From an uncultured Fibrobacteria bacterium (lineage in GTDB: Bacteria > Fibrobacterota > Fibrobacteria > UBA11236), in the NCBI GenBank assembly GCA_963716395.1, contig OY970309.1, positions 2,281,365 through 2,345,364 on the forward strand: DNA of 64,000 bases. The letters run 5' to 3'. Both the position numbers and the translations under genes were made by a program. Position 1 is the stretch's first letter; every line of letters begins with the position of its first letter. Under the pieces are notes generated by a model. It was not told where the DNA came from. It searched no databases and saw only the letters and a program-made list of their open reading frames with translations. Shown here in pieces: positions 1-64,000 of the stretch.

Positions 1-682
1 TGAGATAGGGCTGATGCACGTTGAACGAGTAGTTGTAATACCCCGAGTCGGATTGGTCGGAATGGAATTGCAGGGCGAGATAGGCGCGGTTGCCGACCAT
101 GCGGCGCAGGTTCAAGGTGAACTGGTTGGTGCCCAAGGCTCCGCGCATCCAGTGGATGGAAGTGACGGGCGTATCCACGGGCAGCACCGGCGTCCATACC
201 TCTTCGAGTCGGCCCAGCGTGTCGACCCGGTCCCAGGGCAGAGAACCGCCCCAGCGATAGGGCGAGGCCGCCAGCGCGGGTTGATAAAAGCTTTGCGGCG
301 CAGCCTGCTCCAGCGATGCCAGCGAAACCAGGCCCGCGCGCGCGCCGGGAAATCCGATGTCTTGATCGGCCCAATGCAGGGACGTTCGCCAGCAATCTTC
401 CGGCACTTCCAGGGGATCGCGGCAAACCAGATCCGTTGAATCGGCCGGCCACGTCGGGGCGAAGGGATGTACTGCGGAGTCGGCGGCGGCTTTCAGCGAA
501 TCGGATTTTCCCGCCGCGGGGAGCGAATCGGATTTCGCCGTCGCACCGGGGGTCAGGGTGTCGCGGGCGCCGTGGCCTGCGGAATCGGCCGGCGGCATCT
601 CGGCTTTGACCGGAAGCGAATCCGCCGGATGCGGAACGGCGGCCGACAAGGCCACGGCGAAAGCGCCGGCCGCGCAGAACAT
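1..682 (-). CDS. Partial CDS (3' end beyond window start) for a secreted hypothetical protein. It has an N-terminal signal peptide (MFCAAGAFAVALSAAV) followed by DSLP-type low-complexity repeats.
   Basis: Hand translation of the minus strand from ATG at 682..680 gives an open frame to position 1. The hydrophobic N-terminus looks protein-like, the opposite-strand ORFs look antisense, and no clear Shine-Dalgarno sequence is present. The ORF is not in the supplied track because its stop lies outside the window. Confidence 0.35.
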   Translation of the reverse strand, partial: MFCAAGAFAVALSAAVPHPADSLPVKAEMPPADSAGHGARDTLTPGATAKSDSLPAAGKSDSLKAAADSAVHPFAPTWPADSTDLVCRDPLEVPEDCWRTSLHWADQDIGFPGARAGLVSLASLEQAAPQSFYQPALAASPYRWGGSLPWDRVDTLGRLEEVWTPVLPVDTPVTSIHWMRGALGTNQFTLNLRRMVGNRAYLALQFHSDQSDSGYYNYSFNVHQPYL

Positions 683-767
683 GGTGTTGCAAAATAGATT
701 CACGGCCGGCCGATTCGCGAGCAAGCGGCCGTCGGCGGAGATGCCGCGGGCGATCCGCGGCCGATCT

Positions 768-1103
768 TCAGCGGCCGATCAGGAGGCGGCGCAATTCCTC
801 CCAATTGTCGTCGAAGCGCAGGCCCTTATCATCGATATAAACGTCAGCGTAGATTTTTCGCGTGCCGAGATCCGCGCCCGGAACCGCCGCATTCACCGTG
901 TCGAAGGGAATGCCGTTTTCGATCATGAACACCCGTACGGCCCGTTCTTCTTCCCCGGCGCGGCAGGTCCAGATGGCGATTTTATGACCGGCCTTGTGCA
1001 AGGCGACAAGCGCTTCCTTGGCGCCGGGTTTGAGCGGTCCGATGGCGGGATAGCGGTGTTCGACCAAGGTCCCGTCGAAGTCCACGGCGATAATCATGCC
1101 CAA
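768..1103 (-). CDS. Small HAD-superfamily hydrolase/phosphatase (111 aa)
   Basis: HAD motif I DFDGTL at residues 8-13 (MGMIIAVDFDGTLVEH). Its compact size resembles phosphatase-only HAD proteins. It lies 26 nt downstream of the Ser/Thr kinase gene on the same strand. Confidence 0.65.
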   Translation of the reverse strand: MGMIIAVDFDGTLVEHRYPAIGPLKPGAKEALVALHKAGHKIAIWTCRAGEEERAVRVFMIENGIPFDTVNAAVPGADLGTRKIYADVYIDDKGLRFDDNWEELRRLLIGR

Positions 1104-1128
1104 TGCCCTCGGGGTGCATATCCGGCCA

Positions 1129-2124
1129 TCAGATTTCCAGAATCCAGGTGTTGAGGGCGTGCTGGAATTCGACCATGGAGCGGGGCCGTTTTTCCACGTC
1201 GCGATCCATGCAGGCCAGCAGGAGTTCGCGCAGCTTCTCGCCTTTGTGAAACGGGATTTCCGGCACCTCGGGTTCGACGCGCGCCAATGCCGCCAGGCCT
1301 TCGCTGCGGAAGTCGATGGCCTCGCGTTTGGCGAATGGATGCACGCCGGTGAAGGCGAAAGTCGCCATGCACGCCAGTGAAAAGATGTCGGTGCGGTGGT
1401 CGACCTGGTAATAGTCGCCGCCGAGCTGCTCGTAGGACATATGCGAGGGCGTGCCCAGCACGGTGAGATGTTCGTCGGCCACGTCGTCTTTCACATAGGC
1501 CCAACGCGCCGCGCCCAAATCGGTGACGAAAGGCTCCCAGCCGCGCACGATGATGTTGCTGGGCTTGAGGTCGCGGTGGATGAGGCCGCGAAAGTGCAAC
1601 TCGCCCACCACGCCCGCCACGGCGTTGATGAACACGATGCGGCGCATCAGCTCTTTCAGGTCTTTCGGCTTTTTTTTGATCAGGTGCAGAAAATCCGGAC
1701 CGTCGACGTATTCCATCATGGTGAAATAGTGGCGGTTGTGCAAATGCCCGTAGTCGTAGATCTTCACCACGTTGCGCACGTTCTGCGAGGTGAGATAGGT
1801 GTTGTAGAAGATCTCCGCGAGAAAGGTTTTGATGATGCGGTTGTTGACCATGGGCTTGTCGGAGGCGTACAGCGAGGGCCGTAGCACGCGCAGCACCACG
1901 TCTTGCACCCCTTTGCCGGTCACGGTGACATGGGGCGCGAGAAACACGTCGCAGAAGCCGCCCGATCCCAGCCAGCGGGCGATGGCGAAATCGGGATCAT
2001 AAGCGCGGAAATCCTCTTCCACCTGGCGGCGGTAGGTTTCCAGGGCGTCGGGCGATCCGCCTTCTTCCTGGCGGCCGCGGCGCGGAGTCAGCCAATTGGT
2101 GACGGTGGAGATGTGTAAATCCAT
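1129..2124 (-). CDS. Ser/Thr protein kinase (Hanks-type, soluble, 331 aa)
   Basis: Catalytic loop HRDLKPSNI, DLG (DFG-like) motif and a glycine-rich loop (GSGGFCDV). No transmembrane segment. Confidence 0.85.
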   Translation of the reverse strand: MDLHISTVTNWLTPRRGRQEEGGSPDALETYRRQVEEDFRAYDPDFAIARWLGSGGFCDVFLAPHVTVTGKGVQDVVLRVLRPSLYASDKPMVNNRIIKTFLAEIFYNTYLTSQNVRNVVKIYDYGHLHNRHYFTMMEYVDGPDFLHLIKKKPKDLKELMRRIVFINAVAGVVGELHFRGLIHRDLKPSNIIVRGWEPFVTDLGAARWAYVKDDVADEHLTVLGTPSHMSYEQLGGDYYQVDHRTDIFSLACMATFAFTGVHPFAKREAIDFRSEGLAALARVEPEVPEIPFHKGEKLRELLLACMDRDVEKRPRSMVEFQHALNTWILEI

Positions 2125-2228
2125 GGGGCGCCGCGCTGGTCAAAACCCAATGATATCAAAATTACCCCGGGTTTCTCCGGAGGTGCCTCAGCCCTTCATT
2201 CCGTACGGTTGCTAATTTGACGCACCGC

Positions 2229-3320
2229 ATGCAGGCTCCGGGAGAAACTCTGGTGGCGGTGGCCATGAGCGGCGGCGTCGATTCTTCGGTGGCGGCCCTG
2301 CTGTTGCAGCGCGCGGGTTACCGCGTGGTAGGGCTGACCATGAAGCTGTGGAGCCCGCCGGCCTGCGACGACACGGGCGACAAAACCTGCTGCACCGTAG
2401 ATTCGGCTTTGGACGCCAAGCGCGTCTGCGATCAACTGGGCGTGCCGCATTACACCCTCGACATGCAGGCCGATTTCGAGGATCGCGTCATCCGGCCGTT
2501 TTACGACGCCTACCGCCGCGGCGAAACCCCGAACCCCTGCGTCAACTGCAACAGCTTCGTGAAATGGGATGCGCTCTGGAAGCGCGCCCAAGCCATCGGC
2601 GCGCAGCACATCGCCACCGGCCATTACGCCGTGCGCGTCGAAGAGGAAGGCTATGCCTACATCGTGCGCGGCGACGATCCCAACAAGGATCAAAGCTATT
2701 TCCTTTGGGGCATTCCGCCGGATTCGCTGCGGCGAACTTTGTTTCCGCTGGGTGCGCTGACCAAGCCGCAGGTGCGCGTTCTGGCCGTCGAAGCCGGGTT
2801 GCGCACCGCACAGAAAAGCGAGAGCCAGGATATCTGTTTCGTGGCCAACGGGAATTACCGCGACTTCATCGCGGCGCGCGCGGCCGAACAAGGCCATGCT
2901 CTGGAACCCGGCCCCCTGGTGGGGCCGGAAGGCGAAATTTTGGGAGAGCACCGCGGGCTGGCGCATTACACCGTCGGCCAACGCAAAGGCTTGGGTGTAG
3001 CCGTGGGCGAACCGCTGTATGTGCGCCGCTTGGAGCCTGCCACCAACACCGTGGTGCTGGGCCGCGCCGCCGATTTGGCGGCCTCTGTCTTTCGCGCCGA
3101 CGGCTTCAACGGCTTCGGCCCGGAATGGACCGGCCGTGAACTGCTGGTGCAATACCGCTACCGCGCGACCGCGCGGCCGGCTTGGGCCGAACGCGGCGCC
3201 GGCGGAAGCGTGCAAGTTACCCTGCGCGAGCCGGGCATCGGCATCAGCCCCGGTCAGAGCGCCGTGTTCTACGACGGACGACGCCTGTTGGGCGGCGCGC
3301 GCATCCGTGAAGTGGGTTAA
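2229..3320 (+). CDS. mnmA: tRNA-specific 2-thiouridylase MnmA
   Basis: PP-loop SGGVDSS near the N-terminus, conserved Cys residues, and full-length similarity to the MnmA/TrmU family. The ORF track starts at TTG 2217; the first ATG is at 2229. Confidence 0.9.
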   Translation: MQAPGETLVAVAMSGGVDSSVAALLLQRAGYRVVGLTMKLWSPPACDDTGDKTCCTVDSALDAKRVCDQLGVPHYTLDMQADFEDRVIRPFYDAYRRGETPNPCVNCNSFVKWDALWKRAQAIGAQHIATGHYAVRVEEEGYAYIVRGDDPNKDQSYFLWGIPPDSLRRTLFPLGALTKPQVRVLAVEAGLRTAQKSESQDICFVANGNYRDFIAARAAEQGHALEPGPLVGPEGEILGEHRGLAHYTVGQRKGLGVAVGEPLYVRRLEPATNTVVLGRAADLAASVFRADGFNGFGPEWTGRELLVQYRYRATARPAWAERGAGGSVQVTLREPGIGISPGQSAVFYDGRRLLGGARIREVG

Positions 3321-3420
3321 GGTACTTCCGGTCTTGCGGCCTTCGACCGGCTCAGGCCGCATCGGTTGCCCTGGCCGCGGCTGTCGCGCTGGCTGAGCTT
3401 GTCGAAGCCAGCGACGGGTT

Positions 3421-4566
3421 TCAAAAACTCCAGTTCAGACGCAGATAAATCCCGTTGGCCGCGCCGTGCAGCCCCGCACCGGCGTAACCCGGATGTTGCC
3501 CGGCCAGTACCAGCGTCTGCGACAACAAAGTGAGATCCCAGTTCTCGGCCAGCGAATAGGCCAGGGTCGGCAAAATGACCACGGCCCCGGCGTCGGGGGC
3601 ATAGAGCAATCCCAAAGTGGGCGTGAACAGCGGCGTCACGGTTTTGCTGATCTGTCCGAACACAGCCCATTGCGAGGGAAAGGGGTTTTTGGCCGAGAGC
3701 CCGGTCGCGGCCCCGCTGAGCACGCCCGCCAAATCGCCCGCCCCTTGGCTGTTGAACAGCAGCGACCCCGACAGCCAGATGCCCCCAGGCAACGCCTCGT
3801 CGACTTCGGTCGTGACTACCACGGCGGCCGATCCGGAATCGGACACGGGTTCGAAAGCCGCGACCTCGCCCTTGAAGCTCGCTTCGCCCAGATTACCCGC
3901 CCATCCGAGGCCTTCGGCCGCATCGCCGCGCACCCAGCCGCCCAGCGCCTGAAAATCGTAAGTCCAGCGGTTGAAGCCCAGGCGCAGCGCGGCCACGGCT
4001 TTGTCTTGTGCGTCGATCTTGGCCGCGGCATCCAGGGTCAGCGGTCCGGGAAAGATTTGCAGACGCACCGCGTCGGAACCGGGGCGTTCGGGGTAATCGA
4101 AATCGAGAAAGTCGTAGGCATTGAACCAGTCATCGGGATTCCACGTGGTGGCCACGCCCCAATTCACGCGTTGCCGCCCCAGCGTCAACTGCCAGGCGGT
4201 TGCCTTCCATTGTGCCCAGGCGCGATCCACGGAAAGATTCCAGATCGCGCCGGTCTGATCCACGACGTTCCAGGATAAATCCAAACGCCCCGGGTCTTGC
4301 GACAACTGCGAGCCGAGACCGGCGTAATCCCGTACGGCATCGCCGTAATACAAACGGTTGCGGCCTTCCAGCGCAGCCGAAAAAGGTCCGGCCGGCGCGA
4401 AGCGCACGTTGAGCCGGTTCTGCACCCAGTTCAAGGCATGCAGCGAATCGAGGTCGTCGGAGAATTGCGCGCCCTGCACCGCATCGACGTAACCTTGCAG
4501 TGACAGGGGGCCCTCGGCTGCGGCGGCCAGGCCCAACAACCCGGCGAGGCTTGGGAGGATTTTCAT
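3421..4566 (-). CDS. Outer-membrane beta-barrel protein, last gene of the Lol-like ABC operon
   Basis: Signal peptide [17 protein letters not shown], alternating amphipathic strands and a C-terminal ...YLRLNWSF with terminal Phe typical of outer-membrane barrels. Its 4-nt overlap with the upstream ATPase gene suggests translational coupling. Confidence 0.6.
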   Translation of the reverse strand: MKILPSLAGLLGLAAAAEGPLSLQGYVDAVQGAQFSDDLDSLHALNWVQNRLNVRFAPAGPFSAALEGRNRLYYGDAVRDYAGLGSQLSQDPGRLDLSWNVVDQTGAIWNLSVDRAWAQWKATAWQLTLGRQRVNWGVATTWNPDDWFNAYDFLDFDYPERPGSDAVRLQIFPGPLTLDAAAKIDAQDKAVAALRLGFNRWTYDFQALGGWVRGDAAEGLGWAGNLGEASFKGEVAAFEPVSDSGSAAVVVTTEVDEALPGGIWLSGSLLFNSQGAGDLAGVLSGAATGLSAKNPFPSQWAVFGQISKTVTPLFTPTLGLLYAPDAGAVVILPTLAYSLAENWDLTLLSQTLVLAGQHPGYAGAGLHGAANGIYLRLNWSF

Positions 4567-5264
4567 CCCGCCTTTTGGGTTTCGTCGGCGGCGATGCGGC
4601 CGTCGACCAGGCGAATCACGCGATCGGCGCGTTCCACCACGCGCGGGTCATGGGTGGAGAATAAAAAGGTGGTGTGTTCTTCTTGGTTCAGGCGGCGCAT
4701 GATGTCGAGCAGATTCAGGGCCGAATGCGAATCGAGATTGGCCGTGGGTTCGTCGGCCAGAATGAAACCCGGCCGCGATGCTAACGCGCGCGCCACGGCC
4801 ACGCGCTGCTGCTCGCCGCCGGAAAGCTGCGCCGGCCGCTGATTCCGGCGCGCTCCGAGTCCCACGGCATCGAGGAGGTTGCGGGCGCGCTCTTCCCGTT
4901 CGGCGCGGGGTTTCCCCTGCAAGAGCAGGATGAATTCCACATTTTCGCGCGCCGTGAGCACGGGAATGAGATTGTAGGCCTGGAATACGAAACCGATATG
5001 GTGCAGGCGAAAATCGATGAGCTCGTTCGCGCCCAAAGTTTGCAGATCGCGGTTTTCCACGCGCAAGGTTCCCGAGGTCGGGCGATCGAGGCCGCCCAGC
5101 AGATTCAGCAAGGTGGTTTTGCCCGACCCCGAAGGGCCGATCACAGCGGTGAATTCGCCGCGCGCCACCGTGAGATCCACGCCATCGACGGCCTTCACCG
5201 GGACGGCGCCGCCATAAATCTTGGTGAGCCGGCGGGTTTCGATGACGGGAGATTCCGGTTGCAT
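4563..5264 (-). CDS. ABC transporter ATP-binding protein (LolD/MacB-type)
   Basis: Walker [13 protein letters not shown] signature LSGGEQQR and Walker B ILADEP. AAGGAAG Shine-Dalgarno upstream of ATG 5264. Confidence 0.9.
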
Positions 5265-5283
5265 GCTTCCTTTCCCGACGCGA

Positions 5284-6501
5284 TCACAAGGATCGAATCG
5301 CCTCTACGGGGCGCAATTTCAGGGCCTGGCGGGCGGGCAAAAGCGCCGAAAGCACGGCGGTGACCGACACCAAGGCCAGGGTTTCGAAGTAATGCCGCAG
5401 CAGCAGTTTGGGGTAGACGAAGGAGTCGAAGCCGAACGACGAAAGCCCCTGCGCCCAATGCGACAGGTTGATGCCGGTGCGACCCAGCACGGCAGTGGTG
5501 AGCGCGGCCGCGCCCAACCCGAAGGGGCAGCCCGCGAACACGATGAACACGGTTTCGATCAGGATCATGCCGAACACGCGGCGGCGGTGCATGCCGAGCG
5601 CCATGAGCATGCCGATTTCGCGCGTGCGTTCCAGCACCGACATGAGCATGGTGTTCATGATGCCGAAGGCCAGCCCCAGCAAGGTGATGACGAGGATCAC
5701 CAGGATCTTAGCTTCGAAGCCGCTTTGCATGAAAGCGAGTTCCGGGGCCAATTGCCGCCAGCTTTCCACCACCAGCTTGGGACGCAGGGCCCGCACCGCC
5801 GCCACGGCCGAATCGACGGCGTCGCCCCGGCGCAATCGCACCGCGATTTCCTGCACGGCGTCGGAGTCGAGCCCCAGCAAACGGTTCAGGGTCGCGCGCG
5901 GCACGAAGACCATGGCTTCGTCGAAATGCGCGTCGGTGGATTTGTAGACGCCCGCCACGCGAAAAGCGCCCGCAGCCATGCCGCCCTGGGCATCCTGAAA
6001 GGTGAGCACCACCTTGGCCTGCGGCTTCAGTCCGCGCTTGCGGGCCAACGCCGCGCCCACCACGATGGCGTTGCGGCCGGATGCCTGCAGAAAGGCGCCC
6101 TGGATGATTTTGCCGCCCATTCCCGTGGTGGCGTTTTCCGCGGCGGCGTCCACGCCCCGGATTTCCACGCCCGCCGCCCCATGCGCCTCCGAGAGCATGC
6201 CGCGCGCCAAGGTGCGGGCCGACACCGCGCGCGTGTCCGCTCCCGCGCGCAGCCTCTGCGCCAGCGCCGCGCCGCCGGGAATGGTCCGGTCTGCCGTGAA
6301 TTCCGGTTTGAAGCCGGGCGCGTGGATTTGGAAATGCGAGACTTCGCCGTCGATGCCGGCGCGCACGTATTGATCGACCATGCCGTAGCCGAAGGCCATC
6401 ATGAACAAGCCCGCCCACAATCCCACCGCCACCGAAGCGATGAGCAAGGCGCTGCGAAAAGGGCTGCGCCACACATTTCTCCAGGCCAAAATCGCCAGCA
6501 T
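5284..6501 (-). CDS. ABC transporter permease, FtsX-like (LolC/E-type)
   Basis: N-terminal MLAILAWRNVWRSP... TM1, a large periplasmic loop and three C-terminal TM helices (FtsX fold). Confidence 0.85.
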   Translation of the reverse strand: MLAILAWRNVWRSPFRSALLIASVAVGLWAGLFMMAFGYGMVDQYVRAGIDGEVSHFQIHAPGFKPEFTADRTIPGGAALAQRLRAGADTRAVSARTLARGMLSEAHGAAGVEIRGVDAAAENATTGMGGKIIQGAFLQASGRNAIVVGAALARKRGLKPQAKVVLTFQDAQGGMAAGAFRVAGVYKSTDAHFDEAMVFVPRATLNRLLGLDSDAVQEIAVRLRRGDAVDSAVAAVRALRPKLVVESWRQLAPELAFMQSGFEAKILVILVITLLGLAFGIMNTMLMSVLERTREIGMLMALGMHRRRVFGMILIETVFIVFAGCPFGLGAAALTTAVLGRTGINLSHWAQGLSSFGFDSFVYPKLLLRHYFETLALVSVTAVLSALLPARQALKLRPVEAIRSL

Positions 6502-6505
6502 GGTT

Positions 6506-7720
6506 TTATTTCCCCATCGAGGCCAAGGGATCGAGGCGCCACACCCGCAGCGCCGGAATCACGGCCAGCGCAGCGGCCAGCACCAACACCACCGCGCCTT
6601 GGTCGAAAAAAATGAAGGGGTGGGTGGCCGCCGGCATCACCGGTTCCATGCCGAATTGCCGGAACGAGACCGCGGTCTGGCCCGTGAAGCGCAGCGGATG
6701 CGCCGCGAACCACAGCACCACCGGCAGGCTGCCGCCCAGGCCCGCGGCCGCGCCGAGGCCGATCAACCCCAGCGATTCGAGCAGCACCATGGCCGCCAGC
6801 CTGGTCCGATGCATGCCGATGGCGGCCAGCATGCCGAACTCGCGCCGCCGCTCATGCGTCATCATCAGCAAGGTGCTGAAGATGCCGAAGGCGATGATGA
6901 GATAGAGCACACCAATCATGATGGTGCCTCCGGCCTTGTCGCCGGCGATGGCCTGTTTGAGCTCGGGCAGCATTTCTTCCCAATCCATGACTTCGTAGCC
7001 TTTTCCCAGGGTTTTCCGCAGCGCGGCCCGCAGCATCGGCACGTCCCGGGCCGCGGAGGGCCGCGCCACCCAGGCCGTGAGGCGGCCGTCGGCGGCGAAC
7101 AGGGTTTGCGCCGCGGGCAAAGCGAGATACACCATGCGGCTGTTCAATTCCGGGGAACCGAAGCGCACCAGGCCGCGCACGGGATAGCGACCCGCGGCGC
7201 CGGCTCCGTGATAGCCCTGGCCCAGCAGAAACAAAGTATCGCCCACCGCCAGGTGCAATTGCCGCGCCAGTTCCTCGGCCACCAGCGCGCCGGCGTCGTT
7301 GCGGGCCAGATAGGAGCCGGCCGTGACGCGCGCGGCGAGATTCGTGATCTTGGTCTCTTTTTCCGGATCAATTCCAGCCACGGCCGCGGCCGTGGTCAGA
7401 TTGCCGGTCGAAGCCAAGGCGAAGGATTCGAGGCGCGGCGCCAAATCCATCAGGCCCGGCTGTGTCCGCAGCTTGCGCTCCAGCGCGGCGTCGGGGGCGA
7501 AGCTGTTGTCGAGCGAGCGGTCGTCCCAATATCCCGCCCGGTGAATTTGCAGATACCCGGTGTACATGCCGGCCAGGTTGTCGATCATGCGATCATAGGT
7601 TCCGAATTGCAGCGACCGCATGGACACGGCCAGGAGCACGGCGAAGAACACCGACGCCGCGGTGATCAGCGAGCGGTTTTTGTTGCGCCACAGATTGCGC
7701 CAGGCCAGTAACGCGATCAT
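6506..7720 (-). CDS. ABC transporter permease, FtsX-like (second copy)
   Basis: Paralogous to 5284..6501 (MIALLAWRNLWRNKNRS...) with the same topology. Confidence 0.85.
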   Translation of the reverse strand: MIALLAWRNLWRNKNRSLITAASVFFAVLLAVSMRSLQFGTYDRMIDNLAGMYTGYLQIHRAGYWDDRSLDNSFAPDAALERKLRTQPGLMDLAPRLESFALASTGNLTTAAAVAGIDPEKETKITNLAARVTAGSYLARNDAGALVAEELARQLHLAVGDTLFLLGQGYHGAGAAGRYPVRGLVRFGSPELNSRMVYLALPAAQTLFAADGRLTAWVARPSAARDVPMLRAALRKTLGKGYEVMDWEEMLPELKQAIAGDKAGGTIMIGVLYLIIAFGIFSTLLMMTHERRREFGMLAAIGMHRTRLAAMVLLESLGLIGLGAAAGLGGSLPVVLWFAAHPLRFTGQTAVSFRQFGMEPVMPAATHPFIFFDQGAVVLVLAAALAVIPALRVWRLDPLASMGK

Positions 7721-7723
7721 GCG

Positions 7724-8470
7724 TTAACGCAATCCCGTCAGATGGCGCAAGGTGAAGGTGTCGTCGGGGATGGGTTGATTGAACACCGCCGACCGATAGG
7801 TGAACACGGTTTTCTGGCCGGGCTTGTCGGCGGGGATCATCTCCAGACGCGTGGGCATGAGCCGGCCGCCGAGCGTTTTGATCTCCGACCCGATCAAGGT
7901 GTTGACCAAGGCGCCGTCTTCGTCGTAGAACTCGGTTTTGAGTTCGAGATAATTTTTGACGCCGATCCACAGGCGCACCTTGCCCCACACCACCGGCGCG
8001 CCCGGTTTGGGCTGCAAGTCGATCACCCAGCACGGCCGTCCGAGCAAGGTGTCGCGCCCCGCCATGGTTTGCACGTAATCGTCGACCATCGAGGCTTCTT
8101 TGACGAAATCGTCGTTGGTCATGTCGGTGCCCATCCACGACTGCGACATCATGGAGGGCGGCAGTTTGATGGTGCGCTCCAGCGCCGGCACCCAATTCCA
8201 CACTTCGCGGCCGCGCTTGAGAAAGGCCGTGCCCTGATCGTGGGCCGGCGCGGTGATGAGCACCAAGGCCAGGTCCTGGCCGCGCGACCAGGTCTTGATG
8301 CCGAGGGTGCGCGTCCAGGTGGGGCGGATGACTTCGATGGAGACTTCGGTGGTCGAGGTTTTGCCGCGCATCTGCAGGTCGGCCTGGCGCACGATGTCAT
8401 GGGCGTCTTGCGCCCGGGCGCCGGCCCACACCACCAGGGCCCCGGCCAATAAATTCCGGAAAGGAATCAC
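7724..8470 (-). CDS. LolA-like outer-membrane lipoprotein-sorting protein
   Basis: Signal peptide, and the motif MMSQSWMGTDMTNDDF characteristic of the LolA_like family. First gene of the operon with the FtsX permeases and ATPase. Confidence 0.7.
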   Translation of the reverse strand: MIPFRNLLAGALVVWAGARAQDAHDIVRQADLQMRGKTSTTEVSIEVIRPTWTRTLGIKTWSRGQDLALVLITAPAHDQGTAFLKRGREVWNWVPALERTIKLPPSMMSQSWMGTDMTNDDFVKEASMVDDYVQTMAGRDTLLGRPCWVIDLQPKPGAPVVWGKVRLWIGVKNYLELKTEFYDEDGALVNTLIGSEIKTLGGRLMPTRLEMIPADKPGQKTVFTYRSAVFNQPIPDDTFTLRHLTGLR

Positions 8471-8522
8471 GACGCGCGGAAAATAAAATATCCGCGGCGC
8501 TTCGGCCGGTTGCGAAAAATTT

Positions 8523-9614
8523 TCAATCGCTCTCGCGGGTCAGCACTTCGGTGGCGGTGGCCCGATTTTCGATGGTGGCAACGCTTTCATCCAGGCGGCG
8601 CAACGCTTCGAGCAGGAGCCCCATGGTATCGTCTGCGACGTTTTCGGTGGGCGGCGGTTCGTTCACGTTGAAATAGAAGACGCCGTCCTTCCAATGAAAG
8701 GCGGCGTACAGCGCTTCGGCGCCTTCCTGGTCATCCAGCAACGCGTAAATCAGGCGGCCTTCGCGAAAGCCGAAGTTCGCCTGCCGCAGACCTTCCTGCA
8801 CGTACAGCGATCCCGTCAGGCGCGAAGACAGAATCGATTGAAAGATGTCGGCGATGCCGAACAAGGCCAGGTTGCCGGAAATGCCCGGGGCCAGGAGCCG
8901 CGTCAGGCGCACATTGCTGACGCGGATGCGCTTGCTCAGCATGCGGTAGAGAATGATGCTGAGCAGGGGAAACTCCGACAGCAGGCGGTGGAATTCGGGG
9001 CGTGCCACCGCCAACAGCAGGCATTTCTCGGTGGCCTCGACGCGGTTGCTGGTGGCGGCGCCCGTGAGCAGCGACATTTCCCCGAAACAGTCGCCTTTGC
9101 GCAGCGTCGACAATTCGAGCACGCGGCCGTCGGCCCCCTGCGCCGTAACGCGCACCGCACCGGAGAGGATGACGAAGAAATATTCGCCGGCCACCTGATC
9201 TTCGAGAATCATTTCCCCCTTGCGGTAGCGCAGAACGCTGGAGCGTTCGCGCACGCCGCGGGCGATGGGCGCCGGCAACTGTTCGAGAAACGAAACGGCC
9301 AATTGCCCTTCGGAGGTCAGCATGTCTTCAAGTTCGTTGGCCGGCCGGTTCAAATCGCGGGTGCGGCAATAGGCCCAGCGGCAGGAACAATGCTTGAACC
9401 CTGATTCGAAGCGGCCTTCGTCTCCGGCGCCTTCCAGCCCCAGGGGCAGAAAGCTGGTGACGGGCATGATGCAGCCGTGCGTGCGATGGGAGTAAACACC
9501 CGGGAGACGTACCTGCAACGTGTCGCCCCGGGTATAAAAAGGACAATTATCAAGGCTTAGGGCCTTGAGGGCATAGGCCGTTTCGGGCTGTTCTTCGTCG
9601 TCACGGGCGGGCAT
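8523..9614 (-). CDS. Cyclic-nucleotide-binding domain protein with a C-terminal DUF4388 (PatA-N-like) domain
   Basis: cNMP-binding fold (GEMILEDQVAGEYFFVILSGAVRV...GDCFGEMSLL) followed by LSGNLALFGIADIFQSILSSRLTGSL, typical of DUF4388. The ORF-track start at 10331 is not credible because its R/P-rich N-terminus overlaps the giant gene. Candidate ATG starts at 9614, 9467 or 9323. Confidence 0.65.
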   Translation of the reverse strand: MPARDDEEQPETAYALKALSLDNCPFYTRGDTLQVRLPGVYSHRTHGCIMPVTSFLPLGLEGAGDEGRFESGFKHCSCRWAYCRTRDLNRPANELEDMLTSEGQLAVSFLEQLPAPIARGVRERSSVLRYRKGEMILEDQVAGEYFFVILSGAVRVTAQGADGRVLELSTLRKGDCFGEMSLLTGAATSNRVEATEKCLLLAVARPEFHRLLSEFPLLSIILYRMLSKRIRVSNVRLTRLLAPGISGNLALFGIADIFQSILSSRLTGSLYVQEGLRQANFGFREGRLIYALLDDQEGAEALYAAFHWKDGVFYFNVNEPPPTENVADDTMGLLLEALRRLDESVATIENRATATEVLTRESD

Positions 9615-9748
9615 GACGCGAAGAATATAACTCGCGGAATCCCCGCCTTTCCAAGGCCGCCCCGAAGGCAAAAGCCCGTTTTTTCGGTGTTTGAGGGGCT
9701 GTAGGCGGTAACCGGCGCGGAATTCCGCCTGCGGGAATGTGCGCCGCG

Positions 9749-12700
9749 TCACTTCAACAGGATCATTTTTTTGGTGGCGACGAATTTTCCCGCGATGAAG
9801 CGGTAGAAATAAGGCCCCGAAGCCGCCAATTGGCCCCGGTTGGTGGTGGCGTCCCAGGTGAGGGAGTAACGTCCGGGTTTCAGGGGATTGTCGGGCCGGA
9901 TCAAGGTTTTCACCACCCGGCCGCTGAAATCGTAGATGATGAGGCTGACGGGAGTCTCGTCTTTGAGCGCGAAGCGGATGAAGGTGACGGGATTGAACGG
10001 GTTGGGAAAATTGCCGTACAGCGCGGTTTGCAGGTTGTCGGCCGGTGCGGCTTTGACCGGGCCGTAGAACGCGGCATTGCCCTGAAAGTCGACGGCTTCG
10101 AGCAGGTATTCGTAATACGAAGGACCGTATTGGGAAAGCGGGTCGAGATAGGCGTAAGCGCGTGTGGCGCTGGAGCGGCCGTCGGGCGCGCCGGGCAGAA
10201 GGTCGGTATTGAGGCGGACGTATCCCAGGGATTTGAGCGAGTCCTCGGTAAACGACAATTCCATGGGGATGGGCAGCGAATCGCAGAGGGCGCCGGTCAA
10301 GGTATCGGGCCGGGGCAGCGTGCGGCGCCAAACGTTGTAGCCCAGGTTATCATATTCGCTTTGCGTGACCCAATTGAGGCCGCTGTGGCCGCCCGTATCG
10401 GCCGCGGTGTAAAGCAGATTCATCGTGACCGCCAAACCGTTGGCGTGGCTGATGTAAATATCCTGAATTCCTCCGGAAAAGGTGTGGTTGAATTGCAGGA
10501 CTACGTCGCTGTTGGTGTTATCGAGAGTGGCGTTGTACTGATATCCCGGCACCTGGGTTTGGTTGTTGACGATGACGTAATTGGGAATGCCGCCAAACGT
10601 CCAGCCGGTGATTTTGAACGCGGGCTTCACGCGCGGCGTGGTGGCGTCGAAACGGAAATGCGCGATGCCGCTGGAGGCGGCCTGGTACACGAAGGCGCCT
10701 TCGCCTTCGGCGAATCCGTCGCCGTTGAAATCCAGGGCGTCGCCCGTGACCAGTGAACCCGTGATGGCCGTCATGAGCTGGCTCGACACCTGCGGGCTCG
10801 ACAGGGCGGAGTCGAGGCTGGCCGAATCGGAATAATTGCGCGCGATGTCGACCATGTAATTGGTGTACACGCCGCCGGCCGATACGTTGGTTTTGGTGTA
10901 ATACCCGTTGAGCAGCAGCGCCGTTTTCGCGGTCGAATTGTCGGTGCTCGACACCGTGCTGCCGTTCATCACCACGCTGCCGCTGCCCGGTTTCACCGAC
11001 AGCATGGAAAGGCCCAGGCTGTGGAAATACAGATTCGTATTGCCGCCGAGACGGCCGGCTTTGCCCGTCGCGGCCGTATATCCCAAAACGGATTCGTTGG
11101 AGTCTTCGTTGGCCAAGCCTGTGAGCACCACCTCGGTGCCGGTGGCGTCGGCCGAGAGCGAGGTCCACTTGTGCGAAATGAAGAGTTTGCCGGTGGGGTA
11201 GATGGTGAAGGTCCGTTCCAGGGTGAGATTGGGCGATGCCACGTTCAGGGAGGCGGCATTGATCTTGACCTTGAGCCGCGTCGACGAAGAGTCGAGAATG
11301 GTATAGGTGAGGGGATTGGGCGAACTGTAGTCGTTGCCCGAGGTGTATTTGGTCGTGCTGTTATTGTCATAGCGCATGAGGTCGAGGGTGTACTGGCCCG
11401 GCCCCGTCAAGTCGGTGGCCTGGGACAGGGCCAGGTAGGGGCTGATTTCGGAACTCTTCCACGAGAAGATGCCGCCGTCGCCGTCATTGGTCGTGGTCGA
11501 CCCGTTGAGGTCGATGATGAGTTCCCATTGGTTACTGCCCGCGGCGCCGAAGACCGTATCCGGGAAGTTACGCACTTTGAGCCAATGATCGGCGGCGTCG
11601 TAGGTGGTGACCAAGGCGGGCATGAGCGACGAGGCTCCCAGGTAGCCGGTGGAGTCGTCGTCGTCGATGAACAGGTTGGCCTGGGAGGTGGTGATGGTCT
11701 TGTTGAGCTGCAAGACCAGCTTCGATCCGAAACTCGACACCGCCTGCAAAATGGTGTCGGATACGAAGTCGACCAAAGGCCGCAGGCGCGTGCCGTTGAG
11801 GTAGACGTAATTGGGCGTGCGGCCCGCGAACCAGTTGTCGATATAGAACATCGGTTGCACATGCACCTGCGGGGCGCTGTCGTTGAGGACGAGATCGACG
11901 CGGTTGTTGTTGTCGGCGCGCACGCGGTTGAGTCCATCGAGCGGGTCGAAGCCGCGGCGGTACAGCGACTGGATTTCCTCGGGCGAAAGTTCGCGCTTGT
12001 AAATGCGGATGTCGTCGAGCACGCCTTTAAAGCGGTCGACCGATCCGCTGCCGGCGTTTTCGCCGAAATGCAGATTGCTGCTGTTGGCCACGGGCGCGGC
12101 GATGGAGGTGCCGGCCGCCACGCGTATGCCGTTTACGTATCCGTAAATCTGGCCGCCGCTGGTGACCGTGAAGATGACGTAGTTCCAGGCGTTGTTGTTC
12201 AGCGCCACGGTGACCGAACCCGACCCCATGTTGAAGGTGACCTGATTTTGTCCCGACACCTTGCGCACGAAATAGCCGTTCGCGGTCGAAGTGCCCTTGT
12301 CGATGAAGTACGCCGTATTGCCCATGTTGGTGAAATCGGGATCGACCCAGAAGCACAAAGACCAGTCTTGATACCCGTCGAGGGAGTCGGCATTGCCGTT
12401 GACCGACACCACGTCGGTGGTGGCCAGGCTCAGCCCGCCGGCCCATTTGCCGGTGGTCCAGGTGCCGCCAGTCAAGGCGCCGTTGTGTTGAAAGTACACC
12501 GCCTTGTCGCGCACGGTGGTGCCCGAAGCGTCGTCCAGGGGCCAATGCCCGTACAGGGCGTCTTGCCAGGAGCGCTCGCCCCAATTTGCGCCCGTATACA
12601 CATGCAGCGGCAATGCGGCCGTGGCTTCGGTGTACAGCGACGCGGTCTTGGCATAAGTGGGCGTCTTGTCGCCGAGGTACAGCAAAAAAGATTGGGTGCG

Positions 12701-15700
12701 GATTTGATGCGGCGCGAGGGAAGCCATGGCCGTGGTTTGCCATTTGACGAAACCGCCCGATCCCGCAGCCGTGGATTGCGCCCAGGATTCGGCGGCCGCA
12801 GCGCCGGTGTCGAGCGGCAAGGTCGCCAGCACGGCCAAGCCCCGCGTCGCGGTGGTGAGATATCCGAAGCCGTTATCGCTGCCGCCGTTGCCGTAAGCTG
12901 CCGTGGCGTTGTTTACCGTGGTGGTATAGGCCACCGTATCCATCGCCACGGTGCCGGCATAGAGGTTGCGCAATTGCGACTCGACGTAGATGTGGCCCGA
13001 AGGCAGAATGGTGTAATAGACGTCGAGGTCCATACTGGCCGTCACCGCCAGCCGCTGCCACACATACGCGTAAGCCCGGTTTTTGGCCAGGAGTATAGGG
13101 GTGATGGTGTTGGAGGTTTGTGCCGAGGCCTTGTAGCTGCCGATTTGCACGTCGAAGAGCAGCGAATTTGCGGCCAGCAAATTGGTGGTGGTGTCGCCGC
13201 CGTCGTACAAGGCGTCGATGCCGCCGCCACGCGCCTTGTCGAATACGATTTTCCAGTCGGCGTTGCGCACCGTGACCGTGCTCGCGGTGGTCGACGTGAT
13301 GAGGGTGTCGAAGTTGCCGCTGGTGGTATTGCCGTATCCCGTGCCTTCGTAAACCCCGATGTCGGGCGCCGCGCCCGTCGGGCGCGCATCGCCGTACAGA
13401 TCGTGCGAGGTGGTGACGCTGTACCCGCCGCTGACCAGACTCGCGGTGCCGGCGTCGATGGCCGGCGACGTCGGCAGCAGTTTGCCGAAGTTGTAATCGC
13501 CCAAAGTGGTGGAAGCCAGCAGGGGATCTTTGATGATTTTGTTGGCATCGGTTTCGCCCGCCACTTCGTCGCCCGTGGTCACCTGCCAGAACAGATTGTT
13601 GGAGACGAGCCCGATGTCGCTGGAATACACGTTGCGGATTCCGTAATTGAAGTTGTAGAAGATGTTATTGGTGACGGTGCTGCTGGTATAAGTCGCGTTG
13701 CCGTCATAATGAAAACCTTCGGTGGCGCCGCCCGATCCGAAGAACAGGTTGTTGACGAAGTTCTGGTTGCGGCCGTTGTAGACGCTGATTCCGTAGCTTG
13801 TGGGTTGGTAGCACAAATTGTTGGCGACCAGAATGTTCTGATTGGTGGAGCTGGGAATGTGGATGCAGGTTTGGTGTTTGGTGCTCCCATTGTTGAATAT
13901 CCGGCAACCATCGACGGTGATGCCCGTGCCGTTATAGCGGATATAAATTCCGTCATAACCGTTGGTGCCCGCCTTGATGTCCAGGTTGCGCAACACAATG
14001 TTCGAGTTGGCGGCTACGGTGTAGTAATAGGTGCTGGAATTCTCGCTCACGCTGCCCGAGCCGTTAAGAGTGGGGCGGGTTTGCCCGTCGAAAGCCTGGA
14101 TGATGGTGGGCTTGGCGTTGATGGTGAAGGAATTGTCGGTGTAGGTGCCCGGCAGTACGCGTACCACCACGGTATCGTTGGCCGTGCAATTGCTCACGGC
14201 GCTGCTGATGGTGAGTTTGGGCGTGGCGGGATTCGCGGCCGTGGCGCAGGAGTTGGCGTCGGAACCGATGGCCGAGTCGACATACACGGTGTCGGCGCCG
14301 TACAGGTTCTGGAAAATGTTGGCGGTGTCGGAGGACGAAGAGTTGATGGGCGACCATTTGCCGGCCGTGTTGTGGATGGCCAGCCCGAAGTAATAGGTGT
14401 TGGGATAGGTGGCCGGAACCAAATATGTGGTGTCGGTGGTGGAAATCGCCTTGCGCGTCACCAAGGTTCCCACGCCCGCGCTGTCGGGGAAATAGGTGTT
14501 GCTGTACGCCGTCGAGGTCGCTTGGTATTTGACCCAGATGCCGATCGAGTCGGCGTTGGTCGAGTCGGTGATGCTCGCACCCCAACTGCATTGAATGCCC
14601 CCAACGGCGGCATTGCAGGTCAGCACGGCGTTGTTGTCGGGGCCGGGTCGGCTGTTCCAGAACACGTTACCCGTGGCGCGCTGGGTTTGATAGCTCAATT
14701 TGATCCAGTTAGAGTCGCGCACGGTGTTGGCGATGGCGACTTCGTCGAACTTCCCCTGGTAATACGCGTCGGCGCTCCAATTTGAATGACCCAAGAAATT
14801 GCTCGTGCGGGTGATCACATTGGGTGGCAAGGCTGAAGTTCCGCTTTGGATCAAGGAACCGTTCTTGTACATCTTGATAGCAGTTCCATTGAAGGTGACC
14901 GCGAAATGGGCCCAAACTCCCGTGGCGAGCGCGCTGGTCGCGTTGACAGCTATCCCGTCGCTCGAGCCATTGTAGACGTCCGCGCTCCAAGTAGTGCCGG
15001 TGCTATTGCGCCCCGACCAAAGGTTATCCGAATGCGTTCCATTGCCGAAGTCAAATAGCCGCGCGTAAGATCCGGTACTCGCCCAATAGGCCCAGCCGGT
15101 GTAAGTGAAGCCGTTGGACCAATCCGCAAACCCGGAGGGAGCGCTGAGGTATTTACTCACACCGTCCAAGCTATCGCAACCGGCGATGATGCCGCCGGTA
15201 TATTCGCTGCCGGTGTAATTGTTGGTGGTCAAACTCAGGCTGTTGGCCGTGGCATCAGGGCGCGACCCGGTGCCGCTGGTATTCAAATGCCAATCGGCTA
15301 CGTACCCATTCGCGGTGGAGAACACGCAGGTGCCGCATTGGCCGTCAGGCACGGTGACGCCCGAGGCCTGTTGGTAATACAAGGTGATGAAATCATGATC
15401 GCTGTTGCCGTCGATCTGGGGAACGAGTACCCATACTTCGGCGCTGTCGGGCGATGTGCTCCATCTTTCGATTTGGTAGTTCAGCCAAGTTTTGCCATCG
15501 CCGTCGAGAAAGCGAATATCCGGGGCGTTGGTCTGCACCGCCGCGGTGATGCCGCCTCCGGTGATGCGCACCAGCAAAGGGAAATTGGTCACGTTGCTGA
15601 GGACATTGGCGCCGGTTTTGGTGGTGTTGAAAATGAATTTCTTGGTGTGCTGAAAATCCGATGGGCTGGGGTTGAACAAGGGCGTGGCGTCGGTGCGCTG

Positions 15701-18700
15701 ATTCTGGTAGGCGAGTTTGATCCAGTTGGAATCGCGCACCACGTTGGACACTTCGATCTCGTCGATAACCCCGTCCCAATACCGGGAGTCGGTCGCGTCG
15801 CCGACGCGTCCGACCTGCATCACCGTGGGCGTTTTCGAGGTAAAAGCCACGCCGGATATGGTGGATGAAGCCACCATGGCCCCGTTGACGTACAGCTTGG
15901 CGGAACCGGTTCGGTCCCAGGTGGCCGCGACATGGGCCCAAGCCCCCGCCGTAGCCGTCCCTCCCGTCAAGTTTCCGGTAACGCCGTCGGTCCCATCCTG
16001 GTAACTCAGATTATAGCCCGTGCCATTGATGCCGAGATTACATTCGAGTGCATCGGTACCGTTGATACCGAGCCCGTTATAGGTTGTCGCCGTAGTCCCA
16101 TTCGATTCGTACATGGTCACCATCGTGCGAACCTGATCGGGCTTCACCCAATGCGAAATGGTGCCGGTAGTCTTGGGCCATTGCAAGGTGTGGGTGAAGT
16201 TGTCCGCTTGCGTTGCGCTTGCGTCTCCGGCAGTGCCCCCCTGGAAATCGAGGCCGCGACCAATGACTCCCGCTACGGTATGGTTGCTGGTGTTGTCGTT
16301 CGTAGTGTTGTTCTTGTAGGTGCCGTTCTGCGCAGCGACCACTTCGGAAACGGTGGCGCTTGCGGCCGTATCGTTCATATGCCACACGCCCGTGAACCCA
16401 TTCGCGGTACTGAACACGCAGGTGGCGCATTGGCCGTCAGGCGCGGTGACGCCAGACGCCTGCTGGTAATACATAGTGATGTAACTGCTGGTGCTGTTGC
16501 CCGCGATTTTGGGAACGAGCACCCAAATCTCGGCCGAATCCGTCGCCGTGGTTTTCCAGCGTTCGATTTGATAGGGCAGCCAGGTCACGCCGTCGCTGGC
16601 GAGAAAGCGAATGTCTTGCCCGGCGCTTTGGCAGGCGCCGATGATGGTCGAACCGGTGAGGCGGATCAACACAGGAAAGTTGTACACGTCGCCCGCCACA
16701 TTGGCGCCCGTCGAGGTGGTGTTGAACTTGAAAATTTTGGAATGCTGAAATGAAGCCGTGGTGACGGCTGTGGTCATGAAGGTACTGTTCGGTTTTTGGT
16801 TTTGGTAAGAGAGTTTGATGTAATTCGAGTCGAGGGCAGCGGTGGTATTGCTGAGTCGGACTTCGGAGATTTCGCCGTTGAATTGCCGGCCCGTCTGTCC
16901 CAGGTTTTCGCCGATGTAGAGATCGGCGCTATTCGTATCCACATTGCCGGTGACCGAGATTGCAGAACCGTCTTTGGATCCATCGACAAACAGTCTGACA
17001 TTCGACCCGTCATAGGTGCCGACGACATAATGCCAATTGCCGTCGGCTACGTTCACGGCGGAAGAAGAGGTACCGTACGCGATTCCACCGATGGAGATCG
17101 CGAAATAAGCCGCGTTGGAAGTGTTGTTTCGTTGCAGCCGGTAAGCATTATCGGCTTTGGTGACGATGGCCTGCCAGGTTTTGGTCCAGGCCGGTATCTT
17201 GACCCAGGTCGAAACGGCGATATTGGTGGTGAAGTTGTAATTGCTTTCCTTGGGGATGTCGATGTAATCGGTGCTGCCGTCGAATACGAGAGCCGTTTGC
17301 GTGGTGAGCCCCGCAATATTGGCCATGTTCTTGAAATAGGTGCCGTTATTGGCCAAGGCCGTGGCGTCATAGGCCTTGTCCTTGGTTCCCTCCAGATGAT
17401 AGACCGACTTGTAATTCTTCCACAGCGAATCGGGCCGCTCCTGCGGGTTGCCCGAGCAGGCGGCGCAGCCGTAATACAATTTGATGTAATCGGTCGATGA
17501 ATTGCCGTCGACTTGCGGTACCTTGACCCAGACTTTTCCGTTCTGGTTGGCTTTGTCCCATTGCACGACTTCGTGGTACAGGCGCGTACCGTCGGGGTCG
17601 ACGAAGAGAATATCTTTGGCGTCGTCGCGCACCTTGGTGAAATCGAAGTTGGAACTGGAAAGCGTCACCAGAATGGGAATGTTGGTGACATTGGCGGAAA
17701 CGTTGGCGCCGCTGGAAGTCGTATTGAAATTCAGAATAACCGAATTGGTGTAGTCGCCGCTGGCATAGCCCACGGTCACGGCTGTTGCTCCTCGCACCTG
17801 GGTTTGGTAACAGAGCTTGACCCAATCCGCGGAGCGCACCGTGGTGCTGATGCTGATTTCGTCGAGGCCGCCGTTCCAATAATTGCTGCTTAGGAATTCG
17901 CCGATGTTCAGATTTCCCGTGCCCTTGTAAACGGCGCCGGCGGTGCGGCTGTTGTTATAAACTCCGTTATAATAAAGCGTTTGCAGCTTGGAGGAACTGT
18001 TAAATGTTGCGGTCCAGTATTGCCAAACTCCCGTATTGGTGTTGGTTGCCGAAGAGTTTAAATCGTCGTTCCATAAACCCAATGTGAAATAGTCGGTATT
18101 GCGATAACCGAATTGCAGCCCGCTGTCGTTGACGCCGCCCCCTTGGCCGATGAGGAAGTTGAGGGATCCCGTGGCCGCACGGTTGACCCAACCGCTGAGG
18201 GTGAAGCTGCCGTTGGCGATATTCACATTGGCTGTGGCCGAAGGCGCGGTCAAATATTGCGTCGAGCCGTTGAAGGTTTGGCCTTGGGCGATGTCTGACC
18301 CGACCTGGGTTCCGCTGGTCATGGCCGTGCCCGTGGCCGGGCTGCGACCCACGGCATCGGCATAACCAGCGGTAGTGGTGTTGCCGACCTCGTTCAAATG
18401 CCAGTCGGCGATGAACCCGTTGTTGCTGTTGAATACCGCCTGCCCGCTGCTTAAACTCGTGGCGGTGTTTTTGCCCCAATACATGTTGAAATATTGGCTG
18501 TTGTTGTTCGCATAGACCGTATCCACCAGCACCCAGATTTCCGCCGAGTCGGCGGTATTGCTCCAGCGTTCAATCTGGTACGGCATCAAGGTTCCGTCGG
18601 CTTTGGCGAAGCGAAGGTCGCCGCCGTTGGCCTGGGCCTGCGCAAAATTGAAGTTCGAGGCGTTCAGCCGCACCAGTAGGGGAAAGCCGGTGACATTGGT

Positions 18701-19246
18701 GGTGGTATTGGCGCCCGTCGCCGTGGTGTTCACATACACCTTGGTCGTGTAGGACCAGGTCGATAACGCGGTGTTGGGGTACGAAACCGCGACTTCGCCG
18801 CTGGGCTTCTGGGTTTGATAATCGAGCTTGATTTGATCTGCACTGAGCGCGCTGTGAATGAAGCGCACTTCATCCAAAACGCCGTTGAAGAAGTAACTGG
18901 TCGGCAAAGGCGACCAGAAGGTGAGCGCATCGTATCCCGCCCGCCAGTAACCGCTGAAGTTCTGAGCCGTGGTCGTGGTGGGATCGCTGGCGACTTGCGC
19001 GCCGTCCACGAACAGCATTTCGCCGGAGCCGGAAAGCTGTGCCACCACAAAATGCCAGGCGCCATCGTTGTAGGCGGATGTGGAACTGATGATTTTATTG
19101 CCTACTCGGAGCGACGCCGAAGTTGAGCTTGCCGGTATTGTCCATCCAAACCATGCGGTCGTAATTGGCGCTGGCCCCGGTTTTCGCATCTCCGAAACCC
19201 AAAATTTTTCCGCCGGAGGTAGGTGCTGGTTTTGAACCAGGCTCAA
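9749..19246 (-). CDS. Giant secreted surface/adhesin-like protein, distal part (3165 aa). Domains: DUF2341 modules, LamG/concanavalin-like lectin domains, a parallel beta-helix (pectate-lyase-fold) region and a C-terminal T9SS-type sorting domain.
   Basis: DUF2341 modules repeat the pattern N(F/I)P(L/V)L(V/I)R(L/I)...D(I/L)RF...DG...YQIERW...AEIWVLVP...GNS...YYQ. LamG-like modules carry ...NWHYVVGTYDGSNVRLFVDGS...LDEVR(L/F)S. The beta-helix repeats include NNLFFGSGG, NNIFYNF and SNNLFWQ. The C-terminus FPNPFNPVT...IYDFSGRVVKTL...GPYFYRFIAGKFVATKKMILLK matches the Por_Secre_tail consensus. The annotated start is TTG, and the protein begins mid-LamG domain (see findings). Confidence 0.8.
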   Translation of the reverse strand: MSLVQNQHLPPAEKFWVSEMRKPGPAPITTAWFGWTIPASSTSASLRVGNKIISSTSAYNDGAWHFVVAQLSGSGEMLFVDGAQVASDPTTTTAQNFSGYWRAGYDALTFWSPLPTSYFFNGVLDEVRFIHSALSADQIKLDYQTQKPSGEVAVSYPNTALSTWSYTTKVYVNTTATGANTTTNVTGFPLLVRLNASNFNFAQAQANGGDLRFAKADGTLMPYQIERWSNTADSAEIWVLVDTVYANNNSQYFNMYWGKNTATSLSSGQAVFNSNNGFIADWHLNEVGNTTTAGYADAVGRSPATGTAMTSGTQVGSDIAQGQTFNGSTQYLTAPSATANVNIANGSFTLSGWVNRAATGSLNFLIGQGGGVNDSGLQFGYRNTDYFTLGLWNDDLNSSATNTNTGVWQYWTATFNSSSKLQTLYYNGVYNNSRTAGAVYKGTGNLNIGEFLSSNYWNGGLDEISISTTVRSADWVKLCYQTQVRGATAVTVGYASGDYTNSVILNFNTTSSGANVSANVTNIPILVTLSSSNFDFTKVRDDAKDILFVDPDGTRLYHEVVQWDKANQNGKVWVKVPQVDGNSSTDYIKLYYGCAACSGNPQERPDSLWKNYKSVYHLEGTKDKAYDATALANNGTYFKNMANIAGLTTQTALVFDGSTDYIDIPKESNYNFTTNIAVSTWVKIPAWTKTWQAIVTKADNAYRLQRNNTSNAAYFAISIGGIAYGTSSSAVNVADGNWHYVVGTYDGSNVRLFVDGSKDGSAISVTGNVDTNSADLYIGENLGQTGRQFNGEISEVRLSNTTAALDSNYIKLSYQNQKPNSTFMTTAVTTASFQHSKIFKFNTTSTGANVAGDVYNFPVLIRLTGSTIIGACQSAGQDIRFLASDGVTWLPYQIERWKTTATDSAEIWVLVPKIAGNSTSSYITMYYQQASGVTAPDGQCATCVFSTANGFTGVWHMNDTAASATVSEVVAAQNGTYKNNTTNDNTSNHTVAGVIGRGLDFQGGTAGDASATQADNFTHTLQWPKTTGTISHWVKPDQVRTMVTMYESNGTTATTYNGLGINGTDALECNLGINGTGYNLSYQDGTDGVTGNLTGGTATAGAWAHVAATWDRTGSAKLYVNGAMVASSTISGVAFTSKTPTVMQVGRVGDATDSRYWDGVIDEIEVSNVVRDSNWIKLAYQNQRTDATPLFNPSPSDFQHTKKFIFNTTKTGANVLSNVTNFPLLVRITGGGITAAVQTNAPDIRFLDGDGKTWLNYQIERWSTSPDSAEVWVLVPQIDGNSDHDFITLYYQQASGVTVPDGQCGTCVFSTANGYVADWHLNTSGTGSRPDATANSLSLTTNNYTGSEYTGGIIAGCDSLDGVSKYLSAPSGFADWSNGFTYTGWAYWASTGSYARLFDFGNGTHSDNLWSGRNSTGTTWSADVYNGSSDGIAVNATSALATGVWAHFAVTFNGTAIKMYKNGSLIQSGTSALPPNVITRTSNFLGHSNWSADAYYQGKFDEVAIANTVRDSNWIKLSYQTQRATGNVFWNSRPGPDNNAVLTCNAAVGGIQCSWGASITDSTNADSIGIWVKYQATSTAYSNTYFPDSAGVGTLVTRKAISTTDTTYLVPATYPNTYYFGLAIHNTAGKWSPINSSSSDTANIFQNLYGADTVYVDSAIGSDANSCATAANPATPKLTISSAVSNCTANDTVVVRVLPGTYTDNSFTINAKPTIIQAFDGQTRPTLNGSGSVSENSSTYYYTVAANSNIVLRNLDIKAGTNGYDGIYIRYNGTGITVDGCRIFNNGSTKHQTCIHIPSSTNQNILVANNLCYQPTSYGISVYNGRNQNFVNNLFFGSGGATEGFHYDGNATYTSSTVTNNIFYNFNYGIRNVYSSDIGLVSNNLFWQVTTGDEVAGETDANKIIKDPLLASTTLGDYNFGKLLPTSPAIDAGTASLVSGGYSVTTSHDLYGDARPTGAAPDIGVYEGTGYGNTTSGNFDTLITSTTASTVTVRNADWKIVFDKARGGGIDALYDGGDTTTNLLAANSLLFDVQIGSYKASAQTSNTITPILLAKNRAYAYVWQRLAVTASMDLDVYYTILPSGHIYVESQLRNLYAGTVAMDTVAYTTTVNNATAAYGNGGSDNGFGYLTTATRGLAVLATLPLDTGAAAAESWAQSTAAGSGGFVKWQTTAMASLAPHQIRTQSFLLYLGDKTPTYAKTASLYTEATAALPLHVYTGANWGERSWQDALYGHWPLDDASGTTVRDKAVYFQHNGALTGGTWTTGKWAGGLSLATTDVVSVNGNADSLDGYQDWSLCFWVDPDFTNMGNTAYFIDKGTSTANGYFVRKVSGQNQVTFNMGSGSVTVALNNNAWNYVIFTVTSGGQIYGYVNGIRVAAGTSIAAPVANSSNLHFGENAGSGSVDRFKGVLDDIRIYKRELSPEEIQSLYRRGFDPLDGLNRVRADNNNRVDLVLNDSAPQVHVQPMFYIDNWFAGRTPNYVYLNGTRLRPLVDFVSDTILQAVSSFGSKLVLQLNKTITTSQANLFIDDDDSTGYLGASSLMPALVTTYDAADHWLKVRNFPDTVFGAAGSNQWELIIDLNGSTTTNDGDGGIFSWKSSEISPYLALSQATDLTGPGQYTLDLMRYDNNSTTKYTSGNDYSSPNPLTYTILDSSSTRLKVKINAASLNVASPNLTLERTFTIYPTGKLFISHKWTSLSADATGTEVVLTGLANEDSNESVLGYTAATGKAGRLGGNTNLYFHSLGLSMLSVKPGSGSVVMNGSTVSSTDNSTAKTALLLNGYYTKTNVSAGGVYTNYMVDIARNYSDSASLDSALSSPQVSSQLMTAITGSLVTGDALDFNGDGFAEGEGAFVYQAASSGIAHFRFDATTPRVKPAFKITGWTFGGIPNYVIVNNQTQVPGYQYNATLDNTNSDVVLQFNHTFSGGIQDIYISHANGLAVTMNLLYTAADTGGHSGLNWVTQSEYDNLGYNVWRRTLPRPDTLTGALCDSLPIPMELSFTEDSLKSLGYVRLNTDLLPGAPDGRSSATRAYAYLDPLSQYGPSYYEYLLEAVDFQGNAAFYGPVKAAPADNLQTALYGNFPNPFNPVTFIRFALKDETPVSLIIYDFSGRVVKTLIRPDNPLKPGRYSLTWDATTNRGQLAASGPYFYRFIAGKFVATKKMILLK

Positions 19247-22200
19247 ATGGTGAAGGTATTGGGGTTGGAAAACTGAGTGGTGGTGGAGACGTATTTCGAA
19301 CTGCCGTCGAGTTTGTACCCATAGCTGATATCGGCGCTGACACTGTCGCCGGTGACGCCGCCCTGGGCCGTGCCGTTATTGCCGTTGCCCGAGGCGTCGG
19401 TGAATTGCGGCGCGGTGCCGCCGGGGCTTTGCTGCAAGTGGTACACGCCGACATAGGAACCGAACACGCTCGCGTCGCTGCTTTGGCTGGACGCGCTCGG
19501 CCGGCCCCAATACATCTTGATGTAATCCGTATTGGAGTTGGCGTCGACCTGCGGCACCTTCACCCACAGCCAGGCTTTTTTATTCGTGTAATCCCATTTC
19601 TCAATCGAATAGGAAAGTACGGTGCCGTCGGGATCGGTGAAGCGAATGTCGGATCCGTCGGTTTTGGCTTGCGAGAAAATGAAGTTGTTCGAGTCGAGTC
19701 GCACCAGCATGGGATAGTTGGTGATGTTGGTTGAGGTGTTGGCGCCGGTCGAGGTGGTGTTGAAATTGATGGCGGTCGAATAGGCCCAGGCCGAATAATC
19801 GAAAGTCCAATTCGTGTTAGCGCCGCCGTTGGTGCTGTTATCCGCCGCGCCTGTGGAACCTCCCCCGGCATTGCTGCCCGCGATGTTGGCGTAGTTGGCG
19901 CTCAAGGCTCCGGCTACGGTCAGCGTCCAGGCCGTGGCGTTCATGTCCAAGAGATTTCCGCTTTGACCCGTGAAGCTGGCGTTGCCGGCTACCGTAAGGG
20001 TTCTGCCGTTCAAGTTGGAAAAGCTGGTGGTCGCGCCGTTGGTCACCGTGAAGTTGCCGGAACTGGTCGTGCTGATGTTCTGCCCGTTGAAATTCAAAAT
20101 ACCCGCGCTTTGCGTGAACGAAAGGCAGGTCAGCGCGTTGGTGGAAAGTTGCAGGGTGCCGGCTCCGGTGTGGGAAATATTGGGATGCGTGGCGCCCGAG
20201 TTGGGGGTGAAAGTTTGTGTCCCCGAGCCCGCAGTGAAGGCCAAGGTTCCTGTTCCCACCGTTAAGGTGCCCAGGTTGGAGAGGTCGGCGTTCCCCGAAG
20301 TAACCTGCACGGTACTGGAACCGAAATCCATGGTTCCGGCGGCGGTAGAAATGGATGTGACGGAATGCGTGAATCCGCTACCCCATTGCCAGGTGCCCGA
20401 GGTCAAGGTAAAGGCGCCGGCGGTTAGCGCGTTGGTGGCCACGGCCACGGTTCCCGAAGACCCGGATTTGGTGATGGCGGGAAAGGTGGCCCCGGATTTG
20501 GGCGTGAAGGTTTGCGTGCCGGAATTGCCGGTGAAGGCGAGCGTGCCCGTACCGGCCGTCACGGTTTGACCGGAAACAAAAGTGGCGTTGCCCGTATTGA
20601 TGGTCAAGGTGTAAGACCCGAAATTAAACGTGCCGGTGTACCCGGTAAAATCAATGGAAGCCGCGGCTTGGCTGGCCGACATCGTGGCGTTGGCATTGGC
20701 ATTGGAGCCGCTGCCGTTGAAGGAAAGGTTGAGACCCGTGGAGGAAATGGCCGTGCCGCCCTGGAACTCGTCGAACACAGCCACGCCCGTGAGTCCGGAA
20801 TTGTGGGAGCAGAGCAACAGGCCGATTTGAGAATTGGCATTGGTGCTCACCACGGTTTGCGTCGTGTTTTGCTGGGTCCAGGTGCTGGCCAACGAGGTTC
20901 GGTAGTAGGCGCTCACCGAAGATCCGCTTTTGACCAGACGCAGCCAGACCGGGAGGGTCACCGCCGAGCCGCTGATGCCGATGGACGCCAATTGGCCCGC
21001 CGTGGTGGTGCTCGCCTCGAATTCGAGTTTCAAATCGCCGCGCACGGCGATCCCCGCATAGCCGCCCGAATTATTCGCCGTCCCCGGTCCCAGGACCGTG
21101 AAGTCATTCGCCATGTAGATGCCCGCCTTGGCGGCGGTGTTTGTGTTGTAAACCGAATCGACCCGTACCGTCACATCGAAATCGCCCGTGATATCCGCGC
21201 GGCGCAAGGCCGTGAATTCGTTCGTGGTCTGCCAAAGTTCCGAGCCGCGCCCCTGGATAGTCAGACGCCCGTACTTCGTGGTTTGGTCGCACGTGCCCGT
21301 GCCCGCATTGTTGTCCGCGTCCTGGCAGGTCCATGAGCCGCCGAGGGTGGTGGACGAGAAATCGTCGTCGGTGGTGGAGGCGGGTCGGCGGCCCGTACCG
21401 TCAGCGTTACCCGTCCAGTTATACGCCTTACTGAAATCGGTACTGGAAGTCAGCACATCGTTGCGATTCCAATAATAGGTGTTGCCTTGGGTGGAACCAT
21501 ATAAGACGGGAGTGGCTCCCGCCACTTGGGTTTGATAATTGAGTTTGGCCCAGTCGGCGCTTCGAGAAGAGGAGGAAATTTGCACTTCATCGAGGGAACC
21601 GTTGAATATTTCGGTTGTGTTGGCCGCGCTTGGGATGCCGAAACGCAGGTAGGTGGTGTTATTGTTCACCGTCTGGGTCACGCTGGTATTGGCAGTTCCC
21701 GCCGAAGTCCCGTTAATGTATAGGGTCTGAGTCCCTCCGGAATAGGTTCCCATGATGTATACCCAGGTACCGGCCGAATATGCGCCGCTCTTTTGCCAAT
21801 CCTTTGCGTTGCTCTCGCTACCCACGCGATACCACATCGAACCATCCGAACGTGCTTTGAATGTCCAACCAACGCCGCTGGCATCGTTGGGATTTTTGTC
21901 GACGATTTCCTGGTTCGCCAAGCTCGTCGCCTTCATCCAGAACGAAACGGTTTGCGAACTGGCCGAACCCGGCCAAGGTCCGAAGCCCAGGTAACTGGCT
22001 GAGCCGTCGAAGGCGGTGCCGTTTCCGATCACTCCAGCCACCTGCCCTGCTCCTGCATTCGTCATACCCCCCGCCGCCGAATCATTGTAAATACCGGTTG
22101 CGTCTCGGTAATTGCCGACGGAATTGCTGCCGGTCTCGCCTAAATGCCAAACCCCAATGAAACTGTTTGAAGTCGAAAACACCGAAGAAGCGCTGGAGGC

Positions 22201-22680
22201 ATCGCTTTGTCCGCTTTTGCCCCAGTAAATACGGATGTCCGTGGTTGAGTTTCCCGCAACGCTGGGCACCAGCACCCAAATATCCGCCGAGGTGGAGTTG
22301 GTCCAATCCTCGATTTGATAAGACAAGGCCGTGGACCCGTCGGAACTGGAAAAGCGCACGTCGGCGCCGCCGGAAAGCGCCCCGCTCAAAATGTCGCTGG
22401 CGAAGAAGTTGGTGAGGCGGATTAACACCGGATAATTCGTCTGGGTAGTCGAAACGTTGGCGCCGCCGCCGGTGTTGGTCGTATTAACGGTGAGCGTCTT
22501 GTATTTTGCCCAAGTGTCATAGGGACCGGCTTGGGCGATGGCGGCGATCCACAACACACTCGCGCCAAGCCAAATCCAGGAGCGGCTGGGTAGTCGCAAT
22601 GTCTTCACGCCTCGAAGATGGCTTCGAGCCCGGGGGAAAAGTTCTTCCCAGCCCTTGGCGATATTATTCCTCAAATGCAT
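19243..22680 (-). CDS. Giant surface protein, proximal part (1145 aa). It has an N-terminal signal region, two DUF2341 modules, LamG-like domains and a Thr/Ser/Gly-rich beta-strand repeat region, and ends inside a LamG domain.
   Basis: Hydrophobic N-terminal segment (WIWLGASVLWIAAIAQA). DUF2341 modules are at NYPVLIRL...DVRF...YQIEDW...IWVLVP and NYPMLVRL...DIRF...YSIEKW. The C-terminus ...YKLDGSSKYVSTTTQFSNPNTFTI stops where a LamG domain has just begun. The stop TGA 19245..19243 overlaps the TTG start of the next ORF. Confidence 0.8.
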   Translation of the reverse strand: MHLRNNIAKGWEELFPRARSHLRGVKTLRLPSRSWIWLGASVLWIAAIAQAGPYDTWAKYKTLTVNTTNTGGGANVSTTQTNYPVLIRLTNFFASDILSGALSGGADVRFSSSDGSTALSYQIEDWTNSTSADIWVLVPSVAGNSTTDIRIYWGKSGQSDASSASSVFSTSNSFIGVWHLGETGSNSVGNYRDATGIYNDSAAGGMTNAGAGQVAGVIGNGTAFDGSASYLGFGPWPGSASSQTVSFWMKATSLANQEIVDKNPNDASGVGWTFKARSDGSMWYRVGSESNAKDWQKSGAYSAGTWVYIMGTYSGGTQTLYINGTSAGTANTSVTQTVNNNTTYLRFGIPSAANTTEIFNGSLDEVQISSSSRSADWAKLNYQTQVAGATPVLYGSTQGNTYYWNRNDVLTSSTDFSKAYNWTGNADGTGRRPASTTDDDFSSTTLGGSWTCQDADNNAGTGTCDQTTKYGRLTIQGRGSELWQTTNEFTALRRADITGDFDVTVRVDSVYNTNTAAKAGIYMANDFTVLGPGTANNSGGYAGIAVRGDLKLEFEASTTTAGQLASIGISGSAVTLPVWLRLVKSGSSVSAYYRTSLASTWTQQNTTQTVVSTNANSQIGLLLCSHNSGLTGVAVFDEFQGGTAISSTGLNLSFNGSGSNANANATMSASQAAASIDFTGYTGTFNFGSYTLTINTGNATFVSGQTVTAGTGTLAFTGNSGTQTFTPKSGATFPAITKSGSSGTVAVATNALTAGAFTLTSGTWQWGSGFTHSVTSISTAAGTMDFGSSTVQVTSGNADLSNLGTLTVGTGTLAFTAGSGTQTFTPNSGATHPNISHTGAGTLQLSTNALTCLSFTQSAGILNFNGQNISTTSSGNFTVTNGATTSFSNLNGRTLTVAGNASFTGQSGNLLDMNATAWTLTVAGALSANYANIAGSNAGGGSTGAADNSTNGGANTNWTFDYSAWAYSTAINFNTTSTGANTSTNITNYPMLVRLDSNNFIFSQAKTDGSDIRFTDPDGTVLSYSIEKWDYTNKKAWLWVKVPQVDANSNTDYIKMYWGRPSASSQSSDASVFGSYVGVYHLQQSPGGTAPQFTDASGNGNNGTAQGGVTGDSVSADISYGYKLDGSSKYVSTTTQFSNPNTFTI

Positions 22681-22920
22681 TTCGCCTCGACCGGCGACAT
22701 GCCGGCGTGGACTCCTGATTATGGCCTAATTGTAAAGGATGGGGCTTGCCGCTCCTCCCGTTCGCGAAGCGGCGTTTGAGGTTTTTTAAAACCGGGACTT
22801 GCGAATTGACTCAATCATTTCACAATGGTCAGGTTAAATCCGCATCACTTTTCTCACCGTAAACCCGCCGAGAAATCCCTGGGAAAAGGCCGTGGGCGAA
22901 GGTGCTACATTCCCGGCGTG

Positions 22921-24129
22921 ATGCGCACACCGCTGGCGGAAAAGCCCTCAGCCCTCGCTTGGCAATTGTATGTCCACGTTCCTTTTTGCGAACGCAAATG
23001 CCATTACTGCGATTTCGCCAGTTGGGAATCGCCGGGCGTGACACAACGGGCCTGGGTAGAAACCGTGTTGCGCGAACTCGATCATGCCGCCGCGCGGCGG
23101 CCTGAGTTGCGCCTCGACACGGTTTTTTTCGGCGGCGGCACGCCGTCGGTGCTGCCCGTCGCCTCGCTCGCGCGCATCGTGGCGCGCATGCGGGAACGGT
23201 TCGATTGTTCCGGTATCGCGGAAATGACTTTGGAAGCCAATCCCAGCAGTTTGACACAGGAGAAATTGCGCGCCTGGCGCGGACTGGGTTTTGATCGCGT
23301 CAGCATCGGCGTGCAGAGTTTCGACGCCGAAGAGCTGCGCTTGCTGGGCCGCGTGCACTCGCCTGAAGGCGCCGAGGCGGCCTTGGAAGCCCTGGCGGCG
23401 GAGAGTGGATTGCGCTTCAGCGCCGACCTGATTTTCGGCTTGCCGGGTCAAACCCGGGAAGGCTTCTTGAACAACCTCGAAAAACTCTTGCGTTACCATC
23501 CCGGTCACGTTTCCTTCTATGGCCTCACGGTGGAAGACGGCACCGAGTTCGCGCGCCGACAGGCCGCCGGCAGGCTGGTTTTGCCCGAGGCAGAGGCCTA
23601 CGGCGCCATGTACCGCTCGGGCGTGGAACGTCTGCGGCAGTCGGGGTGGCGGCGTTACGAAGTTTCGAATTTCGCGCGACCCGGCCAGGAATGCCGGCAC
23701 AACCAAGGCTATTGGCGCGGTGCGCCGTTTCTTGCCCTGGGTCCGGGGGCGCATGGTTTCGACGGTACGCGGCGCTGGATGAATCCCCGCGAGTTGGACG
23801 ACTATTTGCGCTGGGGCGAAGCTGGTTTTTCCGAGGAATCGGTGACGTGGGATGTACTCGACGCCGATGCCGGTCTCAGCGAAGCCGTCTCTTTGGGGTT
23901 GCGACAGGCGCGCGGGTTTGATTCTGAAGCGGTGGGTACGGCGTTCGGGGTGCATTGGCCCGAGTCGGCCTGGGTCAAATGGGAACGGGCCGGATGCCTG
24001 GAACGCGTTGCGGGCTTTGCCCGTCTAGGCGACGAGGGATGGCTTTTGCTCGACGAAATTTGTGCCGATCTTTTAGCAAAAGCCAGGCCGGTAAAGTCGC
24101 TTACCCATGCTGTAGCCATGCCGGTTTGA
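22921..24129 (+). CDS. hemW: Radical SAM heme chaperone HemW (HemN-like, oxygen-independent coproporphyrinogen oxidase family)
   Basis: Radical-SAM CxxxCxxC (CERKCHYCDF) and HemN/HemW family length and motifs. The likely start is the internal ATG at 22921 (MRTPLAEK...); the ORF-track start at 22825 adds a basic, unlikely extension. Confidence 0.85.
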   Translation: MRTPLAEKPSALAWQLYVHVPFCERKCHYCDFASWESPGVTQRAWVETVLRELDHAAARRPELRLDTVFFGGGTPSVLPVASLARIVARMRERFDCSGIAEMTLEANPSSLTQEKLRAWRGLGFDRVSIGVQSFDAEELRLLGRVHSPEGAEAALEALAAESGLRFSADLIFGLPGQTREGFLNNLEKLLRYHPGHVSFYGLTVEDGTEFARRQAAGRLVLPEAEAYGAMYRSGVERLRQSGWRRYEVSNFARPGQECRHNQGYWRGAPFLALGPGAHGFDGTRRWMNPRELDDYLRWGEAGFSEESVTWDVLDADAGLSEAVSLGLRQARGFDSEAVGTAFGVHWPESAWVKWERAGCLERVAGFARLGDEGWLLLDEICADLLAKARPVKSLTHAVAMPV

Positions 24130-24156
24130 CAGGCTTTTGCCCGGTTGCTTTGCCGG

Positions 24157-24181
24157 TTTACCCAGCGGGTAAAGTTTTATT
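24157..24181 (+). terminator. Putative intrinsic terminator after hemW
   Basis: Stem TTTACCC / GGGTAAA with loop AGC, followed by GTTTTATT. It sits 28 nt after the hemW stop. Confidence 0.4.
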
Positions 24182-24273
24182 CCAGGCGCAGTTTATACAA
24201 ATAATCAGCGTAAAAGTACATATCACATATTCCCATAACCTCTACACTCTAAAAACTAGCGAGGAGGAGTTTT

Positions 24274-26058
24274 ATGCACCGAAGCAAATGGATTTTGTCA
24301 TGCGTTTTGAGCATGGCTTGGTGCGCTTCCAGTTGGGCCGTCGATCTGGGCACTTATAAAGGCTGTGACGCTACCGATGCGCAATTCGTAACCACCCGAA
24401 TTTACCAAGGGCCTTATCAGGCCATCGGTCAAAGCAATACGCAGAATTCGGTGTTGAAGGTGGCCTTCGATGCCAATGCCAATAATTTCGCCGATGTTTA
24501 TTTCATCTTGAAGGCTGGAACCGTCGCGCGCTACAATGCCGCGACCAGCACCATCGACACCCTCGGCCATCTCAGCGTCGATACCTTTGGGGAACATGGT
24601 TTGATCGGCATCGCCTTGGATCCCAATTTCAAAACCAATCGTTACATGTATTTCGACTATATGGTCATTGGATCCGGCAATACTTATGTCTTCCGTATCT
24701 CCCGGTTTACCTTGGGAGCGGGAACCACCGGTAAACTCGACATGTCCTCCGAAAAAATCCTGCTTACTATTCCCCGTCACGATAATTCCGATAACGGTTG
24801 GCACACGGCCGGCGATATGAGCTTCGACGCCTACGGCGATCTCTGGTGCGCCATCGGCGACAACGAGAACACCGAGCTTTCCGCGGGCAATACCGCCGAT
24901 TTGCGCGGAGGGATTCTGCGCATCCATCCCGACTCCTCGGCGCGGGGCTTCAGCATTCCCAAGGGAAATTTCGGCGAAACCTTTGCCAGCTACTTTACTT
25001 CGCAGGGTAACGCCACCGTGGCGGCCCAGTATCAGGACACGACCAAGGTGCGTGCGGAGATCTACGTGAAAGGTACCCGCAACGCTTACACCATGGCCTT
25101 GGATCCCGTGCGACGTTGGGTATCATGGGGAGAGGTGGGGCCGGATCAGGGCAAGGTTGCCGAGGAATACAACATGGTGCGCTCCCCTGTTTATGGCGGA
25201 TGGCCTTATTTCGCCGGACAGGAAAACATGGGCGCCGGTTCTTCCACCGGCGGACCATCCGGCGGACCCTATGGAATACCCGTGCCGCTTCAGTCCGATC
25301 CGAACAACATCATGAACAAAAATACCGGCATTAACGGCGTGGTAAACCTGCCGCCCAACCACAACCCCATTTTTGCGAAGACGCAAGCTTGCGCCATGGG
25401 CGGGCCGATTTTCGTCTATAACGGCAGCAACACACGGAAAACCCAATTCCCGCCGCAATTCAACCATAAATGGCTGATTGGGGATTGCGAAGGTAATTAC
25501 GGCTATCGGCTTCTGACCTTCGATTCGGCGGGCGATACCATCACTTCGGCGGCGGACAATCTTAAAATTTTCGCCGGGAGCAATGTTCCCCAAACCAATA
25601 CCTTGGTCGATATGAAGCAAGGCCCGGATGGCTCGCTGTATATCGTCGACTGGGGTAACAGCGCCATTTACCGCGTGGACTATAACGGAACCTGCCAGGA
25701 TTCCACGCTGCTGGCGGATAAAACCGGTTGCGCCGATCCGACGGCATCGAATTACAATCCCAGCATTCCTACGGCTTACAACGATCCCAGGCTTTGCACT
25801 TATGGCGACATTGCCATAACCGGAAAGGTTTTTCACTACAACCCGGTGCAATTGTCGGGAAATATGTTGACGGTATCCCTGACGGGCGGGTATGGAATTC
25901 AAATCTCGGACGTTTCCGGACGCCTGGTTTTCGCCATGAGCGGCGAAGGCAACAAGACCTATCAAATTCCGGCTTTCGCACATTCCGGTATTTACCAACT
26001 GCAAGTCAAAGGCGTGGCCGGCACTTTTACCCAACGGTATTTGAATCTGACGCCTTAG
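24274..26058 (+). CDS. Secreted PQQ-dependent soluble sugar (glucose/sorbosone) dehydrogenase-like beta-propeller with a T9SS-type C-terminal sorting domain
   Basis: Signal peptide. GSDH-family motifs HGLIGIALDPNF, GGILRI and RNAYTMALDP. C-terminal GIYQLQVKGVAGTFTQRYLNLTP beta-sandwich tail. GAGGAGGAG Shine-Dalgarno 4-12 nt upstream. Confidence 0.75.
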   Translation: MHRSKWILSCVLSMAWCASSWAVDLGTYKGCDATDAQFVTTRIYQGPYQAIGQSNTQNSVLKVAFDANANNFADVYFILKAGTVARYNAATSTIDTLGHLSVDTFGEHGLIGIALDPNFKTNRYMYFDYMVIGSGNTYVFRISRFTLGAGTTGKLDMSSEKILLTIPRHDNSDNGWHTAGDMSFDAYGDLWCAIGDNENTELSAGNTADLRGGILRIHPDSSARGFSIPKGNFGETFASYFTSQGNATVAAQYQDTTKVRAEIYVKGTRNAYTMALDPVRRWVSWGEVGPDQGKVAEEYNMVRSPVYGGWPYFAGQENMGAGSSTGGPSGGPYGIPVPLQSDPNNIMNKNTGINGVVNLPPNHNPIFAKTQACAMGGPIFVYNGSNTRKTQFPPQFNHKWLIGDCEGNYGYRLLTFDSAGDTITSAADNLKIFAGSNVPQTNTLVDMKQGPDGSLYIVDWGNSAIYRVDYNGTCQDSTLLADKTGCADPTASNYNPSIPTAYNDPRLCTYGDIAITGKVFHYNPVQLSGNMLTVSLTGGYGIQISDVSGRLVFAMSGEGNKTYQIPAFAHSGIYQLQVKGVAGTFTQRYLNLTP

Positions 26059-26069
26059 TCTGACAGGCG

Positions 26070-26089
26070 GGGGGTGCCAAACGCACCCC
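26070..26089 (+). terminator. GC-rich hairpin (GGGGTGC-CAAAC-GCACCCC), 12 nt after the 24274..26058 stop. Possible terminator, but it lacks a U-tract.
   Basis: Perfect 7-bp inverted repeat with a 5-nt loop, seen directly in the sequence. The downstream TCTCATC is only weakly T-rich. Confidence 0.25.
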
Positions 26090-26473
26090 TCTCATCTACA
26101 GCGCACTTCCTCATCCCTCAATCCCCGCCTTGGAATCCTCGGGTCGTCGTGCCTGCGAATTCTGAGCCCGACCATTCAGTTCTCGGTTACTGAACCATAG
26201 GCGGATTCAGATCGGCCCCGGATCTTCAAATCTTAGGAAGTGGGTTTGAGATCCCGCGACAGACTCGGGAACCAGGTCCCAAGTCCCAAGTCTGGGGAGC
26301 AAAATCGCGATTACTCAATGTCGCCGGAGCGTAGTCCTAATCTTAATCTGAAGGCGACGCGGAAAAAGCCTTCACCTGCAAATCCGTTTGCGGCGCGAGT
26401 TGGCGGCCAAAACTCGCGACGTGAACATCCGCTCCGTTGGTCAGGACAAATGCGGACCCAGGTCCACTCAGAA

Positions 26474-27529
26474 TTACGGTACGATGAATTTCGTCGCGTG
26501 AAACCCGTCGCTTGCCCGCACGGTGACCATATATACGCCACTCGGTTGGCCCTTAAACGGGAATTGACCTTGCCTTGTGACCGTGGCCGCGATCGCCCCG
26601 CCCTTGGTATTTCGAACCAAGACCCGGGTATTTTCCCCCACTCCGCGGAGTCGTACGATTCCTGACAGGTAAGTCGCTGAAATGGGGTCACGGGCTGCGT
26701 TCAGCTTCAGGAGACGGACCTCGGTAGGATTGTTCAACGAGAACTGTTTGAAAAAGGCCCACACCTCGTTGGATTGGTTCAGCCGGTTCGCGGCGGGCCA
26801 TTGATGCCCCTCGCCCTGGATGGAATCGGCCACCACGTAGCTTCCCTGGGCGCAGGGCCCATAGCTGATACGTGTGACCCCGGAATTCGGATTGGTGGCC
26901 GGATAGGGGCGGGTGATGGTCGGTGTGGAGGGACAGCTATCCAGATTCGTCCAAATGTCGAGGTCGGCGATGAAGGTGGGCGGAGCCGTGATGTCATTGG
27001 TTCCGAAGGTCATAAACATTGGCACCGGACGCGTGAGGGTACAGGTCGTGTTGGAGTGGCCGGATACCGGCGCCACCGCGGCGAAAACATCGGAGTAATT
27101 GCACCCGGCTACGAAACTGATGATCCCGCCCTGGGAAAATCCCGTCATATAGACGCGGTTGCGATCGATATGGTACCGGGCGTCCAGCGTGTCGATAATC
27201 GCCAGGAAAAAGGGGAAGTTGGTGGTGCCATACATATCGTTCCAGGTTCCAGTGCTTCCATCGCTGGATGCACTGGGATAGGCCGCAATGAATTTGTCCT
27301 GGTCGGCGGTAGCATCCCCTTTGGTATCGTTTTCAAATTCGGCACCGCTTCCGTTGGCGCCGTGGATAAACAACACCAGGGGAGGTTTGTTGATGCCGCT
27401 GGGCACATGCACGACACAACTATGGGTCTGACCGGAAAGCTGAAAACTCAGTGTCGTCGTGGTCTGTGCGAATCCGGAGGCCGCCAGCGACGCAAATATT
27501 CCTACCGCCAAAAGCCGAAAATGAGCCAT
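26474..27529 (-). CDS. Secreted alpha/beta-hydrolase esterase (PHB-depolymerase / feruloyl-esterase-like) with a T9SS-type C-terminal sorting domain
   Basis: Signal peptide MAHFRLLAVGIFASLAASGFA. Nucleophile elbow GFSQGG (G-x-S-x-G). Por_Secre_tail-like C-terminus ...SGVYMVTVRASDGFHATKFIVP. AAGGAG Shine-Dalgarno upstream. Confidence 0.7.
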   Translation of the reverse strand: MAHFRLLAVGIFASLAASGFAQTTTTLSFQLSGQTHSCVVHVPSGINKPPLVLFIHGANGSGAEFENDTKGDATADQDKFIAAYPSASSDGSTGTWNDMYGTTNFPFFLAIIDTLDARYHIDRNRVYMTGFSQGGIISFVAGCNYSDVFAAVAPVSGHSNTTCTLTRPVPMFMTFGTNDITAPPTFIADLDIWTNLDSCPSTPTITRPYPATNPNSGVTRISYGPCAQGSYVVADSIQGEGHQWPAANRLNQSNEVWAFFKQFSLNNPTEVRLLKLNAARDPISATYLSGIVRLRGVGENTRVLVRNTKGGAIAATVTRQGQFPFKGQPSGVYMVTVRASDGFHATKFIVP

Positions 27530-27610
27530 GGGATCTCCTTTTTCGGGAATATAATGTCCATTCCGCCCTTCGCCCCGGGACTATTTGGAACCTGACACGC
27601 TTTTCTGATT

Positions 27611-27722
27611 CGGATATTTCGACCGGTTCGACAAGCTCACCGGTCTACCCCCCCGGCTGGTTCGACAAACTCACCAGCCGTACTCCCTTGTCCGGTAAGC
27701 TTGTCGAACCGCCGGAGGGCAT
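27611..27722. repeat. Cluster of TTCGAC-containing direct and inverted ~20-bp repeats in the intergenic/promoter region
   Basis: Direct copies CCGGTTCGACAAGCTCACCGG (27623..27643) and CTGGTTCGACAAACTCACCAG (27657..27677). Inverted copy CCGGTAAGCTTGTCGAACCGCCGG (27692..27715). Additional TTCGACC/ATCGACC half-sites at 27617 and 27721. Confidence 0.4.
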
Positions 27723-27754
27723 CGACCGCGGATTGAGACGGAGTTAAACGGCAA

Positions 27755-28090
27755 TTAGACCCTGAGCACACCGCGGAAACCCCGGGCCGCATAGTACGAC
27801 TCCGCGCCGTTATGGTAGGTGAAAAACGAATCGTAGCGGCGATCACAAAAGATGGCGCCGCCGCGCTGACGGATGGCGGAAGGCGTTTTCACCCAGCTGG
27901 AGCTTTTGGCGTCAAAGTTTCCGAGTTTCTGCAGCTCGCGATACCGGGCTTCGGTCAAGAGTTCGATACCCAGGGCGGCGGCCATACCGACCGCGCTGGC
28001 TACAGGTTTGAATTCTTTTCTCGCCTCCAACGCTTCGGGGTCATAACAAAGGCTTCTGCGGCCCTTGGGGGCTTTCCGCCGAACAATCAT
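27755..28090 (-). CDS. Small conserved hypothetical protein (111 aa). Possibly an N-terminally truncated member of a family of about 190 aa (tentatively DUF4256-like).
   Basis: ATG start with a GAAGGAA Shine-Dalgarno. Conserved-looking C-terminal block ELQKLGNFDAKSSSWVKTP...GGAIFCDRRY...YHNGAESYYAARGFRG. The family assignment is from memory and is not verified. Confidence 0.4.
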   Translation of the reverse strand: MIVRRKAPKGRRSLCYDPEALEARKEFKPVASAVGMAAALGIELLTEARYRELQKLGNFDAKSSSWVKTPSAIRQRGGAIFCDRRYDSFFTYHNGAESYYAARGFRGVLRV

Positions 28091-28310
28091 AAAACAGAAA
28101 TTCCTTCATCTTTTTATGGCCTTTGTGGTTGGTTCTACCCGCGAATGCCTCCATGCCCTCATCTCCAATCAATTGCCAAGACGGAAACGGCTCCCATGCC
28201 CGGCTTGCCCCTTTGTTTTTACGACAATAATGGATCCGCCGCCGTTACAGTCTCGAAGGAAAGAATGTCTACTTCTTAAGCCGAGGGGCTTCAAGTGTGA
28301 GGGGGGAATC

Positions 28311-29534
28311 ATGCGAAAAATCATCAAACTCATCGTCGGGTCGATGCTGACGGCGGCAGGCGGGAGCGTCTGCGCGCAACCGCAATGGGCCTTGGACACC
28401 ACCTTGTCCACCGGGCAATTATCGCAGGGCATCGCCATCACACCCGACAATACCAAAATCATCGTCACCGACAACGTCACGCCCAGCGCGATCCAGATTA
28501 TCTCCACGGCCGACTATTCGATGGTCACGGTGACCTACACTGCCGACGGTTTTCCCAATGCCGTGGCGGTGACGCCCGACGGGTCCGCTGCCCTGGTCAA
28601 CACCACGCATCAGACGCTTTATATCAATCTGGCGACGGATTCCGTCAGCGATTTTTTCGCGGCGCCCTGCGTCGCAACCACCCTGTACGGCCTCGCGGTG
28701 TACGGCGCATCCGCCGTTTATCCCGACCTCAGTTCGGGCTGCACCGAACAGGGGTTGCGGTTCATCAATGCGGAACTGCCTAATTCCGCTTCGACCTTCG
28801 TGCCGATCGCCACCAAGGGGGAATTGACCGGAATCGGAATCCTGGGGAATACGGCGTTGGTGACGGCCTGGAACGCGGCGCCCGTGCTGGTCAATCTCGC
28901 CACCTCCGACACGCAAACCATCGGCGGCATGACCGAGTCCTACGGCGTGGCCATGTTGCATCACAGCAATGAGGCCCTGGTCTTTGACGGCGACTCGGTG
29001 GATCGGGTTTCGCTCGCCACCGGGTCCATTTCCAAAAAAATAGCGCCCCTGTCTTCCAACACCGGATTCCAAAACCTCGCCATCACCAAGGACGACAAGT
29101 ACGCTTTCGCGATCGGCTCTTTTGAAGAACGGATCATCGCTCTGGCCAATGACTCGGTGCTCCAAACTTTTCCCATCGGGGGCGTCAGCGTCGCCGCCGA
29201 TTCGGATGGCTCGGCGTTTTACGTTACCGACAGCTATGGCGGGCAGGTGCGGGTTTATAAAGCTGTCGGTAACTCTTCCCTCAGCGGCCTGAAAAAAATT
29301 CCATCGGGGATTTTCGTTTTCCCCAGCGTCACGTCCGGAATCATTACGATCCGGGGATCGGGGGAAAACGCCGCGGTGAATATTTACAACATGCTGGGCG
29401 TCACGATTTACCATGCGGATTTTCTGGCGCTGCGGCAGGAGTCGGTGGATTTATCCGCCCGGCCGAAAGGAATCTACGCCGTCAAAGTCAGAGCCGGCAA
29501 TCAGGTCGGAATGCAAAAAATCCTGATTCAATAA
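28311..29534 (+). CDS. Secreted beta-propeller repeat protein (YVTN/YncE-like) with a T9SS-type C-terminal sorting domain
   Basis: ATG at 28311 with a GAGGGGGGA Shine-Dalgarno. Signal peptide MRKIIKLIVGSMLTAAGGSVCA. Repeated ...ITPDN.K..VTD... propeller blades. C-terminal ...VNIYNMLGVTIYHADF...KGIYAVKVRAGNQVGMQKILIQ. The ORF-track start at 28065 is upstream junk. Confidence 0.65.
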   Translation: MRKIIKLIVGSMLTAAGGSVCAQPQWALDTTLSTGQLSQGIAITPDNTKIIVTDNVTPSAIQIISTADYSMVTVTYTADGFPNAVAVTPDGSAALVNTTHQTLYINLATDSVSDFFAAPCVATTLYGLAVYGASAVYPDLSSGCTEQGLRFINAELPNSASTFVPIATKGELTGIGILGNTALVTAWNAAPVLVNLATSDTQTIGGMTESYGVAMLHHSNEALVFDGDSVDRVSLATGSISKKIAPLSSNTGFQNLAITKDDKYAFAIGSFEERIIALANDSVLQTFPIGGVSVAADSDGSAFYVTDSYGGQVRVYKAVGNSSLSGLKKIPSGIFVFPSVTSGIITIRGSGENAAVNIYNMLGVTIYHADFLALRQESVDLSARPKGIYAVKVRAGNQVGMQKILIQ

Positions 29535-29659
29535 AACCGGCAGGATTTTTTCCTGGCGGCGGAAGGGCTTGGTCCCATTCCGCCTTGGCCTTGCAAGCGG
29601 CATCGGCAAAACGCCGCGCCAGCATTTCTATTTGTGAATCAAATGGTATCTTGGCTGCC

Positions 29660-30346
29660 GTGAAAATCCTCCTCCTTGAGGATGAGGCCGAACTCGCCCA
29701 ATCCATTTCCACCTTCCTGAAAAAGGGCGGCCACATCGTCGAGGTCGCGTCTTCCCTGGTGGCCGCCCGGCAAGCCTTGGCCAATGTCCAGGATTGCGTG
29801 CTCGTGGACATTTTGCTCCCCGATGGAAACGGCCTGGATCTCCTCCGGGAACTCAAGTCGGGGAACCCGGAAATCGGGATTATCATCATTTCGGCCAAGG
29901 ATTCCGTGGGCGATAAGATTCATGGCCTGGAATTGGGAGCGGACGACTACCTGGCCAAACCCTTCCATCTCGGCGAACTCCATGCGCGTATCAAGTCGCT
30001 CGCCCGGAGAAAGCAGCGCCAAGGCTCGACCGTTCTCGAATGCGGAGGCATTCGGTTGCATCCGGACTCGATGGAAGCGCTCATCCGCGGCCAGACCCTG
30101 GCGCTGACTCCCAAGGAGTTCGAATTGCTCCTGTATTTTATGACCAACCGCAATCGCGTCCTGTCCAAGCAATCTTTGCTAGAGCACCTCTGGGAAAACA
30201 TGGCGCTCGGCGCCGATTCGCATGATTTCATCTATGCCCACATCAAAAACCTGCGCCGGAAAATTTTCCAATCCGGAGGCGAGGATCCCATCAAGACGGT
30301 GTATGGTCTGGGCTACCGCTTCGTCGCCGAGCCGCCCGACTCGTGA
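29660..30346 (+). CDS. OmpR-family response regulator (CusR/CzcR/CopR-like)
   Basis: GTG start giving MKILLLEDE..., receiver Asp (LVDILLPD) and a winged-helix C-terminus ...VYGLGYRFV. It overlaps the downstream kinase gene (GTGA). Confidence 0.9.
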   Translation: MKILLLEDEAELAQSISTFLKKGGHIVEVASSLVAARQALANVQDCVLVDILLPDGNGLDLLRELKSGNPEIGIIIISAKDSVGDKIHGLELGADDYLAKPFHLGELHARIKSLARRKQRQGSTVLECGGIRLHPDSMEALIRGQTLALTPKEFELLLYFMTNRNRVLSKQSLLEHLWENMALGADSHDFIYAHIKNLRRKIFQSGGEDPIKTVYGLGYRFVAEPPDS

Positions 30347-31621
30347 AGCTACTCACCAAAACCACCCTCGTCACCGCCGTTACATCTCTGTTACTGGCCC
30401 TTCCGGCGGGCTGGGTGGGATACCGCTTGGTGCAGGCGGAGGTCGGCAAGGAGGTGGACGGACAACTCCTTTCCCTGGCGGCCTCCCTGCAAGGGCAACT
30501 CGCCGGCCTGATTGCGGTTTCACCCATCGGGGCCCGCATCCGGGTCGATGCGATTCCCGCGGATAGCCTCCCCTCCGCGGTTTTCCGGGACACCCTGCTG
30601 CCCGATCCCATCGAAGGGGAACCCGTTCCTTTCCGCCTGTACGCTTATTCCGCCTGGGAAAACGGAAAACATTTCCACATCCTCCTGGGACTCCCGCGCT
30701 TGGAATCGGATGATTTGCTGGGAGACATCGCCATTTCCTTGGGAACCATCTTGGCCTTGCTCCTCGCGGGTTTGCTGGGGACCAACCTGGCGGTGTCCCG
30801 CAGCGTATGGAAACCATTCCGGCAAACCCTGGCCGCGCTTGCGACCCATGACTGGTCCAAACCGGACGCTCTCAGCCTTCCATCCACGCGCATACGGGAG
30901 TTCCAAACCCTGAACGCAACCCTTGCGGATATGAGCGAACGCATCCGAAGCCACATCAGTAACCTCCGCGATTTCACGGGAAACGCAGCGCATGAGATGC
31001 AGACACCGTTGGCCGTCGTCCTGGCCAAGCTGGAAAATCTTCCGGACGCGGGCGCTTGGACTCCGGAACAGGCGCGGGAAATACAGGATATGCACGCGGC
31101 CACCGTCCGACTTGGTGCGTTTGAACAAGGCATTGCTGCTGCTGACCCGGCTGGAAGGGGAACATTTCCTCAAGCGGGTTCCGTTCGATCTGGGGGCGGA
31201 AGCGCTTCGCCTCCTCCAGGACTTTTCCGACCTCCTGGAAATGAAACGCATTCACGTTGAGGTTCACCCCGGTCCATCCCTGGTGGCGAACCTAAATCCC
31301 GACCTCGCCGCCATCCTCCTCTCCAACCTCATTCGCAATGCGATTCAGCACAATCTCTCCGGCGGCACCCTCACCTTACGCACGGGTGCGAACGCGCTCA
31401 TCCTGGAGAATACGGGGGAGCCGTTGGGCGTTCCCCCCGAATCCCTGTTTGAACGTTTCCACAAGGGTAATCCCACCTCGGAATCCACCGGCCTCGGCCT
31501 TTCCATCGCACGAAAAATCTGCGACCTGAGCGGCCTCGATCTGGAATACGCATACCGCGAGGGGTTGCACACCCTGACCCTGAGAACGCGACTTCAGAAT
31601 TCCATCAGAATTGGATTGTAG
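30343..31621 (+). CDS. Sensor histidine kinase (CusS/CzcS-like, periplasmic sensing) with an apparent frameshift near 31095..31115
   Basis: In the 30343 frame: two TM helices flanking a periplasmic domain, then the H-box NAAHEMQTPLAVV. From about 31100 the continuation (DLVRLNKALLLLTRLEGE..., N-box LIRNAIQHN, G-boxes ENTGEPLGV and GLGLSIA) is in the +1 frame (ORF 30992..31621). Confidence 0.75.
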
Positions 31622-31714
31622 CTTGGTCCGCTCACAACTTGGTTGCCGTAATCTTGGTGCCGTTTTCACCAAGGAGTCGAAGATGTCCCACCAAATATCC
31701 GCAAGCTTGGCTAT

Positions 31715-33073
31715 ATGCGCCGCTATTTAATCATCGTTTTGGGAATTTTGGCCGGGTGCGCCACGTATCATCCAAAACCTATTTCACCGGAAAAAACGGC
31801 GCATGCTTTCGAGGCGCGGTCGCTGTCGGATAGCAATCTCGTGGCGTTTTTGAAAACGAACGGCTTCAGCGGTTCGTGGGATCTACCATCGTTGACGCTG
31901 GTGGCATTTTATTGTCAGCCGGCGCTGGCCGAAGCGCGCGCGCAATGGGCAATGGCTGCCGCCGGAAAGATCACCGCCGGCGAACGGCCAAATCCGAACC
32001 TTGGTTTCACACCCACGCGCGACGTGACAACCGCTCCGCCATGGATTTTTGGGGTGACCTGGGACATCCCGATTGAAACCATGGGCAAACGCGGCCAACG
32101 CATTGCGCAGGCAAAAAATCTGACGGAAGCGGCGAAATGGGATTTCGTTTCCGCGGCGTGGCAGGTGAGAAGTCGCGTTCGCGCGGCGCTGCTCGCGCTT
32201 TATGCCGCGCGCGAAAATGATTCGCTGTCCGCGGAGCAGGAGGCCGCGCAAAGCCAAGTTGTTCGCCTGCTCGCAGGCCAGTTCTCCGCCGGCAGCATTT
32301 CGAGTTTTGCCGTCACGCAGGCCCGCGTCGCTTTGGAAAACACCCAATTGGCGCGTCAGGATGCCCTCGGCCAATTGGATCAGGCGCGTGTGCAATTGGC
32401 CGCCGCGCTCGGCCTGCCGCTGCGCGCGCTCGACAGCGTGGACATTTCTTTCGAAGACTTCCAAAATTTTCCTGCCGATTTGACGGCACCGAAAACCCTG
32501 CGGGAAGCGGTTTTGAACCGCGCCGACATTCGCAGCGCGCTGGCCAGTTATGCCGCGAGCCAATCCGCGCTGCAATTGGAAATTGCCAAGCAATATCCCG
32601 ACATTCATCTCGGTCCCGGCTATGAATTGGATCAGACGGACAATAAATGGTCGCTGGGCCTGTCTTTGGATTTGCCGATTTTGAACCATAATCAAGGCGG
32701 CGTTGCCGAAGCGAAAGCCAATCGCGCCGCCGCGGCCGCGCATTTTCTCACCGTGCAGACCAATGCGATTGCAGAAATCGGTTTGGCGATGGCCGGCTAT
32801 CGCGCCGCGTTGCGCAAATCGGCGACGGCGAAAAATCTGCTGGACGATTTGCAGCAGCAATTGCAATCCGTGCGTGCGCAGGCCCAAGCCGGGGAAATCG
32901 ACGCCTTGACGCTGGCGAACGCGGAAGTGGAATTCATCCTCGGGAAGCAAAATCACATGAACGCCATCCTGCAAGCGCAGCAGGCCTTCGGGCAGTTGGA
33001 GGACGCAGTGCAGAGCCCGCTGACGCTGAAACCATCGGAAATAAACGCGGTGCAAAACCAAGGTCAAGAATGA
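31715..33073 (+). CDS. Outer-membrane efflux protein (TolC/CzcC-family OMF) lipoprotein
   Basis: Lipobox LAGC. Two-repeat OMF architecture with coiled-coil-rich alpha-helical segments. First gene of the OMF-MFP-RND operon, in czcCBA-like order. Confidence 0.85.
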   Translation: MRRYLIIVLGILAGCATYHPKPISPEKTAHAFEARSLSDSNLVAFLKTNGFSGSWDLPSLTLVAFYCQPALAEARAQWAMAAAGKITAGERPNPNLGFTPTRDVTTAPPWIFGVTWDIPIETMGKRGQRIAQAKNLTEAAKWDFVSAAWQVRSRVRAALLALYAARENDSLSAEQEAAQSQVVRLLAGQFSAGSISSFAVTQARVALENTQLARQDALGQLDQARVQLAAALGLPLRALDSVDISFEDFQNFPADLTAPKTLREAVLNRADIRSALASYAASQSALQLEIAKQYPDIHLGPGYELDQTDNKWSLGLSLDLPILNHNQGGVAEAKANRAAAAAHFLTVQTNAIAEIGLAMAGYRAALRKSATAKNLLDDLQQQLQSVRAQAQAGEIDALTLANAEVEFILGKQNHMNAILQAQQAFGQLEDAVQSPLTLKPSEINAVQNQGQE

Positions 33074-34155
33074 AATCAAAACCACTCCTCATCCTCGGAA
33101 TCGCCCTCTGTCTGGTACTCGGCATTTTTGCATTCGTGAAATGGCGCGGGAGCGGCGGACAAAAATCCACCGACGACGCATCGGACGATAAGGTGCCGAC
33201 CATGGTCGCCGTCCAAACCGACACGCTCCGGCGGATGACGTTGCACAATTATGTGAACGGATACGGAGTCGTGGAAGCCGCACCGGCGGCGGGAAGGAGA
33301 TCTGCGGCGGGCGGGATTTTAGCCGCGCCGGGCGCCGGCGTCGTGGCCCAAGTGGATGTGGTCGCCGGTCAGAAAGTGAAAAAAGGCGAGGTGCTGGTGA
33401 AATTGAATTCCGCCACGGCAACTTTTGACTATGCCAAAGCGGAAGTTGAGCGGCAACAACGTTTGTTTGCGCAACAAAATACGTCGCAAAAAAATTTGCA
33501 AGACGCCGAAGCGCAATTGGCGTCGCTGGAAGTCGTCGCGCCGGTTGCCGGCACGGTAACGCGATTGGATGTCCAACCCGGTCAGGCGGTGGATGTCAAC
33601 GCGCCGGTCGCCGAAGTGATTGATTTAAACCGGCTGGCTGTGGCGACTAAAATTCCGGAATCACAAGCGGGCGGATTGAAAGTCGGCGAAGAAGTTCAAA
33701 TTCCGGACGCCGGTGGAAAACCCGCGAACGGGCAGAATGCCCCCACTACCACCAAGCTGGCCTATGTCAGTCCCGCGGTGGACGCAACCGACGGAACGAT
33801 TTCCGCTTGGGCGGTTTTGCCGAAAGACAGCGGATTGCGTCCGGGAGAATTCGTGCCGGTAAAAATCGTCACCGAAACTCGCAGCGATTGTCTGGTTGCG
33901 CCGGACGAAAGCGTGGTGAACGACAATAACGGCAACAGCGTGATTGCGCGGGTGAAAGGGGTGGAGGCGACGCAAGTTCGGGTGCAAACCGGATTGCAAG
34001 AGGATCATTGGATCGAAATCACCGGAACGAATTTGCAGGCGGGCGATTCCGTGGTGACCGTCGGTGCCTACGGTTTGCCGGACCAGACCCAGATCAAAAT
34101 CGTCAATCCGCCGGCGGATAGGTCCTCGGCAACCCCTTCCGTTGACGCGCAATGA
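33070..34155 (+). CDS. Efflux RND transporter periplasmic adaptor subunit (membrane fusion protein, CzcB/HlyD family)
   Basis: N-terminal TM anchor and the lipoyl/beta-barrel MFP pattern (VVAGQKVKKGEVLVKL..., ...VAPVAGTVTRLDVQPG). It overlaps its neighbours by 4 nt on both sides. Confidence 0.85.
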   Translation: MKSKPLLILGIALCLVLGIFAFVKWRGSGGQKSTDDASDDKVPTMVAVQTDTLRRMTLHNYVNGYGVVEAAPAAGRRSAAGGILAAPGAGVVAQVDVVAGQKVKKGEVLVKLNSATATFDYAKAEVERQQRLFAQQNTSQKNLQDAEAQLASLEVVAPVAGTVTRLDVQPGQAVDVNAPVAEVIDLNRLAVATKIPESQAGGLKVGEEVQIPDAGGKPANGQNAPTTTKLAYVSPAVDATDGTISAWAVLPKDSGLRPGEFVPVKIVTETRSDCLVAPDESVVNDNNGNSVIARVKGVEATQVRVQTGLQEDHWIEITGTNLQAGDSVVTVGAYGLPDQTQIKIVNPPADRSSATPSVDAQ

Positions 34156-37100
34156 ATTCCAGCTCTTCTTCGCGCCTGGGCCGGTTCGCGACGCATCACG
34201 CGATTTCCATCGTGTTCGTCGCCATCGTGCTTTGTCTCGCCGGAATTTTTTCCGCGCTGAGAACGCCCTCGTCGGTTTTTCCGCAAACGAATTTCCCGCG
34301 TATTGTCGTCATCGTCAACAACGGTATCATGCCCGCCAAGGAAATGATGGCGACGGTGACGCGGCCAATCGAGGAAGCGATGAAAAGCATTCCCGGCGTC
34401 ACCTCGGTTCGTTCTTCCACGACCCGCGGTTCGGCCATCGTGAATGTGATTTTTACTTGGGGCACCGACATGCAGAAATCCGAGCTTTACGTGCTCGGCA
34501 AGCTTTCGGGAATTCGCGGTGATTTGCCGGCCACGGTCTCCACCGATGTTTCGCGCGTCGCCTTTTCCTTGAGCTATCCCATCATCGGCATCAGCCTGAC
34601 CAGCGATACGCGCAGTCAGATGGATTTGTGGGACAAGGCAAATTACACCATCAAGCCGCTCTTCCTGCAAATACCCGGCATTGCCAACGTGGATATTCTC
34701 GGCGGCCAGGAGCCGGAATATCGCGTCGTGGTGGATCCGCTGAAATTACAGGCGACGCATCTCGGCTTGCAGGACGTGAGCCAGGCGCTGACGCAAAACA
34801 ATCTGGTCGCCGCCGCCGGAATGGTCGTCGAAAACTATCATCTGTATTTGACGACGGTGGACGGCCGGGTCCATTCGCCCGAAGACATCGGCAACGTGGT
34901 CATTGCCGTCCGCGACCATCATCCGATTCAAATCAAAGACGTGGCGTCGGTCGCACGCGCACCGGCGCCGGTTTACACGGACATCACCGCACAAGGCCGA
35001 CAGGCGGTGCTTTTCAACATTGAAAGCCAGCCGGATGCCAGCGTGTTGCAAATTGCCACCGCCTTGAAAAAAGATTTGCAACAGTTGCATCAGGAATTGC
35101 CGCCGGATATGCACCTGACGTTTTTTTACGATCAATCGCAATTCGTGCAAGATTCGATCCGTAGCGTCTGGAGCGCGATCATTTTCGGCCTGATTCTCTC
35201 CATCGGCATCTTGTATTTCTTCCTGAAAAACTGGGGCAGCGTCTGGACGGCCATCGTCACGATTCCCATTTCGGTGCTCATCACCTTCGTCGTTATGAAA
35301 CTCGTCGGTATGAGTTTCAACATGATGACGCTGGGCGGCATCGCGGCGTCCATCGGGTTGATTATTGATAACGCGATTGTCGTCGTTGAGGCCATGTGTC
35401 ATCGCATCGTCGCCGGACGGCCACGGATGGAAGGCATTCACGCGGCGATGGGTGAAATTTCCAAGGCGCTTATCGGCTCGACGTTGACGCCGGTGGTGGT
35501 GTTTTTACCGCTGGCGTTTTTGAGCGGCATGGCCGGGGTTTTTTTCCGTGCCCTGGGCTTGACCATGGTCGTGTCCTTACTTGTGTCCTTGCTATTGGCC
35601 ATTACGCTGACGCCGTCGCTGGCGGCGTGGTTGATTCGCGGTCGAACCCAAGCGGTTGCCACCGCTGAAGAAGGTGGATTTTTGCTAAGGCCGATATTGC
35701 GGATTTATGAAGCGTCGGTGCGCTGGGCGTTGCGTCACGCGTGGCTGACGCTGCTGGCGTGTGGAATGATTTTCGTCGCGAGCCTCTTCATTTTCCGGCA
35801 ATTGGAAACCGGCTTTCTGCCGGATTTTGACGAAGGCGGGTTCGTCATGGATTACACTGCGCGGCCGGGCACGAGTCTCGCCGAAACCGCGCGCATTTTG
35901 GATGAAGCGGAAAAAAGCATTCGCGCCAATGCCGACGTGGAAGGCTATTCGCGTCGGCTGGGCGCACAGCTTGGGCCGTTTATATCCGAACCCTACGTGG
36001 GCGATTACCTTATCAAGCTCAAAGCGAATCGCAAACACACCACCGAAGAAGTTCTGGCCGCGATGCGGCATGATTTCAACCGTCGCTTCCCGATGGTGCA
36101 ATGGGATTTCCACGGTTACTTGGATGATTTAATCGGCGATTTGCAAATGGCGCCGACGCCGGTTGAGGTCAAATTGTTTTCGCCGGACATGGCCTGGCTG
36201 AAAACGAGCGCGCCGCGCATCGCGGATCAAATTCAGCAAATTCCCGGGGTGGTGGACGTCTTCAACGGCCTGACGGAAAGCGGGCCTTCCATTAATCTGC
36301 GCGTGCGCCCCGCGGACGCAGAACGCTTCGGCCTGACCACCCAATCCATCGCCGATGCCGTGAATACCGCGCTGCTCGGGGAAGTTTCGTCCTATGTCCT
36401 GAAAGGCGACCGGGTCATCAACATCCGCGTGGTGGCCGAGCCCAAAAGCGTGAACACGATTGCCAAACTGCGCAATTTGCCCATCCGCACGCCGGAGGGC
36501 GCCGTCGTGCGCGTGGAGCAAGTCGCCGACTTGAGTATTGCGCCGAACGAAGTGGAATTAAACCGCGAAGATTTGCGGCAGGACGACATCGTTTCCGCAC
36601 GGCTGGAAGGTGTCGACCTCGGCACGGCGATGCATGAGATCCAGTCCAAATTGAGGCGGGACAGTTGGTTGCCGCCCGGCTCGGTGGAATACGGCGGGCT
36701 TTATCATTTGCAACAACAATCGTTTCGCAACTTGTTGGCCGTACTGCTGGCGGCCATCTTGCTTGTGTTCACCATGCTGCTGATTGAATTCCGTTCGTTC
36801 TACGAACCGATGGCCATCGTCTTCGGCTCCGTGCTGGCCTTGTTCGGCGCGTTGGCGGCTCTGTGGATTACCGGAATTTCGCTCAACATCATTTCCTTTC
36901 TCGGCATGATTATCGGCGTCGGCATCGTCGCCAAAAATGGCATTCTCGTGCTGGATTATTTTCAACAACTGCGCGCGCAAGGCGTGGAACTTGTCGAGGC
37001 GCTGGTGCAGGCCGGCCATCGTCGCTTGCGTCCGGTGTTGATGACCTCGCTGGCGGCGGCGCTGGGCATGTTGCCGTTGGCCTGGGGCGCCGGCACCGGC

Positions 37101-37256
37101 GCGCAAATGCTCCAGCCGCTCGGCATCGCCGTGATCGGCGCGCTGTTCATTTCCGTGGTGCTGTCGCTCATCACCACGCCGGTCGTGTATTATTTGCTGA
37201 TGCGAATCCATCTGCGGTTTTTGAAAAAGCATCCCGCGGGTGAATTGGCAACTTGA
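34152..37256 (+). CDS. Efflux RND transporter permease (AcrB/CzcA/CusA family, 1034 aa)
   Basis: Twelve TM helices and two large periplasmic loops, typical of the family. The HME- versus HAE-type cannot be determined without an alignment. Confidence 0.9.
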   Translation: MNSSSSSRLGRFATHHAISIVFVAIVLCLAGIFSALRTPSSVFPQTNFPRIVVIVNNGIMPAKEMMATVTRPIEEAMKSIPGVTSVRSSTTRGSAIVNVIFTWGTDMQKSELYVLGKLSGIRGDLPATVSTDVSRVAFSLSYPIIGISLTSDTRSQMDLWDKANYTIKPLFLQIPGIANVDILGGQEPEYRVVVDPLKLQATHLGLQDVSQALTQNNLVAAAGMVVENYHLYLTTVDGRVHSPEDIGNVVIAVRDHHPIQIKDVASVARAPAPVYTDITAQGRQAVLFNIESQPDASVLQIATALKKDLQQLHQELPPDMHLTFFYDQSQFVQDSIRSVWSAIIFGLILSIGILYFFLKNWGSVWTAIVTIPISVLITFVVMKLVGMSFNMMTLGGIAASIGLIIDNAIVVVEAMCHRIVAGRPRMEGIHAAMGEISKALIGSTLTPVVVFLPLAFLSGMAGVFFRALGLTMVVSLLVSLLLAITLTPSLAAWLIRGRTQAVATAEEGGFLLRPILRIYEASVRWALRHAWLTLLACGMIFVASLFIFRQLETGFLPDFDEGGFVMDYTARPGTSLAETARILDEAEKSIRANADVEGYSRRLGAQLGPFISEPYVGDYLIKLKANRKHTTEEVLAAMRHDFNRRFPMVQWDFHGYLDDLIGDLQMAPTPVEVKLFSPDMAWLKTSAPRIADQIQQIPGVVDVFNGLTESGPSINLRVRPADAERFGLTTQSIADAVNTALLGEVSSYVLKGDRVINIRVVAEPKSVNTIAKLRNLPIRTPEGAVVRVEQVADLSIAPNEVELNREDLRQDDIVSARLEGVDLGTAMHEIQSKLRRDSWLPPGSVEYGGLYHLQQQSFRNLLAVLLAAILLVFTMLLIEFRSFYEPMAIVFGSVLALFGALAALWITGISLNIISFLGMIIGVGIVAKNGILVLDYFQQLRAQGVELVEALVQAGHRRLRPVLMTSLAAALGMLPLAWGAGTGAQMLQPLGIAVIGALFISVVLSLITTPVVYYLLMRIHLRFLKKHPAGELAT

Positions 37257-37285
37257 TCAGCCCAAAGGACAATTCCTAAATCAAA

Positions 37286-38728
37286 CTAACGGGCATGTTT
37301 TTCTCTTTTGCCACGATTATTTGCGGGGCGGCTCCAACCCCTGTAATTAAACCGAGGTTGAAATTTTCGTGTTGTATTTGAAGTCGGAGTTGTCCTTTGC
37401 CATCCATTATGGTTGGGCGGCCTGAAATTTTCGTGGGGCCGCGGCGGCCGCTGGGCTTGCGGGATGGGGCGCCTTCCTGGATTAATAGACCGCGGGGGAA
37501 TTTCCGAATTCGTTTCGCCCCTTCTTTGCCATCCGTGAAACTGCTGGTCTACGTGGTTCGGCCTTGCAAAATCCTGTTTTTCCTGAACGGCATTTCGTTG
37601 TACTCCCCTCTGAATATCGCGACGGTGGGGTGGGCTCCCGGATGAAATGGAAAGCGGACGCATTTTTTCCAGATTTACCCTTTCGCCGCCATGATGCGGT
37701 GATGTCCAAATACCCGTAGATCGCGAATCCCGATGGTTCCAACCTGAATGATATCTCTCTTCAAAATGGTTCTCCCACCCTTCATCCCGCCGGTGCTCCC
37801 AACGCTCATGCACGAACACCGGGTCATATCCCAATCCCCGCGATTCAAAATCGAAGGAAGCATAGAACCCCCGATGCAAGGAGGCGTCGGAGTAGTAATC
37901 TCCGAAATAATAATGGTCGTCATCTGACCGAAGAAAAAGATGGTTGGGAAGTACGGCTAAATCAATTTCATCGTGAGGACGATAACGATAATGTCGCCAT
38001 CCGTGATCATGATGTTCGAAATAAACCGGCGCAAAGAGAACGCCGCGCCGGTCAAAGGCATAATCCCAATATCCGCCGACGAATACGTAACCATTCGGAG
38101 TCCAGCTATAATAGCTGGGGCACCAATCCCAATCAGCCTCTCCTAACATCCAATAACCGGGGCTCCAATCGTACCTGCCTTGAGTCCAAACCCAGCATCC
38201 CGGCACCCAGACATAATCATCGGAAGGCGCGGGAAGGTCGGGCCCGTCCTCCAGCGTGGCCGGAGGATCCGGTAAATAAACGGTGGCCGTGCTGTCGGCG
38301 GCATCCGCCCAATAACCGGAAACCCATTGATATCCTCCGACGACTTTGACCCATTCACCGGATACCCACTGTCGTCCCGGTGGTGTCGCCCGCCAGATGC
38401 CGCTCACCCAAATAAAGTCGTGGCGATCCACATCCCAAGCCCAGTAACCCGGAATCCAGACCACATGGTCACCTTCCGGTTTTACGGAGGGAGGAATTTC
38501 GCGGATGTTTTCCGGAGGTTTTTTCGGAACGACGCTTCCCGGCGTGGGTTGGTAGGATTCGGCTTCTGCAAAGGCTTCGTGAACGGGACCGCTCGTTAAG
38601 GTTTGCTCCTGGGAGACCGGTGTATCGGTCGAATCGGCAAAGGAAAAGATTATTCCCTGGCCCAGGCAAAACCAGAATACGCTGATTGCCAGCGAGAGTT
38701 GCCGAAATGGGATGGGCGACGCATACAT
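37286..38728 (-). CDS. Secreted hypothetical protein with tandem aromatic (Y/W)xWxxGxW repeats and a long His/Arg/Asp/Gly/Pro-rich basic C-terminal tail
   Basis: Likely start at ATG 38728 (MYASPIPFRQLSLAISVFWFCLGQGIIFSFA signal). Repeats WIPGYWAWD, IWVSGIWR, QWVSGEWVK, YQWVSGYWAD, YVWVPGCWVW and WSPGYWM (WXXGXW-like). The tail has RP-rich repeats such as PQAQRPPRPHENFRPPNHNGWQR. The ORF-track start at 39166 overlaps the neighbouring gene and looks spurious. Confidence 0.55.
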   Translation of the reverse strand: MYASPIPFRQLSLAISVFWFCLGQGIIFSFADSTDTPVSQEQTLTSGPVHEAFAEAESYQPTPGSVVPKKPPENIREIPPSVKPEGDHVVWIPGYWAWDVDRHDFIWVSGIWRATPPGRQWVSGEWVKVVGGYQWVSGYWADAADSTATVYLPDPPATLEDGPDLPAPSDDYVWVPGCWVWTQGRYDWSPGYWMLGEADWDWCPSYYSWTPNGYVFVGGYWDYAFDRRGVLFAPVYFEHHDHGWRHYRYRPHDEIDLAVLPNHLFLRSDDDHYYFGDYYSDASLHRGFYASFDFESRGLGYDPVFVHERWEHRRDEGWENHFEERYHSGWNHRDSRSTGIWTSPHHGGERVNLEKMRPLSISSGSPPHRRDIQRGVQRNAVQEKQDFARPNHVDQQFHGWQRRGETNSEIPPRSINPGRRPIPQAQRPPRPHENFRPPNHNGWQRTTPTSNTTRKFQPRFNYRGWSRPANNRGKREKHAR

Positions 38729-39056
38729 GGGTTTACTTCTTTTTAACCCTACCCTGAATATACTCGGAACCGAGAGCCCCATGAGCTTTCGTTTCAAAAT
38801 GATGGGGTTTCGAGGCGGTGTATCACCGGCTGGAAAGAAAACGTTACACGCCGAATCATCGTCGGAGACGAAGGTAAAAGCGCCGCTCAACGAAAAGCAC
38901 ATAGACCACCGCCGGAATTTTTTCCCTGCGCTACCAGTTGGGCATGGGAAGCGGCGGTTGGGGGCGAGAAGCAGGAAGCAGGCGAGTTTCGAGTTCATGG
39001 TTATCTCCCGATGAATTGTTGTTCCTGTCGTTCTGGCGACGGAGTGTTTTGGAAGT

Positions 39057-39692
39057 TCAGTGTTGCACCCCGCGTTGCGGGGCGGAACGTCCATGCGGGG
39101 CATGGAAAGGATTTTGCCTGCCTGTATTTCTCCCGTAAGATCGGCCGTCGTGATTCTCGGAATCATAACCGTCGCGGTTTCTATGATCGCCGCGATATCC
39201 GCCGTTGCCTTTTATTTCACGGTCATCGCCTCGGCGGCGGTGGCCGCCCTGCCGGGAGTTATCGTGATATTCATCGCGATATCTGCGCGAATACTCACCA
39301 TGACGGTCAAAGCCGCCGCGCCGCATTTCGATGCGTCGTTCCGGACGCCGTTCAATTACCCAGACGCGGCGTCCATGCACGATGCGCAGCATACGGTAGG
39401 GATGATCCACCACCAGCACACGCGGGTTGACGGCATCGCAACTTGGGGATGCGTATTCTATCGGCGCCGTAGTTTCCTCGGTCACAATTTGTGGTTGATC
39501 GCCATCGTCCCATGTTTTGGCGATGGTGACTTGAGCATGGGGAAGACCGAAGGATATGGCGATCCCGCCGTCTGCGCGCGCGGGTGTTGCGGACAACAAC
39601 GCGGCGGAGGCAATGCCGGCCAACAAGCCGGCGACGGTTCGGCCTTGGATTAAACCGGCCCAATGGGACTGGGTTTGGTAGTGAGTTTTCAT
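39057..39692 (-). CDS. Secreted hypothetical protein with an Arg/Asp/His/Gly/Tyr-rich low-complexity C-terminal half
   Basis: ATG 39692 preceded by AGGAGG (spacing 7). Signal peptide MKTHYQTQSHWAGLIQGRTVAGLLAGIASAALLSATPARA. C-terminus RRYRDEYHDNSRQGGHRRRGDDREIKGNGGYRGDHRNRDGYDSENHDGRSYGR. Confidence 0.5.
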   Translation of the reverse strand: MKTHYQTQSHWAGLIQGRTVAGLLAGIASAALLSATPARADGGIAISFGLPHAQVTIAKTWDDGDQPQIVTEETTAPIEYASPSCDAVNPRVLVVDHPYRMLRIVHGRRVWVIERRPERRIEMRRGGFDRHGEYSRRYRDEYHDNSRQGGHRRRGDDREIKGNGGYRGDHRNRDGYDSENHDGRSYGRNTGRQNPFHAPHGRSAPQRGVQH

Positions 39693-40159
39693 AAGACGCC
39701 TCCTGGTCTTTGGTTTGGAATAGTTCATACCCCAGTCAAAACAAGATTCGGGCCAATTCGAGAAACACCGATTTTGGCCAAAACGCAGGTTCTGATGCGA
39801 AAAACCGCCCAACATCTTTACAGGTGTCCACCCCTTGGGGAGGTGTGGCGGTTCAGTCTTTTAAGGCTTGCCGTGAAGCCGAATCAATGGAAAAGTGAAC
39901 GCTGAGGGACGAAAACAGGATCTGGTCGAATTCGAAACCTTACAGCCCCCGAAAGGGGATCCATGAGTTGGCGTGAATGTTCGGTCGCAAACTGGATGTG
40001 TGTTCTCAGAACATTCCCAATTCGGCTCTCCCTTTCTCTTTCAAAAAGGGAAAAGGTGGTTACGAATCGTTCTGGGCGGCACTTTTTTGAAGTGCCCGGA
40101 AGTGGCTTATTTTAAGTGCCCACTCACATCACGACTAATTTTAAGATGGCCTCTGGGCA

Positions 40160-41194
40160 TTACTTGGTATACAACACAAGCTGCGGGCCGTATAGTTGGG
40201 GTGATACAAAATCCTTGGAAAACATGTAAAGAGTTGCCGCAGTCTTGGATTCTATGGCGATGGAGAGAGTATCGGAAACGGCGACAGAATCGGAGAAGAA
40301 CCGAGTTACATCCAGCGTCATCAAACCGATGCTGTCAAGCGGGAGGTAGTGATCTGCGGCTGTGGGAACAAACCCTACCGAGGAGTCAACAATCTGAAGC
40401 GAGTTTCGCAGAGCAGTGGAATTACTCCATCTAATTCCGCTTGCCGAAGCTGGATTCATACTGCCTGCAGGCGGTACATATTGAGGAAAATCTTCATAGG
40501 CAACGTCATAATTGTTGTGCTTCGCTCCGTCGAAATAATACCAGTTCCCGGCTCCCTCGGCCCATGATCCAGAAACCGAACAGGTATACAAGAGGTAATC
40601 GGTCGCCGCTGGAGAAGCCATTCCGTGAAGTACCAATTCCGCTTTTTGGATTTTTTTTCCGGCCAATGTGCTTTTGATGCCGGTGAAGCCCACCAACACA
40701 ATGCCGTCCGGATACAACCGCAAGTCAGATCCCAATCCGACATTCCAATCCTCAGAATCAATACCCACGTCTTGCGCCGCATAAATCGTTTTGGGAGAGG
40801 TTGGGGCCACCTTACCCACATCGCATTTGCCATCCAATTGTATTCCGGAAATGGAAACGGTTTGCGTATCGCTGTCTTTTTTAAAAGAACACTCCAGATT
40901 ATAGCGCCCCATTTTCAAAGTTGAGAATTGAAAATGACCCACATCATCTGTTCTTGACGAATCGAAAACGCCAACATTTTCAATCGCCGTTTTGGCAAGA
41001 CCAGTATCCATCGGGGCGGAAGAGACCAACACCAAGGCCTCGGAAACGGGATTTCCCTGCAAATCCAAAATGGTGCCGGAAAGCACCTCGTTCGAATCGC
41101 CAGCTCCCCTTGAGGAGAAGAGACAGGCGTTGAAAACAGATAAAATACAGATGCAAGTTAAATAACCGATCCCATTTTTCATGTTTCCGCCCAT
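40160..41194 (-). CDS. Lipoprotein with an N-terminal carboxypeptidase-regulatory-like (CarbopepD_reg) beta-sandwich domain, then an uncharacterized domain
   Basis: Lipobox LSVFNAC. GTILDLQGNPVSEALVLVSS...GHFQFSTLKMGRYNLECSF resembles the Cna-B/CarbopepD_reg fold. The gene lies in a reduced-GC region (about 48%). Confidence 0.5.
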   Translation of the reverse strand: MGGNMKNGIGYLTCICILSVFNACLFSSRGAGDSNEVLSGTILDLQGNPVSEALVLVSSAPMDTGLAKTAIENVGVFDSSRTDDVGHFQFSTLKMGRYNLECSFKKDSDTQTVSISGIQLDGKCDVGKVAPTSPKTIYAAQDVGIDSEDWNVGLGSDLRLYPDGIVLVGFTGIKSTLAGKKIQKAELVLHGMASPAATDYLLYTCSVSGSWAEGAGNWYYFDGAKHNNYDVAYEDFPQYVPPAGSMNPASASGIRWSNSTALRNSLQIVDSSVGFVPTAADHYLPLDSIGLMTLDVTRFFSDSVAVSDTLSIAIESKTAATLYMFSKDFVSPQLYGPQLVLYTK

Positions 41195-41248
41195 TGTTTG
41201 TTGTTCAAACTGTAGCAGATATTTTAACATAGAAATTGGACACCCAGT

Positions 41249-41557
41249 TCAGATTTTTAATAAGCGGGCTAAATCATTTTCTCCTTGCACCACGGCCAAG
41301 GCGTAAACTGTGATTTGTCCGGGCATTTGCGCGTTCACAGCGGCGCCTTTGGAAATCAAAAGTCTGGCGACTTCGGTATGATGTCCCCAAATCGCATCCA
41401 TCAGGGCGCTATTCCCGCTCTCGTCTTGGGCGTTTATGTTCGGCCCCTCTTCTAACAGGTACTGCACGATATCTAAATCGCCATCCAACGCCGCCTACTG
41501 CAAGGGCGTCCAGTTGATCGTAACTTGCGTATTTACGTTAGCGCCATGTTGAACCAT
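41249..41557 (-). pseudogene. Ankyrin-repeat protein gene interrupted by an in-frame TAG (at 41495..41497)
   Basis: MVQHGANVNTQVTINWTPLQ-[TAG]-AALDGDLDIVQYLLEEGPNINAQDESGNSALMDAIWGHHTEVARLLISKGAAVNAQ... The stop sits where the ANK consensus (TPLH-x-AA) has an aromatic/His residue. The ORF-track ORF 41249..41488 starts at TTG immediately after the stop. Confidence 0.45.
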
Positions 41558-41824
41558 GGCCTTGATTTCAGGTAAATTTGCGGTACGGACATTATAAAAA
41601 ATGCTATCGATTTATGCTTGAAAGATTATCGGAATTGAAAGCAAGATTAAAAATAAAATTTTCATAATCCCCTCCCATGTTCCTTTTGAAGCCTGGTAAT
41701 AAATTACATGTTTGAAAGGTGAGTATTGTACAAGATTAAATTATATTAATTGACAAGAAGGCGCGTGAAATGTGTGATTTTGAATAATCAGATTAACTTT
41801 CTCCATTGTTAAAGAAAAATTCAG

Positions 41825-42046
41825 ATGAATTTTAAAGTCTTTGAGATATTTCTTGAAGCCGGGATCATCCTGAGCCCCATCGCCGCGTTATTGGCTTACA
41901 TCATTATCTACATCGAATATGCTCGGCATTATCAAACAAAAGACAAAACCAGAAAAATCGCTTTTCAATTCGCAAAAACGGCTTTTATTTTTTTCTTTGT
42001 TGCAACTCTGATTTCCGGTATTTTGATTTCTCTTGTATATTCCTGA
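41825..42046 (+). CDS. Small hydrophobic membrane protein (73 aa, two predicted TM helices) in the AT-rich island
   Basis: ORF within a roughly 35%-GC segment. Hydrophobic composition, no homolog recognised. Confidence 0.3.
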   Translation: MNFKVFEIFLEAGIILSPIAALLAYIIIYIEYARHYQTKDKTRKIAFQFAKTAFIFFFVATLISGILISLVYS

Positions 42047-42325
42047 ATCATGGCGCGCTCATTAAAAATTGCTTTCTAGGTTATTTTTGTGAACCCAGGG
42101 TGAATGCGATTTGAGGAAAATACCGCGGGCATCGCTGTCGGGCGGCATCGGAAAATAAGTCGCCCAACGCTTCCATGTAAAACCAAGATACTTGTCGGAG
42201 ATGCGATGACGGGCGCCTCGCAGGCTACGTTCCTGCAAATGGACGAGGACTGCCGATAACATTTTCTATTTTTAATAAATACCATTAGTTCATCAAAATC
42301 CGAAATATTTTATTGGATTACTATA

Positions 42326-42679
42326 ATGTTTTCACAAACCCTTGGAACTGCACTCGGGGACTGGAAGGCAGATTCGATAGGGTTGGGGTATGTCGGCGGA
42401 GCCGCCATATTTTCAGGATTGCTTTTACTCGTTGCGGCCGGCTATTATTGGTCGAAGGTTTCCAGGACCATGCTTTTTTGCACGGCATTTATTCTTGCCA
42501 GACCGCTTGTCTCTGTGGTTGGTGATTATCTTGACAAGCCCCATTCCAGGGGCGGTTTGGCGTTGAGCCGGTATTCTGCGTCAGCCGTAATTCTTGTCTT
42601 TATCGTGGTTTGTATCTTTATTTTTCCGCAAGGGCCGCGGAAAAAGTCATTAAACAAGATTGAGCGCGTATACAGATAA
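42326..42679 (+). CDS. Membrane protein fragment (117 aa). It resembles the C-terminal half of a larger membrane-anchored protein and may be a gene remnant.
   Basis: Two TM helices (GGAAIFSGLLLLVAAGYYW and AVILVFIVVCIFIF) with no N-terminal domain. Island context. Confidence 0.3.
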   Translation: MFSQTLGTALGDWKADSIGLGYVGGAAIFSGLLLLVAAGYYWSKVSRTMLFCTAFILARPLVSVVGDYLDKPHSRGGLALSRYSASAVILVFIVVCIFIFPQGPRKKSLNKIERVYR

Positions 42680-42816
42680 AAAAATCAATTGAACACGTAG
42701 TAATTATTGCAAATTTGAGAAACCATTTCTATCTCAAAACAAATACACTTGGAAAAATTACTTATCCGTGGCTAAAATTGCCTGAACCTCAATAGTTGGG
42801 AATTGGATTTAATAAA

Positions 42817-43236
42817 ATGAATACTTGGTGGTTTTACGCCCTGTTGTCCGCATTCTTTGCCGCCTTGACGGCAATCCTCGCCAAAATTGGAATTAAAGGT
42901 GTCGATTCCGATCTGGCCACAGGAATCCGAACTGTGGTGATTCTATTCATTACGTGGGGAATAGTTTTCTTTAAAAAATCGGGCGCAAGCATATTTTCCT
43001 TATCAAGACACAGTTTGATTTTCATCTGCGCTTCCGGAGTTGCAACGGGTATTTCCTGGTTGTTTTATTTTCGGGCGCTTCAGTTGGGGAAGGTCTCCCT
43101 GGTCGCTCCCATTGACAAAGCAAGTCTGGCGATTACGATTTTACTTTCGGTTTTATTTTTGGGTGAAACGTTGACGCTTAAAACATCAATCGGGGCGGTT
43201 CTTATTTTGGCCGGAACCTTAATTCTGGTTCTATGA
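42817..43236 (+). CDS. Small EamA/DMT-superfamily transporter (4-TM, 139 aa)
   Basis: ATG 42817 (MNTWWFYALLSAFFAALTAILAKIG...). Four hydrophobic helices and an EamA-like motif pattern (ILFITWGIVFF...LFLGETLT). Confidence 0.65.
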   Translation: MNTWWFYALLSAFFAALTAILAKIGIKGVDSDLATGIRTVVILFITWGIVFFKKSGASIFSLSRHSLIFICASGVATGISWLFYFRALQLGKVSLVAPIDKASLAITILLSVLFLGETLTLKTSIGAVLILAGTLILVL

Positions 43237-43406
43237 TGTCGGAAATAAAGTATTAATTTAAAAATGGGAAACCTTATTCAAAGAAAGGCCCCCGTTTTCC
43301 TTGAAACTCTGACCTATTCCGCACACTTGGAGGTACAGCTTTAACGGAAGCAATGAAGTTTGCAATTCGTGAGAAAACCATTACTTTTTTGGGATAAAGG
43401 AAGTGC

Positions 43407-44210
43407 ATGAAGTATTTATTCATTTTCTGTAGCGGACTGCTGCTGTTGTGCGGGGGCTGTGCTACGGCGCAAGGGCAAACCAAAGTTTCACCGTCGGCGC
43501 GAAGCGCAGAGACTTTGGCCTCAGCGACCAGTGAAATTTCACCGCGCGCCGAAAGCGTATTGCGGTCGGCTTGCGATTTTCTTGCGCAAACGCCCGCTTT
43601 CAGTTTTAGCGGTGAGATCTGGCGCGAGCATATTAATGATTCCGGGCATAAAGTTCAATTCAGCCGCATGGTAGAAATGGATGTTAAACGACCGGACGGA
43701 TTGCGGCTGGAGATCAGCTCGCCCTTCTCCACGCGCGGCTTTTGGTACGACGGTAAAACACTGACGATTCTGGACCGCACGCATAATTGGTATAGCAGCG
43801 CCGCCATGCCGTCCACGCTGGATGACATGGTGGACACGGCGCGTGATGAGTATGGAATTGATTTGCCGTTGATTGACCTCGCGGTGAGCGACCCATACAA
43901 GAATGCCATAGCGAAAGTGGAAACGGCGAAGTATTATGGAATTTCCCCGGTGTTGGGCGTTCTGTGCCATCATCTGGCGTTTACGCAGGACAATGTGGAC
44001 TGGCAGATTTGGATTCAGGAAGGTCCGCAGCCGTTGATCCGAAAATTTGTCATTACGCACAAAAACGATCCCGGCCAGCCGGAATTCACCGCCTTCATCC
44101 TACATTATGACATGAACGACCGGATTACCAATACTGATTTTGAATTCAACTCGCCCGTGGGCGCATCCAAGATAGCGATGCGCAAGGTTGAATCCGGCAA
44201 TACAAAATAA
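43407..44210 (+). CDS. Periplasmic/outer-membrane lipoprotein with a LolA-like fold (tentatively DUF2092-like)
   Basis: Lipobox LLLCGGC. Size and predicted beta-rich character. Its stop overlaps the start of the next gene (TAATG). Confidence 0.55.
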   Translation: MKYLFIFCSGLLLLCGGCATAQGQTKVSPSARSAETLASATSEISPRAESVLRSACDFLAQTPAFSFSGEIWREHINDSGHKVQFSRMVEMDVKRPDGLRLEISSPFSTRGFWYDGKTLTILDRTHNWYSSAAMPSTLDDMVDTARDEYGIDLPLIDLAVSDPYKNAIAKVETAKYYGISPVLGVLCHHLAFTQDNVDWQIWIQEGPQPLIRKFVITHKNDPGQPEFTAFILHYDMNDRITNTDFEFNSPVGASKIAMRKVESGNTK

Positions 44211-45013
44211 TGATTATGAAATTTATCGCCTTTAACCGCTCTAATTTGTTAATCACGCTTTTAGCGGTTGGAATTTATTGCCCGAACCTATATGCTGCGG
44301 ACTGGGGCAGTCTGCGTGGAAACAATCGCAGCAGCGGTGCTCGCATGCAATCCGCGCCGCGTCCACAATCACAGGGGAGCCGCCAGCCGGAAATCCGCCA
44401 GCCGGAGTCGGCTCGGCATTCCGAGCCACAGGCTCGTCCGGAACAGGCGCGTCAGGATATGCAACCACCGCGTCGGCAACCGCGTCCCATTGCATACGTG
44501 CATCCCGCGCCGGCGCAGGTGAACCAGGCGCGAGCTGAGGAGTCAGACCGGGAGCGGATGGATGTCGCCCAGGAACAGCGGCAATCCTACTTCTGGTCCG
44601 ATTACCACAAAGGAATGCGGATGAACCGGTTGCCAGACGGCTACCGTCGTTTTCACGTCCATGATCACGACTATTTTTATTTTGAAGGCGTCTTTTACGA
44701 CGATGAATCGTCGGGCTACGAAGTAATCGCTCCACCGGTAGACGTGGAAATTTCAGATTTGCCCCCGGGCGCGGAAACGGTGGTTGTAGATAACACTATT
44801 TATTGTTATGCAGCCGGAGCCTTTTACCTGCAACAACCGGACGGAGGCTATCTTGTCGTGGCACCGCCAATGGACGCGACCGTATCATTGCTTCCCCCGG
44901 ACGCGGCTGAGGTAATCACCAACGGAACAGTTTATTATCTGGCCGATGGAACCTATTACATGCCGGTCATCGAAAACGGTGCGACAGTTTACCTTACGGT
45001 CCCGCAACCCTAG
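44210..45013 (+). CDS. Secreted hypothetical protein with a Gln/Arg/Pro-rich N-terminal region and a Tyr-rich C-terminal repeated domain
   Basis: Signal peptide MIMKFIAFNRSNLLITLLAVGIYCPNLYA. QPE(I/S)RQP-type repeats. Paired motifs (IYCYAAGAFYLQQPDGGYLVVAPP, VYYLADGTYYMPVIENGATVYLTVP). Translationally coupled to 43407..44210. Confidence 0.55.
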   Translation: MIMKFIAFNRSNLLITLLAVGIYCPNLYAADWGSLRGNNRSSGARMQSAPRPQSQGSRQPEIRQPESARHSEPQARPEQARQDMQPPRRQPRPIAYVHPAPAQVNQARAEESDRERMDVAQEQRQSYFWSDYHKGMRMNRLPDGYRRFHVHDHDYFYFEGVFYDDESSGYEVIAPPVDVEISDLPPGAETVVVDNTIYCYAAGAFYLQQPDGGYLVVAPPMDATVSLLPPDAAEVITNGTVYYLADGTYYMPVIENGATVYLTVPQP

Positions 45014-45190
45014 TCATTGTCGCGCGTGGATCACTGAGCACTATAGGCAAAAGGTTACACATAGGTTACGTATCCACTTTGTGTCCCTTTTTACGGACGC
45101 GATGGCAGGATTCGGTTTGGTTTGAATACCGGCAGCCGACCAAAAAAATTTTTAGATCGCTTTTATCACGCTGAATTCGGGATTTGGAAA

Positions 45191-45263
45191 TGAGCCAGGA
45201 GGGATTTGAACCCACGACCCACGCCTTAAAAGGGCGCTGCTCTACCAACTGAGCTACTGGCTC
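45191..45263 (-). tRNA. tRNA-Lys (anticodon UUU), 73 nt, no encoded CCA
   Basis: Manual fold. Perfect 7-bp acceptor stem GAGCCAG/CTGGCTC. D-stem GCTC/GAGC with G18G19. Anticodon stem GCGCC/GGCGT and loop CUUUUAA (U33, A37). T-loop TTCAAAT. One U-U mismatch in the T-stem. Confidence 0.85.
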
Positions 45264-46313
45264 CGGATTCCCACGGAGAACGGGCAAAGATAGAACCGGT
45301 CCCGGGGGCCTTGCAAGCACACCCTTGGCCATACCCAAGGTCGCCATGTACCTTGTTGCCGTGCTGGCGCGACCCGGGCCGAATTGGCGACGTCATATTC
45401 ACGTTACGGTGCTGGTCGCGGCGGCGGCTTGCGGGTCCGCGTCCGCCCAATGGCTGGGCGAGCCGGGCACCGAAGCCTTTCCCGGATTGAGCATCGACGC
45501 TTCGGCGCGCTCGGCGGGCTTGGCCGGGGCGGCCTGCGCCTTGCCCGAGGGCACCGAATCGCTGGGGGACAATCCCGCGGGACTTGTCGAAGATCGCGGC
45601 CATGCGGTATACCGCGGTTCGGTGCGGGCCCAACCCGACGGCGCCGACGCCGGCGCCGTGGCGTACGCCCAACCGTGGGGCGACCGGGCGCAAATCGCGG
45701 TGGGCGCGGGGTATCTCGATTACGGCAGCATCCAAAGTTTGGACGAGCTCGGCAACCCCACCGGAGCCACGCTGCGGCCCATGAGTTTTTACCCGGCTGC
45801 GACCTATGCCCAGCGAGACGGCGAGCATTGGCGTTGGGGCGCCACCTTCAAGATGGCTACGGAATATCTCGGCGACTTCGAGGGCTCGCAGGCCGCTTTG
45901 GGAATGGGCGCGGATGTCGGCGTACAGTATCAGCCGGCAGCCCGCAATCTCGGGTTCGGCGCTTCCCTGGTGAACGTGGGGAAAAAAATCCGGGGGCATT
46001 TTGCCGGCGATGCGGATCGGGGGGGATTTCCCACGGTGGCGAACGCCGGCTTGTTTTATCACCCCATCGGGCAGGACAAGGTCACGCTTACGGCCCAGGC
46101 CGAATTGCCTTTTTATGACGCCCCGGCGGCCGCCTTGGGGTGCGAATACCGATACTCTCCGCAATGGACGTTGCGCGCCGGCACCCGGTGGGATGTGAAC
46201 GACGTGCGCAATATCCTGGTCGAAACGGGATCGGTGGGCGGCGCCCCCCGTTACGGCAGCGCCATGAAAGCCGCGGCGGGAACCTCGCTGCAGGTGGGAG
46301 CCATCGGCGTCGA

Positions 46314-48883
<2,570 letters not shown>

Positions 48884-48887
<4 letters not shown>

Positions 48888-50290
48888 GGAAGCTCCCTTT
48901 CCAAAGGTTTGGCCGCGGCGGCCTTTTCCCAATCCGCCTCCGGCGCTTTGGCGAAATGAAACTTCGCCAATTTGCTTTTGAGGGTGGGCAGGGGAATGTT
49001 CAAAAGTTGGGCCGCCTTGGTTCGGCTGCCGTCGCAGCGCGCCAACGCCTCTTTGAGCACGCGCTCTTCCGTGCGATCGAGAAATTCCGGCAGCGAACTT
49101 TGTCCCCAGTCGAAGGCGGGAACCCGGCCTGCGGCGTCGACGAGATTGAGGGGCAAGGCGGAGCGATCGATTTTTCCGTCGCGGTTGAGCAGCACCAGGC
49201 GTTCGATGACGTGCTCCAGTTCGCGCACGTTGCCCTCCCAGTTATGCCGTAGGAAAATTCCCAGGATCTCGTCGGAGAAATCGAGTTTCCGATCCGGGGA
49301 ATATTTCCGCAGGAAATGATCCACCAAAAGAGGAATATCCTCGGACCGTTCCCGCAAGGGGGGGATGCGGATTTGTAACACGTTCAGGCGGTAATACAAA
49401 TCCTGACGGAAGGTTCCGTTTTCCACCAGCCGGGCCAAATCTTTCTTGGTGGCCACCAAAATGCGCACGTCGGCGTGCAACGTCTCTTCGCCGCCGACGC
49501 GTTCGAATTTTCCCGTCTGGGTGAAGTTCAGCAGCTTGACCTGGGTCTCCATGGGAATGTCGTCGATTTCGTCGAGGAACAAGGTGCCTTTGTGCGCCAT
49601 TTCAAAGCGGCCTTTTTTCTGGCGCACCGATCCCGTGAAGGCGCCTTTCTCGTGACCGAACAGTTCCGATTCCAACAGTTCGCGCGAAAGCGCGGCGCAA
49701 CTGACCATGACGAAGGGATGGTTGCTGCGGCGGCTTTGGTAATGGATGGCTTCGGCCAGCACGTTCTTCCCCGTGCCGGTTTCGCCGTAGATGAGCACGG
49801 TGGAGTCGGCCGCCGCCACGATCCCGGCCAGGTCGAACACCGCCCCCATGGCCGGCGACCGCGCCAGCATGTTGCCGAAACTGCGGTCGGAATCGTGGCA
49901 GCCGCGGCGCTCCCGGGTTTCCTTGCGGATGCGAATGGTTTCTTTTACGTGCCGGATGATGCCCATCAGTTGTTCGATTTCAAAGGGCTTGCGCAGATAA
50001 TCGACCGCGCCGTTCTTCAGGATTTCAATCGCCGATTGAATGGTGGCATGCGCCGTCATCAGCACAAATTGCGTGGCCGGGCAATTCGCCTTGACGAATT
50101 CCAGCACTTTCGGACCGTCGATGCCGTCCATGACCATGTCGCAAATGACGAGGTCGAAGTCGCCGGCGCGCAGACAGGCCACCGCTTCTTCGCCGGTGGC
50201 GACGGCGGTCACGCAGAAACCCGCATCCCGGAGTTCATCCTCCAAAGCCAGGCGCAGGCTTTTTTCATCTTCGGCGATCAAGATGTTCAT
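48884..50290 (-). CDS. Sigma-54-dependent response regulator (NtrC family)
   Basis: Receiver domain MNILIAEDEKSLR...DLVICDMVMDG. AAA+ sigma-54 activator motifs GETGTGKNVLAEAIH and GAFTGS (GAFTGA-like). C-terminal HTH. ATGA overlap with the upstream kinase gene and a 4-nt overlap with hppA. Confidence 0.9.
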
Positions 50291-51735
50291 ACGGCGGACT
50301 CCGCCGGAAAGGTGAGGGCCAGCACGCTGCCGCGCCGGCCTGCGCGCGCTTTCAATTCCAGGCTGCCGTGATGGGCCTTGACGATCCCAAACGAGACGTA
50401 CAACCCGAGTCCGGTGCCCTTCTTGCCTTTGGTGGTGAAAAACGGTTCACAGGCTTTGGCCGCGATTTCAGGGCTGACGCCCGATCCGTCGTCTTCGACG
50501 GCGATGCGGTAATGACCGTCGCTGCGGCCCAGGGAAATCCAGATGTTGCCGTCGCGTCCAATGGCGTCGATGGCGTTGATGACGCCGTTCACGATGACCT
50601 GCACCAGATGCGATTTCACGCCCGACACCATGCAAAGCTCGACGGGAAGATCGAGGTGCAGGCGCAAATTGTTGCGGTGCAGGCGCGGCTGCACCAGCTT
50701 CACGGCGTCGTGGATCACCGACTGGAGATCCACGGGAAACTCCTCGCGCTCGGATTCCTGCGCGTAGTTGAGCAAATCGCCGACCACCCCCTGGATATGG
50801 TTGGTGGCTTCGGAAATGAGGTCGAGGTATTCGCTTTGCCGCGCCTCCAGCCGCGGCGATTTTTGCAACCGGCGCACGCACATCTGGATACCGGCGATGG
50901 GGTTGTTGATTTCATGCGCCATGCCGGTGGCCAAGGTGCCCATGCTGGCCAGCCGTTCCGTCTCCAATATTTTCGCATGGGCGTTTTTGTAATCCCGATC
51001 GGTTTCGTTGATCCGCTCCATCATGGATTCGAATCCCCGCGCCAGCAGGCGCAACTCGTCGTTCAAGGGGCTTTCGATGCGGGGCATGGGGCCGCCGGGT
51101 ACAAAGGCGTCGAAGCCTTGGAGGATTTTATAAATGGGCTCGGAGATGAAATGCGAAAACAGCAAGGCGCCGCTTAACCCGAGGATCAGAAAGGCCAAGG
51201 TCATGGCGGTCATGGCGTAGCCGACCTTGCGCGCCTTGACGAGGGCCGAGGCGTCGTCGACGCCCACCGCCAGGCTGCCGAGGCGGCCGCCATCGAGCAA
51301 GGCGGTTTGCTGCTGAATGGCCACCCGGCTTTTGCCCACCTGCACGCGGTCTGGGCTTCCGGCGTTATGCACGGAGAACAGCGCGGGCGGGACCTGGTTT
51401 CCGGAAAAGGCATGCGCCACGATTTTTCCCTCGGGATCGAATACCAGGATGTAGAGAATGTCGGGATCGCGCTGCTTGACGGCTTCGATCAGGGCGCTGA
51501 CGGAAGGGAGATGGAGGTTGGAGGTTTGCAGCATCGCGGCCACCTGGTGTTGCAGGACGCCCGCGATCAAATCGGCTTTGTGCCGCATCTCTTCTTCGGC
51601 GGTCTTAAGAACGAAGGTGTAGGAGATGTAAAGATTAATGGCCCCGAAGAGAAGAATGGTCCCGGTCATGGAGACCATGAATTTGACGCGGAGGGGGATG
51701 AACCGCTTCCCGAGCCACGCTTCCGGCCATTTCAT
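50287..51735 (-). CDS. Sensor histidine kinase (membrane sensor, HisKA + HATPase_c)
   Basis: H-box TGMAHEINNPIAGI and ATPase boxes (N: IDAIGRDGN; G1/G2: EDDGSGV, GTGLGLYVS). Two TM helices flank a periplasmic domain. Start chosen as ATG 51735 (MKWPEAW...); alternatives exist. Confidence 0.85.
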   Translation of the reverse strand: MKWPEAWLGKRFIPLRVKFMVSMTGTILLFGAINLYISYTFVLKTAEEEMRHKADLIAGVLQHQVAAMLQTSNLHLPSVSALIEAVKQRDPDILYILVFDPEGKIVAHAFSGNQVPPALFSVHNAGSPDRVQVGKSRVAIQQQTALLDGGRLGSLAVGVDDASALVKARKVGYAMTAMTLAFLILGLSGALLFSHFISEPIYKILQGFDAFVPGGPMPRIESPLNDELRLLARGFESMMERINETDRDYKNAHAKILETERLASMGTLATGMAHEINNPIAGIQMCVRRLQKSPRLEARQSEYLDLISEATNHIQGVVGDLLNYAQESEREEFPVDLQSVIHDAVKLVQPRLHRNNLRLHLDLPVELCMVSGVKSHLVQVIVNGVINAIDAIGRDGNIWISLGRSDGHYRIAVEDDGSGVSPEIAAKACEPFFTTKGKKGTGLGLYVSFGIVKAHHGSLELKARAGRRGSVLALTFPAESAV

Positions 51736-51837
51736 CCACCTGTGCACGTCGCGCCGCCTCCGAGGTTGCCGCGTTTTTCTTCGCCCCGACCTCCATCTCC
51801 GCACCGTTCCTGGCCGATCGGAATCCTCCCCCCATCC

Positions 51838-53382
51838 CTACTTCTTCCACTCGGGAACGATCTCGTAGACGATGGCGGCGATGAAGCAGAGCATGATGCC
51901 CCCCACGCAGAGGATCGGGCTGAAGGGAAGAATCGGATCGAGATACGCTTTGGTCCCGAAGCGGGCCGAGAGCAAGAAACCGGCCACCGCCAGGGAAAGG
52001 CCCAAGATCAAAGTGATTCCGAAGCAGGTAAGGCGGCGCAGATGGCTAAGGTGGCTTTCGCCCAGTTTGACCTGCAACGCCGGCAACTCATGGGCATGCA
52101 TGTTCAGCGGGACGATCGGGAAGATTTTCATGAAGCCCATGTACACCATGATCGCCAGGGCCGTAAGGCCCGCGATGATGGAAACTTCCACCCAGGAGGG
52201 ATGATAGAAGCCGTGGCGGTAAGGCAGCAAAGTGCCGAAGGTTTGCGAAGGCACGATGATGATGAAACGCTTCAGAATGCAGGAGACGTTCACCAACAGG
52301 CCGGCGAAAACATGCAGCCCGATGTTCGTGATCCCTTTCAGGTATTGAAAGAAAATGATCAGAGCGGAGATGAGCAAGCCGCCGACCGTAATCCAGAACA
52401 ACGGCGCATAGACACCATTGGTCACCTGTTGCGCGACCCGGGTTTCGATCAACGGGGCGGCATAATGTTCGGTGAGTTCTTCGGCGACCATGAAATAGAT
52501 GTAAACGCCGCAGAGAATCATCATCAACAGACCCAGCCATTTGAAGGCTTTGGGAACGATGACCTCCTGCAAATTCAGGAACTTTCGGACCAAGGCCATG
52601 ATCACCATGATGAAGCCGGTTCCGGAAATTCCGGCCATGACCACGAACCCGGGTGCCTGCAGGGCCGTGAACCAGCCGGGGCGGGCCGATTGGAGTCCAA
52701 AAATGAAGCCCAAAGTGGAATGCGCGGTGATGAGCAAGGGCAGGATGAAAAGCGAAAGCCAGAAGCTGGAGTTCGCGTGCCGGTTGAAATCCTCGGGCCG
52801 GGGCTGAAAGCCCATGGCCCAGATCTTATAGAACATGCGCAGGGGCGGGAACGTGGCGCGGGTGGCGAGGTAGGCAGCGTCTTCGCGGGCCGAGAGATAG
52901 AAGAAGACCATGCTGGAGAAGAGGTATCCGGCCGCCACCATGGCAAAGTCGCCGAAGAAGGGAGAAAGCGGACGGGAGTAAAGCGGAAAGTTGATGATGC
53001 CGTGAATCGGCCGTCCGAGATCGGCCAGGATGGCGACCGCACCCATGGTCAAGATGATGATGGTCATCAGCTCGGCCATGCGCGCAATGGGTTTCAGGTA
53101 GGAGATTCCGAACAGGCGGATGGTGGCCGAGATGGTGATGCCCGCAAAACTGACACCTACGAAGAAAACGTTGAAGATGACGTACAGGCCCCAGGTGGAT
53201 CCACCCACCCCGATAGTGCGCATGTTGGTGACGAGTAAACCGTACAAGACCTGGCGGGAATAGGCATAAACGCCGACGGCAAAGATCAGAAACAGTACGG
53301 CCATGATGGCCATCCAGGTCGGACTGAATTTCATCAGCCCCAGGGGAACCGGTTGGGACGAATCTTCATTGAACATTTCCAT
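51838..53382 (-). CDS. NrfD/PsrC-family polytopic membrane subunit (ActC/QrcD-like quinone-interacting subunit, about 514 aa)
   Basis: Ten or more TM helices and the NrfD-family pattern. Start MEMFNEDSS at 53382 overlaps the upstream FeS gene stop (TGATG). The ORF-track N-terminal extension is R/P-rich junk. Confidence 0.8.
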   Translation of the reverse strand: MEMFNEDSSQPVPLGLMKFSPTWMAIMAVLFLIFAVGVYAYSRQVLYGLLVTNMRTIGVGGSTWGLYVIFNVFFVGVSFAGITISATIRLFGISYLKPIARMAELMTIIILTMGAVAILADLGRPIHGIINFPLYSRPLSPFFGDFAMVAAGYLFSSMVFFYLSAREDAAYLATRATFPPLRMFYKIWAMGFQPRPEDFNRHANSSFWLSLFILPLLITAHSTLGFIFGLQSARPGWFTALQAPGFVVMAGISGTGFIMVIMALVRKFLNLQEVIVPKAFKWLGLLMMILCGVYIYFMVAEELTEHYAAPLIETRVAQQVTNGVYAPLFWITVGGLLISALIIFFQYLKGITNIGLHVFAGLLVNVSCILKRFIIIVPSQTFGTLLPYRHGFYHPSWVEVSIIAGLTALAIMVYMGFMKIFPIVPLNMHAHELPALQVKLGESHLSHLRRLTCFGITLILGLSLAVAGFLLSARFGTKAYLDPILPFSPILCVGGIMLCFIAAIVYEIVPEWKK

Positions 53383-54263
53383 CACACTTCCTTTTTTTCC
53401 AGCCCCAAAGATTTTTCCTTGCGCAGGAAATAAACCTTGGGCCGGGTTCCGAGGTCTTCGAGCAATCGTTGCGCGCGGGGGCTGGCGGCCAGGCGCGATA
53501 CCAGGCTGTCGGGATCGTTCAGGTCGCCGAAGATGATGGCTTCGGCCGGGCAGGATTGCGCGCAAGCCGGAAGCAATTGCACGTCTTCGTCGGTGAGCGC
53601 GCGGTTTTCGGCCCGGCAATCTTCTTTGAGTTTGCGGATGCGATGCACGCAGAAGGTGCATTTCTCCACCACGCCCCGCGGGCGTGTGGCCACGTCGGGA
53701 TTCAGCGCTTCTTTATAAGTATCGGGCCAGGCAGGCTCGGTCCAATTGAAATAGCGGCGGGAGTAGGGGCAGGCCACCTGGCAATAGCGGCAGCCGATGC
53801 AGCGATCCCAAATCTGGGCGACGATGCCTTCTTCGTCCTGCATGGTGGCGCCGACCGGGCAGACTTTTACGCAGGGGGGATTCTCGCAATGGTTACAAGG
53901 CATGGGCGTCGCAATGGAATCACTTTCTTCGCTGAAGTTCAGCATGGTCATCCAATTGATTTCGGCCCCGGCCTTGCGGGGGTTGTCGCCGTTGAAAGGC
54001 ACGTTGTTCTCGACATGGCAGGCCACCACGCAGGCGCCGCAGCCCGAGCACAAATCGAGATCGATGGCCATGCCCCATTTTGGGCGTTTCCCGGTTTTGG
54101 GGTTGAGGTACACGCCCTTGGATTCGGTTTTCATTTCCTTGGCGACGGCCGCCTGGATCAATCCCGCAAAGGGCAGGGCGGCGATGAGCTTGAGAAAGGT
54201 GTTGCGGGGCATACCTCCCAAGGTTTCTTCCGGCGCGGCGATTTCGGGTTTCGGGTTTTTCAT
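53382..54263 (-). CDS. 4Fe-4S ferredoxin-type iron-sulfur subunit (PsrB/ActB2/QrcC-like)
   Basis: Four Cys clusters: CSGCGACVVACHVENN, CNHCENPPCVKVCP, CIGCRYCQVACP and CTFCVHR. Start ATG 54263 (MKNPKPEIAAPEE) lies 2 nt after the stop of the molybdopterin-subunit gene. Confidence 0.85.
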   Translation of the reverse strand: MKNPKPEIAAPEETLGGMPRNTFLKLIAALPFAGLIQAAVAKEMKTESKGVYLNPKTGKRPKWGMAIDLDLCSGCGACVVACHVENNVPFNGDNPRKAGAEINWMTMLNFSEESDSIATPMPCNHCENPPCVKVCPVGATMQDEEGIVAQIWDRCIGCRYCQVACPYSRRYFNWTEPAWPDTYKEALNPDVATRPRGVVEKCTFCVHRIRKLKEDCRAENRALTDEDVQLLPACAQSCPAEAIIFGDLNDPDSLVSRLAASPRAQRLLEDLGTRPKVYFLRKEKSLGLEKKEV

Positions 54264-54265
54264 AA

Positions 54266-56704
54266 TCAGGCCCTTGCGATGCGCACCCGGGTTCCGCAAC
54301 GAACGGAGTTGCCGCTCAAGGGATCGAAATTCGGGGCGGAAATGGTTCGGGGATTCGCGCCTTTTCCCTGGGCGAACCTTCCGTATTGGGTATGTCCGGC
54401 GCCGAGCTCCATCACGGCCAGATCGGCCGGCACGGTATAGGAAAGCAAGGCGTGGCATTGCAGTCGGCCGATGGGAGACTCGACCCAAACTGGATCGCCC
54501 TGGGACACGCCGAGGCGTCCGGCCGTATCGGGGTGAATGCCCACCCACGACTTCCAACTTTCGGTGGCCCACAAGCCGCGCTGCAATCCCGACAACTCTT
54601 TGAGATAGGGGATATTGGCGCCGCTGCCTTCAGAATAGGTCATGGGCTTGTAGGGAATGAAGAGCAGGGGATAATCGTTCTCCGATCCCGCGAAGCGCGG
54701 TTCCTCGGCATGCGGCAGCAGCGTCGTGGCCAGGGCAGGTTTTCCTAAGGCGGCCAAGGCCTGATCCGGCGTCTGATTTTTCTGTGCCGCCCAGTTTTTG
54801 ATGCGCGTCTCCGCCAGTTGTGAGCGGAATTCGAATTTTCCCGACGGCGTTGTGAAGACTTCTTTCCAGCTTTCCGCCGGCAGCGGATCGTCCTGCCAAT
54901 AGCCGACCTGCGTCAGTTTTTTCATGAAGTCAGCGGGACTCTCGGCCTTCAAGGTGCCGCGTTGGGCGCCGGCGATACCCACCAATCGCTCTTCCATCGC
55001 CGACTGAAAGTCTTTCCACGGGAAAGACGAAGCCACCGCGCCGCCGACGGCTTGTGCGATTTGGATCAAAACATCGCCGCTGTTTTGGGTGTCGTACAGC
55101 GGATCCACCGCCGGACGGCGGATGCCGATGGCCGCACGGAATCCGAAGGGCGGAGGCGTGGCGTCTTCCCAGCGTTCCAGATAGGTGTGGTCCGGTAATA
55201 TGAGATCAGAATAGAAGGCGCTTTCGTCGAGAAAGGGCGCGAAACTGACGATGAAGGGAATTTTTTCGAAAGCCCGGCGATACCGATCCGGGTCGTTTTT
55301 GGCGTACAACGGATTGGAGTAATACAACAGCAAGGCTTCGGTCGGGTAAGGCTTGGCCGCCAGCACGCTTTCCGGTAAAGCATCCAAGGCGGACGCGGCG
55401 AAGGGGAAGCGATCGCGCATGCGGCCGTCCAGCGCCGGTTGCTGCAACCCCGCCTTGGCCGCGGCGTCGTGGATCTCCGCCGCCCAGGCCGACAGCGGCA
55501 GGGGTTTTTTCACCACCATTCCTCCGGGCCGCTCGATTGAACCCAGCATGGCGTTTAGCGCCAGCGCGCAGCGGGCGATGTTGAGGCCGTTGGAAGTGGC
55601 GGTGGAACGGGAATCGACCACCACCACCGCCGGACGCGAAGCCGATAATTCGATGGTCAGTCGGTAAATGTCCTGTTCGGGAATCCCCGTCAAGCGCGAA
55701 ACCTTGTCCGCCGGATAGTCGTTCAGCAGGGCCGAGAAATCTTCGAAGCCGACGGTATGGGCGGCGACGAAATCGCGATCATACAGATTGTCTTTCAACA
55801 ATTGATTGGCGAGTCCCAGTGCCAGCACATCGTAGGTGCCGGGGCGGATGCGAATCCATTCGTCGGCCACTTCGGCGGTGCGCGATTCGTTGGCCTCGAC
55901 CTGCACGATTTTCGATCGCCGGGTGGGGTTCTCGCGCCGAAAACTTCCGGTGGCGCGCGCGAAGTGAATGCCGAAGCAGGTGGATTCGAAGATCCCGGAT
56001 CCGAGGCTCAGGATATAAGACGTCTTGAGCGCATCGTAGCCGGGAATCTCGGCGCTGCCGGTTCCCATTTCCATGGCTTGCACCAAGGCGCCGTCGCCCG
56101 TCGAGAGGGGATCGAAGAAGTTCGGCGTTCCGTACACGCGGCAGAACCGCTCCAGCATTTCCTTCATGAAGCCCCGCTGCCGGCCGCACAGGACGGCGAG
56201 CTTGTGAGGTTCGCCTTTCGTGCGCAAGGCGCCTAGACGTTGCGAAACTTCGGCGGTGGCCTGATCCCAGGAAATCGGTTTCCACCGTCCCGCGCCCCGT
56301 TCCCCATCTCTTTTCATGGGGCCGCGGATGCGATCCGGATCATAGAGGGTGAACACGCCGGATTGTCCTTTGGGGCCGAGTTTGCCCCCCACCAACAGGC
56401 ATTCGGGGTTTCCGTTGATCTTCACCGCACGTCCCTGCACCACCCGCACCTTGATTCCGCAGTTGACGGGGCATTGTCCGCAAGCCGTGGCGACTTGGCG
56501 TTCTTCGCCGAGATACCAGTGGTCGGATCCGGGAACGGGCGCCTTATCCTCGGCAATAGCGAAAGGATCGGTATGCGGCAAGCAGGCCGAAAGCGTTCCC
56601 GCCGCGCCCAAGGCGCCGGATACCTGCAGAAATTTTCTGCGGGAAAATGATCCGGATTTCACCGGGTTTGACTCCGCGTTATTGGTGGCACGTGGTGCAG
56701 GCAT
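54266..56704 (-). CDS. Molybdopterin-oxidoreductase-family (CISM) large subunit with a Tat signal (PsrA/ActB1/QrcB-like)
   Basis: Twin-arginine motif SRRKFLQVSGALGAAGTLSA. N-terminal FeS motif CGQCPVNCGIKV...C. MopB-family length of 812 aa. Confidence 0.85.
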   Translation of the reverse strand: MPAPRATNNAESNPVKSGSFSRRKFLQVSGALGAAGTLSACLPHTDPFAIAEDKAPVPGSDHWYLGEERQVATACGQCPVNCGIKVRVVQGRAVKINGNPECLLVGGKLGPKGQSGVFTLYDPDRIRGPMKRDGERGAGRWKPISWDQATAEVSQRLGALRTKGEPHKLAVLCGRQRGFMKEMLERFCRVYGTPNFFDPLSTGDGALVQAMEMGTGSAEIPGYDALKTSYILSLGSGIFESTCFGIHFARATGSFRRENPTRRSKIVQVEANESRTAEVADEWIRIRPGTYDVLALGLANQLLKDNLYDRDFVAAHTVGFEDFSALLNDYPADKVSRLTGIPEQDIYRLTIELSASRPAVVVVDSRSTATSNGLNIARCALALNAMLGSIERPGGMVVKKPLPLSAWAAEIHDAAAKAGLQQPALDGRMRDRFPFAASALDALPESVLAAKPYPTEALLLYYSNPLYAKNDPDRYRRAFEKIPFIVSFAPFLDESAFYSDLILPDHTYLERWEDATPPPFGFRAAIGIRRPAVDPLYDTQNSGDVLIQIAQAVGGAVASSFPWKDFQSAMEERLVGIAGAQRGTLKAESPADFMKKLTQVGYWQDDPLPAESWKEVFTTPSGKFEFRSQLAETRIKNWAAQKNQTPDQALAALGKPALATTLLPHAEEPRFAGSENDYPLLFIPYKPMTYSEGSGANIPYLKELSGLQRGLWATESWKSWVGIHPDTAGRLGVSQGDPVWVESPIGRLQCHALLSYTVPADLAVMELGAGHTQYGRFAQGKGANPRTISAPNFDPLSGNSVRCGTRVRIARA

Positions 56705-57263
56705 ATTCCGCCCCTCTTTCCTTGTGGCACGCGATGCACTTGGACATGGTCAAATAGGCGATGTCGGGCTGGGATACCGGTTGCGACACCTTGCGCATGT
56801 CGCGATGGCAATCCCAACATTTCATCTGCCCAAAGACGACATGCGCCCGATGCGAGAAATAAACATGGCCCGGTAACCTGTTCACCACGATCCAAGGAAT
56901 CTCTTTCCCCGTCTTCAAATACTCGCGCACCTTCGCTTCTTCCGGGTTTTTCCCCTGGGGTTCGGAATGGCAATCGGCGCAATCGCGCAACAGGGGCAAG
57001 GTCGCGTGCGCCCCTTTATCCGCGAAGCGATGGCAATCCGTGCAGTCCATGTCTTCGGCTTTGATATGGGCCGCGTGATTGAAGGCCAGCGGTTGCCGCA
57101 CCGCCGGTGGGGGAGACAGGAAATCGATGGCGGAGGCGGGAATGTCTCCCGAGCGATTACACGCTTGGTAGGTCAACCCGATCGCGAGCAACGCGAACCA
57201 GGCCGGGAGAAGGAATTTCCTTTCTCCCCGCCGTCCGCTGAGTTTCCGCTTGCCTGGTTCCAT
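56679..57263 (-). CDS. Membrane-anchored pentaheme cytochrome c (ActA/NrfB-like)
   Basis: Five CxxCH motifs (CTDCH, CADCH, CWDCH, CIACH, CTTCH) in 194 aa. N-terminal TM helix FLLPAWFALLAIGLTY. ATG 57263 with an AGGTGA Shine-Dalgarno. Confidence 0.8.
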   Translation of the reverse strand: MEPGKRKLSGRRGERKFLLPAWFALLAIGLTYQACNRSGDIPASAIDFLSPPPAVRQPLAFNHAAHIKAEDMDCTDCHRFADKGAHATLPLLRDCADCHSEPQGKNPEEAKVREYLKTGKEIPWIVVNRLPGHVYFSHRAHVVFGQMKCWDCHRDMRKVSQPVSQPDIAYLTMSKCIACHKERGAEYACTTCHQ

Positions 57264-57292
57264 GTCGTCACCTATCGGTTTGCCGCGGGGGG

Positions 57293-57709
57293 TTACTTCG
57301 TGGTTGAATTGGCAACATCGTATTTCAGCGAAGCCACCCAGGTTGCCAGCGTATCCAACTCTTCGTCCGACCCCTTGAATTTTTTCTTGTGCTTGTGGCC
57401 GTCCAGCTTCACCTCTTTTTTCAGCCACTTGACAATCCAGTCCTTCTCTTTTTTCTTGCCCACGTCCGACAGATCCGGGGGTTCGATTTTTTTCCCCAGT
57501 AAGGCTTCATCTTCGTCCACGTCCGCGGTGGATTCGTCCGATTTCACCTTGGCGATTTTCAACGCGGAAATCGCATGGCATTGGGTGCATTTATTCTGGA
57601 GAAAGATTTTTTGTCCCGCCGGAACGGCGGCATCGGCCTGTGCGCGCATCGGCGTCAAGCCCGCCAGTAACATTCCCGTTCCGAGGGAGAGCAGCGTTTG
57701 TTTCCACAT
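57293..57709 (-). CDS. Monoheme class-I c-type cytochrome (ActE-like), secreted, with a Lys-rich C-terminus
   Basis: Signal peptide MWKQTLLSLGTGMLLAGLTPMRAQA. Single CTQCH motif. AAGGAA Shine-Dalgarno. First gene of the minus-strand respiratory operon. Confidence 0.7.
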   Translation of the reverse strand: MWKQTLLSLGTGMLLAGLTPMRAQADAAVPAGQKIFLQNKCTQCHAISALKIAKVKSDESTADVDEDEALLGKKIEPPDLSDVGKKKEKDWIVKWLKKEVKLDGHKHKKKFKGSDEELDTLATWVASLKYDVANSTTK

Positions 57710-58115
57710 GGTGAGGTTTCCTTTCCTTCCCGAACCGGGTTGGGTGGTTCGTTTGTCATCCACGACTCAAGCGAATATCGATCCAAATTGTTCCGACTTG
57801 GAATGGCCCGGAGTTTCGGCTTTTTAATGCAACTCAATAGGCAAAGTGGCGAAACGGCAGAACTTTCAAGACAGACTGGCACGAATTTGGTGGGGAGCGT
57901 GCTTTCTCTTCAGGATGAATTTTGATCCCTATCCCGGATGAAATCTCATACGGCCGGGTAAAAATACCGCGAAAGTCGCGAAGCCGGGGTAGTCGAAAAC
58001 TGGACCCTGGAATTTATTTGTAATACCTGTCGCAAGAATGATGCGTTAAACCCGGCGAATGGGGGATGGCATTGATGTTGCTTGTTGCGTAATCGCAGAA
58101 CGGAGAAGCATCGGT

Positions 58116-59324
58116 ATGAAACCCCGTCCTTTACACCAGCCTCTCATCCTTCTCGTCCTGATCGCCGGCGCCGCCCAAGCGGATTACATCAACAGCACCG
58201 TCACCCTTGGAGGGTATGCGTTGGATTCCAAGGACGCGACCAATAGCAACGACTTCTACCAAATGGAACGCGTCAACGTTTCGGCTTTGGAAAACGGCCT
58301 GGATCTACATCTCGCCTACGGCTATTCCGATTTCTATGAAAAGCGCCCCAACACCTATCAGACTTCCAATCGCCTCGCCTTGGCCAATGTCGGATTCACC
58401 CCGGCCGGAATCGACGGGCTGCGCGTCGAAGGCGGACGAGACTTCATGAGCTTGATCGATCGCCCGCTCTACTATGATGGGGCCGAAGCGCGCTATCAGT
58501 ATCAAGGGTTTGTGCAGGCAGAATTGTTCGGCGGCTACGGCGTTCCCACGGTTTATCAAAGCGATCTCGTGGATTTCAATTCGGACAAAGCCCTGATGGG
58601 CGGCAAGCTCACCTTCACCCCGCTTTCCCAGTTGCTCATCCATCTCGACGGCTTGGTCAACGGCCGGCAGGATGACGGAACGCTCGGCGGCGACATTCAG
58701 GGAAGCCTGGGCGACCAGGTCACGGTGTCGGCCAACTCCGTCTACCGGCTGGATTCGAATTACTTCTCCCGGGCGGAAATTTCCGTGCTGGCCAGCGTCG
58801 TTCACCGCGTCCAGTACCAGCTTCGGTTCGGATACCAGGACGAAAAAATCGACTCAACCCGAAACTACGACTATTTCGTCAACCAGGCCCACCAGTACAT
58901 GCTGACGGGGTTCGTGTATTCCTGGAACGAGAAAATCAGCGCCGACGCGGATTACGGGGTGCTGATGTACACCGACACCACGGGCCAACTGGCGGATTTC
59001 AAACTGAATGTCTACGGATTTTTCGTGGGCGTCAGTCAGGAATTTGCCACCGTCACCGACGCCTTCGATTTGACGGCCGGCTACAGCAACACCTACTGGA
59101 GCCGTCTGCGCCTCGACGTGGCGGGAGATTACACCCGCTACGATTTGGATCCGGTCAACATCGGACTGAAAGCCCTCGACTTTTCCGTGGCCCCCACCTA
59201 CTTCCTCGGCCACGGGCTCGAAGCGACCGTGGAGTACGAATATCTGCACAACCGCATCTACGACAGCGACAACCGATTTTACGTCGGGATTAAGGAATCC
59301 TTTTTCAGAGGTCTCTCCAAATGA
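58116..59324 (+). CDS. Outer-membrane beta-barrel protein (about 402 aa), candidate porin of a porin-cytochrome complex (OmbB/MtrB/PioB-like role)
   Basis: ATG 58116 with a GGAGAAG Shine-Dalgarno. Signal peptide MKPRPLHQPLILLVLIAGAAQA. Abundant alternating aromatic/hydrophilic beta-strands (YQYQGF, LRFGYQD, YTRYDLD...). No heme motif. ATGA overlap with the downstream nonaheme cytochrome gene. Confidence 0.7.
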   Translation: MKPRPLHQPLILLVLIAGAAQADYINSTVTLGGYALDSKDATNSNDFYQMERVNVSALENGLDLHLAYGYSDFYEKRPNTYQTSNRLALANVGFTPAGIDGLRVEGGRDFMSLIDRPLYYDGAEARYQYQGFVQAELFGGYGVPTVYQSDLVDFNSDKALMGGKLTFTPLSQLLIHLDGLVNGRQDDGTLGGDIQGSLGDQVTVSANSVYRLDSNYFSRAEISVLASVVHRVQYQLRFGYQDEKIDSTRNYDYFVNQAHQYMLTGFVYSWNEKISADADYGVLMYTDTTGQLADFKLNVYGFFVGVSQEFATVTDAFDLTAGYSNTYWSRLRLDVAGDYTRYDLDPVNIGLKALDFSVAPTYFLGHGLEATVEYEYLHNRIYDSDNRFYVGIKESFFRGLSK

Positions 59325-60073
59325 AGCAAGTAACTCTGCCGTTACTGATTTGGGGAATCGCCCTGGGAGGCGAAACCCACCAGTTCTCCCATTATCAGCA
59401 CGTCAAAACCGAAGGATTGGAATGCACCGATTGCCATATCAAAACCATGGTTTCCACCACCTTGGCCGAGGCGCGGGTGGGATTGACCTTGCAGGCCTGC
59501 GTGAAATGCCATGACGACGATTCCGACTTTCAGACCCCCAAGCCCATTGTGCTGGCCGACCCCAGTTTTCGCCTGGTCCGGTCGGACGATCCCGATTTGA
59601 AATTCAACCACCGGGCCCATGTGCTCGCGAAAGTGCAATGCGCCGCCTGCCATGGAACGATCCTGGATTCGAGCGACACCGGCCATGCGCTGCAGCCGGC
59701 CAAAAACCTGTTGACCATGGAAAGCTGCATGCAGTGCCATGTGCAGAAGGCGCAAGTCGCCTGCCTCACCTGCCATACCAAGGTCGACGAACCCCTCAAT
59801 CATTTGAGCGCGCTGTGGATCCGCAGCATGGGCCATGGGATGCAGGCCAACCTGAACAAGCAAGACTGCTCCATGTGCCATGACAAAGGCTCCATCACCA
59901 CCTGCGCCGAATGTCATATGGGCAACGACGCGCGCAAAGTGCATGGGTTGAACTACCGGTTCAACCACGGCATAGACGTGAAATTCAAAAAGCTGGACTG
60001 CGCGGTCTGTCACGCACCGCTCGATCAATTCTGCGGGGATTGCCACGAAGGCAAGGGAAGGGTGTCGAGGTGA
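59321..60073 (+). CDS. Periplasmic nonaheme cytochrome c (250 aa, 9 CxxCH), MtrA/OmaB-like in heme density
   Basis: Signal peptide MKQVTLPLLIWGIALGG. CxxCH motifs: CTDCH, CVKCH, CAACH, CMQCH, CLTCH, CSMCH, CAECH, CAVCH, CGDCH. Confidence 0.85.
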   Translation: MKQVTLPLLIWGIALGGETHQFSHYQHVKTEGLECTDCHIKTMVSTTLAEARVGLTLQACVKCHDDDSDFQTPKPIVLADPSFRLVRSDDPDLKFNHRAHVLAKVQCAACHGTILDSSDTGHALQPAKNLLTMESCMQCHVQKAQVACLTCHTKVDEPLNHLSALWIRSMGHGMQANLNKQDCSMCHDKGSITTCAECHMGNDARKVHGLNYRFNHGIDVKFKKLDCAVCHAPLDQFCGDCHEGKGRVSR

Positions 60074-60078
60074 AAGCC

Positions 60079-60834
60079 ATGCGGAAGTCGATTGCATACC
60101 CACTCACCGCCGCGCTGCTGGTCCTGGGAGGCTGCAGCAAGCTGGACAATCCGGACAAACCCGACGCCATGGCCTGCGATCTCTGCCACACCACGCCTTT
60201 GGACCAATTCGCGGTGCATCGGCTCCATCTCAGCAACTTGGCCATGGCCAATTTTCCTTACCGGAACACCTCGCCCGACTTCAATTATCCCGTCGACACC
60301 TCCCAGGGGGATTCCACCTACAAGGTCGAGGTGGATACCGCTTTCAGATTCAGCCAGAGCGCCACCCTCGACCAGGCCATGCGCTATCAACAAAACCGGC
60401 TGTTGAACGAAGGGATTCAATGCGTGGACTGCCATCGCGGGTTGGATGGGAGTTTGGTGCAAAACAACGACCCCAATCACCGCAACGGCCGGGAAGATGC
60501 GGATTTCGATACCGTCGCCTTGCTGGAAAAGCATTACGACGCCGTGGACACCGCCCATTTTCTGGCGACCGCTCCGAGCATGTCCTTTGACGGAACCACC
60601 TGCAACAACATGGTGTGCCACGGGGCGGGCCGCAAATCATTACAAAACGTGGTGTGGAATACAGCTCCGAAACTGACCGATACCATGTCATGCCTCGGGT
60701 GCCATAACACCACGAATCATAAAATCGGCGTAAGTTGCGACAAATGTCACTATGACGTTACCCTGGACGGCGGGCAGACCATCCACAACTTTCGCAAACA
60801 CTGGAACGACACCATCTATTACGGCAGGTACTAA
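60079..60834 (+). CDS. Lipoprotein multiheme cytochrome c with four CxxCH sites and one CX4CH site
   Basis: ATG 60079 with a GAGGTG Shine-Dalgarno. Lipobox LVLGGC. Motifs CDLCH, CVDCH, CNNMVCH (C-x4-CH), CLGCH and CDKCH. Confidence 0.8.
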   Translation: MRKSIAYPLTAALLVLGGCSKLDNPDKPDAMACDLCHTTPLDQFAVHRLHLSNLAMANFPYRNTSPDFNYPVDTSQGDSTYKVEVDTAFRFSQSATLDQAMRYQQNRLLNEGIQCVDCHRGLDGSLVQNNDPNHRNGREDADFDTVALLEKHYDAVDTAHFLATAPSMSFDGTTCNNMVCHGAGRKSLQNVVWNTAPKLTDTMSCLGCHNTTNHKIGVSCDKCHYDVTLDGGQTIHNFRKHWNDTIYYGRY

Positions 60835-60870
60835 ATGTCCGGAGAATCTTTTTCTAGAGGAGCGTGGAAA

Positions 60871-62241
60871 ATGAAACAGTTATTGGCTTTACCACTATTG
60901 GTTATCGGCGCAATAACCTTCATGACGGGATGTATGGTGCAAGGCCCTCCGGGCCCTCCGGGGAAGGACGGAACGGACGGGCTGAACGGAGACAGCGCCC
61001 TGGCTTCCTGCATGAAATGCCATTCCGATTCCAACTTCAACATCAAGACCGAACAGTATCAATATTCCAAGCATTTTTTAGGCACGACCGTGGCCCGGGG
61101 CCAGAGCAACCGATTCTGTGCCCGGTGCCATACCAATGAAGGTTTCCAGGAAATCACCTGGAATGGCATGCCCTTCGTCGCCGCCGAAATGCCGAATGCC
61201 ACCAAGATTCAGTGTGCCACCTGTCACACCATGACGGGCTTCGATTTCTCAAACGATACGACGACCATCAATGAAATCTTGCGAACCAATACCCCGGTGC
61301 CCTTGCTGTATCTCAATCAAGTCACCTTATCCGGCTGGACCACCACCAATACCTTCGACTTTTCCCAGGGGGCGTCCAAGATCAATAATTTGTGCGCTAC
61401 CTGCCATCAAATCCGCGGGGCCACGCAATTCACCTACACCGACACGGTGGGAGGCAAGTCGGCCACCAAAGCTTTTGCGCAAATTGCCTACTTCCCGATG
61501 GGCACGGCCATTCTACCCGGCGATACCGCTATCGCGGCCAAAGGGAATCTGAAGCAGCCAGCCGATTCGGTCGCCTATCTAGTGGGAAGAAGCTTCGCGG
61601 TGCATAATGGCAACCAGTCGAACATCTTATACGGAATGAACGGATACGACTTCGGAACGCCCATTGTCACTGGACCGCGGCATCATGCTAAGAGCAATTG
61701 CGTCGATTGCCACATGAATGCCTGGGATTCGACCACGCATACCGGCGGACATTCTCTCATCGTGAATCTCGACGACCCCGCTTGCAACGCCTGTCACAAT
61801 CTCCGAGATACCCTTGCCCAGGATTCGACGGTAGTCTCCGGCTTGCTCAAACAATTGGGCGATGCACTGGCGGCGCGGAAAGTCGCGGTGAAATCGACGA
61901 GTTCCTCCGGAGTGGTATCGTATTCCTTCCTGAACACCCATGATTTCTACGGCAAGCTCTATTCCAACAACCCGGCGGATTCGGCGGTGGTTTACGCCAG
62001 CCTGACCTCGGCGAACAAAACCGATTCGGCCACCGGGGTGATCGACTACATCAATAACGTCACCTATTCGAAGGATTCGAATTTGAAGAATAGAATCGGG
62101 CGTAAGTGGACCTATGGCGAATTGGGCGCCGCTTACAACTACGGGTTCATCAGCTCGGAAAATGATTTAGGCAAGCATAACAGCGACTATACCAAGAAGC
62201 TGCTGCAAGCCTCGATCAATTGGCTCGCCGCCCATCCGTAA
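60871..62241 (+). CDS. Lipoprotein hexaheme cytochrome c with a collagen-like Gly-X-Y segment directly after the lipobox Cys
   Basis: ATG 60871 with a GGAG Shine-Dalgarno. Lipobox FMTGC, then GPPGPPGKDGTDGLNGD. Motifs CMKCH, CARCH, CATCH, CATCH, CVDCH and CNACH. Last gene before a strong terminator. Confidence 0.8.
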   Translation: MKQLLALPLLVIGAITFMTGCMVQGPPGPPGKDGTDGLNGDSALASCMKCHSDSNFNIKTEQYQYSKHFLGTTVARGQSNRFCARCHTNEGFQEITWNGMPFVAAEMPNATKIQCATCHTMTGFDFSNDTTTINEILRTNTPVPLLYLNQVTLSGWTTTNTFDFSQGASKINNLCATCHQIRGATQFTYTDTVGGKSATKAFAQIAYFPMGTAILPGDTAIAAKGNLKQPADSVAYLVGRSFAVHNGNQSNILYGMNGYDFGTPIVTGPRHHAKSNCVDCHMNAWDSTTHTGGHSLIVNLDDPACNACHNLRDTLAQDSTVVSGLLKQLGDALAARKVAVKSTSSSGVVSYSFLNTHDFYGKLYSNNPADSAVVYASLTSANKTDSATGVIDYINNVTYSKDSNLKNRIGRKWTYGELGAAYNYGFISSENDLGKHNSDYTKKLLQASINWLAAHP

Positions 62242-62283
62242 CGAACCCCCCCGCAGGGGACGCAAAGGTCCCCGGTTGTAATG

Positions 62284-62326
62284 AAAGGCTTCAGCCCCCC
62301 CCAGGGCTGGAGCCTTTTGATTTTAC
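62284..62326 (+). terminator. Rho-independent terminator after the cytochrome operon
   Basis: Stem AAAGGCTTCAGCCC / GGGCTGGAGCCTTT (13/14 bp) with loop CCCCCCA, followed by TGATTTTA. It is preceded by a second small hairpin, GGGGAC-GCAAAG-GTCCCC, at 62256..62273. Confidence 0.55.
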
Positions 62327-62508
62327 CCGCCCTGAATCTGAAAATGTGAGCCGAGTCATTGGAGGCCCGGACTTTGCTGTCTTTGGGTGCATGATCAAAT
62401 CGGATGATTTTCAAGACAATCATCTGTCATTAATGCAAACCTACGGACAATTAGACAAATCGAGTGGGGTCGAGAATGCGCCAATCCGCCGCGGTAAAAC
62501 ACTTTAGA

Positions 62509-63177
62509 ATGCAGAACGCCACCAAGCTGCGAATTTTTCTGGGGCTGTGCCTGTCGTTGTTCATGGTGCTGCTTTTCAGTTGCCGGGAAAAGAACGAGAA
62601 GCAGAGTTATTCCGAAGTTCAAGGCTTCGACTCTCCGGTTAAACAGGAAGAGATCAAGGTGCCGGCCGATCTCCCAGCCGATCCGCACGCGGGAATGCAA
62701 ATGCCCGACGGGCAAAATCCCCCTGCGGGCATGGTGCCCGCCCATCCCGCCGGAACTCTGACATGGAAACTGCCCCCGGGTTGGACGGCCCAACCGGGAA
62801 GCGGCATGTTTTACGCCATGCTTACAACCGGTCCCGACGCCAATGCCGGGCAAGTTTCCATCATCGTTTTGCCGGGTGAGGCGGGAGGATTGCCAGCCAA
62901 TGTCGAGCGTTGGTTGGGGCAACTGGGTTTGCAACTCCCCGGCTCCGCCGTACAGAACTTCATCGCCCAGAGCAAAAAGATTCGCACCCAAGGGAACATG
63001 GACCTTACGCTGTTGGATTTCAGTTCCGTGGTCCCGGGTCCGGGCAATTCCATGCTGATGGGCATCACCAAACCCGGCGACGACTCCTACTTCATTAAAA
63101 TGATGGGACCGAAAGCCGCCTTGGAAAGCCAGAAGAAAAATTTCTTGGACTTCTGCAGTTCCTTGGTCCTGAAATGA
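62509..63177 (+). CDS. Lipoprotein of unknown function with a Met/His/Pro-rich segment, translationally coupled to resB
   Basis: ATG 62509. Lipobox LLFSC. PADPHAGMQMPDGQNPPAGMVPAHPAG segment. ATGA overlap with the downstream ResB gene. Confidence 0.5.
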   Translation: MQNATKLRIFLGLCLSLFMVLLFSCREKNEKQSYSEVQGFDSPVKQEEIKVPADLPADPHAGMQMPDGQNPPAGMVPAHPAGTLTWKLPPGWTAQPGSGMFYAMLTTGPDANAGQVSIIVLPGEAGGLPANVERWLGQLGLQLPGSAVQNFIAQSKKIRTQGNMDLTLLDFSSVVPGPGNSMLMGITKPGDDSYFIKMMGPKAALESQKKNFLDFCSSLVLK

Positions 63178-64000
63178 ACTCCGCGACCTTGGCCACCAAG
63201 TTGCGCGCCTGGCTGCCGCGCCTGGCTTCTTTGCGCATCACCGTGGTATGCCTGCTGCTGCTCTTCATCTTGACGGCTTGGGGCACGATTTACCAGGCCG
63301 GAAACGGTTTGTATGCGGCGCAGACCCGTTTTTTCCATTCCTGGTTTTTCCTCATCGGCGGCATCATCCCCTTTCCCGGAGCGCAACTCGTCATCTGGGT
63401 GCTGTTCATCAATTTGCTGGCTTCGCTGATCTTCCGCGTGAAATATTCCTGGGGAAATCTCGGCAACATCATCACCCATGCCGGCATCCTTTTTCTGATC
63501 GCCGGGTCTTTCGTGACCTATAAATACGCCGTGGAATCCTACCTCCCGCTTTCCGAAGGGGAACTTTCCAACGTTTCCCTGGATCGTCGCAATTGGGAAT
63601 TGGCCGTTTGGCATGAATCCGGCGATGCGATGGCGAAGAAAGTTTCGACCCTGGAAATGAGTCCGGACCAGATGGGGCGCGAAATCGATTTTTCCAGCCT
63701 CGGCTTCAAAGCGGTGGTGGAGAACTACTATCGGAATTGCGTCCCCGAAACCGACCCGGCCAATTCGAGCGCCGTCCGGTTAATGCCGCGCCGGCCGGCC
63801 AAAGAACCGGAAGACAATGTCGCCGGCATGGTTCTCAAGGTCGAGCCGCGCGATGGGCCGGCCCGCGAATTCGTTCTTTACGGCGACCAAACCGAACCCG
63901 TCACGGTCGGCGGTGACCTGGAGGTTTCCCTCCGGCATCAACGCCATCCCCTGCCCATGACCCTCAAACTCCTGACCGTCAGGCGGGAAGACTATGCCGG
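63174..64000 (+). CDS. resB: Cytochrome c biogenesis protein ResB/CcsB (System II), partial (continues beyond the window)
   Basis: Hand translation from ATG 63174: MNSATLATKLRAWLPRLASLRITVVCLLLLFILTAWGTIYQ... (N-terminal TM), a second TM segment, then a periplasmic domain ending ...HPLPMTLKLLTVRREDYAG, which resembles the ResB signature (...PFSLKLxDF...). It is not in the ORF track because no stop occurs before the window end. Confidence 0.7.
   Translation, partial: MNSATLATKLRAWLPRLASLRITVVCLLLLFILTAWGTIYQAGNGLYAAQTRFFHSWFFLIGGIIPFPGAQLVIWVLFINLLASLIFRVKYSWGNLGNIITHAGILFLIAGSFVTYKYAVESYLPLSEGELSNVSLDRRNWELAVWHESGDAMAKKVSTLEMSPDQMGREIDFSSLGFKAVVENYYRNCVPETDPANSSAVRLMPRRPAKEPEDNVAGMVLKVEPRDGPAREFVLYGDQTEPVTVGGDLEVSLRHQRHPLPMTLKLLTVRREDYA

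Follow-up and report, generated by a model that had tools for sequence, protein, structure and literature searches.

Organization of the locus

The stretch of DNA that was analysed (the window) is 64 kb long, and near its 3' end four open reading frames on the plus strand (58116-62241) encode an outer-membrane barrel, a nonaheme cytochrome and two lipobox cytochromes. All four are present as described in a first-pass annotation. The features of the operon and its surroundings are as follows, in the order of their positions.

48884-50290, minus strand: sigma-54-dependent response regulator (NCBIfam AtoC/NtrC-like)
50287-51804, minus strand: sensor histidine kinase (NCBIfam AtoS/ZraS-like)
51838..53382, minus strand: NrfD-family quinone-interacting membrane subunit, 514 aa, ActC/QrcD type (Pfam NrfD)
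53382..54572, minus strand: four-cluster iron-sulfur subunit, QrcC / ActB C-domain type (called gene 293 aa, 53382-54263)
54266..56704, minus strand: molybdopterin-oxidoreductase-like subunit, 812 aa, TAT signal, QrcB / ActB N-domain type
56679..57428, minus strand: ActA/QrcA-like pentaheme cytochrome, 5 CxxCH (called gene 194 aa, 56679-57263)
57293..57763, minus strand: periplasmic monoheme class-I cytochrome c, one CxxCH (Pfam Cytochrom_C)
58067..58082, plus strand: sigma-54-type -24/-12 promoter element TGGCAT-N5-TTGCT, 34 nt 5' of the barrel start codon
58116..59324, plus strand: outer-membrane 22-strand beta-barrel, 402 aa, Sec signal peptide, without heme motif or plug domain
59321..60073, plus strand: periplasmic nonaheme c-type cytochrome, 250 aa, type-I signal peptide, 9 CxxCH
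60079..60834, plus strand: lipoprotein pentaheme cytochrome, 251 aa, lipobox LGGC, then SKLDNPD
60868..62241, plus strand: lipoprotein hexaheme cytochrome, 457 aa, lipobox MTGC, 6 CxxCH
62283..62326, plus strand: intrinsic terminator of the four-gene operon, G+C-rich 15-bp stem, then U tract
62464-63177, plus strand: conserved lipoprotein, 237 aa
63174 to window end (64000), plus strand: ResB-type cytochrome c biogenesis gene, start only

The genes had been described as tightly packed with ATGA overlaps, which holds for the junction of the barrel and nonaheme genes (4 nt, 59321-59324) but not for the other two: a 5-nt gap separates the nonaheme gene from the first lipoprotein gene, and the lipoprotein genes are 0 or 33 nt apart, depending on the choice of start codon. 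The strong terminator proposed for the operon end was recovered: its 15-bp hairpin lies at about 62283-62318 with UUGAUUUU behind it, and the folding energy is -30.4 kcal/mol (z = -5.8 relative to shuffled sequences). Further downstream, the 237-aa lipoprotein matched no family in Pfam or NCBIfam, and the gene from 63174 is the cytochrome c biogenesis neighbour noted before. The same pair lies 3' of the operon in two related loci, L002 and L004, where its second member is PF05140 ResB; cytochrome c maturation genes adjoin the operon. The earlier guess of an FCB-group host is correct: a T9SS-tail protein is encoded within the window, and related loci are labelled Fibrobacterota.

The barrel and the three cytochromes

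The barrel protein was expected to be heme-free and about 400 aa long; it contains neither Cys nor heme motifs, and its signal peptide ends in AGAAQA before DY. The AlphaFold model of its approximately 380 mature residues is a closed barrel of 22 strands with short loops throughout and no plug, whereas its closest structural matches, the TonB-receptor barrels, always carry one. No family was matched in Pfam, NCBIfam or the PDB, and the barrel did not cluster with generic porins, FadL or OmpA. The pore measures about 40 Å in C-alpha diameter, with a free lumen estimated at roughly 28-30 Å. Since a 22-strand barrel without a plug would leave an empty pore of this width, it would be leaky unless filled. 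Approximated as a rod, the nonaheme cytochrome is 25-28 Å across; the objection that it is too bulky for the barrel finds no support in this rough estimate, which leaves threading possible, and we infer that the cytochrome is inserted in the lumen.

The nonaheme cytochrome is Sec-exported and contains 19 His and nine CxxCH, about 28 residues per heme, in agreement with the earlier counts, and all nine motifs are kept across 22 homologues. Its N-terminal half resembles the pentaheme ActA subunit of ACIII (6f0k_A, E 6e-8) and is 31% identical to the window's own ActA-like protein. The AF2 model of this cytochrome is unreliable (pLDDT 55).

Lipoboxes and heme numbers of the two lipoproteins were also as annotated. 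The five heme sites of the smaller one comprise four CxxCH and one CNNMVCH, the latter matching Pfam GSu_C4xC__C2xCH (22.9 bits, cut-off 21.7); the protein matches Pfam Cytochrome_C7 as well. The hexaheme lipoprotein has a short collagen-like linker, GPPGPPGKDG, after the lipid anchor, and it weakly matches MtrC/MtrF domain II/IV and NrfB-like proteins. An Asp at +2 would indicate retention in the inner membrane; the residues behind the lipid-bearing Cys are Ser and Met.

The adjoining inner-membrane module

The ACIII/Qrc-like quinol module that had been placed beside the operon occupies 51838-57763 on the minus strand, divergent from the barrel operon. Its first gene, in the position of ActE, encodes the monoheme cytochrome c, which lies beside the pentaheme gene in the window (L001), L002, L004 and L006. 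The best PDB matches of the pentaheme protein are ACIII subunit A (8k9e_A, E 6e-23), that of the iron-sulfur subunit is the ActB C-terminal domain of ACIII (6f0k_B, E 3e-59), and the sole PDB matches of the NrfD-like subunit, which has at least ten hydrophobic segments in a crude hydropathy scan, are ACIII subunit C (6lod_C, E 6e-26). Against the Qrc models the pentaheme protein scored 112 bits (QrcA, cut-off 180) and the iron-sulfur subunit 273 bits (QrcC, cut-off 400).

The molybdopterin-oxidoreductase-like subunit falls within the Phs/Qrc/Arr clade, yet below every family cut-off. Where ArrA and PsrA have their Mo-ligand Cys the alignment shows Gly, Gly also stands in place of the fourth FS0-cluster Cys, and both losses are kept in L002, L004 and L006 (four of four orthologues, including the window). 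The subunit is therefore probably an electron-transfer/quinone module like those of Qrc and ACIII and not a substrate reductase. It is predicted to lack the Mo cofactor, with a conserved Asp next to the position of the absent ligand leaving some room for a cofactor-bearing enzyme.

Such modules have been grouped as Qrc/Act, Qrc being a menaquinone reductase (PMC6303296). With ActABCDEF and QrcABCD, the module shares pentaheme, cofactor-less Mo-bisPGD-like, four-cluster FeS, NrfD and monoheme subunits. Its B subunit is split as in Qrc, while that of ACIII is fused; its multiheme cytochrome is pentaheme as in ACIII, while QrcA is hexaheme. Neither ActD nor ActF is present in the module operon, and the module differs from both relatives in its genetic coupling to an outer-membrane conduit. 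These relatives run in opposite ways: ACIII oxidises quinol and Qrc reduces menaquinone.

Conservation across related loci

Among 1.84 billion representative proteins, an exhaustive profile search retrieved only 18 clusters of barrel relatives, and all members with a source name belong to Fibrobacteria or Candidatus Raymondbacteria. Searches with the barrel and with the nonaheme cytochrome returned 22 proteins each, several of them on contigs identical in size. Nine contexts (the window/L001, L002, L003, L004, L005, L006, L008, L010 and L011), representing seven distinct gene arrangements, were compared. In all nine a multiheme cytochrome gene lies directly 3' of the barrel gene, overlapping or within about 15 nt, contrary to the possibility that relatives of the barrel never stand beside cytochromes. 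The lipoprotein cytochrome genes come next wherever the contig runs on.

The pentaheme lipoprotein has orthologues in L002, L004, L005 and L006. Between the window and distant loci, identity falls to 29% and 21% for the barrel, 36% and 30% for the periplasmic cytochrome, 30% for the pentaheme lipoprotein (L008) and 24% for the hexaheme lipoprotein (L010, E 9e-15). Judged from these sequences, the barrel has been inherited together with the periplasmic cytochrome and the two lipoprotein cytochromes at identities as low as 21-30%, and its linkage to cytochrome genes, which reaches 21% barrel identity, is strict and ancient.

The inner-membrane partner is ACIII/Qrc-like in the window, L002, L004 and L006, in the last of which it is co-directional with the barrel operon. 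L008 and L010 have instead a 489-496-aa NapC/NirT-type protein with six CxxCH and one atypical Cx3-4CH motif, a combination known as the signature of ImcH (PMC6295460), and a CbcL-type multiheme-c/dihaem-b fusion adjoins this ImcH-like gene. Quinol dehydrogenases of these two kinds are established partners in extracellular electron transfer. By gene content, the inner-membrane partner is exchanged and the outer module retained.

Comparison with known porin-cytochrome systems

Conduit clusters are recognised by a multiheme cytochrome in the periplasm, a beta-barrel integral to the outer membrane and one or more redox lipoproteins (PMC6148476). Since the operon encodes all three, it is counted as such a cluster. 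The parts list is that of Geobacter sulfurreducens ExtABCD (GSU2645-2642), with a periplasmic multiheme cytochrome, a barrel for which about 18-22 strands are given, and a pair of small outer-membrane lipoprotein cytochromes that includes a pentaheme one (PMC6148476); the pentaheme lipoprotein here also bears the Geobacter-type CxxxxCH/CxxCH motif. The likeness is architectural only. The gene order differs from that of ExtABCD, the barrel gene coming first here, heme numbers are 9/5/6 against 12/5/12, and 22 strands are modelled against 18 predicted; the host phylum is another, and an ACIII/Qrc-like complex and sigma-54 control are linked here.

Pcc clusters, known from Geobacter (OmbB-OmaB-OmcB) and from relatives in six phyla, Ignavibacterium album among them, have porins with 18-22 predicted trans-membrane motifs and periplasmic cytochromes of 5-14 hemes (PMC4245776), and the 22 strands and nine hemes found here lie within both ranges. 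The order of porin, periplasmic and lipoprotein cytochrome genes agrees with ombB-omaB-omcB, as had been remarked, with two small putative surface cytochromes in place of one 12-heme OmcB. Comparison with OmbB and OmaB was by architecture, and the named members of the barrel clusters come only from the two lineages given above.

Shewanella MtrCAB and the MtoAB/PioAB complexes follow the same proposed principle, in which a barrel encloses a chain of hemes and a lipoprotein cytochrome caps it at the surface. These systems have a comparable heme density; the solved MtrB structure has 26 strands. MtrB-family barrels are predicted at 28 strands (PMC4245776), against 22 here. Of the earlier MtrA/MtoA/OmaB-like assignment, heme density and architecture stand, while membership in MtrAB is rejected: the DmsE/MtrA decaheme model gave 21.9 bits (cut-off 192), and the barrel had no Pfam or NCBIfam match. 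The conduit is best read as a new, lineage-specific porin-cytochrome family, nearest to Geobacter ExtABCD/Pcc in design.

Proposed electron pathway and alternatives

The four-gene operon probably encodes a porin-cytochrome conduit that moves respiratory electrons across the outer membrane, with outward flow favoured. A conduit had been proposed by the first-pass annotation, and every testable prediction at the sequence level was positive. In the proposed scheme, quinol would be oxidised at the NrfD-like subunit of the adjoining ACIII/Qrc-like complex, and electrons would pass via the iron-sulfur subunit to the pentaheme and monoheme cytochromes in the periplasm. From there they may reach the nonaheme cytochrome inside the lumen of the plug-less 22-strand barrel and then, at the cell surface, the lipid-anchored pentaheme and hexaheme cytochromes. 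These would pass the electrons to an acceptor that is insoluble or lies outside the cell, for example Fe(III)/Mn(IV) oxide, humic material, electrodes or partner cells. The scheme supposes that the proteins form a complex, that the lipoproteins are surface-exposed, and that the conduit is active and linked to the quinone pool, all of which we infer. Fibrobacterota are known as fermenters of plant fibre, and the conduit, if real, would be a respiratory outer-membrane electron wire in that phylum. Within the collection of papers searched, none ties Fibrobacter-named taxa to porin-cytochromes.

The same conduit might run inward, its surface cytochromes being reduced by Fe(II), by reduced minerals or humic substances, by a cathode or by a syntrophic partner, and the Qrc-like complex acting as a cytochrome c:menaquinone reductase that feeds the quinone pool. 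This direction appears unlikely, even though the genes are organised as in Qrc, with a cofactor-less B subunit that is separate, C and D subunits and a multiheme A, and a class-I monoheme cytochrome c belongs to the module. Class-I monoheme cytochromes c often have a high potential. QrcA, QrcB and QrcC are also among the best NCBIfam matches, Qrc itself reduces menaquinone (PMC6303296), and Mtr-type and CbcL/MtoC-type components are bidirectional (PMC6295460). However, all scores stay below the Qrc equivalog cut-offs, three of the four inner-membrane subunits have their best structural relatives in ACIII, a quinol oxidase, and distant barrel-cytochrome loci adjoin ImcH-like genes, ImcH having been implicated so far only in quinol oxidation and outward electron transfer (PMC6295460).

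It is improbable that there is no wire, that the barrel serves as an ordinary channel for diffusion or uptake, and that the cytochromes, lipoproteins included, form a periplasmic network distributing electrons between the ACIII-like complex and reductases or oxidases of the same compartment. The barrel does resemble Occ porins, ushers and TonB receptors in fold, all of them generic outer-membrane barrels, Gram-negative lipoproteins often face the periplasm, and the hexaheme lipoprotein is weakly similar to periplasmic NrfB, NrfA and c554-type cytochromes. Yet 22 plug-less strands with short loops correspond to no known diffusion-porin design, and the strongest-conserved barrel motifs sit in the loops, which fits a protein interface better than a pore; moreover, this tiny family is followed by a multiheme cytochrome gene in every recovered context, and the whole outer module is kept while its inner-membrane partner changes.

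A conduit feeding a catalytic surface protein, the hexaheme lipoprotein reducing a soluble or colloidal extracellular substrate such as an oxyanion in place of general mineral respiration, is very improbable. This lipoprotein weakly matches the cytochrome c552 (NrfA) and c554 families, the ActA-like protein weakly matches models for ExtN and ExtO from the selenite/tellurite cluster (Geobacter ExtHIJKL being proposed for these substrates), and Geobacter conduits vary in substrate range and surface component (PMC6148476), but all these matches are far below family cut-offs, neither CxxCK nor another catalytic-heme signature was seen, and the His of the three cytochromes suffice for bis-His ligation of every heme.

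Promoter and regulation

The promoter element has one mismatch to TGGCAC-N5-TTGCW and is one of only two such matches in the 64 kb window. It is kept about 45-48 nt 5' of the barrel gene in L002/L003, L004 and L005, lies close 5' of it in L006, and is found at -112 in the distant L011. A sigma-54 activator also adjoins the cluster in L002, L004 and L008. By gene content and motif, the activator pairs with the conserved promoter. Expression of the operon is probably driven by this promoter and controlled by the adjoining histidine kinase and sigma-54 activator.

The outer-membrane operon

Four consecutive genes on the plus strand of the window encode a putative outer-membrane barrel and three exported multiheme cytochromes:

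58116-59324, plus strand: barrel candidate, 402 aa, Sec signal peptide (...AGAAQA/DY), zero cysteines
59321-60073, plus strand: nonaheme cytochrome, 250 aa, type-I signal peptide without a lipobox, nine CxxCH motifs, 19 His
60079-60834, plus strand: lipoprotein cytochrome, 251 aa, lipobox LGGC, four CxxCH motifs and one CNNMVCH
60868-62241, plus strand: lipoprotein cytochrome, 457 aa, lipobox MTGC, six CxxCH motifs

The open reading frames and motif counts confirm the first-pass annotation in its description of a heme-free barrel, an exported cytochrome with nine CxxCH motifs, and two lipobox cytochromes with five and six heme sites. The CNNMVCH site of the pentaheme lipoprotein is covered by a match to the Pfam Geobacter CxxxxCH...CxxCH domain, barely over the cut-off. 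All nine CxxCH motifs of the nonaheme cytochrome are conserved among its family homologues, and the lipobox Cys and the five and six heme motifs of the two lipoproteins are kept in their orthologues. The 4-nt ATGA overlaps described for the operon hold for the barrel/nonaheme junction but not for the other two, which are a 5-nt gap and, depending on the choice of start, 0 or 33 nt. The strong terminator reported at the end of the operon is present as a hairpin with a 15-bp stem and a U tract behind it (z = -5.8 relative to shuffled sequences).

Directly after the lipid-anchor Cys, residues ~23-40 of the hexaheme lipoprotein form a short collagen-like Gly-Pro-Pro/Gly-X-Y stretch (GPPGPPGKDGTDGLNGD), which is kept in three orthologues (L002, L004, and L005) and could be an extended tether. 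A relationship of this protein to the nanowire cytochromes OmcS, OmcZ, and OmcE was rejected, as the PDB sequences gave no match. Elsewhere in the window, a LolA-like protein, two MacB/FtsX-type permeases, and an ABC ATPase are encoded at 4563-8470 on the minus strand; this lipoprotein-sorting or export-type system may bear on the delivery of lipoproteins to the outer membrane in the host.

Conservation of the gene order

Gene context was recovered for nine contigs with a barrel homologue, which represent seven distinct arrangements; L001 is the window's own locus and L003 repeats L002. Two distant contexts, L010 and L011, came from a search with a profile of distant barrels (A2), which returned at least two proteins.

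Table. Contigs with a barrel homologue: similarity of the barrel to that of the window, and gene arrangement.
Window/L001; 100%; four-gene operon as in the window
L002/L003; 59%; order unchanged, in L002 with a lipoprotein-ResB pair downstream
L004; 46%; order unchanged, lipoprotein-ResB pair downstream
L005; 67%; order unchanged
L006; 57%; order unchanged, with the ACIII/Qrc-like module 5' of it in the same direction
L008 (Fibrobacterales MAG); 29%, E 1e-53; ImcH-like, CbcL-like, barrel, 9-heme, 5-site lipoprotein, Sec-exported 4-heme
L010; 21%, pairwise E 3e-7, profile E 2e-5; CbcL-like, ImcH-like, 4-heme, barrel, 12-heme Sec cytochrome, 7-site and 6-site lipoproteins, CcmF-like gene
L011; profile E 3e-9; signal-peptide cytochrome gene in 4-nt overlap with the barrel stop, contig ends 150 nt in

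In all nine contigs, a gene for a Sec-exported multiheme cytochrome lies directly 3' of the barrel gene, either overlapping it or no more than ~15 nt away, and the lipoprotein cytochromes come next in every locus whose contig continues. The first-pass annotation had allowed that the barrel might be a generic porin that never co-occurs with cytochromes; this is clearly not the case, with a cytochrome gene after the barrel in all nine contexts. The cytochromes are co-inherited as sequences as well: the 9-heme cytochrome of L008 is 36% identical to that of the window, and pairwise BLAST between the window and the distant loci gave 30% identity for the periplasmic cytochrome (E 1e-20), 24% for the hexaheme lipoprotein (E 9e-15), and 30% for the pentaheme lipoprotein (E 5e-14). 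Searches with the barrel and with the nonaheme cytochrome found 22 proteins apiece, several of them on contigs of identical length. A 458-aa protein on a further contig (L009), 5' of a remote 333-aa cytochrome homologue, has no detectable relation to the barrel family (hhalign probability 0.1%) and was not counted.

In L002 and L004, genes for a 235-260-aa lipoprotein and a ResB-type cytochrome maturation protein also follow the operon. The window encodes the homologue of this lipoprotein (237 aa, 62464-63177, plus strand), which is rich in Met, His, and Pro (e.g. PADPHAGMQMPDGQNPPAGMVPAHPAG) and has no family match; in these close relatives, its gene invariably separates the cytochrome operon from the ResB-type gene. 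In L002, the monoheme cytochrome gene is separated from the barrel operon by an additional gene (7667-8989, minus strand) for a 440-aa protein without Pfam match, and this protein is missing from the window.

The barrel family and its predicted fold

No Pfam or NCBIfam family matches the barrel at E <= 0.1, and therefore the annotation tools in use would miss it. The barrel family profile likewise matched no PDB sequence, that of MtrB (6r2q) included. None of the 22 homologues found by a word-indexed search (46-100% identity) is named or has a Pfam domain, and when 1.84 billion cluster representatives were scanned in full with a HMMER profile, just 18 proteins came up at E <= 1e-3. The few family members that carry a source name belong to a Fibrobacteria MAG and to Candidatus Raymondbacteria; none of the 18 clusters from the exhaustive profile search is named as Geobacter or another known host of porin-cytochrome clusters (Pcc, of the OmbB-OmaB-OmcB type). 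All three related loci in species-representative genomes are titled Fibrobacterota or Fibrobacteres, and a T9SS-tail protein is encoded within the window, in agreement with the earlier assignment of the contig to the FCB group.

The AlphaFold model of the barrel, based on a 21-sequence family alignment (A1), has a mean pLDDT of 80 and contains 22 beta-strands with short connections. The best structural matches of the model were TonB-receptor barrels, followed by 24-strand ushers and 18-strand Occ porins. A Foldseek search against the PDB agreed with this, giving generic barrels alone, with TM scores of 0.3-0.5. The protein is thus modelled as an outer-membrane barrel with the width of a TonB receptor, without a plug domain. 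The most conserved motifs of the family, RPNTY and IDSTRNYDYF (residues ~77-81 and 245-254), fall in low-confidence non-strand segments after odd-numbered strands, as judged from the alignment and the model together. Presumably, these segments are extracellular or lumen-folded loops, and the two motifs are candidate cytochrome docking sites. Since the conserved motifs lie in loops, a protein-protein interface would suit the barrel better than a diffusion pore.

Probable origin of the nonaheme cytochrome and its predicted fit in the barrel

In its N-terminal half, the nonaheme cytochrome shows a relationship to ActA (6f0k_A, E 6e-8) and, with 31% identity over 139 residues, to the ActA-like protein of the window, and the 12-heme protein of L010 is likewise related to ActA. 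From these alignments, it appears that the periplasmic wire derives from an ActA/QrcA-type c7/c3 module to which four more hemes were added. An origin in the MtrA/DmsE decaheme family (TIGR03508) seems unlikely, with a model score of 21.9 bits against a cut-off of 192.2 and nine hemes rather than ten.

The AF2 model of the nonaheme cytochrome alone was unreliable (pLDDT 55), its quality being insufficient for shape analysis or a fold search. In a rod approximation, the mature protein (31 kDa with hemes) would be 25-28 Å across if it is 60-80 Å long. The C-alpha diameter of the barrel is ~40 Å by simple barrel geometry, from which a free lumen of ~28-30 Å was estimated. The cytochrome may therefore be accommodated within the lumen, but the predicted fit is tight.

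The inner-membrane module and its replacement

The barrel operon adjoins a divergent operon on the minus strand:

57293-57763, minus strand: monoheme class-I cytochrome c
56679-57263, minus strand: pentaheme cytochrome, closest in the PDB to ACIII subunit A (E 6e-23)
54266-56704, minus strand: Mo-bisPGD-like protein, 812 aa, TAT-exported
53382-54263, minus strand: four-cluster FeS protein, closest in the PDB to ACIII ActB in its C-terminal domain (E 3e-59)
51838-53382, minus strand: NrfD-type membrane protein, 514 aa, sole PDB relatives ACIII subunit C (E 6e-26)

The neighbourhood is as the first reading described it, with an ACIII/Qrc-like module. Relatives of the pentaheme ActA, of the NrfD-type ActC, and of the FeS domain are present, with ACIII subunits as their best or sole PDB matches; however, ActB is fused in ACIII, whereas the Mo-like and FeS proteins are encoded separately here, and no further membrane-subunit gene that could represent ActD or the second NrfD-like ActF was found within 51838-57763. 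The split of the B and C subunits is shared with Qrc. Among proteins of known structure, ACIII subunits are the closest. The NCBIfam models for QrcA, QrcB, and QrcC were among the top matches, but all scored under their equivalog cut-offs (112 against 180, 298 against 440, and 273 against 400 bits), and the QrcD model had no match in the module. A Mo-bisPGD-like subunit without the cofactor ligand is common to the module and QrcABCD.

In alignments, the 812-aa subunit matches ArrA from one end to the other and PsrA along most of its length. The Cys that ligates Mo in both is replaced by Gly (...PLSTGDG...), as is the fourth Cys of the FS0 cluster, and both losses are kept in all four orthologues (the window, L002, L004, and L006). 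QrcB and ActB form a cofactor-less group, whose partners are cytochromes with five or six hemes and NrfD subunits of 10 helices (PMC6303296). By alignment, the two losses are the hallmark of this group, and the Mo cofactor is probably absent; it is still conceivable, since a conserved Asp adjoins the missing Cys. Therefore, the module is read as a quinone-interacting electron-transfer complex and not as a substrate reductase. The idea that the Mo-like subunit is a reductase of the Psr, Phs, Arr, or Ttr type, whose substrate the conduit would serve, was dropped as the main reading, given that every orthologue has lost the Mo-ligand Cys and one Cys of FS0.

In L006, the ACIII/Qrc-like module is found 5' of the barrel operon in the same direction, which indicates that the linkage of the two modules survives rearrangement. 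In L008 and L010, its place is taken by a NapC/NirT-type protein and a fusion of a multiheme c-type cytochrome with an FdnI/HydC-type cytochrome b, the latter having the architecture of CbcL. The NapC/NirT-type protein has 489-496 aa, six CxxCH motifs, and one atypical Cx3-4CH motif. This is almost exactly the signature of ImcH, as far as length and motifs can tell, which has six CX2CH motifs and an atypical CX3CH in 495-519 aa (PMC6295460). The outer-membrane module is thus conserved while the quinol dehydrogenase is exchangeable, as is expected if the outer module carries electrons that start or end at the quinone pool.

Regulation

A near-consensus sigma-54 -24/-12 element, TGGCAT-N5-TTGCT (58067-58082, plus strand), lies 34 nt 5' of the barrel ATG; just one other site in the 64-kb window departs from the consensus by no more than one mismatch. 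The number of two-mismatch matches in the window is not above chance, and the argument therefore rests on positional conservation. The element (TGGCA[CT]-N5-TTGC) precedes the barrel gene in five contigs of close relatives and in one distant locus: it lies at about -45 to -48 in L002/L003, L004, and L005, a short way 5' of the gene in L006, and at -112 in L011, the distant one. It pairs with a histidine kinase and a sigma-54-dependent response regulator encoded at 48884-51804, and sigma-54 activators flank L002, L004, and L008 as well. No sigma-54 element was found for the divergent ACIII-like operon. The gene of a H+-translocating membrane pyrophosphatase (46314-48932, minus strand) directly adjoins that of the response regulator.

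Comparison with known conduits and direction of electron flow

The principle of the heme-wire conduit is well established, and apart from porin-cytochrome conduits, no way is known for electrons to cross the Gram-negative outer membrane other than by diffusion. The few characterised families (Mtr and Pcc/Ext) are mostly from Proteobacteria and Desulfuromonadia. Fibrobacterota are regarded as fermentative degraders of fibre and chitin. A putative conduit has been defined by a periplasmic multiheme cytochrome, an integral outer-membrane beta-strand protein, and one or more redox lipoproteins (PMC6148476). All three are predicted here, as the protein with nine CxxCH motifs, the 22-strand model, and the two candidate surface lipoprotein cytochromes.

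By description, the closest parts list is that of Geobacter ExtABCD, in which an 18-strand barrel is accompanied by one cytochrome in the periplasm and a pair of lipoprotein cytochromes, of which one is pentaheme. The 22 strands and nine hemes also fall within the ranges for Pcc, in which the porin has 18-22 trans-membrane motifs and the periplasmic cytochrome 5-14 hemes; the study that defined Pcc took a BLAST E < 0.01 as similarity to OmbB/OmaB/OmcB (PMC4245776). Since the Geobacter conduits have no detectable homology among themselves (PMC6148476), missing similarity would not count against a conduit function. The comparison with the MtrB/PioB and Cyc2 families that the first-pass annotation proposed gave neither a family match nor a heme motif. 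Membership in MtrAB/PioAB was rejected on the lack of Pfam, NCBIfam, or PDB sequence matches, on 22 rather than 26-28 strands, and on a DmsE/MtrA model under its cut-off; a Cyc2-type fused cytochrome-porin was rejected because the barrel polypeptide has no Cys and hence no CxxCH.

A possible route for the electrons can be described as follows. Quinol would be oxidised at the NrfD-type subunit, and electrons would pass through the FeS subunit to the pentaheme and monoheme cytochromes, then to the nonaheme cytochrome sitting inside the 22-strand barrel, and finally to the two lipoprotein cytochromes, which would face the surface and reduce an external acceptor. Outward flow is favoured by analogy, because the structural relatives of the inner-membrane module belong to ACIII, a quinol oxidase, and because the distant relatives have ImcH-like partners. 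ImcH is implicated solely in outward extracellular electron transfer (PMC6295460). The Qrc-like organisation of the inner-membrane module and its class-I cytochrome would also suit an uptake role, in which the same conduit carries electrons inward; against the ACIII kinship and the ImcH-like partners, such a role is unlikely. On balance, though by no means firmly, we lean towards an independently evolved conduit specific to Fibrobacterota and Raymondbacteria, which combines a 22-strand barrel family and an ActA-derived nonaheme wire with interchangeable quinol modules of the ACIII/Qrc-like or ImcH/CbcL-like type.

Novelty and possible significance

Within the literature library searched, no paper has both a Fibrobacter-prefixed word and 'porin-cytochrome', and searches on Fibrobacterota with multiheme cytochromes, extracellular electron transfer, or iron reduction returned nothing that credits the phylum with such a system. 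The phylum is also unmentioned in the 2014 survey of Pcc (PMC4245776) and the 2018 survey of quinol oxidases (PMC6295460). As judged from sequence, the barrel family and its pairing with an ACIII/Qrc-like complex appear to be new. The phylum of the host has so far no association with extracellular electron transfer, and all functions described are predictions.

If they hold, a phylum regarded as fermentative would be able to pass respiratory electrons out to minerals, humics, or partner cells, and some Fibrobacterota would join iron, humic, or interspecies electron cycling, which would change models of their carbon turnover in sediments, soils, and digesters. More speculatively, electrons at the surface might be used for oxidative attack on polysaccharide or lignocellulose. 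The barrels would be a further family that sheathes a heme wire, and its small, compact build (~380 residues, 22 strands) would make it a good target for structural studies and for synthetic biology. The outer-membrane module would be a portable unit that couples to different quinol dehydrogenases.

Other features of the window

Nothing bearing on respiration was found in the remainder of the 64-kb window. The region 37286-45263 has a third-position GC of 0.47-0.61, against 0.65-0.8 elsewhere, and ends at a tRNA-Lys gene (45191-45263, minus strand). It encodes DUF2092, DUF6515, EamA, and DUF347 proteins and a 626-aa WXXGXW-repeat protein, and may be an integrated island. A pair of very large neighbouring genes at 9749-22680 on the minus strand encodes proteins of 3165 aa and 1145 aa with Laminin_G_3, DUF2341, and beta-helix domains, which are probably secreted or at the surface.
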